Shown one piece after another: positions 1 through 64,000 of a stretch of DNA of 64,000 nucleotides (positions are counted from its first letter, which is position 1; each line of letters starts with the position of its first letter). The stretch comes from Mytilus trossulus (taxonomy: Eukaryota): assembly GCF_036588685.1 (NCBI RefSeq), contig NC_086378.1, positions 1,364,001-1,428,000 on the forward strand. Direction: 5' to 3'. A program made the translations under genes and the position numbers. Below the pieces are notes generated by a model that saw nothing but the letters and a program-made list of their open reading frames with translations, was not told where the DNA came from and did not search any database.

Positions 1-1454
1 TAGACAATGCCCCTTTAATTTTCTGATATGAAATGATACTCATCTGCGCTTCATAAAACAGGAAGACACGATATCGCCTTGAATCAAATACTTGTGATAT
101 GATGATCATGTCAAAACAATAACAGAGCCATTTTAGTCTAAAAGTTGCTTCAAAATATAAATTGACGTATCGTGTTCAAATATACAAGAATACCAGACAT
201 AATTATTGCAACAACAACTATATTAATACATATAAAGTGTAATAATTATCAAAGACTAAAAATAAAGATTAAGATTTAGTTACAAAAATCAAAAATAACT
301 TCGGAGACACGGATCTATAACAAACACGATGACTTCAATGTAACATTTCGCAAGTTAAACATTTGTGTTGGCCTTGGGCAAAAAACTTATTTGCGTTAAC
401 CAGTTTAATCAATTTTCATATTTTCATTTATCAAGTATGCTGTCCTCAGTGACAGTTTACTATATATAAAACCTAGCCAATAATTTTTTAACAAAAATAC
501 ATTAAAATATGGAGCAGACATTTGGATTTTGCAATATCCTGATGATGTTCTATGAGAAGGGTAACATTTAGAATGAAGAAGTGTAGCTGAAAATTTAGCG
601 AAATGTTTCCTTTTCCTTTTATCATAGGTTATATTATTTAATGAAAGAGTATGAACAAGTCAGCTGGCAGGGTGCAATATTACCAATCAATAAAACAGCA
701 ACTGTCTATTAAATTAGCAGGCCTTTCTTAAACAATAAATAGATACACGGGTTTTTTCAGGTTTTTGTTATTTACCGCCTACAATTGCACATTTTTTTAC
801 CTTTTATATTTCTTTTTCTTTATTTCTATACATCGTGCATTACTCATACATGTTATGTTCTAAGTTATCTTAGAAGATTTTTTTGTCTTTTATTTTAAGA
901 TGATAGTATTTTTACCTCTGTCATAACCAGTCTCAAGACTCCTTGTTGACGTCAGGATTACAACAACAATCGGAATAATGGATAGTCCTGCAAATAGATA
1001 ATTATCAATTACAGCAATATGAACCCTGCTGAAATAATGTTGTCATTAAAACAATCTATCATTAAATTGAAAACTTACACCAAGATAATGGTCATTGTAC
1101 TCAAACTAACAAGTGTGAAATAAAATGACCGATAAATTACGATAACAATTTCAACAAGTTATGGTTTATTGGTAAGTTTGGAGCGTAGTGACTTGAATCT
1201 TCATACACCGTTGTCAATATAATAAAATGTCATACAAATGTCATACAAGTGGAAGGTTTATATAGCTATTAAGCCAGGAACATACCTGTACCAAGGAATA
1301 CAACAGTTGTTATCCTTTCGTTTGATATGCTTCAGTTTGTTTTTGCCATTTGATTAGGGACTTTCCGTTTTTAATTTTCCTCGAAATTCAGTACTTTTTT
1401 TTTATTTTACTTTTTTCAGTTTATATGATATTCACATCTGTTACCACTTAGTGG

Positions 1455-2746
1455 ATACCAGTAGTTCCAGGATTATAATTAAGTACACCAGACGCCCGTT
1501 TCGTCTACATAAGACTCAACAGTGACGCTCATATCAAAATATTTATAAAGCCAAACAAGTAAAAAATTGAAGAGCATTGAGGATCCAAAAGTCCACAAAG
1601 TTGTGCCAAATACGGCTAAGGTAATCTATGCATGGGATACAAAAATCCTTAGTTTTTCGGTAAATTCAAAGTGTTGTAAACAGGAAATTTAAAAAATGAC
1701 CACATTAATGATATTGATTTCAACACCGAAGTGTTGACTACTGGGCTGGTGATAACCTCGGGGACGAAACGTCCACCAGCAGTGGCATCGACCAAGTGGT
1801 GTAAATATCAGAGGTACCAGGATTATAATTTAGTACGCCAGACGCGCGTTTTGTCTACATAAAAGAGGGACGAAAGATACCAAAGGTACAGTCAAACTCA
1901 TAACTCTAAAATAAACTGACAACGCCATAACTAAAAATGAAAAAGGAAAAAAGACAAACGATATTACACATGACACAACATAAAAAAAACTAAAGAATAA
2001 ACAACACGAACCCCACCAAAACCTAGGGATGATCTCAGGTGCTCCGGAAGGGTAAGCAGATCCTGCTCCACATGTGGCACCCGTCGTGTTGCTTATGTGA
2101 TAACAAATCCGGTAAATAGTCTAATTCGGTAGGTCACATTCATGAAAGGGAAGAGGATTGTAGGTACGACGTAAGGAACATATCCGATATCATTTTTGAA
2201 ACGGTTATTCCATAACGGTCAACCAACTCGTGATGGCGTCCGTAAAATTTACGAAGGGATGATTTCAACTTCACCGTTTTGAACTCTTGGTTTAATAGCT
2301 TCCTTGTGAGAAGCAACCCTCTATCAAGAAAATCATGGTAGAAAATGCAAGCATGGGAATATCGTAGACTTATCAGTGACGCTCATATCAAAATATCTAT
2401 AAAACCAAACAGGTAAAAAATTGAAGAGCATTGAGGATCCAAAAGTCCAAAGAGTTGTGCCAAACACGGCTAAGGTATTCTATGCCTGGGATAAGAAGAT
2501 TCTTAGTTTTCCGGTAAATCCAAAGTTTTGTAAACAGGAAATTTATAAAATGACCACATTAATGATATTCATGTCAACATTGAGTCAACATTGAAGTGTT
2601 GACTACTGGGCTGGTGATACCATCGGGGACGAAACGTCCATCAGCAGTGGCATCGACTCAGTGGTGTAAATAGTTATCAAAGGTACCAGGATTATAATTT
2701 AGTACGCCAGACGCGCATTTCGTCTACATGAGACTAATCAGGGACG
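1455..2746 (-). mobile_element. Tandem retrozyme-like array (about 2 monomers, 3 degenerate hammerheads) interrupted by a Penelope-like fragment
   Basis: Hammerhead copies at 1485-1529 (core CUGUUGA), 1835-1861 plus 2366-2382 (split by an insertion) and 2704-2746 (core CUGAUUA). Unit length ~350-365 bp. Confidence 0.75.
1862..2365 (-). mobile_element. Penelope-like element 3' fragment (end of RT thumb plus 3' tail)
   Basis: Reverse complement of 59815-60316; encodes RYSHAC...LRKFYGRHHELVDR-like sequence. Confidence 0.7.
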
Positions 2747-3689
2747 ATTATTTTCCGTATAAATTTCACTAATCATAAATGATGGTTTAAAGTAAATATT
2801 CAAGGTACTGTCGTTGTTTAACATGTTATTGTGTGTTTTTTTGTATTTGTCCTCGTTAATTTTTAACACTTACTGTCTACCCCATTTTTTGGTACTATCC
2901 TTTTTGATGTGGCTCGGTACTTATACGTTCCGTCATTGTGTTATTGTGCTACGGTAATTTTATGTATTGTTATTTTTCATTTCACTGTTCTTTGTTTATA
3001 TGAGATGTTTTTGTTGTTGTTGTTGTTGTTAACAGATTTCCTTGTTTTATAACTATTTAGATTAGAACAAAATATTGACTGCTGTACCACTATTTTTGAC
3101 AGTTTTACCTATTGTCTATGTGTTTTGTTCACACATTGCTGTCAATATAATGGAATCGTATGCGACTGTGATATAATTGAGAGTTCATCTAGCTTTAAAA
3201 CTGGTTTAATCTTCTTTTATTTTTTTCTTCATAAGTCAGGAGTTTTATTTTTTTTTATTTTGCCATTTAGATTGCGTAAATACAAAATTTAATCCTGGTA
3301 ATTATTTTTTAGTTTCTTTACAATCACTGTGTCGATGGCACTGCTGGTGGAGTTTCAATGATGAGTTTAGTTCCATTGTTTTGTATCTAAAACGTAATCA
3401 TTCCTCGAGTGAGAGGAACAACAGCTAGTTCTTGTCAGAATAACATGACATCTGTTTATCTGTTATTGCTTCGAATAATTTATTATTTGTTAAATCCGAT
3501 AAGATGCAATGAAATTGATATATGATATACATGTTAACAGCTTATCACTAAATTACCCTCACAGTTAATTTAAACGCTTCAGAATGGAAACAGTACGGTA
3601 TCACACGGTTGGTCTATAATGTTCCTTAAGATATTACACCAAAGGATCTTGTAAAATCATTACATAGATAATTAGATTCCTTCATCATT

Positions 3690-4113
3690 AAACATCAAAC
3701 CAATTACATGTCATTGAATGTAATCTACAGATGATAAAACATCAAACCAATTACATGTCATTGAATGCCATCTACAGATGATAAAACATCAAATCAATTA
3801 CATGTCATTGAATGTAATCTACAGATGATAAAACATCAAACCAATTACATGTCATTGAATGTAATCTACAGATGATAAAACATCAAATCAATTACATGTC
3901 ATTGAATGTAATCTACAGATGATAAAACATCAAACCAATTACATGTCATTGAATGTAATCTACAGATGATAAAACATCAAATCAATTACATGTCATTGAA
4001 TGTAATCTACAGATGATAAAACATCAAACCAATTACATGTCATTGAATGTAATCTACAGATGATAAAACATCAAACCAATTACATGTCATTGAATGTAAT
4101 CTACAGATGATAA
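3690..4113. repeat. Minisatellite, 47-bp unit x9
   Basis: Unit aaacatcaaa(c/t)caattacatgtcattgaatgtaatctacagatgata, no spacers. Confidence 0.95.
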
Positions 4114-6874
4114 TACTGACAATAGGATCACAGCAATATTCATCATACAAAAGATATTACAAAGATAATCCCTGACAGTAAACTGGAAGTACAAGTATAT
4201 ACACATTAACACAGTAATATATTTGATCGGAAACGGGGAATATGTCAAAGATACTACAATCCGACCAAACAGAAGAAATCAGCACAAGGACAGCAGTTCG
4301 TCTTCAACGCAACGATAATTTGAATAAAAAACAAGAATGTCAGTAAAATGACCTCAGCTTTGTTATTTTTTTGGTCTGTTCAAACTTTTGGTTATGTAGC
4401 TAAACATAACATTGTGCATATATTGATCTTTTCTATAATTTTGATATTATTTAACCAAAGGGTAGCCTTCAGTGTAAACATCTTATTGAGAAATCGGCGA
4501 TTGGAAATTTTTTTGTTTGGCTTTTATTGTGTAAAGAAATACACTACTTTATTACTGTGTTATCAGGCCAAATAATAAGTCAGGTTAACTTTTCTATCCC
4601 TAGATCAATGCATGCCTGTATGCAAAAATATGTTACATCTGTAAAAAAAATGATGAATTATTCGCCTGACATGCTGTTTCAGTAAGTATTTGAGACAAAT
4701 TACCGTCACCCCGAGCTGATATACAGATTAGATACATGAAAAAGAGGTCACACAATTACCATGAAAATGTATTAGTAGCTATCATCAGACAAAAAACCCA
4801 TTTGTATTGTTTATTCTTTTGGTATACTTATTAACCAAACTTGTACGTTTTACAACCAACCTCATTATCAAACTTAAGTCCTCATTAACCTCATAATAAA
4901 ACTAAAATCTTCATCAACTAGCTCAGGGTCGAACTAAAATCTTCATCAAACTTATAATCAAATTGTTTTCAAAAATATTAATTTCATCCAGAAGTGTTAC
5001 TGACGATAAAAGCTAGATTATTCACAATGTTTTTAACACTGAATGAGTTTACGTTAATTATACCATTGGCCTTTATTATCAGGGATTCATATTTGTAAAT
5101 AATTATATAGAAAATCAACTGTTGCCCGGTTTTCAATTCACAAGCATTTGAAGTTGTTTCTGTCGTGATATTTCTGTTGTGTGGCCTTTCAGTGGTGTCC
5201 GCTTCAAATAATATTTTTTTAAAGAATGCAACTTGTTTTATCTTCCTATAAACCCTTATGTGAATATCCTTCGTATTTCAATTAAGAAGTTTAGTAATCT
5301 GTCAGTATTGAATGAAAATAATAAATCGGTGTCTCGTAACTTTCATTTATTATTTTACTTCAAACCATTCCTCAAACATTGATCATCAATACACAATTCA
5401 ATTTTTCACTTTTCTAAAAGTCTGTTTTTTCTTTGAAGATATTGTACTTTTGCTAATGTTTAAGGGTATTCTGTCATTCAGTGTAAAGAGATCTCAGGTA
5501 AATGACATCAAATGAATTGTTCTTATTAATTAGGCATCGCGCTAAAAGAGAAAACATGAAAGTCCTCCATTTTTCCAGTCCATTAGTTACATACATTTAG
5601 TGACGAACAGAAAAACGTGCATTTTGTATCGCTTTTATCTGGCTTTCAACTTTTAAGCATTAAAGTAATGTATTAAATGTAGATATAACAATAGCCTAGA
5701 TAATAGTTATAAGCATCTGAGTAACGATGATGTGTTACTATGAAATAAGGAGATGTGGTACAATTGCCAATGAGACAACCATCAAAGAGAGTCCAAATAA
5801 CGTGTTAAGTATGTTATTGGAACAAACCTTTTAAGGAAAAGGCTAGACAACTTAAATCACAGAACTTAAAATTTGTAGAGAAAAAGAGAAATATCATTAC
5901 AGAAAGTAGCGCATACATTTAAGTTTGATAATTATCTATTTTAGTTGATCTATGATTCAAATAGGATCAGATACAAGTTTTACCAGTTGAATTCCACATA
6001 AGAAAAAATGAACATATACATTTTTTCTCTCATTTTCTTATAGATCTATATAAATAGTTTTCTTCTTTGAATTGTTTTACATGGTAATATTGGGGCCTTT
6101 TATAGCTGACTATGCAGTATGGGCTTTGCTTATTGTTGAAGGCCGTACGGTGAACTATAATTGTTAATGTCTGTGTTATTTTGGTCTCGTGTGGACAGTT
6201 GTCTCATTGGCAATCATACAAACTGATATTATACAAATCTAAATATGAACTGTATAGTTGATTTTTTTTTTTATTGGAGACAAGCTTTTGATTCAATACT
6301 TTTTGAAAGTTCATTTTTTTTTAAAATATCTGAATAATATGTTGGACTATTGAACGATTTAACTCTATGCCTATTGCATGTGCATTTGGTCACGTGAAAA
6401 CTTTTTAAAGTAATAAAATTGTCGCTGACTGAATACGAATACTAAAAAAGGGAAATGAAAAGCGATCAATGGAAATTATTAATATGGTAGTAAAACTCAA
6501 ATAATAACTGTCTAAGTTAGAATTAAAAAACAACAAAGTTTCTCAATTATAAGAAAAATAACTGAAATCAATAAATGCATAAGCACAAATCACACTTATG
6601 TCAATTAAAATTCATGCTTTTGAAAAATGTTGTTTCATTTGACATTTATATCTCTTCAAACGTTCTGCTGTGAAAATACGTTTTTTATATCCATATAATT
6701 CATTGCTTCCAGTAAGTTGAAGTGGTCCTTATAATTATTTGATACTAATACCGTATTTCGTCTATATCGAGTTTAGCATTGTCTTAAACTTGCAGTGAGG
6801 TGAGAGTTTTGTTTTATATCGAAGGTCCTTCAACTTCGTACTTTATTTGGTCTTTTTAACTTTTTTGGATTCGA

Positions 6875-6918
6875 GCGTCACTGATGAGTCTTTAGTAGAC
6901 GAAACGCGCGTCTGGCGT
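6875..6918 (+). ncRNA. Minimal Type I hammerhead ribozyme
   Basis: Stem I GCGUCA/UGGCGU, CUGAUGA core, stem II GUCU-UUAGU-AGAC, GAAA, palindromic stem III ACGCGCGU. Predicted GUC cleavage after 6912. Confidence 0.85.
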
Positions 6919-7246
6919 ATATACTAAATTTAGTCCTAGTATCTATGATGAGTTTATTTACAACCACTAGGTCGATGCCACTGCTGTTGGAGATTTATTT
7001 CCGCGAGGGTATCAAAAGCCCAGTAGTCAGCACTTTTTGTGCTGACATGAATTGTCATTGATATGGTTATATTTATAAATTTACTGTTTACAAATTTTAT
7101 AATTTTTTTAAATTTTAAATACTTAGGATTTTTTACCTGAGGCATAGATTACATTAGCTATATTTGGCAAAACGTCTAAGAATTTTGGTCCTCAATGCTC
7201 TTTAACTTCGTACTATATTTAGCCTTTTTAACTTTTTTGGATTCGA

Positions 7247-7290
7247 GCGTCACTGATGAGTCTTTTGAAGACGAAACGCGCGTCTGGCGT
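7247..7290 (+). ncRNA. Minimal Type I hammerhead ribozyme
   Basis: Same architecture, with stem II GUCUU-UUG-AAGAC. Predicted GUC cleavage after 7284. Confidence 0.85.
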
Positions 7291-10200
7291 ATATACTAAA
7301 TTTAGTCCTGGTATCTATGATGAGTTTATTTATATCAATCTATGTCAAGGATTGAGGCTTCAAATCGCCATTAATCAATCAATCAATCAATAATGTTATT
7401 GACTATGAATTTCAGCCAAACTTCAGTGAAATTATTGACCTTTATTAATCTTTGTAAAGTGATATATAATTTTGTTCTACCTGCTAAGAAAATATTTTTG
7501 TTGATAATTCTCAGGAAAACAGAACTTTTTGCTTAGTCATTTTCTCTATGATACCATATGTCAAACATCAGGATATATAGGAGAAGTAAATATTTGTGAT
7601 GCGAAGACGATAACCCGATGAAGATATATTTTGTTATCCTTTAAAAACATGTTAATAGTGTATGAACAAATATTATCTGGACAGAACACAATATATATCG
7701 GACAATTCATAAATAAACAAGATATTAAGTACCGATGAGTGATTAATAGCTAGTATGCCAAGCATTGGAGATTATCGATACCACAGGTTTGTTTATCATG
7801 CATTTTTTGTGTTAAAACGAAAATTGTATGGTATAGGAGATGTTCTCTTAAGCTACTTATTGGTCTGCTCTTACATTGTGCATCCTATGTGGTTGATCAG
7901 ATAAAATTTGTATACTGGTTATTTTTATCCAATTTATTTAGATTTTCCATCAATTAAAAAAATAATTGTTACTAATATGGAACTAAAAAGATACAAGTTA
8001 CCATAAACAGTACTACTGAGTACATTTTTCCGTTTTAATTCGGATTTTAGAAAAGATCAAATGAAGACGACCTTCAGCTTTCTTCAAATCTGTAGGCGTA
8101 TGAAATATAAGCGACATTTTGGCCTTTAATTAAAGTGATATAAATCTTGAGCATCGATGTTTTTCTTGATATCTATAGATGTGATCAGTTTCTACCAATC
8201 GATCTCACCATCTCGCATTATTAATCGTCTTTTGATGATATTAATTTTTAATTACTATTATTTTGTTCATCAAAATATTTCAATAAATGTGGCTACAGTT
8301 ATCAATTATAAACAAGATTATTGATGTTTTCGCTTATGTGCATTAGCTTTCAAACTATTGGCCTAGACTTGATTTTTTTCATAATACGAGTGCATGTATT
8401 GTCCATTCAATCGTTAGCGCTTCGTCGGTGGCTTAAAAGAGGGTCGAAAGATACCAGAGGGGCATTAAAAATCATAGGCAGAAAATAAACTGACAAAGTA
8501 ATTGTTAAAAAAATAAAAAGACAAACAGACAAATAATAGTACACAAGACACAACATATAAAACTAAAGACTAAGCAACACGAATAGAGTATTAGAATTTT
8601 TATTTATTAAAATAAATACTAATTAACCGACTTTCTTAAGAAAAGGTGAATAAAGACGGGTTTATTTTTGCTATCGATACTCTTTACGTTCCTAATATTT
8701 CCAGGCTTTGAGTTTAGTTCTTGCATATTAGCAATACTGCCTTTACATCTAATATGCTTCCATGCCTAAACGATTAATGATCACCACATGATCTATAAAG
8801 AGGTGCTAAAAAGTTGATCAGGATCATATTTATTCAAACATCTTAGATGGGATTGCGTCAGTGGTATCGTTGCGTAACATCACTCCATTTCCTTATGTCT
8901 TACCATATTTCAATATGCATATTCTGATTGATCCCATGTTTTAAAAGTAAGTCAATGAAAGTCATGAAAAAAATACAATAACTCGCAATTTGAGCAGACC
9001 TTAGGAAAGACATGTTTTTTTTAATCTATACAATCTTTTTGTAAAGGAGTTTCATATAACTTAACAAACAGCTGATGCTTTTAATTGCCGTAAATTTCAT
9101 TAAAAATTTATTCAGGGGACTGATGACTGGTTTCTCTTGTAACTTGTAATTCTTTCAAAAGATGTCCGCCCTCTTCTTTTTTCCGGAACCCTTTCAAAGT
9201 CGTTAAGATTGCGCTTGTTTATTGATACAATATCTTTTTTTTCTTCTTCATTACTGTACTTTTGAGCTGAATTAAGACAAATGAGATATCAATTATTTAC
9301 AGAGAAACTTTATTACATCATAAAATTTTACCAAAATAGTATTGACAATTCCATAAAATTCAGCTAGATTATAGTGTTACAGGAAATGTTTGATTAATGT
9401 TAACATCGATCTGGACTCAGATTTCTAAAGGCCAAAATCAAATATGGAACTAATTGTTCCCAGAGTTGACCAATTATCCAGTACAGATCAAACTCCATAA
9501 AAACATTATTTAAAAGCAAAACAAACATGCGATATATTAAGAACTGTATGACGTAAAACAGTACTTTCCAGTAGAGTGTTCGTGCTACACTTGTCAATAT
9601 CTGTAAGTTGTTGATATAAACTTCACACACTTTAGAATAAGAATTTTTCACACCACGTTTTTTCTTGTAATGATATTAAAAAAAAGATGTTACAACTCTC
9701 CACAAGAGACCAAATGACAAAAAAAAACCCACTAAAAGCCCATACCGTATAGTCAGCTATAAGACGTACATACTTTTTAGAATTATAAGCATATCTAGAT
9801 TTATTTGCTTATCTATTTTTTGTTTATCATTGTTCACTTCTTTCAAGTATCAAATTTAGTCATCAGTTAATCTAACAAAGTAAAGAATAAAACAAGCAAT
9901 TCTTTTTCTAGATTTTTAATTAATTGTAACAGACAATTTCGTTAAAGAAAATAAGTCCGTCAACTTAAGACATGCAGTTATTTCAAACACCCAAATGGAA
10001 TGGTCAACTGGTTTTAACGAAATTGTATAAAATTAAAAGTAACATTTATCCTAATAGTATATAAATCATTTTTAGATTTTAAAACTAACCTGAATGCTTC
10101 ATTACCATGATTAAATCCCAAGTATTTTAAACAATGTTTTACACTACTATATACACTACCACTTTATCGAACTACTAATATGTATAGAAGGCTACCTACA

Positions 10201-12369
10201 CCACCAAGGTCCTGCGATAGTCAATACCTGTTCATTTTATTAATTAAGTCTCGTAAAGTGGCAGTGTACGTGTCTTCTACAGATTGAAGTCTAAACGCTT
10301 AAAGCATTATTACCTCGCCAGAGGCTGTCTTTAGGAACATATTATTTTTATTTATGCAATTGTGAAATTTGCATATTGATGAATTTGATATTGTCTGTTA
10401 AATTTATTCACAACTTTTCTGGACCTGGGGTTATCCTCAACATGTCCTTTCTGTTGTTGTGTCATAGAGTTGTTCTCTTTGACTTTTACACAACAGTTAC
10501 TTTGCACGATGAAAGCTTAATAAACTATACGACTACTTGTATATTGTACAGATGCACTGGTTGTTTAGTTTCATTTCAAGTTCATTTAATATATGAATAA
10601 ATATTTTCAATAAATCAGAAATGATCTTTAAATCAGTTGTCAAATCCGTGTAAGCGAAATCTTGGAACATGGTCTGTATATCGATCAGATTGATTTTCAA
10701 AAAGGAAACATAAGTTTTAAGCTATATTTTATGCATGAATGTCTGTACCAAGTCAGAAATATGACAGTTGTTGTCCATACGTTTTATGTGTTTTATGTTT
10801 TGACTTTGATTAGGGACTTTCCGTTTTGAATTTTCCTCGGAGTTGAATGGTAAAGACACTTCATGCAACCAACCACCCCCATTCTATCGGCTTTTATGTG
10901 CCTACGATACAGACATTAACAATTATAGGATTAAAGCTGATATGATTACAATAAGTATAATTCCCCATTACAAAATGTTATGTAGTTCTAGAAATAAGCC
11001 GTTGTTATGTTTAACAGTATACTTGACCAAGACTACTAATGACGATAGCTAGACAAACACGAATCAACAGTTAGATGTTTGTGTGTCTTCTTTTTTCTTA
11101 CACTTCTGTTAGAGTTTAGACTTATAAATATGTCTCAAATATGGTTCATTGAGCATAGGGATCAAGCCAGGGGATAGCATATATAAAATTTAGTCTGCCT
11201 GACAGTGACCATTATAATTTTTCTGAAAAGCAAATGTTACAAATAATACTTTTCAATTATGCTAATACTGCAATGACAAAATTTTATTTCCTAAAACATA
11301 ACTGATAACTGCTGACCTAAATAGCAAGCAAACATCGATTTTGAACAAACAGGAGAAACATTTTTATTGTTGTGTATAATCCCGCAAATCAAAATAAAAG
11401 AGGGACGAGAGATACCAAAGGGACAAACTCATAAATCTAAAACAAACTGACATCGCCATGGCTAAAAATGAAAAAGACAAACAGAAAAACAATAGCACAC
11501 ATGACACAACATAGAAAAACCAAAGAATATACAACACGAACCCCATACGTTGTTGTCCTATACAAATTTCAATAAAACTGCATACAAAAAGTAATTTTAC
11601 ACTTACGACTCAAGTTATGCACATTATACTTTATATGACAAATATTAAAGTGTTTCAAGTTTCACCAGTTTACCATGAACTACACTTATAAGGAAGAAAC
11701 CTTTCTTTATTGCAACCACACGTAATAAAGAATTCACTATTGATGTAATTGTGTTCATATTTCCATTATAAATTTTACTGTTAGCAAACTTTTATACAGA
11801 AACTTAATAGCCTTCAGCATCGAATATACCATTAATATGATCTATACCAATAATATGATCGCAATCAATTCCAGTCTTATAATAGAAAGGTACGTTATTT
11901 ACTGAAACCATGATATAGATGATATAGAACTCCTACCTATAAATTGAGTCCAGACATTTCCAAGGCCTTTTTTCTATGTAAAACGCATATTGATACCGAA
12001 ACTTGATATAGCCTTAGTATATAATTTTATTCTCACAAAACCAAAATCCAAATAATACAGGGATATTATATAATTATTAATAATATGACAAAAAGTCATT
12101 TGACTCTTCACTATAAACAAGATTTAAATCTGCTCTTTTTTTTTTTATTTCACTGCATCCATTACGTAATTCGTATATTCTTATTATAACAAAATGTCCT
12201 ATCATTTATAACCCTCTAAAAATATTAATTGCAAGTATAATAATTTATTAATAGTAACATATTTTATAAAATAAATTAGGTAGATATTATAAAAGTATCT
12301 TACCTGAATACAACATTGCAATGTTTTATTTATCCAATAATAATTAAACTCCTTGCAAGTACTAAAGAT

Positions 12370-12572
12370 CCAATGTATAAGTTCAGGCCTCCGTCAAAGA
12401 TTACTGTTGTATGATATCCTATGTATATGTTTAGGCCTATGTCAAAGACTAATGTGGTACAATATCCTATGTATAAGTAAAGGCCCTCTTTAAATAGACT
12501 ACTGTGATACAATACTGGTATCCTATGTATAAGTGCAGGTCCTCTTCATATAGACTACTGTGATACAATAAT
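12370..12572. repeat. Degenerate tandem repeat, ~48-56 bp x4
   Basis: Recurring cctatgtataagt..aggcc...agactactgtg.tacaata. Confidence 0.65.
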
Positions 12573-15500
12573 ACAATGTTCAACACTTTATCCCTATAAT
12601 AATTCCCTGTTATCTGTATGTGTGAAGTGCCCCGTTCTAACGAGTGTTTGCCAAATTGATATAGTTAGTTCTATTAACACCAAGATTAATGACTTAACTG
12701 CCATTCAGTGAACATATCATTTTTTTCTCATTTCAACACAACTGTTCATGTCTTCATAACATCTTCATTTTAAGTATGGAATAAAATGTGAATTACAGGT
12801 ATTTTAACAAGCTTTAGTTCCATAAAACCAATGGTAATTATTTGTATCAGTAATAATGAATCAAAAGAATGTATTATACTTATATTTAAGAATTTTTACA
12901 ATGTTTAATTAAAAAACATATCCTTGTTTTTATTTCTGTGTGAAAGATTAGACAAAAACAAATAATCATTTCGTTTCTTGATGCAAATCCCTGAATAAGC
13001 TTCTTCACGCATGCTAGCAGATAAGATGTTGAAATTTCACCTCTAATAAATAAAGTGAAAAGTAAAATCACAAAAATACTGAACTCAGAGGAAAATTCAA
13101 AATGGAAAGTTCCTAAACAAATGGCATGATCAAAAGTTAAAACATATCAATCGAATGGATAACAAACTTTCATATTCCTGACTTGCGGGTTAATTCATTT
13201 TCGTATGTAGAAAATGGTGGATTGAACCTGGTTTTACAGCGTTAAATCTCTCTCTTGTACGAAAGTCGCATCACATTTCATTATATTGACGACGATGCGT
13301 GAAACAGACAGACATAAGGGGTAAATGTGAATGGGATGCATAAAAGCAACAGGGGTCTAAAGATTTTTTAAGGGTAAATAAAGGCAACAGTAGTATACCG
13401 ATTTCCAATAGCCTTTAACTGATTAAGCGAAAACAAATCCGGATGACAAACCAAAACGGAGGGAAACACATATATAAGAGGTAACATAGGTTCGTTTGTT
13501 CAAAATACGAATTAACATTATTGAGTCTTCGGACAAGGATTTAGAGGTTGACACCAGGATAATACAAATACTGACCATGGAAGATAGCTTCCTACAAACA
13601 TGTACTTGAACTACATATATGTGTCCAGAAAGCAATGCAAGTCAATTAAAAGTATTCGTTTCAAGCCATTGCACTCCACTAAGATATCAGTTCTACAAAA
13701 ACTGACATTTAAGCATATAAAATTGAGAATGGAAATGGGGAATGTGTCAAAGAGACAACAACCCGACCATATAAAAAAACAATAATATGCACTCTTTCAG
13801 TTAAACTAAAGAGTGCATATACTTAAATGTGAGTTTGGCTGTACCACGTAAACCATTTGGATTTGAAGTTTACATGCTTTTTATGTACTAGTATTTGAAT
13901 TCAAAAATGATTTGACCTTGACCGTATCCAGTGAAGGTTATTTCAGAAACAAGAACCGCTGCTCTTGGTGCTTTCCACCAATATAGTGATAAAAAGGCAA
14001 GCGTCTATGCCTTTAAAATGATGAGAGAACGACGACGAAAAACAAACAAACTGATAGAATCGTGTTTTAATAGATAAAGGAAGATGTGGTGTGAGTGCCA
14101 ATGAGACAACTCTCCATCCAAATAACACTTTAAAAAGTAAACCATTATAAACCTGTTTCGTCATTTTCACTGTTAAAATGTTAACTAGAACATGCATATT
14201 GGTATGCTCATTATCTATAGTAACAACAATTAATTCTTGCAAGTAGTTGCTGCTTTTAAGATTGTAACATTGTGTGTATTTTCTATTGTTTTTGTGGAAA
14301 TGAAAATGAAAATTGTTACAAGGAAACAGCTTAATTTTTGCACTTCAATTTATTTTAGATTTGCCGTGTTCCGCTTGTATAAGTTTGATGTGGAAAGCTG
14401 ACTGAGTATCTGTTTTCGAAGCAGTCGCTGGTCCATAATTTGATGTTGAGGGGAGATGCACCTGTGAATTAGCAGTTAGATGACCAATTTACGAAAAAGA
14501 AATGCCCGTAACTTCACTTATAAATTACATTTTCTTTTTCGAAATCAACGTCTGCGAAAAAAGGCAACGCCACCAAAAACTGCTACTTTGATACTGACCT
14601 TTTTTCATATGAGTAATTTGGTGTGTATTATAGATCTTAGATAATCTCTGTGTACCTATAAGATCTCGACCTTAGTATACATCAAATAATTGCCACTGGA
14701 CGTTAAGCAAGTAACAAAAAATAAACCAATTTTTTAAACATGTAATTTGTAATCACTTATAATTTTGTGTTTCAGTATCTTTTATAAACTTTATTATGCT
14801 TATCTTAGTGAATCAGATAAAAAAAATATTCAGAGAAACGTGAAATACAAAATACTTGACTCCGATTTAATTTGCACAAAGCTATAACTGAGGAAAAAAG
14901 TGATTGATTCAATCTAAATCAATCTGGAAGGATTTAAGATAATAAACTTTTGTATTAACTTTATAACTTTATAAAATAGAAACTTTTAAATGACACTCCA
15001 GGAAAGCTCTGTATTTAAAATTGTTTGAAAGTGTTTTTTCCTAATAATAAATCGACAGCATATGGATTACTCAATTCTAGATGCAATATTCATAAATTAA
15101 TATATAATTTAATACATCTTAAATTATGCTTTTAATAGAGATACGGTACTCTGGTGTTAAGTGTAATGGTTGGTTAATAGCTCTCTAAGTTGAAGGTTTT
15201 ATGTCTAAAGTGGTATAAGTCACATGTTCTGTACGTGTGGGGTGTAATTGATGTGGACAATTACTGAGTGATAAGGCAATACATTGCTACCGAACCGTGA
15301 TATATGAGCAAAGAAAAGACTTGTCTATGATAGAAAGAACATATGACGGAACAATTAATTTGAAGTACTCAGCTATGTCAATTAATTTTCGATCTGCTTT
15401 AAGGTATATTTTTTGTTAAATGACTTATTATTGTGTTTGAACATAATACTTTTTCTTTTTCAAAAAGATTCTAGCAATTCTTGCCATTTTGTACATAAGT

Positions 15501-15999
15501 GAATTAATGAAGTAATTAACTAACTTAACGTTCTGTAACAACTTCAGTAATAAACCATTTTTTAATTGATATATTTTTTTCCACGTTTACTTTTATTTAC
15601 TGTTAGAATAAATAAAGGAAGTACTATGCTGACAACAACACTTTTCTGTAAAAAATGTCCTGTCTCTAAACTAATTGATATTTGAAACTGGAGAATATTC
15701 TACCGTTGTGTTTGCCAGAAAGATACAACATCACTTATAAAGTATGTATTGGAGAGAAAAAGAGGTATGGGATATACTGGTTCCCTGTCCTTTATCTGTT
15801 TAGCTCTTGCAGATATAATTTGTATCTGATATACCCATACATGTATGTTGCAAGGGTGTAGCAAATCTTCCTCTGTTATCTCATAGTAAACGAGGATATA
15901 GACATATCTTCATAGTTCGTAAGATTCAGTAGAAATATTCCAAAATAATATTTTCATCGCACTTAAATCTATAATAATGGTTTTAGTCTTAGAGGCATG

Positions 16000-16530
16000 A
16001 TTTTTTTATTAGTTTTTAGTGGCTTTGAACTAGCTGTCAGATAACTGCGAAAATTTCATATCTGTTCATTGTATCTTTTTGTGTCGGGTTGTATAAGTAC
16101 CCGGACACGTCCACTTGTATTTTTTCTCTCTATCTGATGAGTTAAGCCTTTTTCAACTGATTTTTATAATTCGTTCTCATGTTGTACTGTAATACCACTG
16201 TCCCAGGTAAGGGGGGGTGTTGGGATCCCGCTAACATGTTTAACCCTGCCACATTATTTATGTATGTGCCTGACCCAAGTCAGTGGTTGTCATTTGTTTA
16301 TGTGTTACATATTTGTTTTTCGTTCATTTTTTTACACAAATAAGGCCGTTAGTTTTCTCGTTTGAATTGTTCTACATTGTTTAATCGGTGCCTTTTATAG
16401 CTGACTATGCGGTATGGGCTTTGCTCATTGTTGAAGGCCGTACGGTGACCTATATAGTTGTTACTGTTTGTGTTATTTTGGTCTTTTGTGGATAGTTGTC
16501 TCATTGGCATACCACATCTTCTCTTTTATA
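16000..16530 (+). repeat. Representative copy of the most abundant interspersed repeat (...tatagctgactatgcggtatgggctttgctcattgttgaaggccgtacggtgacctata...ctcattggcaatcataccacatctt)
   Basis: Further copies or variants at ~6055-6220, 18805-18990, 27350-27930, 37640-38012, 42820-43050, 48190-48555, 52703-52973(-) and 53666-53825(-). Confidence 0.8.
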
Positions 16531-16922
16531 ATTTGTATATTTATTCAAATGTACATGTGTTATTATTCTGAATTAAAATGTAGATTGTTAAAGCAGTTTA
16601 TTCCATGTTATATTCTATACTTATTAATCGACTCTTGAAACAGAATGCGATCAGGTATAACTATTGAAGATACTGATACAAGTAGCAGATATGATGAATC
16701 ACCCTTAAACAGTATCCCTGTATATTTCGACTATGGAACATGGTTAAACGCGAGCTCTATATTTTTAATAAATCATTATTGAAGAGTTCATATAACGTTA
16801 TAGATTTCTGTTATTCTAAATGATCAGTGGCAGTCGTAAATACGTGTTCATGTAAACATCTAACATTAAAATTTAAAAAAATTGGGTAATATTGAAACTC
16901 CAGAAAAGCAACTCCTTAAGAA

Positions 16923-17995
16923 AACAAGAGTGCACACGCTAAAATGTCTCGCCTTCTTTACTAATCATTGATATTATGTTGATAGTCCTAAATATAAAGC
17001 TTTATTACAACTGTCATATAAACTTAACATATTCAAGCAAATTAAACATTGACCAATGAACAATGAAAATTATGTCACGGTCAGATGAACCATGCCAGGC
17101 AGGGATGTACAGCTAAAAATTCTTCCATACAACAAATATAGTTGACCCATTGTTTATAGTTTAAGAAAAACAGACCAAAACACAAAAAGTTAACAGAGCA
17201 ATGAAGCGTGAAAATGCGGTCAAGGTCAAATAAAACCTGCGTGACTGACGTATAGATCATAAAATATTTCCATACAGCAAATAAAGTTGACCTATTGCAT
17301 ATATAGTATAAGAAAAAAAAGACAAAAATCTAAATCTTAACCTTGACCACTGAACCATGAAAATGAGATCAAGGTCAGAAAACACCTGCTAGCTAGACAT
17401 GTCACCTTACAATCATCCCATACACCAAATATAGTAGACATACTGCATACACTAAAAGAAAAACAGACCAAAACACAAAAACTTAACTGTATCTACTGAA
17501 CCATGAAAATGAGGCCAAGGTCAGATGAGACCTGTCAGTTTGACATGTTCACCTAACAGTCCTTCCATACACCGAATATACTAGACATATTGCTTATAGT
17601 ATCTGAGAAATGGACTTGACCACCAAAAGTTAACCTTGCTCACTGATCCATGAAATAAGGTTGAGGTCAAGTGAAAACGGGCATCAGGACCTTGCAAGGT
17701 ACGCACATACCAAATATAGTTATCTTATTACTTATGATAAAGAGAGATTTTAAAATTACAAAAAATCTAAACTTTTTTTCAAGTAGTCACTGTACCATGA
17801 AAATGAGGTCAAGGACATTGGACATGTGACTGGCGGAAACTTCGTAACATGAGGCATCTATATACAAAGTAAGAAGCATCCAGATCTTCCACCTTCTAAA
17901 ATATAAAGCTCTAAAGAAGTTGGCTAACGCCGCCGCCGGATCACTATCCCAATGTTAGGCTTTCTGCGACAAAAGTGGCAGGCTCGACAAAAAAA
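16923..17995. mobile_element. Non-autonomous Helentron-like element with internal ~150-bp repeats
   Basis: aacaagagtgcacac... start, internal repeats with gaggtcaaggtca motif, (gcc)n microsatellite, subterminal hairpin, A-run end. Inverted copy at 25284-26292. Confidence 0.6.
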
Positions 17996-20900
17996 CAGGT
18001 TTAATCCCCCATTTTGTACATATGAAACTTGAATACCTATTCTAGTATGTACCAAATTAGGATTATGACAGACGTTATCCGTTCGTTTGATGTGTTTGGG
18101 CTTCATTTGATTATGAACTTTCCGTTATGAATTTTTCTTGCAGTTCAGTATTTTTGTGAGTTAACTTTTCTCTTACAAATATCAAAGAGTTGAATGTCGA
18201 TGTAAAGTATGGAATGTATGGAAAGTATGCTATGCATTCACATCATGTTCAAAAACTTTAAAACTGTTCCAAAAATATATAATAATCTCCTTAGATTATG
18301 TTAATCATTCAGCAAACAAAGATAAACGCAAAGCTTCTCCTTGATAATCTCCACTTAGTCTGCACGTAAAACATATTGTTTACATCTAGATCTATAAGGA
18401 TGAAGGTTGGTACCTATTGAAATACACTCTAGATCTATATCCTAGAAGATGACTTAAATGATCATTTGCATATAGCAACGTGTCGCGTGTTTTATGATTT
18501 TAACATTTTGATTTTAATATATCTACAATAATCAGTTGGAAAAATAAAACACTATCATGTAAACAACGAAAAGTACATTTTTTTTTGCAATCAAAACAGA
18601 AAAATAACCCAGCATAGTTAATATAAGCCAGAGTACAACCGTATGGAATTTAAGCCAAATCTTATTGTTCATCCCAATATAACAATAAGTAGATTAGTAT
18701 GATTGCTAAAGAGACAATTGCAATCATCCAAACCTGTAATGGATCCGGAGTGTTTTAGGTATTATAACATGTTTAACTCCGCCACTGTTCATTCTGTATA
18801 CATAAATCAGGCCGTTAGTTTTCTTTTTTGAATTGTTTTACTTTATCATTTCGAAGCCCTTTATAGCTGACTACACGGTATGGGCTTTGCTTGTTGAGGC
18901 CTTACGGTGACCTATAGTTGTTACTGTTTGTGTCATTTTGGTATTTTGTGGATAGTTGTCTCATTGGCAATCATACCACATCTTTTTTTTATATTAACTA
19001 ATCGGATAAAGACAAATAGAAATACATCTAACAAAAGCACAGACGGGACGTGGCCGGGTACTTGTACATCCCAACAACAAAAAGACACTAAGTACAGATC
19101 GGAAAGAACTCGCATTTACTGACAGCTAGTTCAAAGGCACTAACAGCTACTAAAAATTATGCATCTAAAACTATTAAATGAAGTTTAGTTATGCTTTGCA
19201 GTTAGTTTCTGCTGAGAATAAAATTGAATATTGACAAATGATTAATTCATGATACATGTTATCTTTTATAAAATAGAAGTGAAATAAGAAAAGTTCATTA
19301 AACTTTGAAACAGACCTCCCATACATTTTGATTTTTTTTGTATAATTGGGAATTGTAGCCGTTCAAATGGAATAATGAACATGTAAAAATTAATATTACC
19401 AAAAGACATACAACGGACGGACGCAAATGATGGATTATATTTCTCACTAGCACTCTCTGTCAAGTTTATTAAAATAAAAATGTTTCGTTAATTGTCTCCA
19501 GGAAGCAAGCTATGCATACTTACATGTCAAATTTATAACAACGATATGTATCCATTTTATTGGTATATTATTACTTTTAATTCTGAATAAACTAAATCAT
19601 TCAGCGTGTTCTTCTTACATTGGTTTTAATAGAACGATAAAAGAAGTCTATTTCGCTCTATGATCTTAACTGATTCGCGTGTCATCAATTAGCCCTTTCA
19701 CATTAAATCATTCACACATGCTTTCATATTTTAATTATTTCAAAATATTACTTTCGGCCGCTAATTGGCAATTAACTATTTTCAACTTTATTATTTTACA
19801 AATTGGACAGATGGGAATATTTAACATTTTGTACTCTTCTGTACAGAATCCTCAACAGAATCATTCTCAGATATTTTCATAACTTTAACACACCCTACAA
19901 AAAAATCTAATATAACAAGAAAAAACAATGTAATTTTTGACTTTTTGAACAGTAGGAGGACGACAAATTGATACTCATTGGTGTTAACGGGTGCAGAGGC
20001 GGGTCCAGCCATTTTCAAAAGGGGGTTCCTAGCCCAGGATAAAAGGAGGGTTGAACCATATGCCCCCAGAATAGAACAATATGGCAATTATTGCATACAT
20101 GTTCATGACGTGAACAAAATAACAATAAAGTATACAAAAGGAAGGTCCTGTAATAGAGGCCTTCCTGGACCAAGGACGCGGAAATTTTAAAGCCACTTGA
20201 AAATAAAGTTTTTTTTTGGATAGTGGCATACATTTTGCCTTGCAACCGGCCACCTTATGATCCCTTAAATAGTTTGTGCAATAGTTCTTATCCAACAGAT
20301 AACAGTTGTGTGATAACAGAGTGTGATAGTCTCTCTAAATGAGGCATCAGATTTAATGGCATTATTCTTTCTGAAAGTGGGCTGACTGTGTAAATTTACA
20401 TCCCACGCACCAAACCGGACGCCCGACTTTAGCAAGGGTTTTGCTGCCGGTTGGAAGAAGACTAAAAGTGGTCGTATTTTTTCAATTGACCTAGTGACCC
20501 TTCTAGTATTAATTGCATATATCTTTATTCTCATAAACCAAAGTACAATTGTACAGAGCCAATAAGTTGTAGTATAGACGAAGTATTGGTGTGTTGGTAG
20601 TGTAATGATCATCAATGAATCGTATTATAAGGTATTATAAGGTGTTCACACAATGCCAACTCATCCAAATCAGCATTGATGTCATGCAAAAGTAATCGTA
20701 CTAGAAATGCATTGTGCCTTTGATGTTGTCGTTTATTTAAAATAGCAAACAAATCTTTTGCTTAATAAGAATTGTATTTGGACCATTTTGAGCTAGTCCA
20801 CGAATTTAGAGTACAATTTTAGTGTAGATTTTCTTAATACAATTTACCTATTGTCAGTTTATTGTCTTAATTTTGTATGCCATAATCATTTCATATAAAT

Positions 20901-21181
20901 GTGTGTGTGCTAATAAAGTATTGACCATTGTCTATTGTCTACAATATGATGTGATGTGAGTCAACTCTCCATCCAAGTCACAATTTATAAAAGTAAACTG
21001 TTTTAGGTTTTAAAAGTACCAACCTTCGCTCTTACCTGAAACAATAGTGTAACATCACAACATACGGAAAGACACACTAAAAATATTATCTGAAATGGCT
21101 TTTAAAACCCAATCAAGAGATATATTAATAAAATTATGTACTGAACGAATAAATTTGATCTATGACACAATGTTAATACAA

Positions 21182-21721
21182 AAACAATAAAGTAAGGGGT
21201 GATATGTGAAACAATAAAGTAAGGGGTGATATGTGAAACAATAAAGTAAGGGGTTATATGTGAAACAATAAAGTAAGGGGTTATATGTGAAACAATAAAG
21301 TAAGGGGTTATATGTGAAACAATAAAGTAAGGGGTTATATGTTAAACAATAAAGTAAGGGGTTATATGTGAAACAATAAAGTAAGGGGTGATATGTGAAA
21401 GTAAGGGGTTATATGTGAAACAATAAAGTAAGGGGTTATATGTGAAACAATAAAGTAAGGGGTTATATGTGAAACAATAAAGTAAGGGGTGATATGTGAA
21501 ACAATAAAGTAAGGGGTGATATGTGAAACAATAAAGTAAGGGGTGATATGTGAAACAATAAAGTAAGGGGTTATATGTGAAACAATAAAGTAAGGGGTTA
21601 TATGTGAAACAATAAAGTAAGGGGTGATATGTGAAACAATAAAGTAAGGGGTGATATGTGAAACAATAAAGTAAGGGGTTATATGTGAAACAATAAAGTA
21701 AGGGGTGATATGTGAAACAAT
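21182..21721. repeat. Minisatellite, 27-bp unit x~20
   Basis: Unit aacaataaagtaagggg(t)(g/t)atatgtga. Explains the spurious repetitive ORF 21362-21757. Confidence 0.95.
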
Positions 21722-24115
21722 TCTAAGTTCAGAAAGACAAACAATAACCTTGAACAAAATGCCGACAAATAGAATAATGTATACAGGTTAAAGAAGTATG
21801 GTATACAGTATAAATGGAGAATGGAAATAATTTTCATAATATGCGAGAACAGAAGTCAAAATTTATAGTCATACGAAACACTAATAAAAACTGTGTATTT
21901 TAAAAGTTGAGAGACGAGGTATAAGATAAATAATTAAATATTAAATTAAAAAAAACACATTACAATTTATACCAACAGGTCAAATTAACTCGAAAGCACG
22001 AAAGTAAATAGTATGCTTACTGAAGGTTTTTAAAAAAAAACAAGGTGCTTATTTTAGTAGTAGGCGATTTCTGTAACGTCATGTTTCATTAGAATCGATA
22101 GAAGATCGACATATTCAATGTTGATACAAGACAATTCAAGATAGACATGATTCTCGTGATTTTAAACTTAAAGATTAGATATTAAGACAACTATTAAAAT
22201 TGAAAAAAAAATGACTAGGGTTTTTGATTGGGGGTATACATTTGAAACATCTATAAGAAATAACGTTTCATATGAGCGTTACACGAAACGGTATTGGTAA
22301 TGACTTGGCATAAACACTGGATAGGTTCTGATCTTAGACAGAGATACGTGTAACTTATATTTTGATACTATCTCATTATTATGACAAGATAAGAGTATTT
22401 TGATCTTTTTGTTAGAACAAATTGACCTTAAAAGGACTTTTTAAAATAGTTTCGATACATTCTGTATCAAAGCCTCATCTCCCTTAATAAGTTTATTTAT
22501 AACAATGTATGACAGTTACATGTCAAATGATAATGTCCTCCAAAATCTGTTTCCTCTTTTATAAATACTTCTTTTCGTATAATTTTTACAATGTCTAAAA
22601 ATCTGTGGTTCGAAAATCTGCAACCGCGGTACTCACGTCATTTTGAAGTTTAAAAACCCAATTCAAAAGTAAATAAACTCATCATAGATACCAGGATACT
22701 AGCGTTTCGTCTACAAAAGACTAACCAGTGACGCTCGAATCCATAAAAGTAAAAAAAGGCCAAATAAAATACGAAGTTGAAGAGCATTGTAAGTAAACGT
22801 CGAAAAAGCTGACACGACATTTCTAAGTACGGTTTAGAGTTTGCCATTTTGTCTGGACAATTATAAATTGTTGCATTTTTTGTTAGCACTTTTGAATGCT
22901 GTTTGATTGAGGTTATTCTTTGTTCTTATATTGCACTTTGTATAAGTTATATATGATGCACCCAATAAACATAAACAAGAAGAATTCGACAGCCAATACA
23001 CTACTGTCTGCTGTCAGCAATCATGTATAATATCCATGTAATTCCCTGGTAAGATGTAAGGTGATCTATCGTACAAAGATTAGTTTTAAATGCTTGGATA
23101 ACTTCTGTTAGTTTGCGTCAAGTTCTTTGGTATCTGACACGTGCTCTTGGCGTCTTTGATTTTGTAATTTTGGTCGTGTTTAATTAACCATCATCTAGGC
23201 TTGTAGGAACAAAGTCTATCTTGTAAATTATTAGAATGCATCATGTTAATTGTTCTTTTCGATTGATAAACCAGACAACAACAAAAAAATATGCTTTAAT
23301 AAATATAATTACAAAGTGTACCTACACGTTTCTGTTATAGGTAATTAACTTAAGGTTTTATATTTAATTCTTTTTTGCTTATAAACATTGCAATTTTATT
23401 ATAAGAAGTATTAATGTAGCTTAATACATTAAAAGATCCCTTAAACCTTTATAACTATTATAGATGAAGTTCTTTATTTAAATGTGTTTTGTATTTCCTC
23501 ATATTATTTTAACACGGGTGCAACCTTGACGGTAAATTAATTTAAATCAAACACTTTTCTTTGGCCAAAATGTTCGTAGATTTTCATTATTTGTTGTTGA
23601 TATTATAACTTTTTTTTTTCATTTTTAGACTTGAATGTTTAGTGCTGGTTATTTTTTTTAAGTATGTGTTACATAGAATATATAGAGAGGACTCGTGGAT
23701 ATTTAGTGTACCATGCAGGTCGTGATCACACACATTGAACAAAAAAATATTTGTCTTGTAGGGAAGCTGTTGATCTCCTTTGAAAACTGTTAGTCTCAGT
23801 TGTTGCTCGTTTCTGTCTAAGATGTTTCTACGCAAATCAAACATCTGTTCCAAAGTTTCAACCTGTTTTCCCCCGTTTTCTGGAATAGTTCTCCATTAGG
23901 TCAATTCGTTTTGATTCTATGCTATGTTCTATTATTTGTGTTTTTTTATTCAATATTTGTTTTTTAAGAAATAAATAAATAGAAGATATTTAGTCTTGAA
24001 AATTTAATTAGCTTTAATATGAGGCGGATCTTCAATATTGAATCTTAATCGACTGGTTCGGAGTTTAAGGTTAAACCATAAGTTGCTTCTAATAATAATT
24101 ATACAACATATTACA

Positions 24116-24194
24116 CATCTTCGCTAGCCAAGGGTTACGATCCATTCCCGCTCTCTTCACGGGAATGGATCGTAACCCTTGGCTAGCGAAGATG
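24116..24194. mobile_element. Perfect foldback palindrome (35-bp arms, 9-nt loop), probable miniature MITE
   Basis: catcttcgctagccaagggttacgatccattcccg / exact reverse complement. Flanks catattaca and catagtaca (9-bp near-TSD). Confidence 0.75.
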
Positions 24195-25283
24195 CATAGT
24201 ACATTACACAACAGAATTGAAAACTTTGATTAAAAATTATGTTTGTCAATATAAAAAGTTATATAGTAAATTTACATTTTCATAAAATATGCTCAGTTCA
24301 AAATGTTGAAAGATAGACAGCAAACTGCAAGAACACGGCAAATAGTGATTTATTTTTCTATCATTTTTAAATTTAACAATACTATCAATAGCGTAAAAGC
24401 GTCTAACCCAGTCCAATGAAATATATGAATTGCTTTGAAGCATTTAGGTCTTTAATGCCCGACAAACTGTTCAACTAAAATGGAATACGCTATGAAAATT
24501 CCTGAAACACCAAGGAATAATAGACATGCTTCCAGAAAAAGAATTGAAGTTTTTTCTTCAACGCTTTTGTATACGCTGGCTAATTTTTATTTTTTATCAC
24601 ATAAAGACAATAATTTATTTTATGATCTATGTCTTAATTAATAAAATGATCATACAAATGGATTAAATGATCTGGGAAAAAGCATTATTTGTCTCAACCA
24701 GTGTGAAAGCTATTTACAAATAATTCTATGGAGAAACTGTATATTAACCCGCAGTGCTTAACACTTATGATTTCTTATTATTCATAAAACTTATTATAAC
24801 TAATTGACACCCAGACTTCTATTTTAAATAAATACATAATGTAATAAGAATCATGCGAAATAATAATAGCGAGTGTATCAAATTGAATTTAACAATCATA
24901 TTTGGGTAACGCAGCATCAAGCTCCATTTTGCAAGTAGAATGTGTCTTTTAATATGATCTTCAGTTCTAGAATTCGACTTAGACCTAGACAACTTTATTT
25001 GAATTAAGCATAGTATAACAAAACTAAGAATGGAATCATGAACATACATATATTAGCACAGAATTTTTAGCATGCCGTTTAAAATTGTTCAAACGTTGAA
25101 TGTATATATGTATGACGATTTTTGTCCAATCCAGACCATTGGTTCATTCGATAAATCCCTTCCGAATGCTTCAACGTTCAATAAATATGATAGTTTAAAA
25201 AAACCAACAAAAAAAAAAATCCCGCGGCCTCTCAAAATGAAAGTCAGTAACAAGCATACTTGACTGCATTTCATGTGTGTTTT

Positions 25284-26292
25284 TTTTTTAGCCTGCAACT
25301 TTCATCGCAGAAAGCTCGACATAGGGATAGTGATCTGACGGCGACTGGACACTTAATACTTTGTATATGGATGCCTCATGTTACAAAGTTTCCGTCAGTC
25401 ATATGTCAAATGTCCGTGACCTCATTTTCATGGTCCAGTGACTACTTGTAAAAAAGTTAAGAATTTTTGTAAAGTTAAATTCTCTCTTATTATAAGTAAT
25501 ATAATAACTATATTTGGTATGTGCGTACTTTGCAATGTCTTCATGTCCGTCAGACAGTTTTCACTTGACCTCGACCTCATTTCATGGATCAGTGAACAAG
25601 GTTAAGTTTTGGTGGTCAAGTCCATATCTCAGCAATAGTTCTAGTATAATCGTTGTATGGAAGGACTGTAAGGTGTACATGTCCAACCGTGAGGTGTCAT
25701 CTGACCTTGACCTCTGTTTCATGGTGCAGTGGTTATAGTTTTGGTCTGTTTTTCTTATACTGTATATGTAATAGGTCTACTATATTTGGTGTATGAAGTA
25801 ATTGTAAGGTGTACATGTCTAGCTGGTAGGTGTTATCTGACCTTGAACTCATTTTCATGGTTCAGTGGACAAAATTAAGTTTTTGAGTTTTGGTCTTTTT
25901 TCTAATACTATATGCAATAGGACTACTTTATTTGTTGGTGTATGGAAATACTTTATGATCTTTATGTCAGTCGCGCAGGTTTTATTAGATCTTAACCTCA
26001 TTTTCACAGTTCATTGCTCAGTGTTATTTTTTTGTGTTTTTTATCTGTTTTTCTTTAAATAAGCAAAAGGTTAACCATATTTGTTGTATGAAAGAGGTAT
26101 TAGCTGCACATGCATGCCAGGCATGGTTCATCTGACCTTGACCCCATTTTCATGGTTCAGTAGTCAATGTTTAGTTTTCTTGGTTAATATAAAGTTTATA
26201 TGACAGTTGTAATAAAGCGTTATATTTAAGACTATCAAAATAATATCACAACTAGGAAAGAAGGCGAGACATTTCAGTGTGTGCACTCCTGT
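25284..26292. mobile_element. Inverted copy of the 16923-17995 Helentron-like element
   Basis: Both termini and internal tgaccttgacctcattttcatgg repeats are reverse complements of 16923-17995. Confidence 0.65.
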
Positions 26293-26598
26293 CATTAATT
26301 ATATAGAAATATATTGTGTTTTCGTTATTGTGAGAACCTTCTGATTCACACCAGTTCGAGAAGGGTTTCCAAAGATTCCTTTGAGCTTTAGCCGTAATTG
26401 ATCTGCGATCAAAATACGTGTTTACAGGTTTGAAAGAAGATAGATAGAAAGGGTTATAGGCCCTACGATGCACCATTGTATGAAGAGGAAAAAAAACTTT
26501 GAATGCCATTAAAAGGAAAACAGTAAAAACCATTGATATATAATAATACTAAGGCCTTGCTGAATAGAATGGACAGAACACACGCAAATTACAAAAAA

Positions 26599-27103
26599 AA
26601 ACAAGAATGTGTCAAAAAATGTCCACGGATGCCCCACTAGCACTATTATTTTCCATGTCCAATGGACCGTATAATTTGGAAAAAATCTCATTTGGCATTA
26701 ACATTAGAAAGATCATACCATAAGGAATATGTGTACTAAGTTTCAAGTTGATTGGACATCAACTTCATCAAATGAAATTGAGAAAGGAAATAGTGAACGT
26801 GTCAAAGCGACAAAAACCCGACCATAGAGCAGAACAAAAACTACCTTGACCAAAAACTTTAACCTGAAACTTGCACTTCCATTTTTTCTATGTTCAGTGG
26901 ACCGTGAAATTGGGGTAAAACGTCTAATTTGGCTTTAAAATTAGAAAGATCATATCGTAAGCAACATGTGTACTAAGTTTCAAGTTGATTGGACTTCAGC
27001 TTCATCAAAAACTTTAACCTGAAACGGGACAGACGAATGGACGAACGGACGCACAGACCAGAAAACATAATGCCCCTCTTCTATCGTAGGTGGGGCATAA
27101 AAA
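26599..27103. mobile_element. Helentron-like non-autonomous element
   Basis: aacaagaatgtgtc start, two ~240-bp-spaced internal repeats, (ggac)n-like microsatellite, terminal hairpin atgcccc...ggggcat plus A run. Confidence 0.55.
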
Positions 27104-29556
27104 CCCTACAGCACAAGAATAAAACGAAAATGGCAAGAACTGAAACGAACAATTAAGAAGGAAATTGAAACAGCCAAAAACAACTACGTCAACAACTTAA
27201 TATGCGCTTTCAATAGGATTCTAAACCATTTTGGAAATATATGAACAAGCAGAAGGCCACCACTTAAGCTTTACGATAATAAGACCGACCTGTCCTCCGA
27301 TATAGACCAACAGAAAGCCGAGGCATTGAAAAGGCAGATTACACCGTTGTTTTCACGTCTGAATTGTTTTACACTGATCACTTTTGGTGCCCTTACTAGC
27401 TTGCTGTGAGCCAAAGCTTCGTGTTGAAGACCGTACTTTACCTATAATGGTTTACTTTTACGAATTGTGATTTGGATTAAGAGTTGTCTCATTGGCACTC
27501 GCTTCTTATATCTATATCTTGTGCTTTTACAACACTGTCCCATGAAAGGGGGTGTGAGTGATCATTACTTGTTTAACCCTATCACATACTTTATGTGCCT
27601 ATCACAAGTCAGGAAGGAGCTTGTAGACTACTAGTTCAGTGTTTTTCATTGGTTCATGTATGTCATCTTAGTTTCGGTTTAAATGAGGCTGCTGGCTTCC
27701 TCAATCGAATTGGTTCTCTTTTACATGCTGGGCCTTTAAATAGCCAACTATACAGCACATTTTTGCTTAGAATTTAAATTCGTACAGTGGGCTATAGCTA
27801 AATATACAGCACATTTTTGCTAGGTGTTGAAATCCATACAGTGAACTATAATTGATTTCTGATCACTTCATTTCAACTCTGGTGGAATGTTGTTTCATTG
27901 GCAATCAATATATCAATCATACCACATCTTCTCAATTTCATGCGACACCGAATTTTTCTTTTCTGTTTTGAAATTGAGACTAAAACCTTGACTTTCTGCT
28001 ATCTGCAAGAGTTATTAATGGTTAGAGACAAAATCAAAATACTCATATTGTTGATTCAATTTATTTTTCGTGGGTACCAATTTTCCTGGATTAAGACCAA
28101 CCTACATGTTTGTGAATATTTAATTTCCTAGCTTTGTGGAAGTCTGCATACAAGCCTATAGAAAATTTGTTGTTTGTCAAGCAGTTAATTTTGTGGTTCA
28201 CCTGGAACAACCAAACCCATGGAAAATTGGTATCCAACGAATTATCCTGAATCTACATTATATGCCTTTATACAAATTATAACAATATTATTATGATTTT
28301 ATTTGTCAAAGTGTAAACCTGATTTTAATAACAATATCTGCCTTAAAATGAAAAAAACCCATGAACTGTATGACTCAGAAATCCTCAAACCAGGAACAGT
28401 CTAAGTGTAGCATGTAATCATTATGGTCTAAGCTAAACTATGAAAGTATAATCAGAGATCACCACAGACTATCTAAGGGGGGATCCTCCACCATTATAAC
28501 TTTTTATTACCAGCATTCTCATGTTCATTCTTAACACCAACCTTAAGTTTTGGGAAAATATGAGAAAAATTGAGAAAAATCTTTTAATCAGTTTAAAACA
28601 AATGATTATAGATACATGTATATTTAAAATTGTGTTCATGAAATGAAGATACTTAAGTCTTTTAAAAATAGATAGGGATATACCTAGTTTTGCAAAAAAA
28701 ATACAAAATTAATAAATATTTTTTGAAAGTTTGAAAATATTTTTTTTATGACCTTGTGTCCTTGAAATATTAATCTGTGGTGATTCCTGTCGACATTATT
28801 TTACAACATACTTTAGAATATGTTTTGCATAACAGTACAATAAGATACAATAATAGTTGCTTTACAGCTTATTCTACTAAAATAAAGCAACTATCATTAT
28901 CAGAAACAAAATATATATTTTACTTCTAGCATGTATACTAAAAATATAAACACAAAATAGCATCAAATACTATTATATAAAAGAAGGATATCTCAATACT
29001 CATCCAATTTATTGACCCTATATTTGAATGTCCAAGAAATTTACAATTGAAACTTACTGGCAACTAATTCACACTAGGGGATATGCAAAGAAGGAGCAAA
29101 CATGCAGAGTAAAATCCTAAAGACAATCCCCAATTTACCAAGACCCTAAAAATGCAACCTGCATTGCTTTAAAAAAACATTGTGAAATAAACAGATGGAA
29201 GTAACAGATTCCAATTCAATATTACTCTTACACTCGAAAGAACATCAGAAAAATGTATATTTAATTTTGTTTAATTTTCTCAAACTATACTTGTGTATCC
29301 TGTTTTATTCTTACATAGAACGCTATCTAATTATAGAACAGTTTATTACTTCCTAGTTGTAAGCATGTCATTATATTCTTGTAAGTTTAATAGCTAATTT
29401 TTAAATAAAGCATTTAAATAAAATAATAAATACAAAACAAAAGGTGTTTGATGATATTTGTTTTCTAGCTGCCATACCTCTCACTAAATCTCCATAACTT
29501 ACATGTTTAACACTTCTTTATAACACATTTTAACTTCCTGTTTGACCCACATCATT

Positions 29557-29739
29557 CATACCCATAGCCAGGGGGGTTCGGAGATTCGGACGACCCCCCC
29601 CCCCCCTTGAAAACAAAGAAGCACTGTTAAAGTCAACATTCTGTTCGAATTGTGACTGTTAAAGTCGATTTCCAAATAGCCCAAATAGCCCCCCCCCCCC
29701 CCCCCCCCCCCCCCTTGTAAATTCCTGGCTACGGGCCTG
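29557..29739. mobile_element. GC-rich MITE with poly-C tracts
   Basis: Imperfect TIR catacccatagccagg / cctggctacgggcctg, with a 5-bp tcatt duplication on both sides. Confidence 0.5.
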
Positions 29740-31343
29740 TCATTTGCTGTATAAAATTAATAAATTAATCAGCAGCCAACTGAAATTTATATTTAGTATC
29801 CATGTGTCCTGTTTAAGACATCAATCAAAAGTAGATATCAACACTACACATATTTAATTTTTTTTTTTCTAAGAGTGAAAACTTCAAAGGGAGATAATTT
29901 TCTAAGAGTTAAAAATTTCAAAGGGAGATAACTATATCAGAAAGCTTTTTAAATGAAGATCTGTAGAATAGGAATTATACAGAATAAATTATTCTCTGTG
30001 AAGTGTTTTGAAAGAATTTGATATGATGACCCCTTATTTCCTATATTTTTCTGACTGAATGCATAACCAATGTTTACCTCATTACCTTTAACGTACACAA
30101 ATTATTTTGATATATAATTATTAAGAGTAGAGTTGTTTGTTGTATAGAATACTTTATTGTTGAAAAGATCATTATCCTGAACAAGTTCAGAGTAAAGCTG
30201 AAACATAGCCATCAATGTGACCAAAATAAAACCATCTGCATATACTTTTGTTGTTGTTAAGTAACCATAATGAAGAACAGATACTAGCAACTTCCTCTTC
30301 TTCTTCTGCAATTCTCTCCTGTCTAGGAGCACTTGAATGAGACTGATAAATAAGTATATTTATCATGAATTATGACTTTCATATTATGACTGTATATGCA
30401 TGATATATAAAAGCCCGTCTATACACTTTTTTTATTTCCTTCAGGAAGAGACAATATTTTCTAAACTCCTTGAAAGTATAAAAATTATTAAAAAAAAAAC
30501 TTCTTCAAAACAGCAAAACAAATTTGAACAAAGTGGAAAATGGTTTATAACTGACTTTATAGAGACATTTTCCATAGGAAACTGAAACATCTACAAACTT
30601 AATACTTATTTATAACTTTTAAGTGTAAACATATTATAAACATATTAGAATGCGTGAACATCACATTCAAGTAATATTTGCCCTTTTTCTCAATATCTGT
30701 ATCAGGGACTCATTTCACAAAAAATCTTACACTTAAATTTATAGTTTTTAAAATTATTTGTGAAAAAAACTGAAGAAGAGCATATGAACCTTGACCTGAC
30801 TGCTTGACTGTCTAATGTTAAAAATAAATTTCCTTGATTTTGTGGTTAGTCAAAACAACAAATAATGTCTAACAAAATACATTATTTCCATTAAATCATT
30901 TTCAATGAAAACCCTGTGTTTAAAAAGCAATGAACAAAAAAAAAAATCAAATCAAATCAACAAATATGTGTATTATTTTTTAAGAATTGAACATAATACA
31001 GTGCAACAAATGCTGACTTGCATTTTCCAGATAACATTATTAGTACAGTAGTTTATTTACTTTTTTTTTTTAACTCAACTTCCATGATGTTGAACTACTG
31101 ACTTAAGTAAATAACATATTTCATAGACAATTTGACTCTACCAAATACATCAAGGTTTACTAAAAGAAAAATTTATTTAGTACCTTTTCTTTTATGTATT
31201 TCATTATCACTGGTGCAAGGTATAAAATTTACAAGCCAAGACAGAAAGAAAACAAAAAATAAATAAAACATGCAGGTTATATATAACTGAATAAGAGCTC
31301 ATCTACATAGTATGAATAATGACAATGATTAATGGATGCCTTC

Positions 31344-31606
31344 AAGGTGGTACCTAACACTACAGGGAGATAACTCTGTAAAATCAGCTTAACGTTTTAA
31401 TGACGTCTTGTTGTTATGGGAATATTAGGCTTCTCAATGATCAAAATTAGTGTTTGTCAAACTGCTATATAACCAGTGTATTTTTTCTGATAAAATGGTT
31501 GGTTCAAATTTTTTGTCAAAGGGTCATAGTAAATATATTTTATCAACTTTTTTTTTGAAATTAAAAGAGACAAATTAATTTTAGTGAAGGGGTTGGGTAC
31601 CACCTT
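31344..31606. mobile_element. MITE
   Basis: TIR aaggtggtacctaac / gttgggtaccacctt. Confidence 0.6.
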
Positions 31607-32685
31607 ATAAGTAAAATTTAGGTAAAACAAAATTCAAAGTGAGAGTATATTTCAAACATAATGGACAGGTAGTTGTTTGTTTAATGTCCAGTGACAAATA
31701 TCTCAGACATATTTTGAATGAATTTTATATTTCAGTTTGATAAAATGTATTTATAAATTAACCCTTGTCAATATTAAACTCACATAAACTAAATTTTGTA
31801 TTAATATACTATTTTTTCTTCTTATGATGGTTTCCTTGTAATAAAGTACTGACCTATTTCCATAAAGATGGTTCTATCATTATATCTTATAATAAACAAA
31901 CAAGTAACACTTTGAATGATAAGTTCATCATGTTCATAGTATAAATGATCTTAAGCTTATTACTTCAGCATTAGATCATTCATGGTACCTTTCCCTTTAT
32001 AAAGTTTATAAAAAATCCATTAAAAAAACAAAGGTAAAGTGATTATCACTAAACAGGTAGATAGATTGAAGAAATGATTGCTACAAATAGAAATAAGGGA
32101 ATACTTTTAAACTACTGGCTTTAGGTATGAACACATTTTTTAAATGATATATATAATTTCTTCTTAAAATTCAAAGCTGATGCAGATTAAACCTTTCTTA
32201 AATAATATAAATGTAAAAAAATATGAAGCTGTGGTCAGGGACAAGTGCTTAGTTTTAAAACAGTCAAACAAAAGATTTTATACCAAACCTATAGATGGCT
32301 TTTATCTTACAAAAACAGTGGAAAATAAAATCAGGATACTTTTCCCTTAAAAATCTATTGATGAAACTTCCTGACTTTCAAAACCATATTCCAGAAATAA
32401 CATGTTCATTCAAAAATACATTATGCCTTATAAATTAAAAAAATAAAGAAATCTACTACTAAAACTGTCAAAAGCAATCTTAATATGAGCACCAGTGAAT
32501 CTATATATAAAACATCTTTTGAGATTTCTTGTAATAAAAGAAAATATTTGATATTATCTATAATAAAAAATACATGCGCGTAAAGCAGACAAAACTCTCG
32601 TTTGTCACAGAGTATAAAACTGTAAGTCCTACCATTTGAGGTTAGTCAGACTATTTATAACCAAAATATTAACCCCTGATATACC

Positions 32686-32890
32686 TTATCCCTTATCATG
32701 ACCTAAATAATATGTGTAAATAAGAAATCCACCAATCAAAAGTGTCAGTCCAGTCAGTCCTATAGCTACAGGTTTTAAATATGATTTTCGCTTTTTTGAA
32801 AGTTCACTGTCCCGTAATTTATCTTTCATTTTTCTGACTTGCTCTTCTGTTTTCTTCTTTCTGTCTTCTCTATTTCTTCTCCTGAGTTCA
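32686..32890 (-). CDS. PTPN1/PTPN2: PTP exon 9, basic region plus hydrophobic tail anchor ([14 protein letters not shown]...[36 protein letters not shown])
   Basis: Closely resembles the TC-PTP (TC48) C-terminus LRKRIREDRK...RKRK plus TM segment. Phase-2 acceptor matches exon 8. TAA at 32686-32688. Confidence 0.88.
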
Positions 32891-35800
32891 CTACAATTTA
32901 ATTAACAGTTATTAACAGAATATCAAGTTATTCTTATCAGAAGTCAACCCATCAAAGACCCAGTGAAACCTAAATTGTTAAATCATCAAACAAATGAAAA
33001 AAAGATGACACAGCCATCACATGATATCTTAATGGCACACTGACAAGAATGCAAAAACAATTAAAGCTTATCGGACCTAAGCTCATTACAAATTCATCCT
33101 TTCATATGGAAAATACTATTTTACAATTTTGAGACAATGCAAGGGACACAACTAAATGTTATATGAAATAAAAGTGAACAAATAAATTCATCTCCAATTC
33201 ATTGTACATAGTAATATTAATTTTAAGAACAGCATTCAAATGTTATCTTACATGAGGTCAATTTGAAACCCTAGGGCTATAACTTAGTCTGGTGAGGTGG
33301 ACCCTGTTTGTAGTGACTTATGCTTAACTTCCATATCATTTCAACCCCTAATAAGTCTGCCAATATAGACTGTTTAGAAATATTGTAAAATACATAGATT
33401 ATAGTTATATAAAGGTAAAAGGTCCTACTTTAATTATCACCAAGAAACATATGAACACTATAAAACACTCATAAACTAATGAGTCATACTAAAACCATAA
33501 AACTGATGTCCCAAATAAAAAGTAATTTCAAAGTATTGTTTCAAGGTACAAATAAAATCAATTATGAAGATATTTAGGATCTTGCTTTTTTTTAAGGTTG
33601 TAGAGTTACTTTCTCTGAATTGTGTTTAGTACATACCTGGTACCACTAACTGATTCTTTTGAGTTCAAACCTTCCATAGTATCCACTGAATTCTGGAAAC
33701 CAGTTCTTGGAGGAAGCGGTGGGGGTTCATTTCTATGTGGCAAACTTTCCACTCGAGTCGGTGGTTTAGGAGGAGCTTCATCATCTGAAGATTTCTACAA
33801 GATAGTTAATATAACTTTTCATATTTTTTTTTATAACATTTTTTTCATTTTTGTAATTTCTTTTACAATTTGTTTTCTAATTGAAAATTTTCTCATATAT
33901 TTTTTAAACACAGATCATACCAAATCTTTACCACTTATTTTTGTGAACGTCATGTTTCTATTTTAAAATTTACTTCCTTCAGTAACATGCTTTATTAAAA
34001 AAAATCTTTTGTTACTCTGTTCTGTTTGAATCAAGTTATTGTAAATTTATAAATATAGACAAATATACATCTTAATCTTCTGAACTTTAAATCAAATCTG
34101 ATAAGGTATTATGCATGATAATTGTTAAAACAACATTTGAATACAGATTTATTAGAATACCTTTCGTTTTTTTAAATTAAAACCCAACCAGATGCTCCGC
34201 AGGGCGTAGCTTTATACAACCGCAGAGGTTGAACCCTAAACGGTTGGGGCAAGTATGGACACAACATTCAAGCTGGATTCAGCTCTAAATTTGGATTGTG
34301 ATTAAATAGTTGACACAGCATAGGTTTCTGACACAGAATGAATGTGTTCTAATGAACTTAATTTTTTTGTTTTCGCTTACAGTAATTCACTATGCTGTTG
34401 AATATTAATCCTCTCAAAAAAATGTTTGAAGAAATTTTCTTTTTATTTATGAAATTTCAAATGAGAAAATTGAACCCATTTTTTTTAATCACATCCCCCT
34501 TTCCCTTATTCCAAAACTAATCTCAATTAAAATTTCTAATGGAGTTTGCAACAATAACTACTCATTTAAATACATCATAAAATATTAAGATGTTAAAAAA
34601 CTGCTTGTTATCACTGAATGGTAAAGATTATTTTAATTTATCAGTTGGAAGTAAAAAGTGAATATACATTGTATATTGTATATAACAAAGATTTAAGTTG
34701 ATTTTGGACAAAGAAAGATAACTCCAATTATAAAAATTCTTGCAATTGCACAATATTGGGCAATTAGATATTTCTTGCTTACTATTCTGGACAAAGAAAG
34801 ATAACTCTAATTTAAAAAAAAATGCTATTTCACAATAGTGTGAAATTAGATATTTCTTGCCATTGCGCAATACTGTGCAATTGAAAAGACTTGCTATTGC
34901 ACAATACTTAATATAATAATTTTAGATCCTGATTCGGACCAACTTGAAAACTGGGCCCATAATCAAAAATCTAAGTACATGCTTGGATTCAGCATATCAA
35001 AGAACCCCAAGATTTCAATTTTTGTTAAAATCAAACTAAGTTTAATTTTGAACCCTTTGGACTTTAATGTAGACCAATTTGAAAACAAGACCAAAAATGA
35101 AGAATCTACATACACAGTTAGATTTGGCATATCAAAGAACCCCATTTATTCAATTTTTGATGAAATGAAACAAAGTTTAATTTTGGACCCCGATTTGGAC
35201 CAACTTGAAAACTGGGCCAATAATCAAGAATCTAAGTACATTTTTAGATTCAGCATATCAAAGAACCCAACCGATTCATTTTTTGTCAAAATCAAACTAA
35301 GTTTAATTTTGGACCCTTTGGACCTTAATGTAGACCAATTTGAAAACGGGACCAAAAGTTAAGAATCTACATACACAGTTAGATTCGGCATATCAAAGAA
35401 CCCCAATTATTCAATTATGATGAAATCAAACAAAGTTTAATTTTGGACCCTTTGGGCCCCTTATTCCTAAACTGTTGGGACCAAAACTCCTAAAATCAAT
35501 ACCAACCTTCCTTTTATTGTCATAAACCTTGTGTTTAAATTTCATAGATTTCTATTTACTTATACCAACGTTATGGTGCGAAAACCAAGAAAAATGCTTT
35601 TTTGGGTCCCTTTTTGGCCCCTAATTCCTAAACTGTTGGGACCTAAACTCCCAAAATCAATACCAACCTTCCTTTTGTGGTCCTAAACATTGTGTTTAAA
35701 TTTCATTGATTTCTATTAACTTAAACTTAAGTTATTGTGCGAAAACCAAGAATAATGCTTATTTGGGCCCTTTTTTGGCCCCTAATTCAGAAAATGTTGA

Positions 35801-38800
35801 AATCAAAACTCCAAAAATCAATCCCAACCTTTCTTTTGTGGTCATAAACATTGTGTCAAAATTTCATAGATTTCTATTAACTTAAACTACAGTAATAGTG
35901 CGAAAACCAAGAAAATGCTTATTTGGGCCCTTTTTGGCCCCTAATTCCTAAAATGTTGGGACCAAAACTCCCAAAATCATTACCAACCTTTCTTTTGTGG
36001 TCATAAACCTTGTGTTAAAATTTCATAGATTTCTATTCACTTTTACTAAAGTTAGAGTGCGAAAACTAAAAGTATTCGGAGGACGACGACGACGCCAACG
36101 CCAACGTGATAGCAATATACGACGAAATTGTTTTCAAATTTTGCGGTCGTATAAAAAGGGTAGGGGGAGTCTGTTCTTCGACCATATAGAGATAATACCT
36201 TTCGTTTTTTAAAATTAAAACCCAAAAAGGGGGAGGGATCTGTTCTTGGACCATATAGAGATGTGTTTTTCATCTGATCATAAAGGGTTTGAACTGGTTT
36301 TTAATCAAACCTTTATTAGTATTGCTTAGGCTAAAATGTTAAGATGTTTAAAGGTTGGGAAGCAGTATTTATATTCAATTAGTGTCTGTATAAATCATAA
36401 AACAGATAAAATAGCAGGTAAACTTCCTTGAAGAGATACTCAGTCACTGTATTGAAATTAACAAATAACAATTAGATATAAAATTCAATATTTGTCATGA
36501 ACAATTTATGTATCCCTATTCAAGTCTAAGCTTCAAAGGAAAAATGAATGACAGGATCATGAATGCACCACAAAAAAAAATAAGACTGAATTCTGGAACG
36601 ACTTCTCAGAAATTTGTCAAAATTGAAAGGTAGCTAGTCTTCAAGGAACTTATGTATAATTAAGATTGTGTCAAAATTTGGTAAGGAGTTGCAAAAGCAT
36701 ATGTAAGTAATGACTCTACTTACTCAGACAGAGGGACAGATGGATAGTGAAAAACCATCATGCACCTGTCTTCAAATGCAACTGGCTTTAAATGAAAAGT
36801 TCTCTCCCTTACATCTGAATATGTGAGATTAAGCAGAGAGAGTTCATCTAAAATTGAATTACTGTAAATTCAGAAATTATTTAATATAAAAAAAAGATGT
36901 GGTTTGATTGCCAATGAGACAACTCTCAACAGGAGATCAAAATGGCATGGAAAATAACAACTATAGGTCATCATATGGCCTTGCATTTATTATCTGGAAA
37001 AAAGAGAAAAATCTGCATACACATGTATGCATCAGATATCAGAAGGTGAGTTCTTATTATTGCGATACTCACCAAATCGTATTATTCGCAATAACTTCTG
37101 AACTAACAGTAAATAGCTGAAGCAATGGATACTGTAAACCAATTTATTTTCCCGGATACTTTATTTCCGGTTTATGCCAAGCTAGTCAACTTCGCGGTGA
37201 TTAAATTCGTAATTTTCTTATTTACTTAATGTAGTTTGATAGGGAAAGATCCAAGTTATTCCTTTTCGTGACGATTTAATTTCGCGTTATTTTTCTACTC
37301 GTGAAAGTCAAGAAAGTAAATAGCTCGCAGAATTTAGTTGGTTTACAGTAATCAAATTACAACGTTTGTTGTCAATCTTACCTCTTCTTCTTCTAAGTAA
37401 CTTGACAGTACGTCCATTGTAGATATCTGTTCTTTATTCAATAACCTTCTCCCTCCTTCTATTATGGCAAGATAAGAAAATCGTAACTGATCAGCCGTCT
37501 GTATAAGTCCCATTCTATAATATCTCATGTCTAACACCATCTTACGTATATCTATACCATTCATATGTTCTTGATTTTCAATCTAAATAAATGTTATATT
37601 TCTTTTAGTCATCTTTTCTACTAACATGCATGCTATTTTACAGTGTGTTTTTTATGTTGTGATGTTACACTATATTTTCAGATAAGGGTGAAGGTTTGTT
37701 ACCATTAAAACATTTAAAACTGCTGCAATTGTATGCACCTGTCCTAAGTCAGGAATCTGATGTAGTTTTCGTTTGTTGATGTGGTTCATAAGTATTTTTT
37801 ATTTCTAGTTTTTTGTATAGATTACCCAGTAGACTTGATTTTCCTGTTTGAATGGTTTTTGATGAGTAATTTTGTGGGCCCTCTTTAGCTTGCTGTTTGG
37901 TGTGATTGAAGGCTCTGCGTAAGGACTGTATTTTGACCAATAATGGTTTACTTTTACAAATTGCGACTTGGATGGATAGTTGTCACATTGGCACTCATAC
38001 TACATCTTCTTATACACAGGCAATTTTTTCCAACATGTGTTTCATGTTTGTGCTCATCACGTGTGACCAACGTTTTGTTCACATTGTGCTCATAATGTGA
38101 ATATTACGTTTCTGCTCGTTTCATGTTGTACTCACGTTGTGTGGACAACATGAATATCACGTGATTCTCATATTAAAATCACGTTGGAAAATATTGCCTG
38201 TGTATCTAAGTCACTGATGTATGATCTTGATCATAGCTATTATTTCAGACAATAATTTGACCTTAGCTCCATTTCATAATACAAAGTTTGCAATGGTTCA
38301 AAAGTCAAACTGATCACATTATTACCTATGACAAACTATTTGTGTGTGTCCACACTGTTCAGATAGTAATATATGTATCTACAGATTTGATAAAACTGAA
38401 TTGATCCATCTAATCATACTCACTATAACAAGTACAGAGTCAACCAAGCAGAAAGTTCCAGATCGACCAATTCCAGCGCTACAGTGTACAATACAGGGTC
38501 CTGAATCAGGCTCTAAACCACCAGATTCTCGTACAGCCATTAGAAAGTTCAGAAATGCTGTCGGTGAAGTAGGCACGCCAAAATCTGGCCATGTGACATA
38601 ATTAAAATGTAAAATTTCTCTTGTTTCATTTGTCTAAAAAATAAATTTAACATTTTTTGACCCAGTAAAACATGGGTGCATTACATAGTCTTCTAAAAGG
38701 TAGAGAAATTAAGTTTTTCTTGCTGATATAAATCTTGTCAACACTCAGTGAACACTGAAAACAATTACCACAAAAGCCTTATTTGTTTTTAGTTGTATAT

Positions 38801-41800
38801 TAATATAACTGAATACTAGGGGGAAAATAGCTTGAGACCAATAAATAATAGTCGATGTGTACACTGTGAACACATTCATTTATTCATTTGTATTGTTTAA
38901 TCATTTATCTTTTATGACCCTTATGATCATCAAGTACTTTTACTATTTATCTGATACATTAACAATTTTATGGAGTCTATGATGTTTTATAAAGCATGTA
39001 AATGTCAAAAAGAATCCACTTTCTTGCAGATGATGAACAAAAATACTAGAAAATATAATATTCTGATCTTTTAAACCAATTTCTGTTAAAAAGCACTTTC
39101 CCAACCTCATCATAATAATCCTCATTTTCTTTGGAGACAGAGAATTACACTACTTTTATGTTTTTTTCATATTTAAGACGTCTTAACTTTTTCATATTAG
39201 TTCGTTGAAATAAGAAATGAAATTGATACTTTTAAAAGTTAAAATATTTATTATCAAAACTTAAAACAATATTAAAAGAAAAACATGGATATGGGGTATC
39301 CATCCATGACTCCAAAACAGTTCATACACAGCAAGAAAAAAAAAAAAAAAGCAAACAAAAAGCAAAGGAATGACACTTTTATTGATGTTCTTAATTTCAA
39401 TGTCACAGTGAGGACAACACGGAGTAAAAAATACTCTCACCTAACTGCAAGATTAAGATGGCCCCTAAGTCAATTACAAGAATGCTAAAATTTATTCACT
39501 TCAACTCGCCATGGTCTTACTCACCTGCATATCTTCAATCTCTAACGTCCTGACTATATAGTAGTTACACGATCTTTCCTCTAATAATGTTATCTTTAAC
39601 TGTACATCTTCATAAACCATTTCTTCATCATCACCATAATTCTCACCTAATGGCCAATACTGATGACATTTTCTCTGAAAAATTAATGTTAAAAGTTGGT
39701 TTATTAACTGTCTATTTTTGCAAGCTTTGCTCAAGATAAATTGTATAAAATTAATATGCATGACTTTTTGGTCAAATTTCAACCAGACATTTTTAAAAAG
39801 ATTTTTAAAACCAAATATTTCTCATCTTTTAAAGAAAAAAAGTTTTTTATATTTAAAAATTCTAATATATATGTTTTGATTGCACTGATGTGTTTGAATG
39901 TACGTTTTATATTTTATGTCGCCTGTGGAAATGTCATAATTAAATATGTGTAAATAACTGTTTTATTTATGTGCCCTATTTTGAATAGTTGATGTGAAAA
40001 GTGCCCTTTTTGTAAAAAAAAAAATACCATGCCCTTATTCAGTTCTAATGAATTATTGTTTTAAATTTCAACCAGAAAGAGACTGTGATGGACATGGAAG
40101 AAATTACATCAGCTGGAATGTGCATACACCATTCTGAAGTTTTCTGAAAGGACATTTGGTCAAGTATAGCAGTGTTCTCCCCAGGATTTTTTGGATAGCG
40201 CTGTGGTAAGAGCGTAATTTTCGACAATTCTCAGTAACTTTATCGCGGCGTGCGGTTTGTTTGTTATCAATTTGTTATGTGTTTTTATTATATCATGCTG
40301 TTGATGTTTCCTCTTGTTATGATGTCCTTGTCATGCTCATGGAAGTTTACCCCTTAATGAGGCTTTGTTTGTTAAATGACATGTCATTGTCTGGATATAG
40401 AAGAAGAGTTTTTTTTTCTCCATTGTAAATTCATATATTAAATCCTCATACTATCTATGTATAAAACTGAAGGAGAAGTCTTTTTTCCATGATGGATCTT
40501 CACCAGACTGCCTGTGCCAAGATTTCTTAGCACTTTCAGGTAATGTTGCAGAACATGTAGGACCAACAATAAAGTCATTGTCAGTTTCTGTTTGGTTTTG
40601 TAACCAACTGTAGCAGTGTACTGTTTATCTTACGACGTTTGACAGGAATTGACATTTTTTAGCATAAAAAGTTCTCATTTTTATGACCTATATTTAAATA
40701 GCTTTATCCAAGCTGGACATCGAGAAAGTAAATTTCTCAAGTCGTATCAGCTTGAGGTTTGTTTTTCTAATCATATCCTCTCAAATTGTTATCAAATGGT
40801 AGAATTTCTGACTAAACAATTATAAGTTCGAATAGGGGATAATTAATAACTTAAAGACTTGCTCATTTTCGGGGTTTGTATGGATAGTAAACCTGTCAAA
40901 TAATTTGGAACAAACCCCTGTGTAAGCTGTGTTTGATCGTTTTTAAAATCAAAGTTTGTTCAAAGTTCATTAAACAAGTTTGTAAGTGACGTCAGGAAAT
41001 GCGGTCAATTCAATTCATTTCATCTCATTCATATATGCCTCTATATTTTCTTTAAATTAAAAAAATAGATGTCAATGTTGAAATCTTTGTTTATTTTGAT
41101 CTGTCAAATACGCCATTTTGTAAAATTCATTATAATAATAATAATAATAAATTCTTTATTTAAAGAGGGTAAACTCAGTTAGTTACAATAAACTAATCTT
41201 CCCTGAACTGGTATTAGACAGGTCCCGTGGAGTTACTTTAACAAAACGGAAATAATTCATTCAAAAATTGTAAACCAGTCAATCACGTGATCCCAAAGTG
41301 AAAAATAAGCGGGAAATTTGAAAAATACAAAAAAAAAATATAGCGACGCGATTGCATTGGATAGCGACGCGGTCATTGCAATAGGACAGCGGGGAATTGC
41401 AATAGCACTGAAAAGCACTGTGCTAAAATGGCTTTGGGAGAACACTGCAAGTAAAGATCCCTTCAATAAATTTTAAACCAGAAAATTGGAAACAGGGTCA
41501 AGACATTAAGTCAATTAGACGTTGAGGTTTGAACTTACAGAACCACTTTCTATGACTTTGTTTAACATAACTACAGCTTTACTTTTCTGTTCCCAAACCA
41601 TCTGCCAAAAATGTCCTGAGGTGTGTTCTAATGGACCCTGAAAGTATAAAATAATTATAAGGTCCAGACCATCTAACACAAATTTACTGATGCATGATCT
41701 AATGGACCCTGAAAATATACAAAAAACTTAAGGTCCAAAACATCTGCTAGAAATGTAATAATGCATGACCAAATGGACCAAGAAGAGAAAATAAAAATAA

Positions 41801-44800
41801 TTTATATTATACTGTTCAAATCATCTGTATTGTGATGGAACTAGGAAACAACAGGATCTTCAAGATGGACTCTTAACTGAATTTACATCTGTAAGGGTTC
41901 TTTAAGAGGGCCCATGAGGATCAGATAAATGGTTTATGTAAGGAACCATTTAAACTAGATGGGTGGGAAGTTATTATTTTCTTTGTTTTGTTTAGGCAAA
42001 GATGGATATAAAACACACGGAGATAAAGGTGTTAATATTACCTGAGCAAGTATATAATTTCTATTAGCTTCAGGAACAGGTAAGTAACAGGCATTGATAT
42101 AATCCTCCTCGCCTTTCTGTAACTTGACTCGGCTGTGGTCATCTAAAATACATAAAAGTTCACATCATCACATAATATACCAATAATACATGTACACAAT
42201 AAAACAAAATAGCTTATCTTTGTTTAATTTGTATGATATCATGATGCTGGCAGAATACACAACTTGAATGTTTTGGAAATTTAACACCTTGCCTCATTTT
42301 TAGCAATGGTTAACCTAATGATGTTTGCAAAATATTTTGTTTGGTCTGTGTTTTCTTTGTTTTTTTTAACAGGGTTACTTTTACAAACTGTAACTTGGAT
42401 GGAGAATGATCTCATTGGCACTCATACCACCTCTTCTTATATCTATTAAGTTTAACATACACTTGATTTCAAATATGCCATCCAGTTAAATATCTTAATG
42501 GACATATAAAATTTGAAGCATAAAACATTTATAATAACCGAACTACACTATGACATCAATATATCATCCTTGTAGAAATCCCGTTAGAATTTACGATTAA
42601 ACTTTAAAAAGAAGATAAGGTATAACGTAAAATTTGATAAGTTTAGTGACTGGAGTAAATAAATCGCCTATTAAATATGAACATGCTGATTGCCTGATAG
42701 CAAAGTCACCAGTTTTTCATGGGTTTTTTTCATTTAATGTGTGCCATAATTTTTTTTTTAAAGTTTTCATTATTTCTAAAACAAACTTGTAAGTTCTTAC
42801 AATGTAAATGAGTTTAACCCCACCACATTTTGTATGTGCATGTCCAGAGTCAGGAGCCTGTTATGTGGTTGTTGCTGTGTAATATATATTCTTTATTTTG
42901 TACATAAATAAGGCCCTTAGTTTTCTCTGACATTTGCAATGCCAATTGCTGAAGGCTTTAAGGTGACTTAAAATTGTTAATTTCCGTATCATTCGGTCAC
43001 TTTAGAGAGTCGTCTCATTTATAATCATACCATAACTTCTTATTTATATATTGTCAACTACTTTTTCTAATATGCTTAACTTGCATGTTATTCAAATTTT
43101 ACTGGTGTTTAGAATAATATGGGTAAAGGGAGACTATTCATTTCAGGATATCTAATTTTAAACTATAAAACTAAATGTGCCAGTACTTTAAAAAAAAAAA
43201 AAAAAAAACCAGGGCTGTGACCAATACTTTTATAGGTTCCAGTCTCAGTTGGAGTAGAAGTATACATGTAGAATAAAGTTGTATATATTGGTATTTGCAT
43301 AAAACCACTTAAATTTAAAAGATATCAAATTTATCACCTGACATGTTAGGCCAGGATTTTTTAATTTGTTGGTTTACGGATCCGCCGACCCGATTTTGCT
43401 GATTCTTAGAATAAAAATAAAATTGACTTTTCATGCTTTTTTATTCCCGCCAACCCAAACAAATACATTATCCCTGAAAAATAATTAAATTCTTCTTTTT
43501 CTATGAAATGAAATGCATGAATCACTAACAAAATTGATAACAGTTACACTCTCTATTGTGAAAAAATAAAACTTCCAGTTTACGTTTCTAAAAATAGACA
43601 AATCAATTATAACTGACCTTGAAATGTCGTTTACGCAAATAATTTTGCGGAACGAAATCTGCGTTTAAAACCCATTACACAATAAGTTCGTTTCCCTTAT
43701 ATGTCATCAGTCTGTAAGATTCATAATCTCATAGAAATAGACATGTCCAAATGTGGACAGGTGGAAAGCACCTTGGAAGTAAAAGTTCTGAATATAAACC
43801 AAGTCATTTAGAAATTTCTTGTTTCATGGATAATAAAAAAAAATATATCGTCCATTTGGATTAAAAACGGGAATGCATGACACAAGATTAACCCGATATT
43901 CTCGTTTTTTTCCCTGGACGAGTCTATTACGTTTTTGACACGTGTGTTGAAACTTATTTTCGTACGACGTTTTTTACATTTTTTTCTTTATCAGTTTTCG
44001 TTTTTGAAGATCATTACTCACCAAGTTTTCTGGAATTGATTAAGAGCTACGCGAATTTGTTTTTCTTGTTTGTGAAAAGACGATTTAATTTCGTCTTTGT
44101 CTGTGAACACCCCCTTTTTTTTACGGAAAATCATTAGACAATGTCATGTGATATTTATGACAGCTGAGCAACTTCTACTTCTACTATGTAATGACCGCCT
44201 TCAACAAGTTGACCTTTACGTCACTTGTACTGCGCATTGCTTTGTGAAGGTATATATATACAGTGAAATATAACAAATTTGTGATAGTAAACAAAAAACA
44301 AAAACAAAAATTTTACATAGTAATAGTGCATATTTTTAATTTATTAAGAGCAAGAATATTTCATCGAACTAAAATTTGAAATGATGACAAAATAGCTTAA
44401 AAACATTTTGTTAGAAAGGTGAAATGTATATTTATTTTGCATTTTTTTACTGTCTTGAAAGATATTTTTTTTTCTTTTTTTTCCCGACCGACCGACCCGA
44501 CTTTTTCATGGTGAAAATCCGTAAACCAACAAATTAAAAAACCGTGGCCTTAATAATCTGTTCATTTAGAACAGATCTAAACTTAAGTAGCTTTATGCAT
44601 ACAGGCCCAGCCCTACTCTAACACTTTTAATTTTGTATGTATATAATAACCATCTGTAAAAATGATTTTCCTAGGATCTTTATATTTTAGAAGCCTGGTT
44701 CACATTGTATTTTGTATTTTCTTCTCGTAAAAAATCCAATGGAAGGTATACTTTACTAGTTGCTACACATGATAGGCAGATGCATCTATATTATGGATAA

Positions 44801-45975
44801 ATATATTTGTATCATCAAATTGTTTAAGCGATCTGTCAAGCTTTTACAATATACAGGGTTCTCCCTAGGAAGTTAAGAGGGTGTGTCATGCACGCGACTT
44901 TACAATTTTTGACATGGTGATTTCTACGTATATGCCCTCCTTGTGCCTTAATTTGGTAAATAACAATTTTCTATTCTATTCTATATTAAACACAGGCATG
45001 CTAATGTAATAACTTATTACATGGGTAAACATCTCTGTAACGGTTCCTGTTTTTATTGGTCGGTTGTTTTGCTTCCTTTGTTGACAGCTCTTCTTCAAAG
45101 GCTATCTCAGCAGCTTCCACCTTAATTTCCTGAAAAAAAATAGTTTGAGTTATTATTAATGTAAAGGTACAAAATCTTTAATTTAGAAATTTTACATACA
45201 ATGTAGGTATAAAATGTATAATTCTATAATTACTTACATCTACTTCATTGATTTTGATTTTTGATGTTTTAACGCCACATTTAAGACCGCATTTAGGCTA
45301 TTTCATGGCATCCAGTTTTTATTGGTGGATCAAGCCAGAGTGCCCCGGAGTAAACCACTGACCTTTGATAGGAAAACTGACAATTCTAGTCAATTAAGAT
45401 TGGAGTCGACTGCACCAACAATAGTGCGCCTTGAACTCACAACCTCAGTGTTGACTGGCAAGTGATTACAGAAGTACAATGTAACTACTTATATATAATT
45501 AGACCACTCAGTCGACAGTACTTCATTTGAACTTTGGTGGATAGTTGTCCTAGTGGCAATCATATCACATCTTGATATTTTCACATTGCTACAAGACTAG
45601 CATTCTGAGCTTGTTTTAAAGTGTTAGTTCATATCTTCAAATAAGAATATTGGCAGTAAGACATGTCACCATAACTATATGTTTATAAATGACATTATGA
45701 TTACTTTCGTCTTCCAGTCGACCAGATTTCATTTATGCTGTTTGCTTAATAGAAAAGCAACAAATACAAATTGCATAGTCTTTGGTTTGACCCAGTCTGT
45801 ATCAAACCCACAAACAGATGTGAACACTGACAACAGTCAACACGTAGCGTCACAAGTCGAGGAACGCGTCGGCCCTTTTATGCTTTATTTGGTATTTCAC
45901 ACAAACCTGATATATAGCAGGCCATATGCCAAATTTATCATACTGCTGTGATTCTTTTTCTATCTCTGATTCCAT
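32686..45975 (-). CDS. PTPN1/PTPN2: Tyrosine-protein phosphatase non-receptor type 1/2-like (PTP1B/TC-PTP co-orthologue), 9 coding exons, 433 aa: join(complement 45907-45975, 45021-45129, 42042-42142, 41539-41637, 39525-39674, 38424-38633, 37382-37582, 33637-33794, 32686-32890)
   Basis: Manual splicing gives 1302 nt in one frame with GT-AG introns. Motifs: [43 protein letters not shown] (WPD loop), [11 protein letters not shown] (P-loop), [12 protein letters not shown] (Q loop), a Pro-rich linker, and a basic plus hydrophobic C-terminal tail. Confidence 0.95.
33637..33794 (-). CDS. PTPN1/PTPN2: PTP exon 8, proline-rich linker (APPKPPTR...EPPPLPPR)
   Basis: Open frame with PxxP motifs like the PTP1B proline-rich region. 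ttgtag acceptor, AG|gtatgt donor (phase 2). Confidence 0.85.
34186..36157. mobile_element. ~2-kb Helentron-like element with two internal tandem arrays, in PTP intron 7
   Basis: Arrays at ~34920-35450 and ~35440-36070, (gac)n microsatellite, terminal tatacgac...gtcgtata hairpin plus A run. Inserted in an A run of a ~70-bp duplicated flank. Confidence 0.6.
37130..37350. mobile_element. MITE (TA-flanked, Tc1/mariner-like)
   Basis: TIR tactgtaaaccaa / ttggtttacagta. A related element lies at 36860-37111. Confidence 0.65.
37382..37582 (-). CDS. PTPN1/PTPN2: PTP exon 7 (..[25 protein letters not shown]..)
   Basis: Q-loop motif. tatttag acceptor, gtaag donor. Confidence 0.95.
38013..38204. mobile_element. 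MITE
   Basis: TIR tacacaggcaat.ttttccaac / gttggaaaatattgcctgtgta. Confidence 0.65.
38424..38633 (-). CDS. PTPN1/PTPN2: PTP exon 6, catalytic exon (WPDFGVP...[13 protein letters not shown])
   Basis: WPD loop and an intact catalytic CX5R signature. tttttag acceptor, gtgagt donor. Confidence 0.97.
39525..39674 (-). CDS. PTPN1/PTPN2: PTP exon 5 (RKCHQYWP...EIEDMQ)
   Basis: KCxQYWP motif. ttttcag acceptor, gtgagt donor. Confidence 0.95.
40170..41447. mobile_element. Non-autonomous TIR DNA transposon, PTP intron 4
   Basis: TIR cagtgttctccc / gggagaacactg. Flanks caagtatag / caagtaaag. Confidence 0.65.
41539..41637 (-). CDS. PTPN1/PTPN2: PTP exon 4 ([33 protein letters not shown])
   Basis: Conserved motifs. 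tttcag acceptor, gtaagt donor. Confidence 0.95.
42042..42142 (-). CDS. PTPN1/PTPN2: PTP exon 3 (YDHSRVKL...DYINAC...YILAQ)
   Basis: Conserved PTP motifs. 101 nt, AG/GT flanks, phase-compatible. Confidence 0.95.
43349..44549. mobile_element. Non-autonomous TIR DNA transposon (PIF/Harbinger-like), PTP intron 2
   Basis: ~33-bp TIRs ggcca.g.tttttt.aatttgttggtttacggat / atccgtaaaccaacaaattaaaaaaccgtggcc, with TTA on both sides. Confidence 0.7.
45021..45129 (-). CDS. PTPN1/PTPN2: PTP exon 2 (EIKVEAAE...[11 protein letters not shown])
   Basis: pTyr-recognition loop NRYRDV. Acceptor tttcag, donor gtaata, ends in phase 1. Confidence 0.93.
45907..45975 (-). CDS. PTPN1/PTPN2: PTP exon 1 ([23 protein letters not shown])
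   Basis: Resembles the PTP1B N-terminus [21 protein letters not shown]. Donor CAG|GTTTGT. Confidence 0.9.
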
Positions 45976-46039
45976 CGACAAACCGTTACATTGACAATAT
46001 TTTGGCTAACTTTGAAAATGTGAACGCACTTGTCCTTTT

Positions 46040-46047
46040 ACTTCCGG
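46040..46047. promoter_or_regulatory. ETS/GABP-type motif ACTTCCGG in the putative PTP proximal promoter
   Basis: Exact ACTTCCGG ~65 bp upstream of the PTP ATG. Position is typical of housekeeping promoters, but the motif is short. Confidence 0.35.
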
Positions 46048-46734
46048 AATTAAGAAAGTAAACTCCTGTTCACGTCGGTAAGGAGATGAAGATCCGAATG
46101 ACCACACTTTTTTCAGACTTGAATGGAAATTCTACTGAATATTATACTAGGCCTAGAGGACCTAGAGTGTTGTAGGAATAATGTTCAATGTATTGAAAGA
46201 ATTGTGTGTGTGTGTAAGAGGGGGGGGGGGGGGGGTAGTGGAGCACGGAATGCAAAATGGTTTATGTTTGTGGCGGATCCAGAAATGTTTATAAAAGGGG
46301 GAGGGGGGGTGGCTTCAGTGATACCCTATATAATCACTAAATTCAGTGATACCCTATATAATCACTAAATTTTCACAATTAAAAGGGGACTCTAAATCCA
46401 CATATGGGTCAACAAAGCCTAGTCTTTCTTATTTCTCAACTTCGTTTCTTTCTTAAAAGTACAGTGGAAAAGGTATGTAGTAATCAAGTCAAGTCTTAAA
46501 TTCATATAACATAAATATTATGTATACTTTTAAACTGGACCCCTGTTGTGCTTTAGATACAACGTAGAACGGCGGACCAGTTTAATATACTTTCAGTAAG
46601 GCTAAATTTATTTTTTAGTATTACTTTTTGGCGAGTAATTATATGAAACTTTGACGAACATGGTTGACTGAGTTACTAAGAAAAAAAAATATATGTAGAG
46701 AGACGAAAAAAACCCAAAACCCACATAAGTTAAC

Positions 46735-47515
46735 CAACTTAAACCACGGCTTCAGGTCAGGATACTCACGCGAAACCCAACTCATAACAACTATCAACGA
46801 CTTCCTACAAGAACATGAGAAGGACCATTAAATCGATGTAAGCATATTAGATTTCTCCAAAGCCTTTGACACAGTACCACACACGTGACAAATTACTACA
46901 TAAGTTAGATCAATGTGGAATTAAAGGAAACACACACAAAAACTTACTAACTGTAAGATCAATGCACACCATCGTAGAAGGCGAATCATCTGGCGAAACA
47001 ACAGTTGACTCTTTGGTATCCCAGGGCACCGTCTTAGGACCAATCCTGTTCCTGTGCCACATCAATGACCTACCAGACAGCGTAACTTTATCAGTAAGAC
47101 TTTTTGCTGACGATTACCTACTGTACAGAACAATTAAAAATAGCAAAGACCAACAAAAACTACAAACAGATTTGGAACAACTAAAAATCTTGGCCGAAAA
47201 ATGGGGGATGCGATTCAATACCAAAAAGTGCCATGTCTTAACTATCAACAAAAAAAAACCCGACAAATTATATACGCTTAATATAAGCACGTCCTACAAG
47301 AGGTACAAGTTAACCCATACTCAGGGCTCCAAATATCAAACAATCTGAAATGGAGCATCCACATAAACAACATCAGCAAGAAAGCTAACGCCACCCTGGG
47401 CTTTCTTAGGAGAAACTTGAGAACTGTACCAAAGGCATGTAGGAAGGTAGCATACATATCCCTAGTAAGATCGACAATGGAATATCGCGCGACAATCTGG
47501 AACCCATATATGGAA
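46735..47515 (+). mobile_element. Non-LTR retrotransposon (LINE) RT pseudogene fragment
   Basis: HGFRSGYSRETQL, LDFSKAFDTVPH, SQGTVLGPILFLCHINDLPD, VRLFADD, WGMRFNTKKCH. Frameshifted. Confidence 0.85.
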
Positions 47516-50025
47516 GTGAAAGCGTAGTTAGGTCGCGGTGAGAACGTGATTGTCATAGTAAGGTCGTCATAACGTCGATGTGAGATCGTAGCGCAGTATC
47601 TCCGAATAGAATCACGCTTTCGCTATGCTCTTACTTCGATGGTACAGCGATCTTTGCGATCTCACTACGATCTTAGTGCGCTCTCACTACGCTTCTACTA
47701 CGACCTGATTTCGCCACGACCGCACCACGATTGTTTTGAACATGTTCATCACGATCTTGAAGACTTCACCACGACCGTGATACGACCTTACGGCAATCTA
47801 CACGATCGTACTACGATATTCAAAATTTGCATTGTTTTCACAGATCGTAGAGCGATTGTGGCCTAGTGGGACTGCGGTATTTTTAAATGTATTTGAATAA
47901 TTTTTGAACTTGGCGACATTTTTTATATTGTACATAAATAAAATTGATCATGTCAATCCGCTACAAATTAAAATGTCCGGAAACAATAAACAGTAAAGGA
48001 AATTAACGTTTATCCGGGTGTCTCTCCTCAAAGGTCATTATCTATGTTCTTGAAGTATGTACACCGTAAAAATAAATAATATGTAAATATCCGGAAGAGG
48101 ATCAATCCATCTATAACATGGTTTCAAGCAAACCAAATTTTAATTCCGTATAGGATTCAGAAAAATGTCCATTAATATGCAGTCTAGTGTCTTCTATGTG
48201 AATGTTGTGATGTTATACTACTGTTTCAGAAAAGGGGGAAGGTTTGGTACCATTAACGTTAAATCCCGCTGCAATTGTTTGCATCTGTCCTTAGTCAGGA
48301 ATCTGATGTTCAGTGGTTGTCGTTTGTGTATGTGGTTCATAAGTGTTTCTCGTTTTTTATATAGATTATACCGTTGGGTTTTCCGTTTGAATGGTTTTAC
48401 ACTAGTATTTTTTTGGGCCCTTTATAGCTTGCTGTTCGTGTGAGCCTAGGCTCCGCGTTGGAGACCATACCTTGACCTATAATGGTTTACTTTTATAAAT
48501 TTTGACTTGGATGGAGAGCTGTCTTATTGACACTCATACCACATCTTTCTATATTTATTGTCTGTTAAACACAACACATTCTTAAACAAAACTGTTAGTG
48601 AAAGGCTTTCTAATAGTCGACTATACTTGAAAACGGAACTATCGGATCGGAGTACACTACAAGTGGAGTATATGGACTATTGTTATAAAAAGGGAAAAAC
48701 AATAGTTTTAGACCAAAGTAAAATCTACTAGTTACACGTATAATGAGCATAATTTGAACGAAGCAATATCTTCAAACAAATGATATTTATCAATAATACT
48801 GTGTTTTATCGTAAGGAGCAAGACTTAAAAAATAGTAGCACAGAAGACAAATAATAAAATGTTGCACTAATTGAACCAATAAAAACCCAGTGCTTTTTCA
48901 AATATTCCAAGTGCTAATAGTTTACAAAAACATTACTATGTATAAAAAGTAAAATCACAAAAATACTGAAGTCAGAGGAAAATCAATACGGAAAGTCCAT
49001 AATCATATGGCAAAATCAAATAACAAAACGCATCAAAAACGAATAGACAAGAACTGTCATATTCCTGACTTGGTACAGGTATTTTCAAATGTAGAAAATG
49101 GTGGATTAAACCTGGTTCTATAGCGCTAACCCTCTCTCTTTAATAACAGTCTCATCAAATTCCGTTATATTTACATGATGCGTTAAATAAACAGTCACAA
49201 TTAATAAAATAGTCAAAATATGGGTACATCAGTCATCATCGCATAACAATTTTAAAAACATCTATCTACGAACACATGGATTGACTTGAGTGTCTGATGT
49301 CATAAAATTTGTATACGTCACATACATTTGTCGTTCATTGTGCATACGAACAGTTTTAAAATTTACATAGGCAATGTAAGCATACAGAGTTAAAAAATCA
49401 AAAGTATGTAATAACAAATTACAGAAATAGACCGAGATTTAAACTAGTCCAAAAGTTATAGGTAGAATTTATGAGAATCCAAAAATAGTTAATTCCACTA
49501 CGCGATTGAATGATTTTGACGTTTGTGGTTCAACGTATATAGTAATTCATAATAGAAATATATCATAATGACATATAATAGACCAAAATAATACTGACGG
49601 GATCTGTTAAAGTACAGAGTCACGTAATAAGAACAAAAGAAGTAAAAAGAGTCGCATATACAAAACAAACCACAAAAAAAATGAAAGTCAATACACACAC
49701 ATTGACGAGATGTATAAGTACCGAAATGACTATAACATTCCCCAAAACGAGAGCATCGAAAGTAGTTGTTAGTGTATAGATATTTTTTAAGTTTTCAGAG
49801 TGTTTAAAGAATGGTTTGCGTTATAAATTCGATTAAGTTAGTAAACAAAAGAAGTATAGTTTAATGAAAGTGTGGACTGTCAAATAATTTTCAGAAATTG
49901 AATCATACACTTCTTTTAAAAAATAAAATCAGAAAGTCCATAATCAAATGGCAAAATCAAAAGGTCAAACATAACAATGGACAAAACCTTTCATATTCCT
50001 GACTTGGTAAATGCGTTTTTGCGTT

Positions 50026-50265
50026 GATTTTCAACAAACAATCGGCATTCATATGGGGACCAATAATGCTCATCTTCTTGCCTACTTGTTTCTAAATTCA
50101 TATAAGTGTGACTTCAACCATTGTCAAATAGGAACCTTTTTAGGAAGAAAGAAAAGAAATTGGCAGCATCACTTAACTTCACTTTCCACTATATATATGA
50201 CGATAGGTCGATAACAAAACTTTACGACGAAAGAGAAGATATTATTAGCTTCCTAAGCATCAACA
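50026..50265 (+). mobile_element. Internally deleted Penelope-like RT relic
   Basis: FQQTIGIHMGTNNAHLLAYLFL (cf. GIPMGTNCAPLLADLFL), LNFTFHYIYD (cf. RYIDD) and TKLYDERED. Confidence 0.6.
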
Positions 50266-50611
50266 TTACATCTCTATATAACCAGGTGAGGATTCAAGTG
50301 AGGGCGTGGCGTACTTGCGTTCCATCTAAAATTGGCAAAGCATGTTTTTTTTTCTCAGCTTGAATAAGAATATTTCGATAATTTTGGTAAATGTGGTCAT
50401 TTTTATATAAAATGTGTCACTCAATATCAATATAGGATCTCGATATATAGGATTGGGTTAAAGTAATAAATGATAAGTTCATTTTATTGAATCTATAAGC
50501 ACACCGAGATAACTACATCAGCCTGTTATGATATCTGTAAAGCACTATCAGCAGATTGGTATAAATAGATTCGCATATTACTTCCTTGTGCAAAGGGCGT
50601 TTATAAGGAAA

Positions 50612-52258
50612 ATGGCGACGTCTATTGACAGTCATGTCGTTGACATAACTACGTGTGCAATTTGTCTGGAGAAACTTAACACTCCAAAGTATTTACCGTG
50701 CTTGCATACATTTTGTGAAAGTTGCCTACGGACATACATAACTGCTATATTTGAGAAAGAGCACAAACAAAGTATTGAATGTCCGGTTTGTAGGACTGAA
50801 GTAATTGTACCGAAGGAAATCAATGCATCTGAAGAATGGGCCAAACTGCTACCATTGAATTTCCTTATCGTTGGACTATTGGAAAAAGAGAAAGTCGAGA
50901 ATCCACAAAAACAATGTATGGTATGTGAACGAATGGAAACAAAATCGGAGGCAAGTTTTATTTGTATTGATTGTTCTGATTTATTATGTTCAAACTGTAA
51001 AAAACACCACAAAGCGAACAAATTGACGTGTGACCACGAAATGAGACAAATTAATGAACTGTCATCGGTCTCTGAATGCTTGAAAACTTTTAAAAACCTT
51101 TGTTCTGAACATAAAGGAGAAGAGCTTAAATTATTTTGTGTCGACCATCAGACTCCATGCTGTTCAATGTGTGTATCAATCAATCATCGCCGATGTGAAA
51201 AAGTTCTTTCCATAGAAGATGCTGCGAAGGAATACGCGACAACTGACAAAGTTACAGATCTGAGAACCCAACTTAGCGAAGTTGATGATGATATAAAAGC
51301 AATCATAAAAGATCGAGCATCTGCAAAGCAAAACATAGACAAGGAGCATAAAGAAAAACAAAATGACCTTGAGACTATATTCAGTGACCTTGTGGCTAAA
51401 ATAAATCATCTCAAAGTCAAACGAGAAGCAGAACTTTTGAAAATATACAACGAGGCAAAAGAAACGATAGACACTTCTATTATAATCTTTCAAAATAAAC
51501 AAAAAAATATAGAAAATGAAAAACAGATTCTAGATGCAGCCGTAAACATGGTAAACATGGCATCCAATGTTCAAGTTATGATAGTAGTCGAAAAGCTGAA
51601 GAAACACTTGGAGGAACATAAACAATTGATTCAAACCAAGGCTAAAGAAAATGTTAATTATGAACTTTCACTGAAAAATGTAGAAAATATTTCAAAATTA
51701 GCTGAAAAAATGGAGAATGAGTGTCAGATTGCATGCAAAGAAACAAACGCATGTATTGAATTGAGTAGCATGACTGTAACGCCTTATGTCTCTGAAATAT
51801 TTAGCGTCTGTCGTTTACAAACAGAAAGTCGTTTTAGTTGGGGGTCGTGTAGTGGTAAAAAAGACGCTATTTGTTTTTCGGTATCAAAGGAAATAGAACT
51901 ATGCGGATTTCTATCATATGTATGTTGCGATGGATTATCGTCATGTGATGTGACCGCTTCAGTTAGAGACGATACAACTGATCTTGTTATAGTGTCAAAC
52001 ACTATAGACAGTAAACTAGCTGAAAATAAAAGGGTTAAAATTGAATTTACAAAACCAGTAAAACTATTAGCTAATAATAAATACCATGTTGTTGTAGTGA
52101 TTAAAGGTCCAGATTGCTATTATGGGATCGGAGGGAAATCTGTAGTAGACAGTAATGATGTAGTGTTTACTTTTAGTCAGTCTGAGTTTAGTGATAATGG
52201 AACAAGTACCAACTCAGGTCAAATTCCTGGATTTTTATTCAAAATTCCTAAGGAATAA
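50612..52258 (+). CDS. TRIM/RBCC-like E3 ubiquitin ligase with C-terminal PHR domain (RING-Bbox1-Bbox2-CC-PHR), copy 1, intact, single coding exon, 548 aa
   Basis: C3HC4 RING (CAIC...LPCLHTFCESC...CPVCR), B-box1 (CMVC...CIDC...CSNCKKHH), B-box2 (CSEH...FCVDH..CCSMC...H), coiled coil, then PHR-like DAICFSVSKEIELCGF...NGTSTNSGQIPGFLF. The likely start is AAAATGGCG at 50612, shared with copy 2; the ORF track starts at 50528. Confidence 0.9.
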   Translation: MATSIDSHVVDITTCAICLEKLNTPKYLPCLHTFCESCLRTYITAIFEKEHKQSIECPVCRTEVIVPKEINASEEWAKLLPLNFLIVGLLEKEKVENPQKQCMVCERMETKSEASFICIDCSDLLCSNCKKHHKANKLTCDHEMRQINELSSVSECLKTFKNLCSEHKGEELKLFCVDHQTPCCSMCVSINHRRCEKVLSIEDAAKEYATTDKVTDLRTQLSEVDDDIKAIIKDRASAKQNIDKEHKEKQNDLETIFSDLVAKINHLKVKREAELLKIYNEAKETIDTSIIIFQNKQKNIENEKQILDAAVNMVNMASNVQVMIVVEKLKKHLEEHKQLIQTKAKENVNYELSLKNVENISKLAEKMENECQIACKETNACIELSSMTVTPYVSEIFSVCRLQTESRFSWGSCSGKKDAICFSVSKEIELCGFLSYVCCDGLSSCDVTASVRDDTTDLVIVSNTIDSKLAENKRVKIEFTKPVKLLANNKYHVVVVIKGPDCYYGIGGKSVVDSNDVVFTFSQSEFSDNGTSTNSGQIPGFLFKIPKE

Positions 52259-54139
52259 TGAAAGTTTTATTAAAAGCTAGTCTTAAGGGCATATGATATA
52301 GTTTTGACCCCGCGGTAATTGTATACGAACATTTAAATACAAGCTATTTTTTTTTTATCTAATCAGGTGAAATATATCAAGTTAATGACAATATTTGTCA
52401 GAATTTAACATAAATGATATCATTGCTAAATATTAGTCTGCTTCAAATATTGACTTATCAAGAAATTGACGATGCGGGTTTGTTGAAAACTGAACTAAAC
52501 AACAAAAATTAAACAGGCACAAGATACTTTATTTCTGGATTGCAACATCAAACCAGCACCTTCAAATGGAGTTGATGTCTGATGCGATAGTTTTACATAC
52601 TTTTGTTTCCATGATTTGCTTGATTTAGATTTGCAGCTTTTAAGGAAACGAATGAAACAGTGACTCGTATGTGTAAGCTTGAAGTATTTTTTTCTCCAAA
52701 TATATAAAAGAAGATGTGGTATGATTGCCAATGAGAAAACGATCCACAAAAGACCAAAATGACACAAACATTTACAACTATAGGTCACCGTACGGCCTTC
52801 AACAATGAGAAAAGCCCATACCGCATAGTCAGCTATAAAAGGCCCCGATAAGACAATGTAAAACAATTCAAACGAGAAAACTAACGACCTTATTTATGTA
52901 AAAAAAATGAACGAAAAACAAATATGTAACACATAAACAAACGACAACCACTGAATTACAGGCTCCTGACTTGAGATCGAAAGTTTTACGCTCGCCATCA
53001 TGATTTGGCTGACCACCTTTGCAGATCTGTGTCACAGATGACAATAGATATATACCACTTGTTTTTCACATGATACCTTTCAATACTCCCTATAATTGTA
53101 TCACTTGATTTAAGCTTATGGAATTGAATTTGCCCCGTTTATATTAACTTATCTCCTTTATTGAATGCAATGAAAATACATTATTATTCGACTTGATTAA
53201 AACAGATGGTATTCAACGTTAACAAGTAAAAAGTAAAAAAAAAAAAAAAAACTCTGAGGAAAATTCAAAACGGAAAGTCCCTTATTCAAAGTCAAAACCC
53301 AAAGCTCAAATACAATAAACCAATGGAGAACATCTGTCATATTCCTGACTTGGAACACGCATTAACGTGACTCGAGATAGATCTGATTTGTTCTAAGGCA
53401 ACTTATTTCAGTGGTTAACAACATGTTTAACCTTCAGTTGTACCTGTCCGTCAGTGGCAATATTCACCTCATCATGAACTTTTTCCCCATTTTCATTAAC
53501 GTGCAAATTTTAAAACAAGAAAAAATAAAATCACAAATATACTAAACTCCTAGGAAAATCCATGTATCGTTGTTGTTATTGTCAGTTTTCACTTTTAACA
53601 ATCTAACGACGGAAGATTGTAATACGTTTCATTTCTATTGCAATACATAGAAAATCAAATTCAATATAAAAAAGAAGATGTGGTATGATTGCCAGTGAGA
53701 CAACTATCTACAAAAGACCAAAATGACACAAACATTAACAATTATAGGTCACCGTACGGCCTTCAACAATGAGAAAAGCCCATACCGCATATAGTCAGCT
53801 ATAAAAGGCCCCGATAAGACAACTCTTTTATGTTTATTATAGCAATTTTGGATTGTTCTCTCGGAAATGTTTTCTGTTATTGTCATGTTATTTAGCATTG
53901 ACGTGGTATGTGTCATAACGTAAACTGCAAGTGAAAACTGCTGTCAACTTTTTGTTTTCAATCATCACTTTTATTCAAATATTGTGTTTACACTATAACA
54001 AATATAGTTATCGCTCTTTGATGAGGCAGTTGTTGAACATCAATACGTTCTTCAAAAATAAGCAATTATGATCTCATATTCAGCATGTTAGTGTTATATT
54101 TATAACTGATGATGTTCCTGACATGACTTTCTTTTCCCA

Positions 54140-54625
54140 ACCATAGATTAGCTGTATTTGGCAGAATTTTTGAGTCCTCAATGCTATTCAACTTTGTACT
54201 TTTATCTGAGCGTCAGTGATGAGTCTTGTGTAGCGAAACGCGCGTGCAGGAAAATTGGTACTGTTAATGTTATTACTAAAACTGAGTCGATGCCTCTGCA
54301 GGTGGACTGTTAGTCTCCCAGGGAAATCACCAGCCCAGTAGACAGTACTTCGGTGCTGGCATGAAAATATGGATTTTTTGTGTTATTAAAATTTGCTGTT
54401 ACAAAATGTTAGAAGTTATTATAAATTGAGGAATGTATCTCCCTCATGCAAAGCTATGATTCCTTCCACATATTTGGCTATATTTTTTTAACCTTCTGGA
54501 TAATAGCTCATCATCTTTTATATAAGCTTTGGATTTCAAATATTTTTGCTACAAGCATCACTGAAGAGACATGTATTGTTGAAATGCGCATCTGGTGTAG
54601 GAAAATTGGTACCGTTAATGTTATA
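54140..54625 (+). mobile_element. Retrozyme-like unit with one degenerate (54210-54246) and one variant (54555-54598) hammerhead, 345 nt apart
   Basis: Homology to the 6821-7332 family. Repeated aggaaaattggtac...gttaatgtta follows each hammerhead. Confidence 0.65.
54555..54598 (+). ncRNA. Variant minimal Type I hammerhead ribozyme
   Basis: GCAUCA-CUGAAGA-GACA uguau UGUU-GAAA-UGCGCA-UC-UGGUGU. Compensatory changes in all three stems relative to the 6875 motif. Confidence 0.75.
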
Positions 54626-55959
54626 GCGGATGTTTGTAAAAATAGTTTAAATATGTTCGTTATAATAGTAAGTTCGTCAATTTGTGTAATTTGAAGGAAT
54701 TTTACGATTTTGAAAAAGACATATTTGCTGTATACTTATCTAAATAAGAAAAGATCATAGATTATTTATTCGTAAAAGTTGAAACAAAAAAAACTCCAAA
54801 TATATTTAAGTCCCACTGGAACGCCTTCTGGCAGACTGGCCGTACAATTATTGATATCGATAGCCGATGACAAACAAAATGAAGTTAAATGATACAGTAT
54901 TATTATACCGGCATAAGTATTGAGGTTGTCCACACTGTTACGGAAATACCTCTATGTATCCTTCCTTGTATATATTGTTCTTGCAAAAGAAAATACGTCT
55001 ACAATTACAAAATCAAAAGCTCAAACATATCAAATGAATGGATACCTACTGTAAAATTCCTGACTTGGAACAGCTATATTCAGTTGCATCAAATTCTATT
55101 ATATTGACAACGATGTATGAACATTCAAACAGACATAAATACAATTATGTGCAGCATAAATGACTTTATTGTACACTGAAAGACTAAATGTTGACTGTAT
55201 TCAGTCTTGTGTTATTATATTTTGTAAATTTAAGAAATATGTAGAAAATGGTCCATATGTGATTATCTAACTTGAAACTCATTTTTATTTTGTAATTGAT
55301 AAGGGGGTGCTACTCCAAGCACATGTTTTAATATCCAGCTTCTTTTCCAAATAGCTGCCAAAGGAAGAACACACAGAAATTTTGACATTCAATTTTTATA
55401 AAATATTTCAATCCTCTCCCCTTCCTACCTTGAAAAGAGGTTACTTGATTGTTTAATTGAGTGAGGACAAACAGAGCAGTATATGGGGCGTTATCTGCTC
55501 CCAAAAGTTGAAATGTTGCACTATTATTCACAAATTTATAGTCAAGGGGAGATAACTCTAAATTGATGGACTTTTCAAAAATTCTATTTCAATAATTGAT
55601 GACATTTGTCTTTTAATTTATTACATAATATGCTCATTGATTCACACTGTAATAAAAGTATTGTATACTTAAATTCATAATTGGTACTTATAATTGTAGC
55701 GTATGCAAATTTTATACATGTATCTTTTGATATGATTGATTTTGAATCATAAACTGTCACATCTTTGGCCTACATCATCATAACATGTGTTAGTTGGTAT
55801 TTTGACTTTAGCGAACCAAAAAAGGTAAAAATATCAAAAATGGGGGTACAGCAGTCAACATTGTGTTATAATATTAATTACTATAAATACAAACAAATAT
55901 GAATCCCAACAACAAACTTATTATGACATGTGACATTCAGTCCTTGAAACACAACATAC

Positions 55960-56630
55960 AAAAATTAAACACGAACCAAACAAAAAACCTGAATGATTTC
56001 GGGTGCTTTTATGTTGGTAAAAAATAATTCATGTAAATTAAAACCCGATGATTAGAATAATTCGGTAGGTAAAATTCGAGGAAAAAATTATGAGTTTTAT
56101 GTTTCGACAATCAGAAAATATCCGTCGTCATCTATGAAACACATTCAGTAATGGTCAATCAATCAACTCGTAATTGCGTTGAAGGGATGATTTCAACTTT
56201 ACAAATTATAACGTTTGGTTTGAAAGTTTACCTGTAATCAGCAACCCTTTTGCATGGACATCATCATACAAAATGCAAGCTCTGACATATCATATCAACG
56301 GAGAGATAGTTACTCCTACGCTGACGATTCTAAATGTTGCTACATAGAAATGGAAGGTTACCGATTTGGAAGCTGAAACCATCTCTTTTGTCGCAAAAGT
56401 TTGTTCTCAACCACCCCTTGTTGTCATTTTTTTTTAGATATAAGTCAAGATATGAGAAAATCTTTACTATGTCTGTTGAATTCTTTATTTTATTTTCGGT
56501 GAGATAGATGTGTTTAATATGGTCACCCATCTGGTAATTACATTCAGTAAAATGAAATCTTATCTATAGCGGAACTATGAAGTCAAAGGATAATGATATA
56601 TTCTTTTCATTCTTCCTTAGAAGCCCATAT
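55960..56630 (-). mobile_element. Degenerate Penelope-like RT relic
   Basis: ORF 56330-56530 SYLDLYL...LRTNFCDKRDGFSFQIGNLPFLCSNI matches the same RT region as 59701. Confidence 0.65.
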
Positions 56631-56748
56631 CTTAAATATTGAACCACATTGCTAAGATTAACATTTTTAATCTTTTTAAAAAATAATTGATAGATTATAA
56701 ATTTAATATAGTATATAGTTATCATAGATACCAGGCTTATAATTTAAA

Positions 56749-56792
56749 ACGCCAGACGCGCGTTTCGTCTACATAAGACTCATCAGTGACGC
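56749..56792 (-). ncRNA. Minimal Type I hammerhead ribozyme (intact), in retrozyme fragment ~56720-56945
   Basis: Reverse complement reads GCGUCA-CUGAUGA-GUCU uaugu AGAC-GAAA-CGCGCG-UC-UGGCGU. Confidence 0.82.
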
Positions 56793-57106
56793 TTAGATCA
56801 AAATAGATATATAGCCAAACAAGTACAAGATGAAGAGCATTGAGGACTAAAATTTCCAACACGTTGTGTCAAATTCGGCTAAGGTATGCCTGGAATGAGA
56901 ACATCCTTAGTATTTCGAAAAATTCATACTATTGTAAACAGGAAGTATCTCATTCAAGAGTGGGTTAATGTTATCAATGATTTATTAAATCTATAAGCAG
57001 ACATGAGATACCACCATCAGCCTGTAATTTTATGATATTTATGAAGCGCTATCAGCAGATTGGTATACATTGATTTACATTACTTCCTTGTGCAGAAGGT
57101 GCTAAA

Positions 57107-58739
57107 ATGGCGACTTCTATTGACAATCATGTCGTTGACATAACTATGTGTGCAATTTGTCTAGAGAAACTTAACACTCCGAAGCATTTACCATGCTTGC
57201 ATACATTTTGTGAAAGTTGCCTACGGACATATATTACTGCTATATTCGAGAAAGAGCACAAACAAAGTATTGAATGTCCGGTTTGTAGGACTGAAGTTAT
57301 GGTACCGAACGAAATCAATGCATCTGAAGAATGGGCCAAACTTCTACCATTGAATTTCCTCATCGTTGGACTATTGGAAAAAGAAAGAGTCGAGAGCCCA
57401 CTAAAACAATGTATGGTATGTGAAAGAATGGAAATGAAATCGGAGGCAGGTTTTATTTGCGTTGATTGTTCTGATTTATTATGTCAAAACTGTAAAAAAA
57501 CACCACAAAGCCAGCAAAACCTCGTCTGATCACGAAATAAAACAAATTAATGAACTATCATCGGTTTTTGAGTGCTTGAAAACTTTTAAAAACCTTTGTT
57601 CTAAACATAAAGGAGAAGAGCTTAAATTATTTTGTGCCGACCATCAGACTCCATGTTGTTCGATGTGTGTATCATTCAATCATCGCCGATGTGAAAATGT
57701 TCTTTCCATAGAAGATGCTGCGAAGGAATATTCGACATCTGACGAAGTTAAAGATTTGAGAACCCAACTTAGCCAAGTTGATGATGCTGTCAAAGCAATC
57801 ATAAAAGACCGAGTATCTGCAAAGGGAAATATAGAGAAGGAATATGAACAAAAGAAAAAAGACCTTCAGATTATTTTTTGTGACCTTATTGCCAAGATAA
57901 ATGATATCAAAGTCAGACGAGAAGCAGAACTATTGAAAATTCACAATGAGGCAAAAGAAACAATAGACGCTTCTATAACTATCTTTCAAAATAAACAAAC
58001 AAATATAGAAAATGAAAAACAAATTCTAGATGCAGCCGTAAACATGGCATCCAATGTTCAAGTTATGATAGAAGTTGAAAAGTTGAAGAAACACATAGAA
58101 AAACATAAACAATTGATCCAAACCAAGGCTAAAGAGCATCTTGATTATGAATTTTCACTGAAGAATGTAGAAAATATTTCAAAATTAGCTGAACAAATGG
58201 AGAATGAGTGTCAGATTACATGTAAAAAGACAAACACATGTATTGAACTGAGCAGCATGACTGTAACGCCTACTTTCTCGGACATATTTAGAGTCTGTCG
58301 TTTTGACACAGTTTATAGTGGTTGGACAGTCGGTGGTGTAAAAAAAGACGCTATCTGTTTTTCGGTATCAAAGGAAATAGAACTATGCGGATTTCTATCG
58401 TATGTATGTAGTGATGGATCATCGACATGTGCCGTGACCGCTTCAGTTCAACACGAAAACAACGATCTAGTTGTAGTGACGAGCACAATAGAGAGTAAAT
58501 TGGGTGAAAATAAAATGGTTAGAACTGATTTTCCAACACCAGTTAAGCTTTTAGCCAATAAAAAGTACAATGTTGTTGTAGTGATGAAAGGTCAGTCATA
58601 TTGTTATGGGGACAATGGGAAACTTGTATTAGACATTAACGATGTTGTGTTTACGTTTGAAAATTCTCCGCTTAGTGAAAATAGCACAGACACGGGACGT
58701 GGCCAAATTCCTGGATTTTTATTTAGAATTCCTGTATAA
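57107..58739 (+). pseudogene. TRIM-PHR copy 2, full length but with a +1 frameshift in the A run at 57494-57500 (pseudogene or sequencing error)
   Basis: ORFs 57107-57529 and 57462-58739 join into a copy-1-like protein if one A is removed: TGT-A7-CAC here versus TGT-A6-CAC at 50996-51007. Confidence 0.8.
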
Positions 58740-59214
58740 ATCTGTTTATTGTTACAAATCGTTCACTTCCAAATTGTGATGTCATAAAAACATAAGTAAT
58801 AACTCTAGTAGGCTACCTTTTTGTTTATAAGAAATTAATGATGAGAGCCAAAAAATAAACATACCTCGAATAGTTTTATTTTTACCCTAATATTTAACAT
58901 TACTTCTTATTGTTTATTCAGAGTTTTGATAACAATATGTTTCCAAGGGATGTCTCAAAGGGAAACCTATACTTTTTGGTTATCAAAAGCACAAGTCGAA
59001 GACAGACAGACAGCTATAAACCAAAACAACTACACTCAATAGTGAACAATATGCTATTCGAAGGCTAGCGATCATAGATTACGTTTATAAAGTTCTGGCA
59101 AAAATATGGAGGCACCGATTTAACACAAAGTACAGCATCTTCAAAACCTTCTGACTTTTAAAATAAAGGCTTAATTCCTGTGTACAAAACTTAGATTTCT
59201 TTTCGAAAAAAACA

Positions 59215-59572
59215 TGTATTTTCTTATCCCAGAAATAGATTACCGAAGCCGTCTTTGGCATAACTTTTTTGTTATTTTGGGTCCTCAATGCTGTTCAACT
59301 TTGTACTTTGTTTGGCATTATAACTGTTTTGATCCGAGCGTCACCGATGATAATTCTGGTACATTTGATAGCTATTTACACCACTTGGTCGATGCCACTG
59401 CTTGTGGACGTTTCGTCCCCGAGGATATCACCAGCCCAGTAGTCCGCACTCCGTAGTTGACATGAATATCAATTATATGGTCATTTTTATAAATTTCCTG
59501 TTTAAAAAACTTTGATTTTTTTTGAAAAATCTAAGGATTTTCTTATCCCAGGAATAGATTACCGTAGCCGTA
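59215..59572 (+). mobile_element. Retrozyme-family monomer with deleted hammerhead
   Basis: Family body with terminal repeat ttcttatcccag..atagattaccg. Hammerhead truncated at gagcgtcaccgatga (~59336-59350). Confidence 0.65.
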
Positions 59573-59700
59573 TGACGACAAAAAAATCTATTTTTTTCAA
59601 ATACAGCTATGATAATCTATTGCTGAGGTAGATAAAGTATTTCAAAAATTCAAAGTTTATAAACAGTAAATATATTTTTGACAGCCGGGCATCTATTATA

Positions 59701-60316
59701 GACAAACTTTACGACAAAAGAGATGATTTCAGCTTTCCAATTGTGAACTTTCCATTTCTAAGTAGCACGATTCCAGCAGCACCTGCATACTGGGTATATA
59801 TCTCACAATTGATACGATATTCACGTGCTTGAATTTCTTATCATGATTTTCTTGATAGAGGGTTACTGCTCACAAGGGAGCTATTAAACCAAGAGTTCCA
59901 AATGGTGAAGATGAAATCATCCCTTCGTAAATTTTACGGACGCCATCACGAGTTGGTTGACCGTTAGGGAATAACCGTTTCACAAATGATATCGGATATG
60001 TTCCTTACGTCGTAACTATAATCCCCTTCACTTTCATGAATGTGACCCACCGAATTAGACTATTTATCGGATTCGTAATCACATAAGCAACATGACGGGT
60101 CCCACATGTGGAGCAGGATCTGCTTACCCTTCCGGAGTACCCGAGATCACCTCTAGTTTTTGGTGGGGTTTGGTTGTTTATTCTTTAGTTTTCTATGTTG
60201 TGTCATGTGTACTATTGTTTTTCTGTTTGTCTTTTTCAATTTTAGCCATGGCGTTGTCAGTTTGTTTTAGATTTATGAGTTTGACTGTCCCTTTGATATC
60301 TTTCGTCCCTCTTTTA
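59701..60316 (+). mobile_element. Penelope-like retroelement RT C-terminal relic plus 3' tail
   Basis: Translates DKLYDKRDDFSFPIVNFPFLSSTIPAAPAYWVYISQLIRYSRA*ISYHDFLDRGLLLTRELLNQEFQMVKMKSSLRKFYGRHHELVDR*, a PLE-type RT thumb with stops. Confidence 0.75.
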
Positions 60317-60769
60317 TAGGATTTTCAAAGTTCATTTTACGTCTTTCCCTTTTAATTAGATTTGATTATAAACGGATTGTCTTTAAACAAGTTGATAATG
60401 AAACAAATCACAAAAACGAACAATACTTAACCAGTGTAAAGATAAAATTTAATACGCATGCCGATATGCTGTTGAAAAGAAAAGTCGAAATCAGAATTTT
60501 TTTTCATACGTTGAAGTTAAAGATAAAACATATCTACAGCTTCAGTTTTGGTACGATTGACAACTTTTCATTTAAGTATTCACAATCAAATGTGTTTTAT
60601 GTGACAGTGACACACATTACACGATATAAGCAAATTTAACCGACAAAATGTTCAAATTCGAGATTATTATAGCTTTTCAAAAAAGACAATTTCCTCGCAC
60701 TGGTTCGACAAGGAGAAGAAATCAATGGTAACACTTTTGCTTATTCGTCTTTCATAGTTATCAGTGGAT

Positions 60770-62142
60770 CGTAGGCAATTTTTATTTGTGTTGATTGTTA
60801 TGATTTATTTTGTAGATCTATAAAAAAAAAAACCAACACCACAATACAGCGAGCAAAAACTCGTGTCATGACAAAAAATGACAAATCATTGCACTGAACA
60901 TAAACAATAAGAACTAAAATTATTTTGTGTCGACCACCAGACTCCATGTTGTTCGATGTGTGTATCAATCAATCATAGGCGATGCGTTCTTTCCATTTGA
61001 ATATATAAGTCTATATATATGTTCTTTTATATGTTATCTCATCTGAAATTTCGAAATTTTATGCATTTTTAATGCATTATTTTATTTTTATGTATATTAT
61101 TGTTTTTACTTCCATGTCACTTTTGTACTTGGATGGTTTTGTGAGAATAAACTATCTATCTATCATAGAAGATGCTGCGAAGGAATATGTGACAACTGAC
61201 AAAGTTAAAGATTTGAAACTCGGAATTGTGGATTAGGATGTAAAAGCAATCATAAAAGATCGAGCATCTACAAATGAAAATATAGAGAAGGAATATGAAC
61301 AAAAGAAAAAAGACCTTTAGATTATTTTCTGTGACCTTGTTGCCAAGATAAACGAGATCAAAATCAGACGAGAAGCAGAACTTTTGAAAACTTACAACGA
61401 GGCAAAAGAAACAATAGACACTTCTATAATTATCTTTCAAAAGAAACAGAAAAATATAGAAAATGAAAAACAAATTCTAGACGCAGCCGTAAACATGGCA
61501 TCCAATGTTCAAGTTATGAAAGAAGTTGGAAAGTTAAAGAAACACTTAGAAGGACATAAACAATTGATTCAAACCAAGGCTAAAGAGCATCTTGATTATG
61601 AACTATTACTGAAGAATGTAGAAAATGTAGAAACAAACGCATGTATTGTATTGAGCAGCATGACTGCAACGTCTACGTTATCAGAAATATTTAGCCTATG
61701 TCGTTTTGAAACAATTTATAGTGGTTGGGGAGTCGTTGGTGTATATAAAGATGATATTTGTTTTTCGGTATCAAAAGAAATAGAACTATGCGGATTTGTA
61801 TCGTAGGTATGTCGCGATGGATTATCGACCTGTGAAGTGACCGCTTACGTTAATGACGATGCAACAGATATGATTGGGGTGAAAGATACTATAGACAGTA
61901 AAGTAGCCGAAAATAAAATGGTTAAAATTGAATTTCCGACACCAGTAAAGCTATTAGCTAATAAAAAGTACCATGCTGTTGTAGTGATGAAAGGTCCAAC
62001 GTGTTATTATGGCGAAAGTGGATAAACTGTAGTAGACAGTAACGGTGTAGTGTTTACTTTTGACAATTCCCCATTCTTTGATAACGGAACATCTACCACA
62101 GTAGGTCAGATTCCTGGATTCTTATTAAGAATTCCTGTATAA
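60770..62142 (+). pseudogene. TRIM-PHR copy 3, decayed pseudogene (RING lost, stops, frameshifts, insertion)
   Basis: Homologous to copies 1 and 2 from B-box1 to ...GQIPGFLLRIPV*. In-frame TAG at 61318-61320 and 61804-61806, indels, and an AT-rich insertion at ~60997-61163. Confidence 0.88.
60997..61163 (+). mobile_element. 5'-truncated retroelement 3' end inserted into TRIM-PHR copy 3
   Basis: Interrupts ttctttccat|agaagat. Ends in AATAAA plus (CTAT)n tail, with cat repeated at both junctions. Confidence 0.5.
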
Positions 62143-63694
62143 TATTTTTACTGCTCCCAACAGCTAAGGGGACGGCCATTTTGTTTGTTTGGGGGGGGGG
62201 GGGGGACAGGAGGATTTTTATTTGGATCGGTTATTTATTTTTGTAAACTAAGAAGACATATTATCTATTTTCTGCACTATTGAAGCAAGATTTTTCATTT
62301 TAAGGAAAGCAACGGACTGATTATTTATTTTCACAACTATATTTAAAATATTCGAAAAACATACAATTTTTAAATTATGTGTTTATAAATTATAAATGAT
62401 ACATGTATAGTTACATCATCATGTACCATTTAATCAGAATAATCATCATCCTCTGCAGAAATGAATCTTCTATATTCCCACCTTGCATATACATGTATTG
62501 CTTCCTTACACTATATTAAAGATTAATTGTATCTAGCCTATTTTAAAAGTATTTACAAACATGGTATGCCGAGCGGAGCGAGGCAAATTGTTTTTTAAAG
62601 GGTTTTGGAGCCACTAAAGGCACAAGAAGCTTTAGAAGAAATAATGCAAATTCATGCTTTCTGGGTGTTCCCCAGACCCATTCTTATTTTTGTCTCAAAA
62701 CAAAATGTATACATTCAGTGTAAGACTTAAGTTTTTTGGAACAACATCAATAGACCAATATGCATGATAAAGCAAAAATGTAATTCACAATGACCATGAT
62801 GACATAGTTGAAGTCTGGGGCTTCTTTTTTAAAACTCATGATCAAGTTAAAAACAAAATTACTAAATTACAAAAGGAATGCAACCATAACAGAATACAGA
62901 AGGGCAATCAATGAACAAAAGACAAATAAACAAATAAATTTGATCCCGAAACAATCAGGGGCAATGTCTTAGGGAAAACAGAACTTGCTTTTTGCAAGCA
63001 CTTGACGTTAAAACAATTTGATATGGAGACAAGTGTTTGGTTATGTAATTTTCTATATGAGGCATTTGCCTCAGCGTAGTTACGGCCCTTTAATAAAAGT
63101 GAGGTTAGTGTTTCTGAGAAAACATACCTTGCTGTTAGACTATATCGACATATTTGTTGTATTTTCCTTTTAACTTCGTTTTGATGTTTAATAAAAATGC
63201 TCCGCAAGACTCAGCCACAGAGACAAAACCCAAAACACTCGCCAATAGCCCCTAAAATTTGGTGAGAGCTACTGAAATTACTGTTTCTCTTGTATAGAAC
63301 TGTATATACTGGCTACAAAATTTAAGCTGTGGGCTACCATGCTATTTTGTTTTAACTTCAACGCTTTGTTAAGGCTCAGGGTCTTAACCCCTACATTTAA
63401 TCATAAACTACTTGGTATGACACATTGTTGCACAATTTAATTTATGATCCATAGACTTGAACCCAAGTTATTGTTGGGAAACCAGATCTTCCTTGGTGTT
63501 TTTTACCCGCAGTTCCTTAATGTTGTATCCATCTCCCCTAAAATCAATCTTCATCTCTTTATTATGGTAATTTGTAGATAATTTCATATAGATCCACTCA
63601 GAAATTGTTATAGTCGTAAAATCATATTAACAAATCATAGATCAAAGTATTAGTCTTTTGTTGACATATTTTGGTGATAAACTAATCAGATAAA

Positions 63695-64000
63695 ACCTAT
63701 TCGCGTATTTTGTCTACAAAAGACTTATTAGTGACGCTCGAATCTAAAAAAGTTAAAAAGGCCAAAATAAAGTACGCAGTTTCAGAGCACAGAGGACCTA
63801 AAATCTAATAAGTTGGTCAATACAGCTGAGGTAATTTATTCCTGAGGTAAAAAAGCCTTAGTATTTAAATAATCCAAAGTTTTGTAAACAGTAAATAAAC
63901 TTTGATTTTTTTTTCAAAACAATAGCTTTTCTACCTCAAGAATAGATTATCTTAGCTGTATTTGGCAAAACCTTTAGGAATTGTTGGTCCTTAATGCTCT
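63695..64000. mobile_element. Degenerate retrozyme-family fragments (two, in inverted arrangement)
   Basis: Mutated hammerhead on the minus strand at ~63700-63740, family body to ~63895, then an opposite-orientation fragment to the window end. Confidence 0.55.

Follow-up and report, generated by a model that had tools for sequence, protein, structure and literature searches.

A mussel TRIM family that carries a C-terminal PHR domain outside the recognised TRIM tail classes

The 64,000-nucleotide stretch of the Mytilus trossulus genome analysed here (contig NC_086378.1; hereafter the window) contains TRIM-like genes whose C-terminal tail does not resemble those of known TRIM proteins, which raises the question of what this tail is, how it came to be joined to a TRIM body and what the resulting protein may do. 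The most complete copy, copy 1 (P0001; plus strand, 50612..52258), is an intact single-exon coding sequence of 548 amino acids that opens with an ATG at 50612, closes with a stop codon at 52258 and holds all of its domains in one intron-free frame with no internal stop. It encodes, in order, a C3HC4 RING (50654..50791, plus strand; aa 15-60; PF00097, 4.8e-09, 36.4 bits against a cut-off of 21), a first B-box (50915..51040, plus strand; aa 102-143), whose ANCHR-like match (PF22586, 2.9e-04) is under the cut-off and whose Cys/His columns are conserved, a second B-box above its cut-off (51092..51193, plus strand; aa 161-194; PF00643, 3.7e-06), a coiled coil (51245..51643, plus strand; aa 212-344, with model helices at 212-314 and 320-344) and finally the tail (51794..52249, plus strand; aa 395-546). 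The predicted model also has B-box/coil matches to KAP1, TRIM72 and TRIM5alpha at Z 7.0-7.6, values that are weak alone, and the TRIM72 match to copy 1 has an E value of 2.9e-04.

The initial annotation had proposed that the tail of this RBCC module is a PHR domain, and both lines of evidence now available agree with it. Pfam places PF08005 at aa 405-544 (6.8e-28; 98.6 bits against a cut-off of 23.6), and the predicted model contains an all-beta domain at 397-544 that superposes on the PHR structures 3hwj, 3no8 and 3gbw with Z scores of 23.7, 23.6 and 22.4 and an rmsd of 1.4-1.9 A over 145-149 residues, the next entry falling to Z 10.4. The best structural match of the model is the second PHR domain of MYCBP2 (Z 23.7, rmsd 1.4 A). 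A lectin or carbohydrate-binding reading of the domain was not adopted, as the likeness is only at the level of the fold (Z 6.5-10.4).

The coding region is intronless, as first described; the gene as a whole is likely not, since a probable splice acceptor of a 5' UTR intron lies directly upstream (50580..50607, plus strand). A pyrimidine tract followed by AG immediately precedes the ATG in copies 1 and 2 and in loci L003 and L005, and in two contigs from the same sample the match to the genome begins at 50604, preceded by 26 and 7 unmatched letters. The copy 1 reading frame is also covered by contigs from runs that contain the spliced intron of the neighbouring gene (4/4 runs), although these runs are only presumed to be RNA and, being contigs, convey neither level nor tissue. 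This neighbour (37489..46045, minus strand; intron 45128-45906), presumably a PTP1B-like tyrosine phosphatase judging from its motifs, lies outside the TRIM-PHR family and is arranged head to head with copy 1.

Two further copies follow on the plus strand. Copy 2 (57107..58739) shares 87% nucleotide identity with copy 1 and is complete apart from a single surplus A within the A-run at 57494-57500, its sole frame-breaking lesion, which is possibly real and possibly an assembly error. Copy 3 (60775..62142) is dead: the RING is missing, the B-boxes are broken, and it carries several insertions and deletions and four in-frame stops in the part read; its coil and PHR are still recognisable. The tandem array originally described thus consists of the three copies in the window, as none was found in the 60 kb to its right or the 20 kb to its left, and no tandem copies adjoin L003 or L005. 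The genome (G000) as a whole holds nine TRIM-PHR sequences at about seven loci, four of them broken as assembled. All three of the single-indel cases lie in A-runs and two resemble alleles on uncollapsed haplotypes, so that the frameshifted copies had been overstated as proof of gene death. The broader suggestion of birth-and-death evolution survives on other grounds, namely the dead copy 3 and a lineage from other Mytilus species (P0298) that has no ortholog in this genome (best match 43%); entire paralog lineages have been gained and lost between species. In addition, Table S52 of PMC7653742 reports B-box genes as enriched among dispensable mussel genes (FDR 3e-13).

Full-length homologues carry the names of five Mytilus species, and every relative that bears a species name is from this genus, in line with the lineage-specific family first proposed; three further relatives are deeper than the Mytilus-named ones, and the architecture is kept in lineages down to 36-42% identity. 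The sequence comparisons support a lineage-restricted architecture as far as they extended; the widest of them covered the best 150 of 15,403 matches, reaching 179 bits, and a distant animal with an independent TRIM-PHR fusion could score lower than this. No cluster combining RING and PHR was found among the clusters with at least 50 members in a protein-cluster atlas, a result that shows neither novelty nor absence, and a literature search, largely of titles and abstract openings, returned no published description of a RING/B-box plus PHR architecture. In databases these proteins are labelled TRIM56-like, TRIM2-like or MID2.

Concerning the origin of this architecture, the TRIM-borne PHR domains form a single clade in one PHR tree (28/28 TRIM rows, 99/96). 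In a second tree they again fall together (9/9, 98/94), outside the group of BTBD1/2, BTBD3/6 and MYCBP2 (90/91, not starred). As far as residue 394-402, body and linker are of TRIM origin, and homology to PHR sets in at 395; the BACK-PHR profile aligns to copy 1 from residue 395 on only, with no BACK remnant, and Pfam finds neither a BTB nor a BACK domain in copy 1. These observations indicate that a TRIM already in existence exchanged its tail for the PHR, and thus reverse the direction given in the initial annotation, in which RING and coiled coil had taken over from BTB-BACK as the PHR carrier: a PHR was grafted onto a TRIM, rather than a BTB protein gaining a RING. At the sequence level this is a single fusion at about residue 395, with the PHR taking the place of a propeller-like tail. 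The RBCC and linker derive from an expansion of single-exon TRIM56-like genes in molluscs, and other tails occur within the same RBCC clade, including MATH (P0021), RanBP1/RanBP-zinc finger (P0121, P0123-P0125, P0178) and low-complexity tails. In the RBCC tree the PHR-bearing rows were not recovered as monophyletic (4 changes) and their monophyly was not rejected (AU p 0.126); it is therefore possible that MATH or RanBP2 tails have in turn replaced the PHR. The likely donor is one gene of the large BTB-BACK-PHR expansion, in which the PHR lies in one exon and to which most of the 62 PHR matches in the genome belong; locus L010 is the sister in one PHR tree (94/65), and the second tree gives a polytomy. 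Such an exon would have been joined at the DNA level to a single-exon TRIM, replacing its propeller-like tail. Possible signs of mosaicism by recombination also occur within the family: in one contig the 5' portion agrees with copy 1 and the 3' portion with copies 2 and 3, and by sequence comparison the nearest copy changes along the length of some proteins (P0006).

The features of the RING bear on what such a protein could do. The contact of TRIM21 and TRIM5 with Ube2N is described in PMC6776665 as a tri-ionic anchor (E12/E13/D21) with a linchpin R55. In copy 1 the corresponding residues are D11, E20 and the linchpin R61, and all 30 of the RING+PHR proteins examined have an acidic residue at -4, Glu at +5 and the Arg linchpin; the third anchor, equivalent to TRIM21 E13, is present in none of the 30 (the register follows the residue spacing in that paper, not an alignment). 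With two of the three anchors and the linchpin kept, K63 chains are possible, not assured. We therefore favour, with reasonable though far from complete confidence, the reading that this is a mussel-lineage family of TRIM E3 ligases in which the captured PHR beta-sandwich is the target-binding module; the PHR probably picks the targets, and the setting is possibly an immune one. TRIM proteins form antiparallel coiled-coil dimers, and their RINGs cluster when driven by targets, with help from the B-boxes. By analogy, the coiled coil would give an antiparallel dimer bearing two PHR domains, and target binding would cluster the RINGs, assisted by the B-boxes, and switch on ubiquitin transfer. More weakly, the PHR loops may differ among the paralogs because their targets differ and change; non-self proteins inside the cell or proteins of immune signalling are the likeliest candidates.

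The evolutionary rates are consistent with a conserved body and a labile tail. The RBCC is under purifying selection (dN/dS 0.15 over 8 sequences), and across three close pairs, each of which includes a frameshifted sequence and two of which are probably alleles, dN/dS was 0.27 (0.20-0.35) for the RBCC versus 0.62 (0.46-0.84) for the PHR, the latter evolving 2-4 times faster in all three. The most variable PHR loop (51812..51859, plus strand; aa 401-416) has a mean entropy of 1.91 bits, compared with 0.35 for the RING, among 16 close homologues, and a dN/dS of 1.75 (CI 0.88-4.68). In the site models, no RBCC class of weight exceeded about 0.5, the top class holding less than 1% of sites; in the PHR of five close copies about 29-33% of sites fell at 1-1.35, many of them in loops 401-417, 501-510 and 522-535. 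Positive selection was not significant (M8 vs M8a, p 0.54 with 9 sequences and 0.19 with 5; M1a vs M2a, p 1 and 0.44, respectively). M7 vs M8 was the only significant comparison (p 0.016 and 0.003), a result explained by neutral sites. For one probable allele pair (L007/L008), the PHR shows dS 0.49 and dN 0.24, the RBCC dS 0.15-0.19, and a 4.1 kb upstream block is 96.8% identical, which hints at balancing selection or exchange between paralogs.

These data also leave some room, although we consider it rather unlikely, for the same ligase mechanism in a non-immune job, in which the PHR binds host proteins (in turnover, stress, development or the germ line) and the loops vary because constraint is relaxed in a redundant, often duplicated family. 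The fast PHR site class cannot be told apart statistically from neutral, and the BTB-PHR family, used as a control, follows the same trend (7 pairs; BACK 0.23, PHR 0.41, PHR loops 0.56-0.58), so that fast loops are no peculiarity of TRIM-borne PHRs; moreover, the known partners of PHR proteins are host proteins, such as TOP1 for BTBD1/2 in the accounts of PMC1257465 and PMC3002306. However, purifying selection on the RBCC next to a faster PHR in every pair, the turnover of entire paralog lineages between species and a PHR in L007/L008 far more divergent than its RBCC and upstream block all speak against this reading.

There is little reason to think that the PHR instead regulates the host BTB-BACK-PHR/Cullin3 system, acts as a decoy for it or determines localisation, with the TRIM competing for adaptor partners and ubiquitinating them without Cullin3. 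The large BTB-BACK-PHR expansion in this genome would suit such a role, as would the nuclear import promoted by the Btbd6 PHR (bioRxiv 10.1101/575910) and the co-localisation of human BTBD1/2 with TRIM5delta bodies noted in PMC3002306; the TRIM-borne PHRs, however, lack a close sister in the BTB-PHR family, which indicates that no particular host adaptor is tracked, and their loops differ between copies. It is most improbable that the family is mostly non-functional debris of genome shuffling, or that it results from faulty annotation or assembly, as the four broken sequences might suggest, given the single open frame, the homologues in five species, the architecture kept at great divergence and the low RBCC dN/dS.

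For the target-binding reading, an immune role is plausible. A contig labelled TRIM56 rose 3.61-fold with poly(I:C) in the data of PMC7773633, although it is not assignable to the TRIM-PHR family. Against target binding by the PHR stands the case of Btbd6, which according to bioRxiv 10.1101/575910 binds Plzf through its BTB domain; substrate binding need not reside in the PHR. More tentatively, mussels may possess a common TRIM body on which tails are exchanged (propeller, PHR, MATH and RanBP2 fragments), of which the PHR form would be a germline-encoded set of sensors for non-self inside the cell, with loops akin to the variable loops of the TRIM5alpha PRY-SPRY. If so, the PHR would be an immune-recognition fold with its binding face marked; if the role is immune at all, mussels would have reached a TRIM5-like design with a different fold. 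The binding targets of PHR domains are poorly known, and a ligase encoded in one exon, with a RING of its own and naturally varying loops, offers a direct test of PHR substrate selection and of the surface involved.

Taken together, the mussel TRIM-PHR family is small and fast-changing, and its domain combination lies outside the recognised TRIM classes. The legend of Fig. 3 in PMC10445537 lists the tails of classes C-I to C-XI as COS, FN3, PRY/SPRY, PHD-BROMO, MATH, filamin/NHL, ARF, TM or uncharacterised; PHR is missing from this list, as first claimed, and has no occurrences in the available text of PMC3503706 and PMC3137616. The copy 1 tail is therefore of none of these types, and by default the family would enter the catch-all class C-V; with it the TRIMs gain a C-terminal class that has been hidden under names such as TRIM56-like. 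The class C-IV TRIMs (TRIM5alpha, TRIM21 and the fish finTRIMs) share with it the succession of RING, B-boxes, coiled coil and beta-sandwich, a multigene family with turnover, faster tail evolution, the linchpin Arg and two of the three Ube2N anchors; they differ from TRIM-PHR, which has a PHR instead of PRY-SPRY, a one-exon coding region, no third anchor and no significant positive selection. Lineage-specific grafts such as zebrafish ftr52 (RanBD-CypA), primate TRIMCyp and Branchiostoma TRIM-MATH, as described in PMC3137616 and PMC3503706, likewise placed a new tail on an existing TRIM in one lineage, and the mussel clade has MATH and RanBP2-like captures as well; the mussel tail, however, is a PHR, and this form founded several deep lineages rather than one gene. 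As TRIMs of invertebrates and fish are already known to capture domains, the surprise is limited.

Among PHR proteins, the BTB-BACK-PHR Cullin3 adaptors (BTBD1/2/3/6) also end in a PHR of the same fold, BTBD2 showing 31% identity and an rmsd of 1.6 A to the predicted model, and PMC1257465 describes the PHR as a predicted substrate module. In contrast to these adaptors, TRIM-PHR has neither BTB nor BACK and carries its own RING, so that no cullin should be needed. MYCBP2, like TRIM-PHR, unites a PHR with a RING-type ligase in a single protein. MYCBP2/Highwire/RPM-1 differ in that MYCBP2 is a giant encoded by many exons and contains two internal PHRs, compared with 548 aa and one terminal PHR here, and its PHRs in this genome are split by introns and do not group with the TRIM-borne ones. 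The single-exon TRIM56-like TRIMs of molluscs, from whose expansion the RBCC and linker derive, carry the same database names; where TRIM-PHR has its PHR, they have a 250-aa propeller-like tail, recognised by a reading of its repeats together with weak Pfam support (SBBP, 0.0097, in P0126; NHL in P0146).

Three copies of one TRIM-PHR gene, in which a RING/B-box 1/B-box 2/coiled-coil (RBCC) body carries a C-terminal PHR domain, lie on the + strand of the window. Copy 1 (50612-52258, +) is an unbroken 548-aa frame with Pfam matches to RING (aa 15-60), B-box 1 (aa 102-143, below cut-off), B-box 2 (aa 161-194) and PHR (aa 405-544, E 6.8e-28). Copy 2 (57107-58739, +), with 87% DNA identity to copy 1, has as its sole break one extra A in an A-run, a site spanned by a named gene model, P0007, and copy 3 (60775-62142, +) is without a RING and carries indels and stops. 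The tandem array of intronless genes described in the initial annotation thus stands for these three copies, but none was found beyond them in 60 kb to the right and 20 kb to the left; the coding region is a single exon, but a 5' UTR intron is likely upstream of it.

The left neighbour is a spliced minus-strand gene (37489-46045), which we take from its motifs to encode a PTP1B-like phosphatase. Its intron 45128-45906 was spliced in 4/4 runs, and contigs of runs with this spliced intron covered copy 1, which fits transcription of that copy. Between copies 1 and 2, contigs of two runs covered 55513-55816, where there is no open frame. The window also contains a reverse transcriptase fragment (46851-47348, +; RVT_1, 2e-12) and minisatellites at 3690-4113 (47 bp x 9) and 21182-21721 (27 bp x 20). 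Just to its right lies a broken element carrying a GIY-YIG domain (L058, C6:1429699-1432694), presumably Penelope-like, and the next gene rightward is represented by an APCDD1-like exon (L061, G000:C6:1460544-1461167, -; PF14921, 2.3e-49).

The proposed PHR identity of the tail was borne out by Pfam and by structure prediction. An AlphaFold2 model of copy 1 from a 13-sequence alignment (mean pLDDT 63.7, the PHR mostly 80-95 and the RING low) placed a coiled coil at 212-344, followed by a beta domain. At the sequence level this domain matched the three solved PHR structures with E 8.7e-14 to 9.2e-10; Foldseek matched them as well, and in VIA-align the PHR structures scored Z 22.4-23.7, with the next entry at Z 10.4.

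The RING and coiled coil had been thought to replace BTB-BACK as the PHR carrier, but the profile boundaries point in the reverse direction. Since copy 1 aligns up to residue 402 with a profile built from propeller-tailed TRIM relatives and the BACK-PHR match begins at 395, the PHR, judging from these profiles, took the place of an existing TRIM's tail. All TRIM-borne PHRs (28/28) fell on one side of a branch (99/96), versus 38 BTB-type and six other PHRs. When MYCBP2-like and BTBD1/2-like PHRs of the searched genome (G000) were added, in a tree of 34 rows representing a subset, the TRIM-borne PHRs stayed together (9/9, 98/94) and fell outside the conserved group, itself unstarred at 90/91, where they formed a polytomy with expanded BTB-BACK-PHR genes. 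The RBCC tree placed the PHR forms in a 24-row clade (100/99) beside propeller-, low-complexity-, MATH- and RanBP-tailed proteins, and constraining them together was not rejected (p-AU 0.126). TRIM tail swaps have precedents in fish and amphioxus, and the excerpted texts (PMC3137616, PMC3503706) make no mention of PHR; nor does PHR appear in the TRIM class list in the excerpt of PMC10445537, whose lone 'phr' string belongs to 'phred'.

Other tails were also observed on related bodies. TRIM-MATH proteins of mussel (P0021) and oyster (P0048 and related proteins) occupy separate positions in the RBCC tree, which suggests separate MATH captures. Close RBCC relatives in four Mytilus species (P0121, P0123, P0124, P0125 and P0178) are fused to RanBP2/Nup358-like pieces, with RanBP zinc fingers and RanBP1 domains, much as in zebrafish ftr52; many bear just a RanBP2 or NUP358 annotation, and such loci occur in G000 at C6:81459374-81460042 (L112) and near C6:81509013.

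The window corresponds to C6:1364001-1428000 of G000. A PHR search of this genome gave 27 matches, nine on TRIM frames (L001-L008, L011) and 18 on BACK-type frames, and the Pfam PHR family gave 62, of which the loci examined added no other TRIM form. Most of the 62 reflect an expansion of BTB-BACK-PHR genes (L009-L096; clusters on contigs C5, C12 and C14), in which BACK and PHR share one exon and the PHR loops evolve fast; vertebrates have four such genes according to the excerpt of bioRxiv 10.1101/575910. The nine TRIM-PHR sequences comprise five intact ones, three interrupted by a single indel and one that is decayed; of the suggested mixture of intact, frameshifted and dead copies, the dead class is upheld by copy 3, but the single-indel cases all lie in A-runs. 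Because the flanks of L003 and L005 are collinear (87-96% over about 25 kb) and L007 and L008 have a common 4.1 kb block (96.8% identity), both are probably allele pairs, and the gene number is therefore about 7. The PHR of L007 (C42) and L008 (C3:9863129-9864750) is far more divergent than their RBCC and upstream flank, which might reflect balancing selection or paralog exchange. Contig C15 resembles a haplotype of C6:13.8-14.85 Mb that was left uncollapsed, which would inflate copy counts.

In the protein collection, 16/108 whole-protein matches combined RING and PHR, and none of the 19 named from other bivalves had a PHR. A PHR profile gave 21 matches among 8,000 scored, of which 18 are named Mytilus; the other three are the window's own protein, an unnamed TRIM and a BTB protein. 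The best 150 of 15,403 in an exhaustive profile search included seven TRIM-PHR proteins or fragments of them, all either unnamed or carrying a Mytilus name, as well as two unrelated triple-PHR proteins; the unnamed P0223 and P0240 (1,800-1,900 aa) each combine three PHR domains with ankyrin-like helical repeats. Querying with the deepest unnamed member yielded four matches and a further Mytilus lineage, P0298, whose ortholog is absent from G000 (best match 43%). The species named are M. californianus, coruscus, edulis, galloprovincialis and trossulus, and P0018, P0113 and P0115, without species names, may come from other mussels. Given these names and the other-bivalve blanks, the range is Mytilus at least; the protein-collection and profile searches, the exhaustive one for its best 150 of 15,403, gave no sign of TRIM-PHR in oysters, scallops or clams, and the suggested lineage restriction held as far as searched. 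The sequences are already public under generic names.

Over three close pairs, dN/dS was 0.27 for RBCC and 0.62 for PHR (intervals without overlap) and 1.75 (0.88-4.68) for PHR loop 401-416, in data with few sequences, a broken copy in every TRIM-PHR pair, probable alleles and possible recombination. Entropy over 16 close homologues was 0.35 bits for RING, 0.96 for PHR and 1.91 for the loop. In codon site models of our own implementation, omega was 1.2-1.35 at 15% of PHR sites with 9 sequences and at 29% with 5, with no significant gain for M8 over M8a (p 0.54 and 0.19) or M2a over M1a in either set; RBCC had an M0 omega of 0.15 and no such class. On these sequence comparisons, the TRIM-PHR scaffold is conserved and the tail loose. 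Seven BTB-BACK-PHR pairs gave dN/dS of 0.23 for BACK, 0.41 for PHR and 0.56-0.58 for the loops.

TRIM proteins dimerise through the coil and bind their targets with the tail, and clustering activates the RING. The TRIM-PHR coiled coil would likewise dimerise, the PHR tail would bind a target and clustering would switch on the RING. A predicted working ligase with the PHR as target binder, taking immune and non-immune roles together, is very probable; that the putative target is immune or non-self is somewhat favoured. PHR has been put forward as a substrate module (PMC1257465), a role supported in the excerpted texts by binding of TOP1 to the C-terminal region of BTBD1/2 (PMC1257465, PMC3002306), and Btbd6 is described in an excerpt as binding Plzf without the PHR (bioRxiv 10.1101/575910). 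B-box genes generally, rather than TRIM-PHR specifically, are over-represented among dispensable mussel genes (PMC7653742). In the excerpt of PMC7773633, a 'TRIM56'-labelled contig responds to poly(I:C) and a RanBP2-labelled contig is induced by it, neither being assignable to TRIM-PHR or to the RBCC-RanBP2-like fusions, respectively. In TRIM21, E12 and D21 contact Ube2N and E13 contacts ubiquitin, according to the excerpt of PMC6776665. With the register set by residue spacing in that text rather than by an alignment, 30/30 RING+PHR proteins have the linchpin Arg and the equivalents of TRIM21 E12 and D21 in the RING, but 0/30 have the E13 equivalent.
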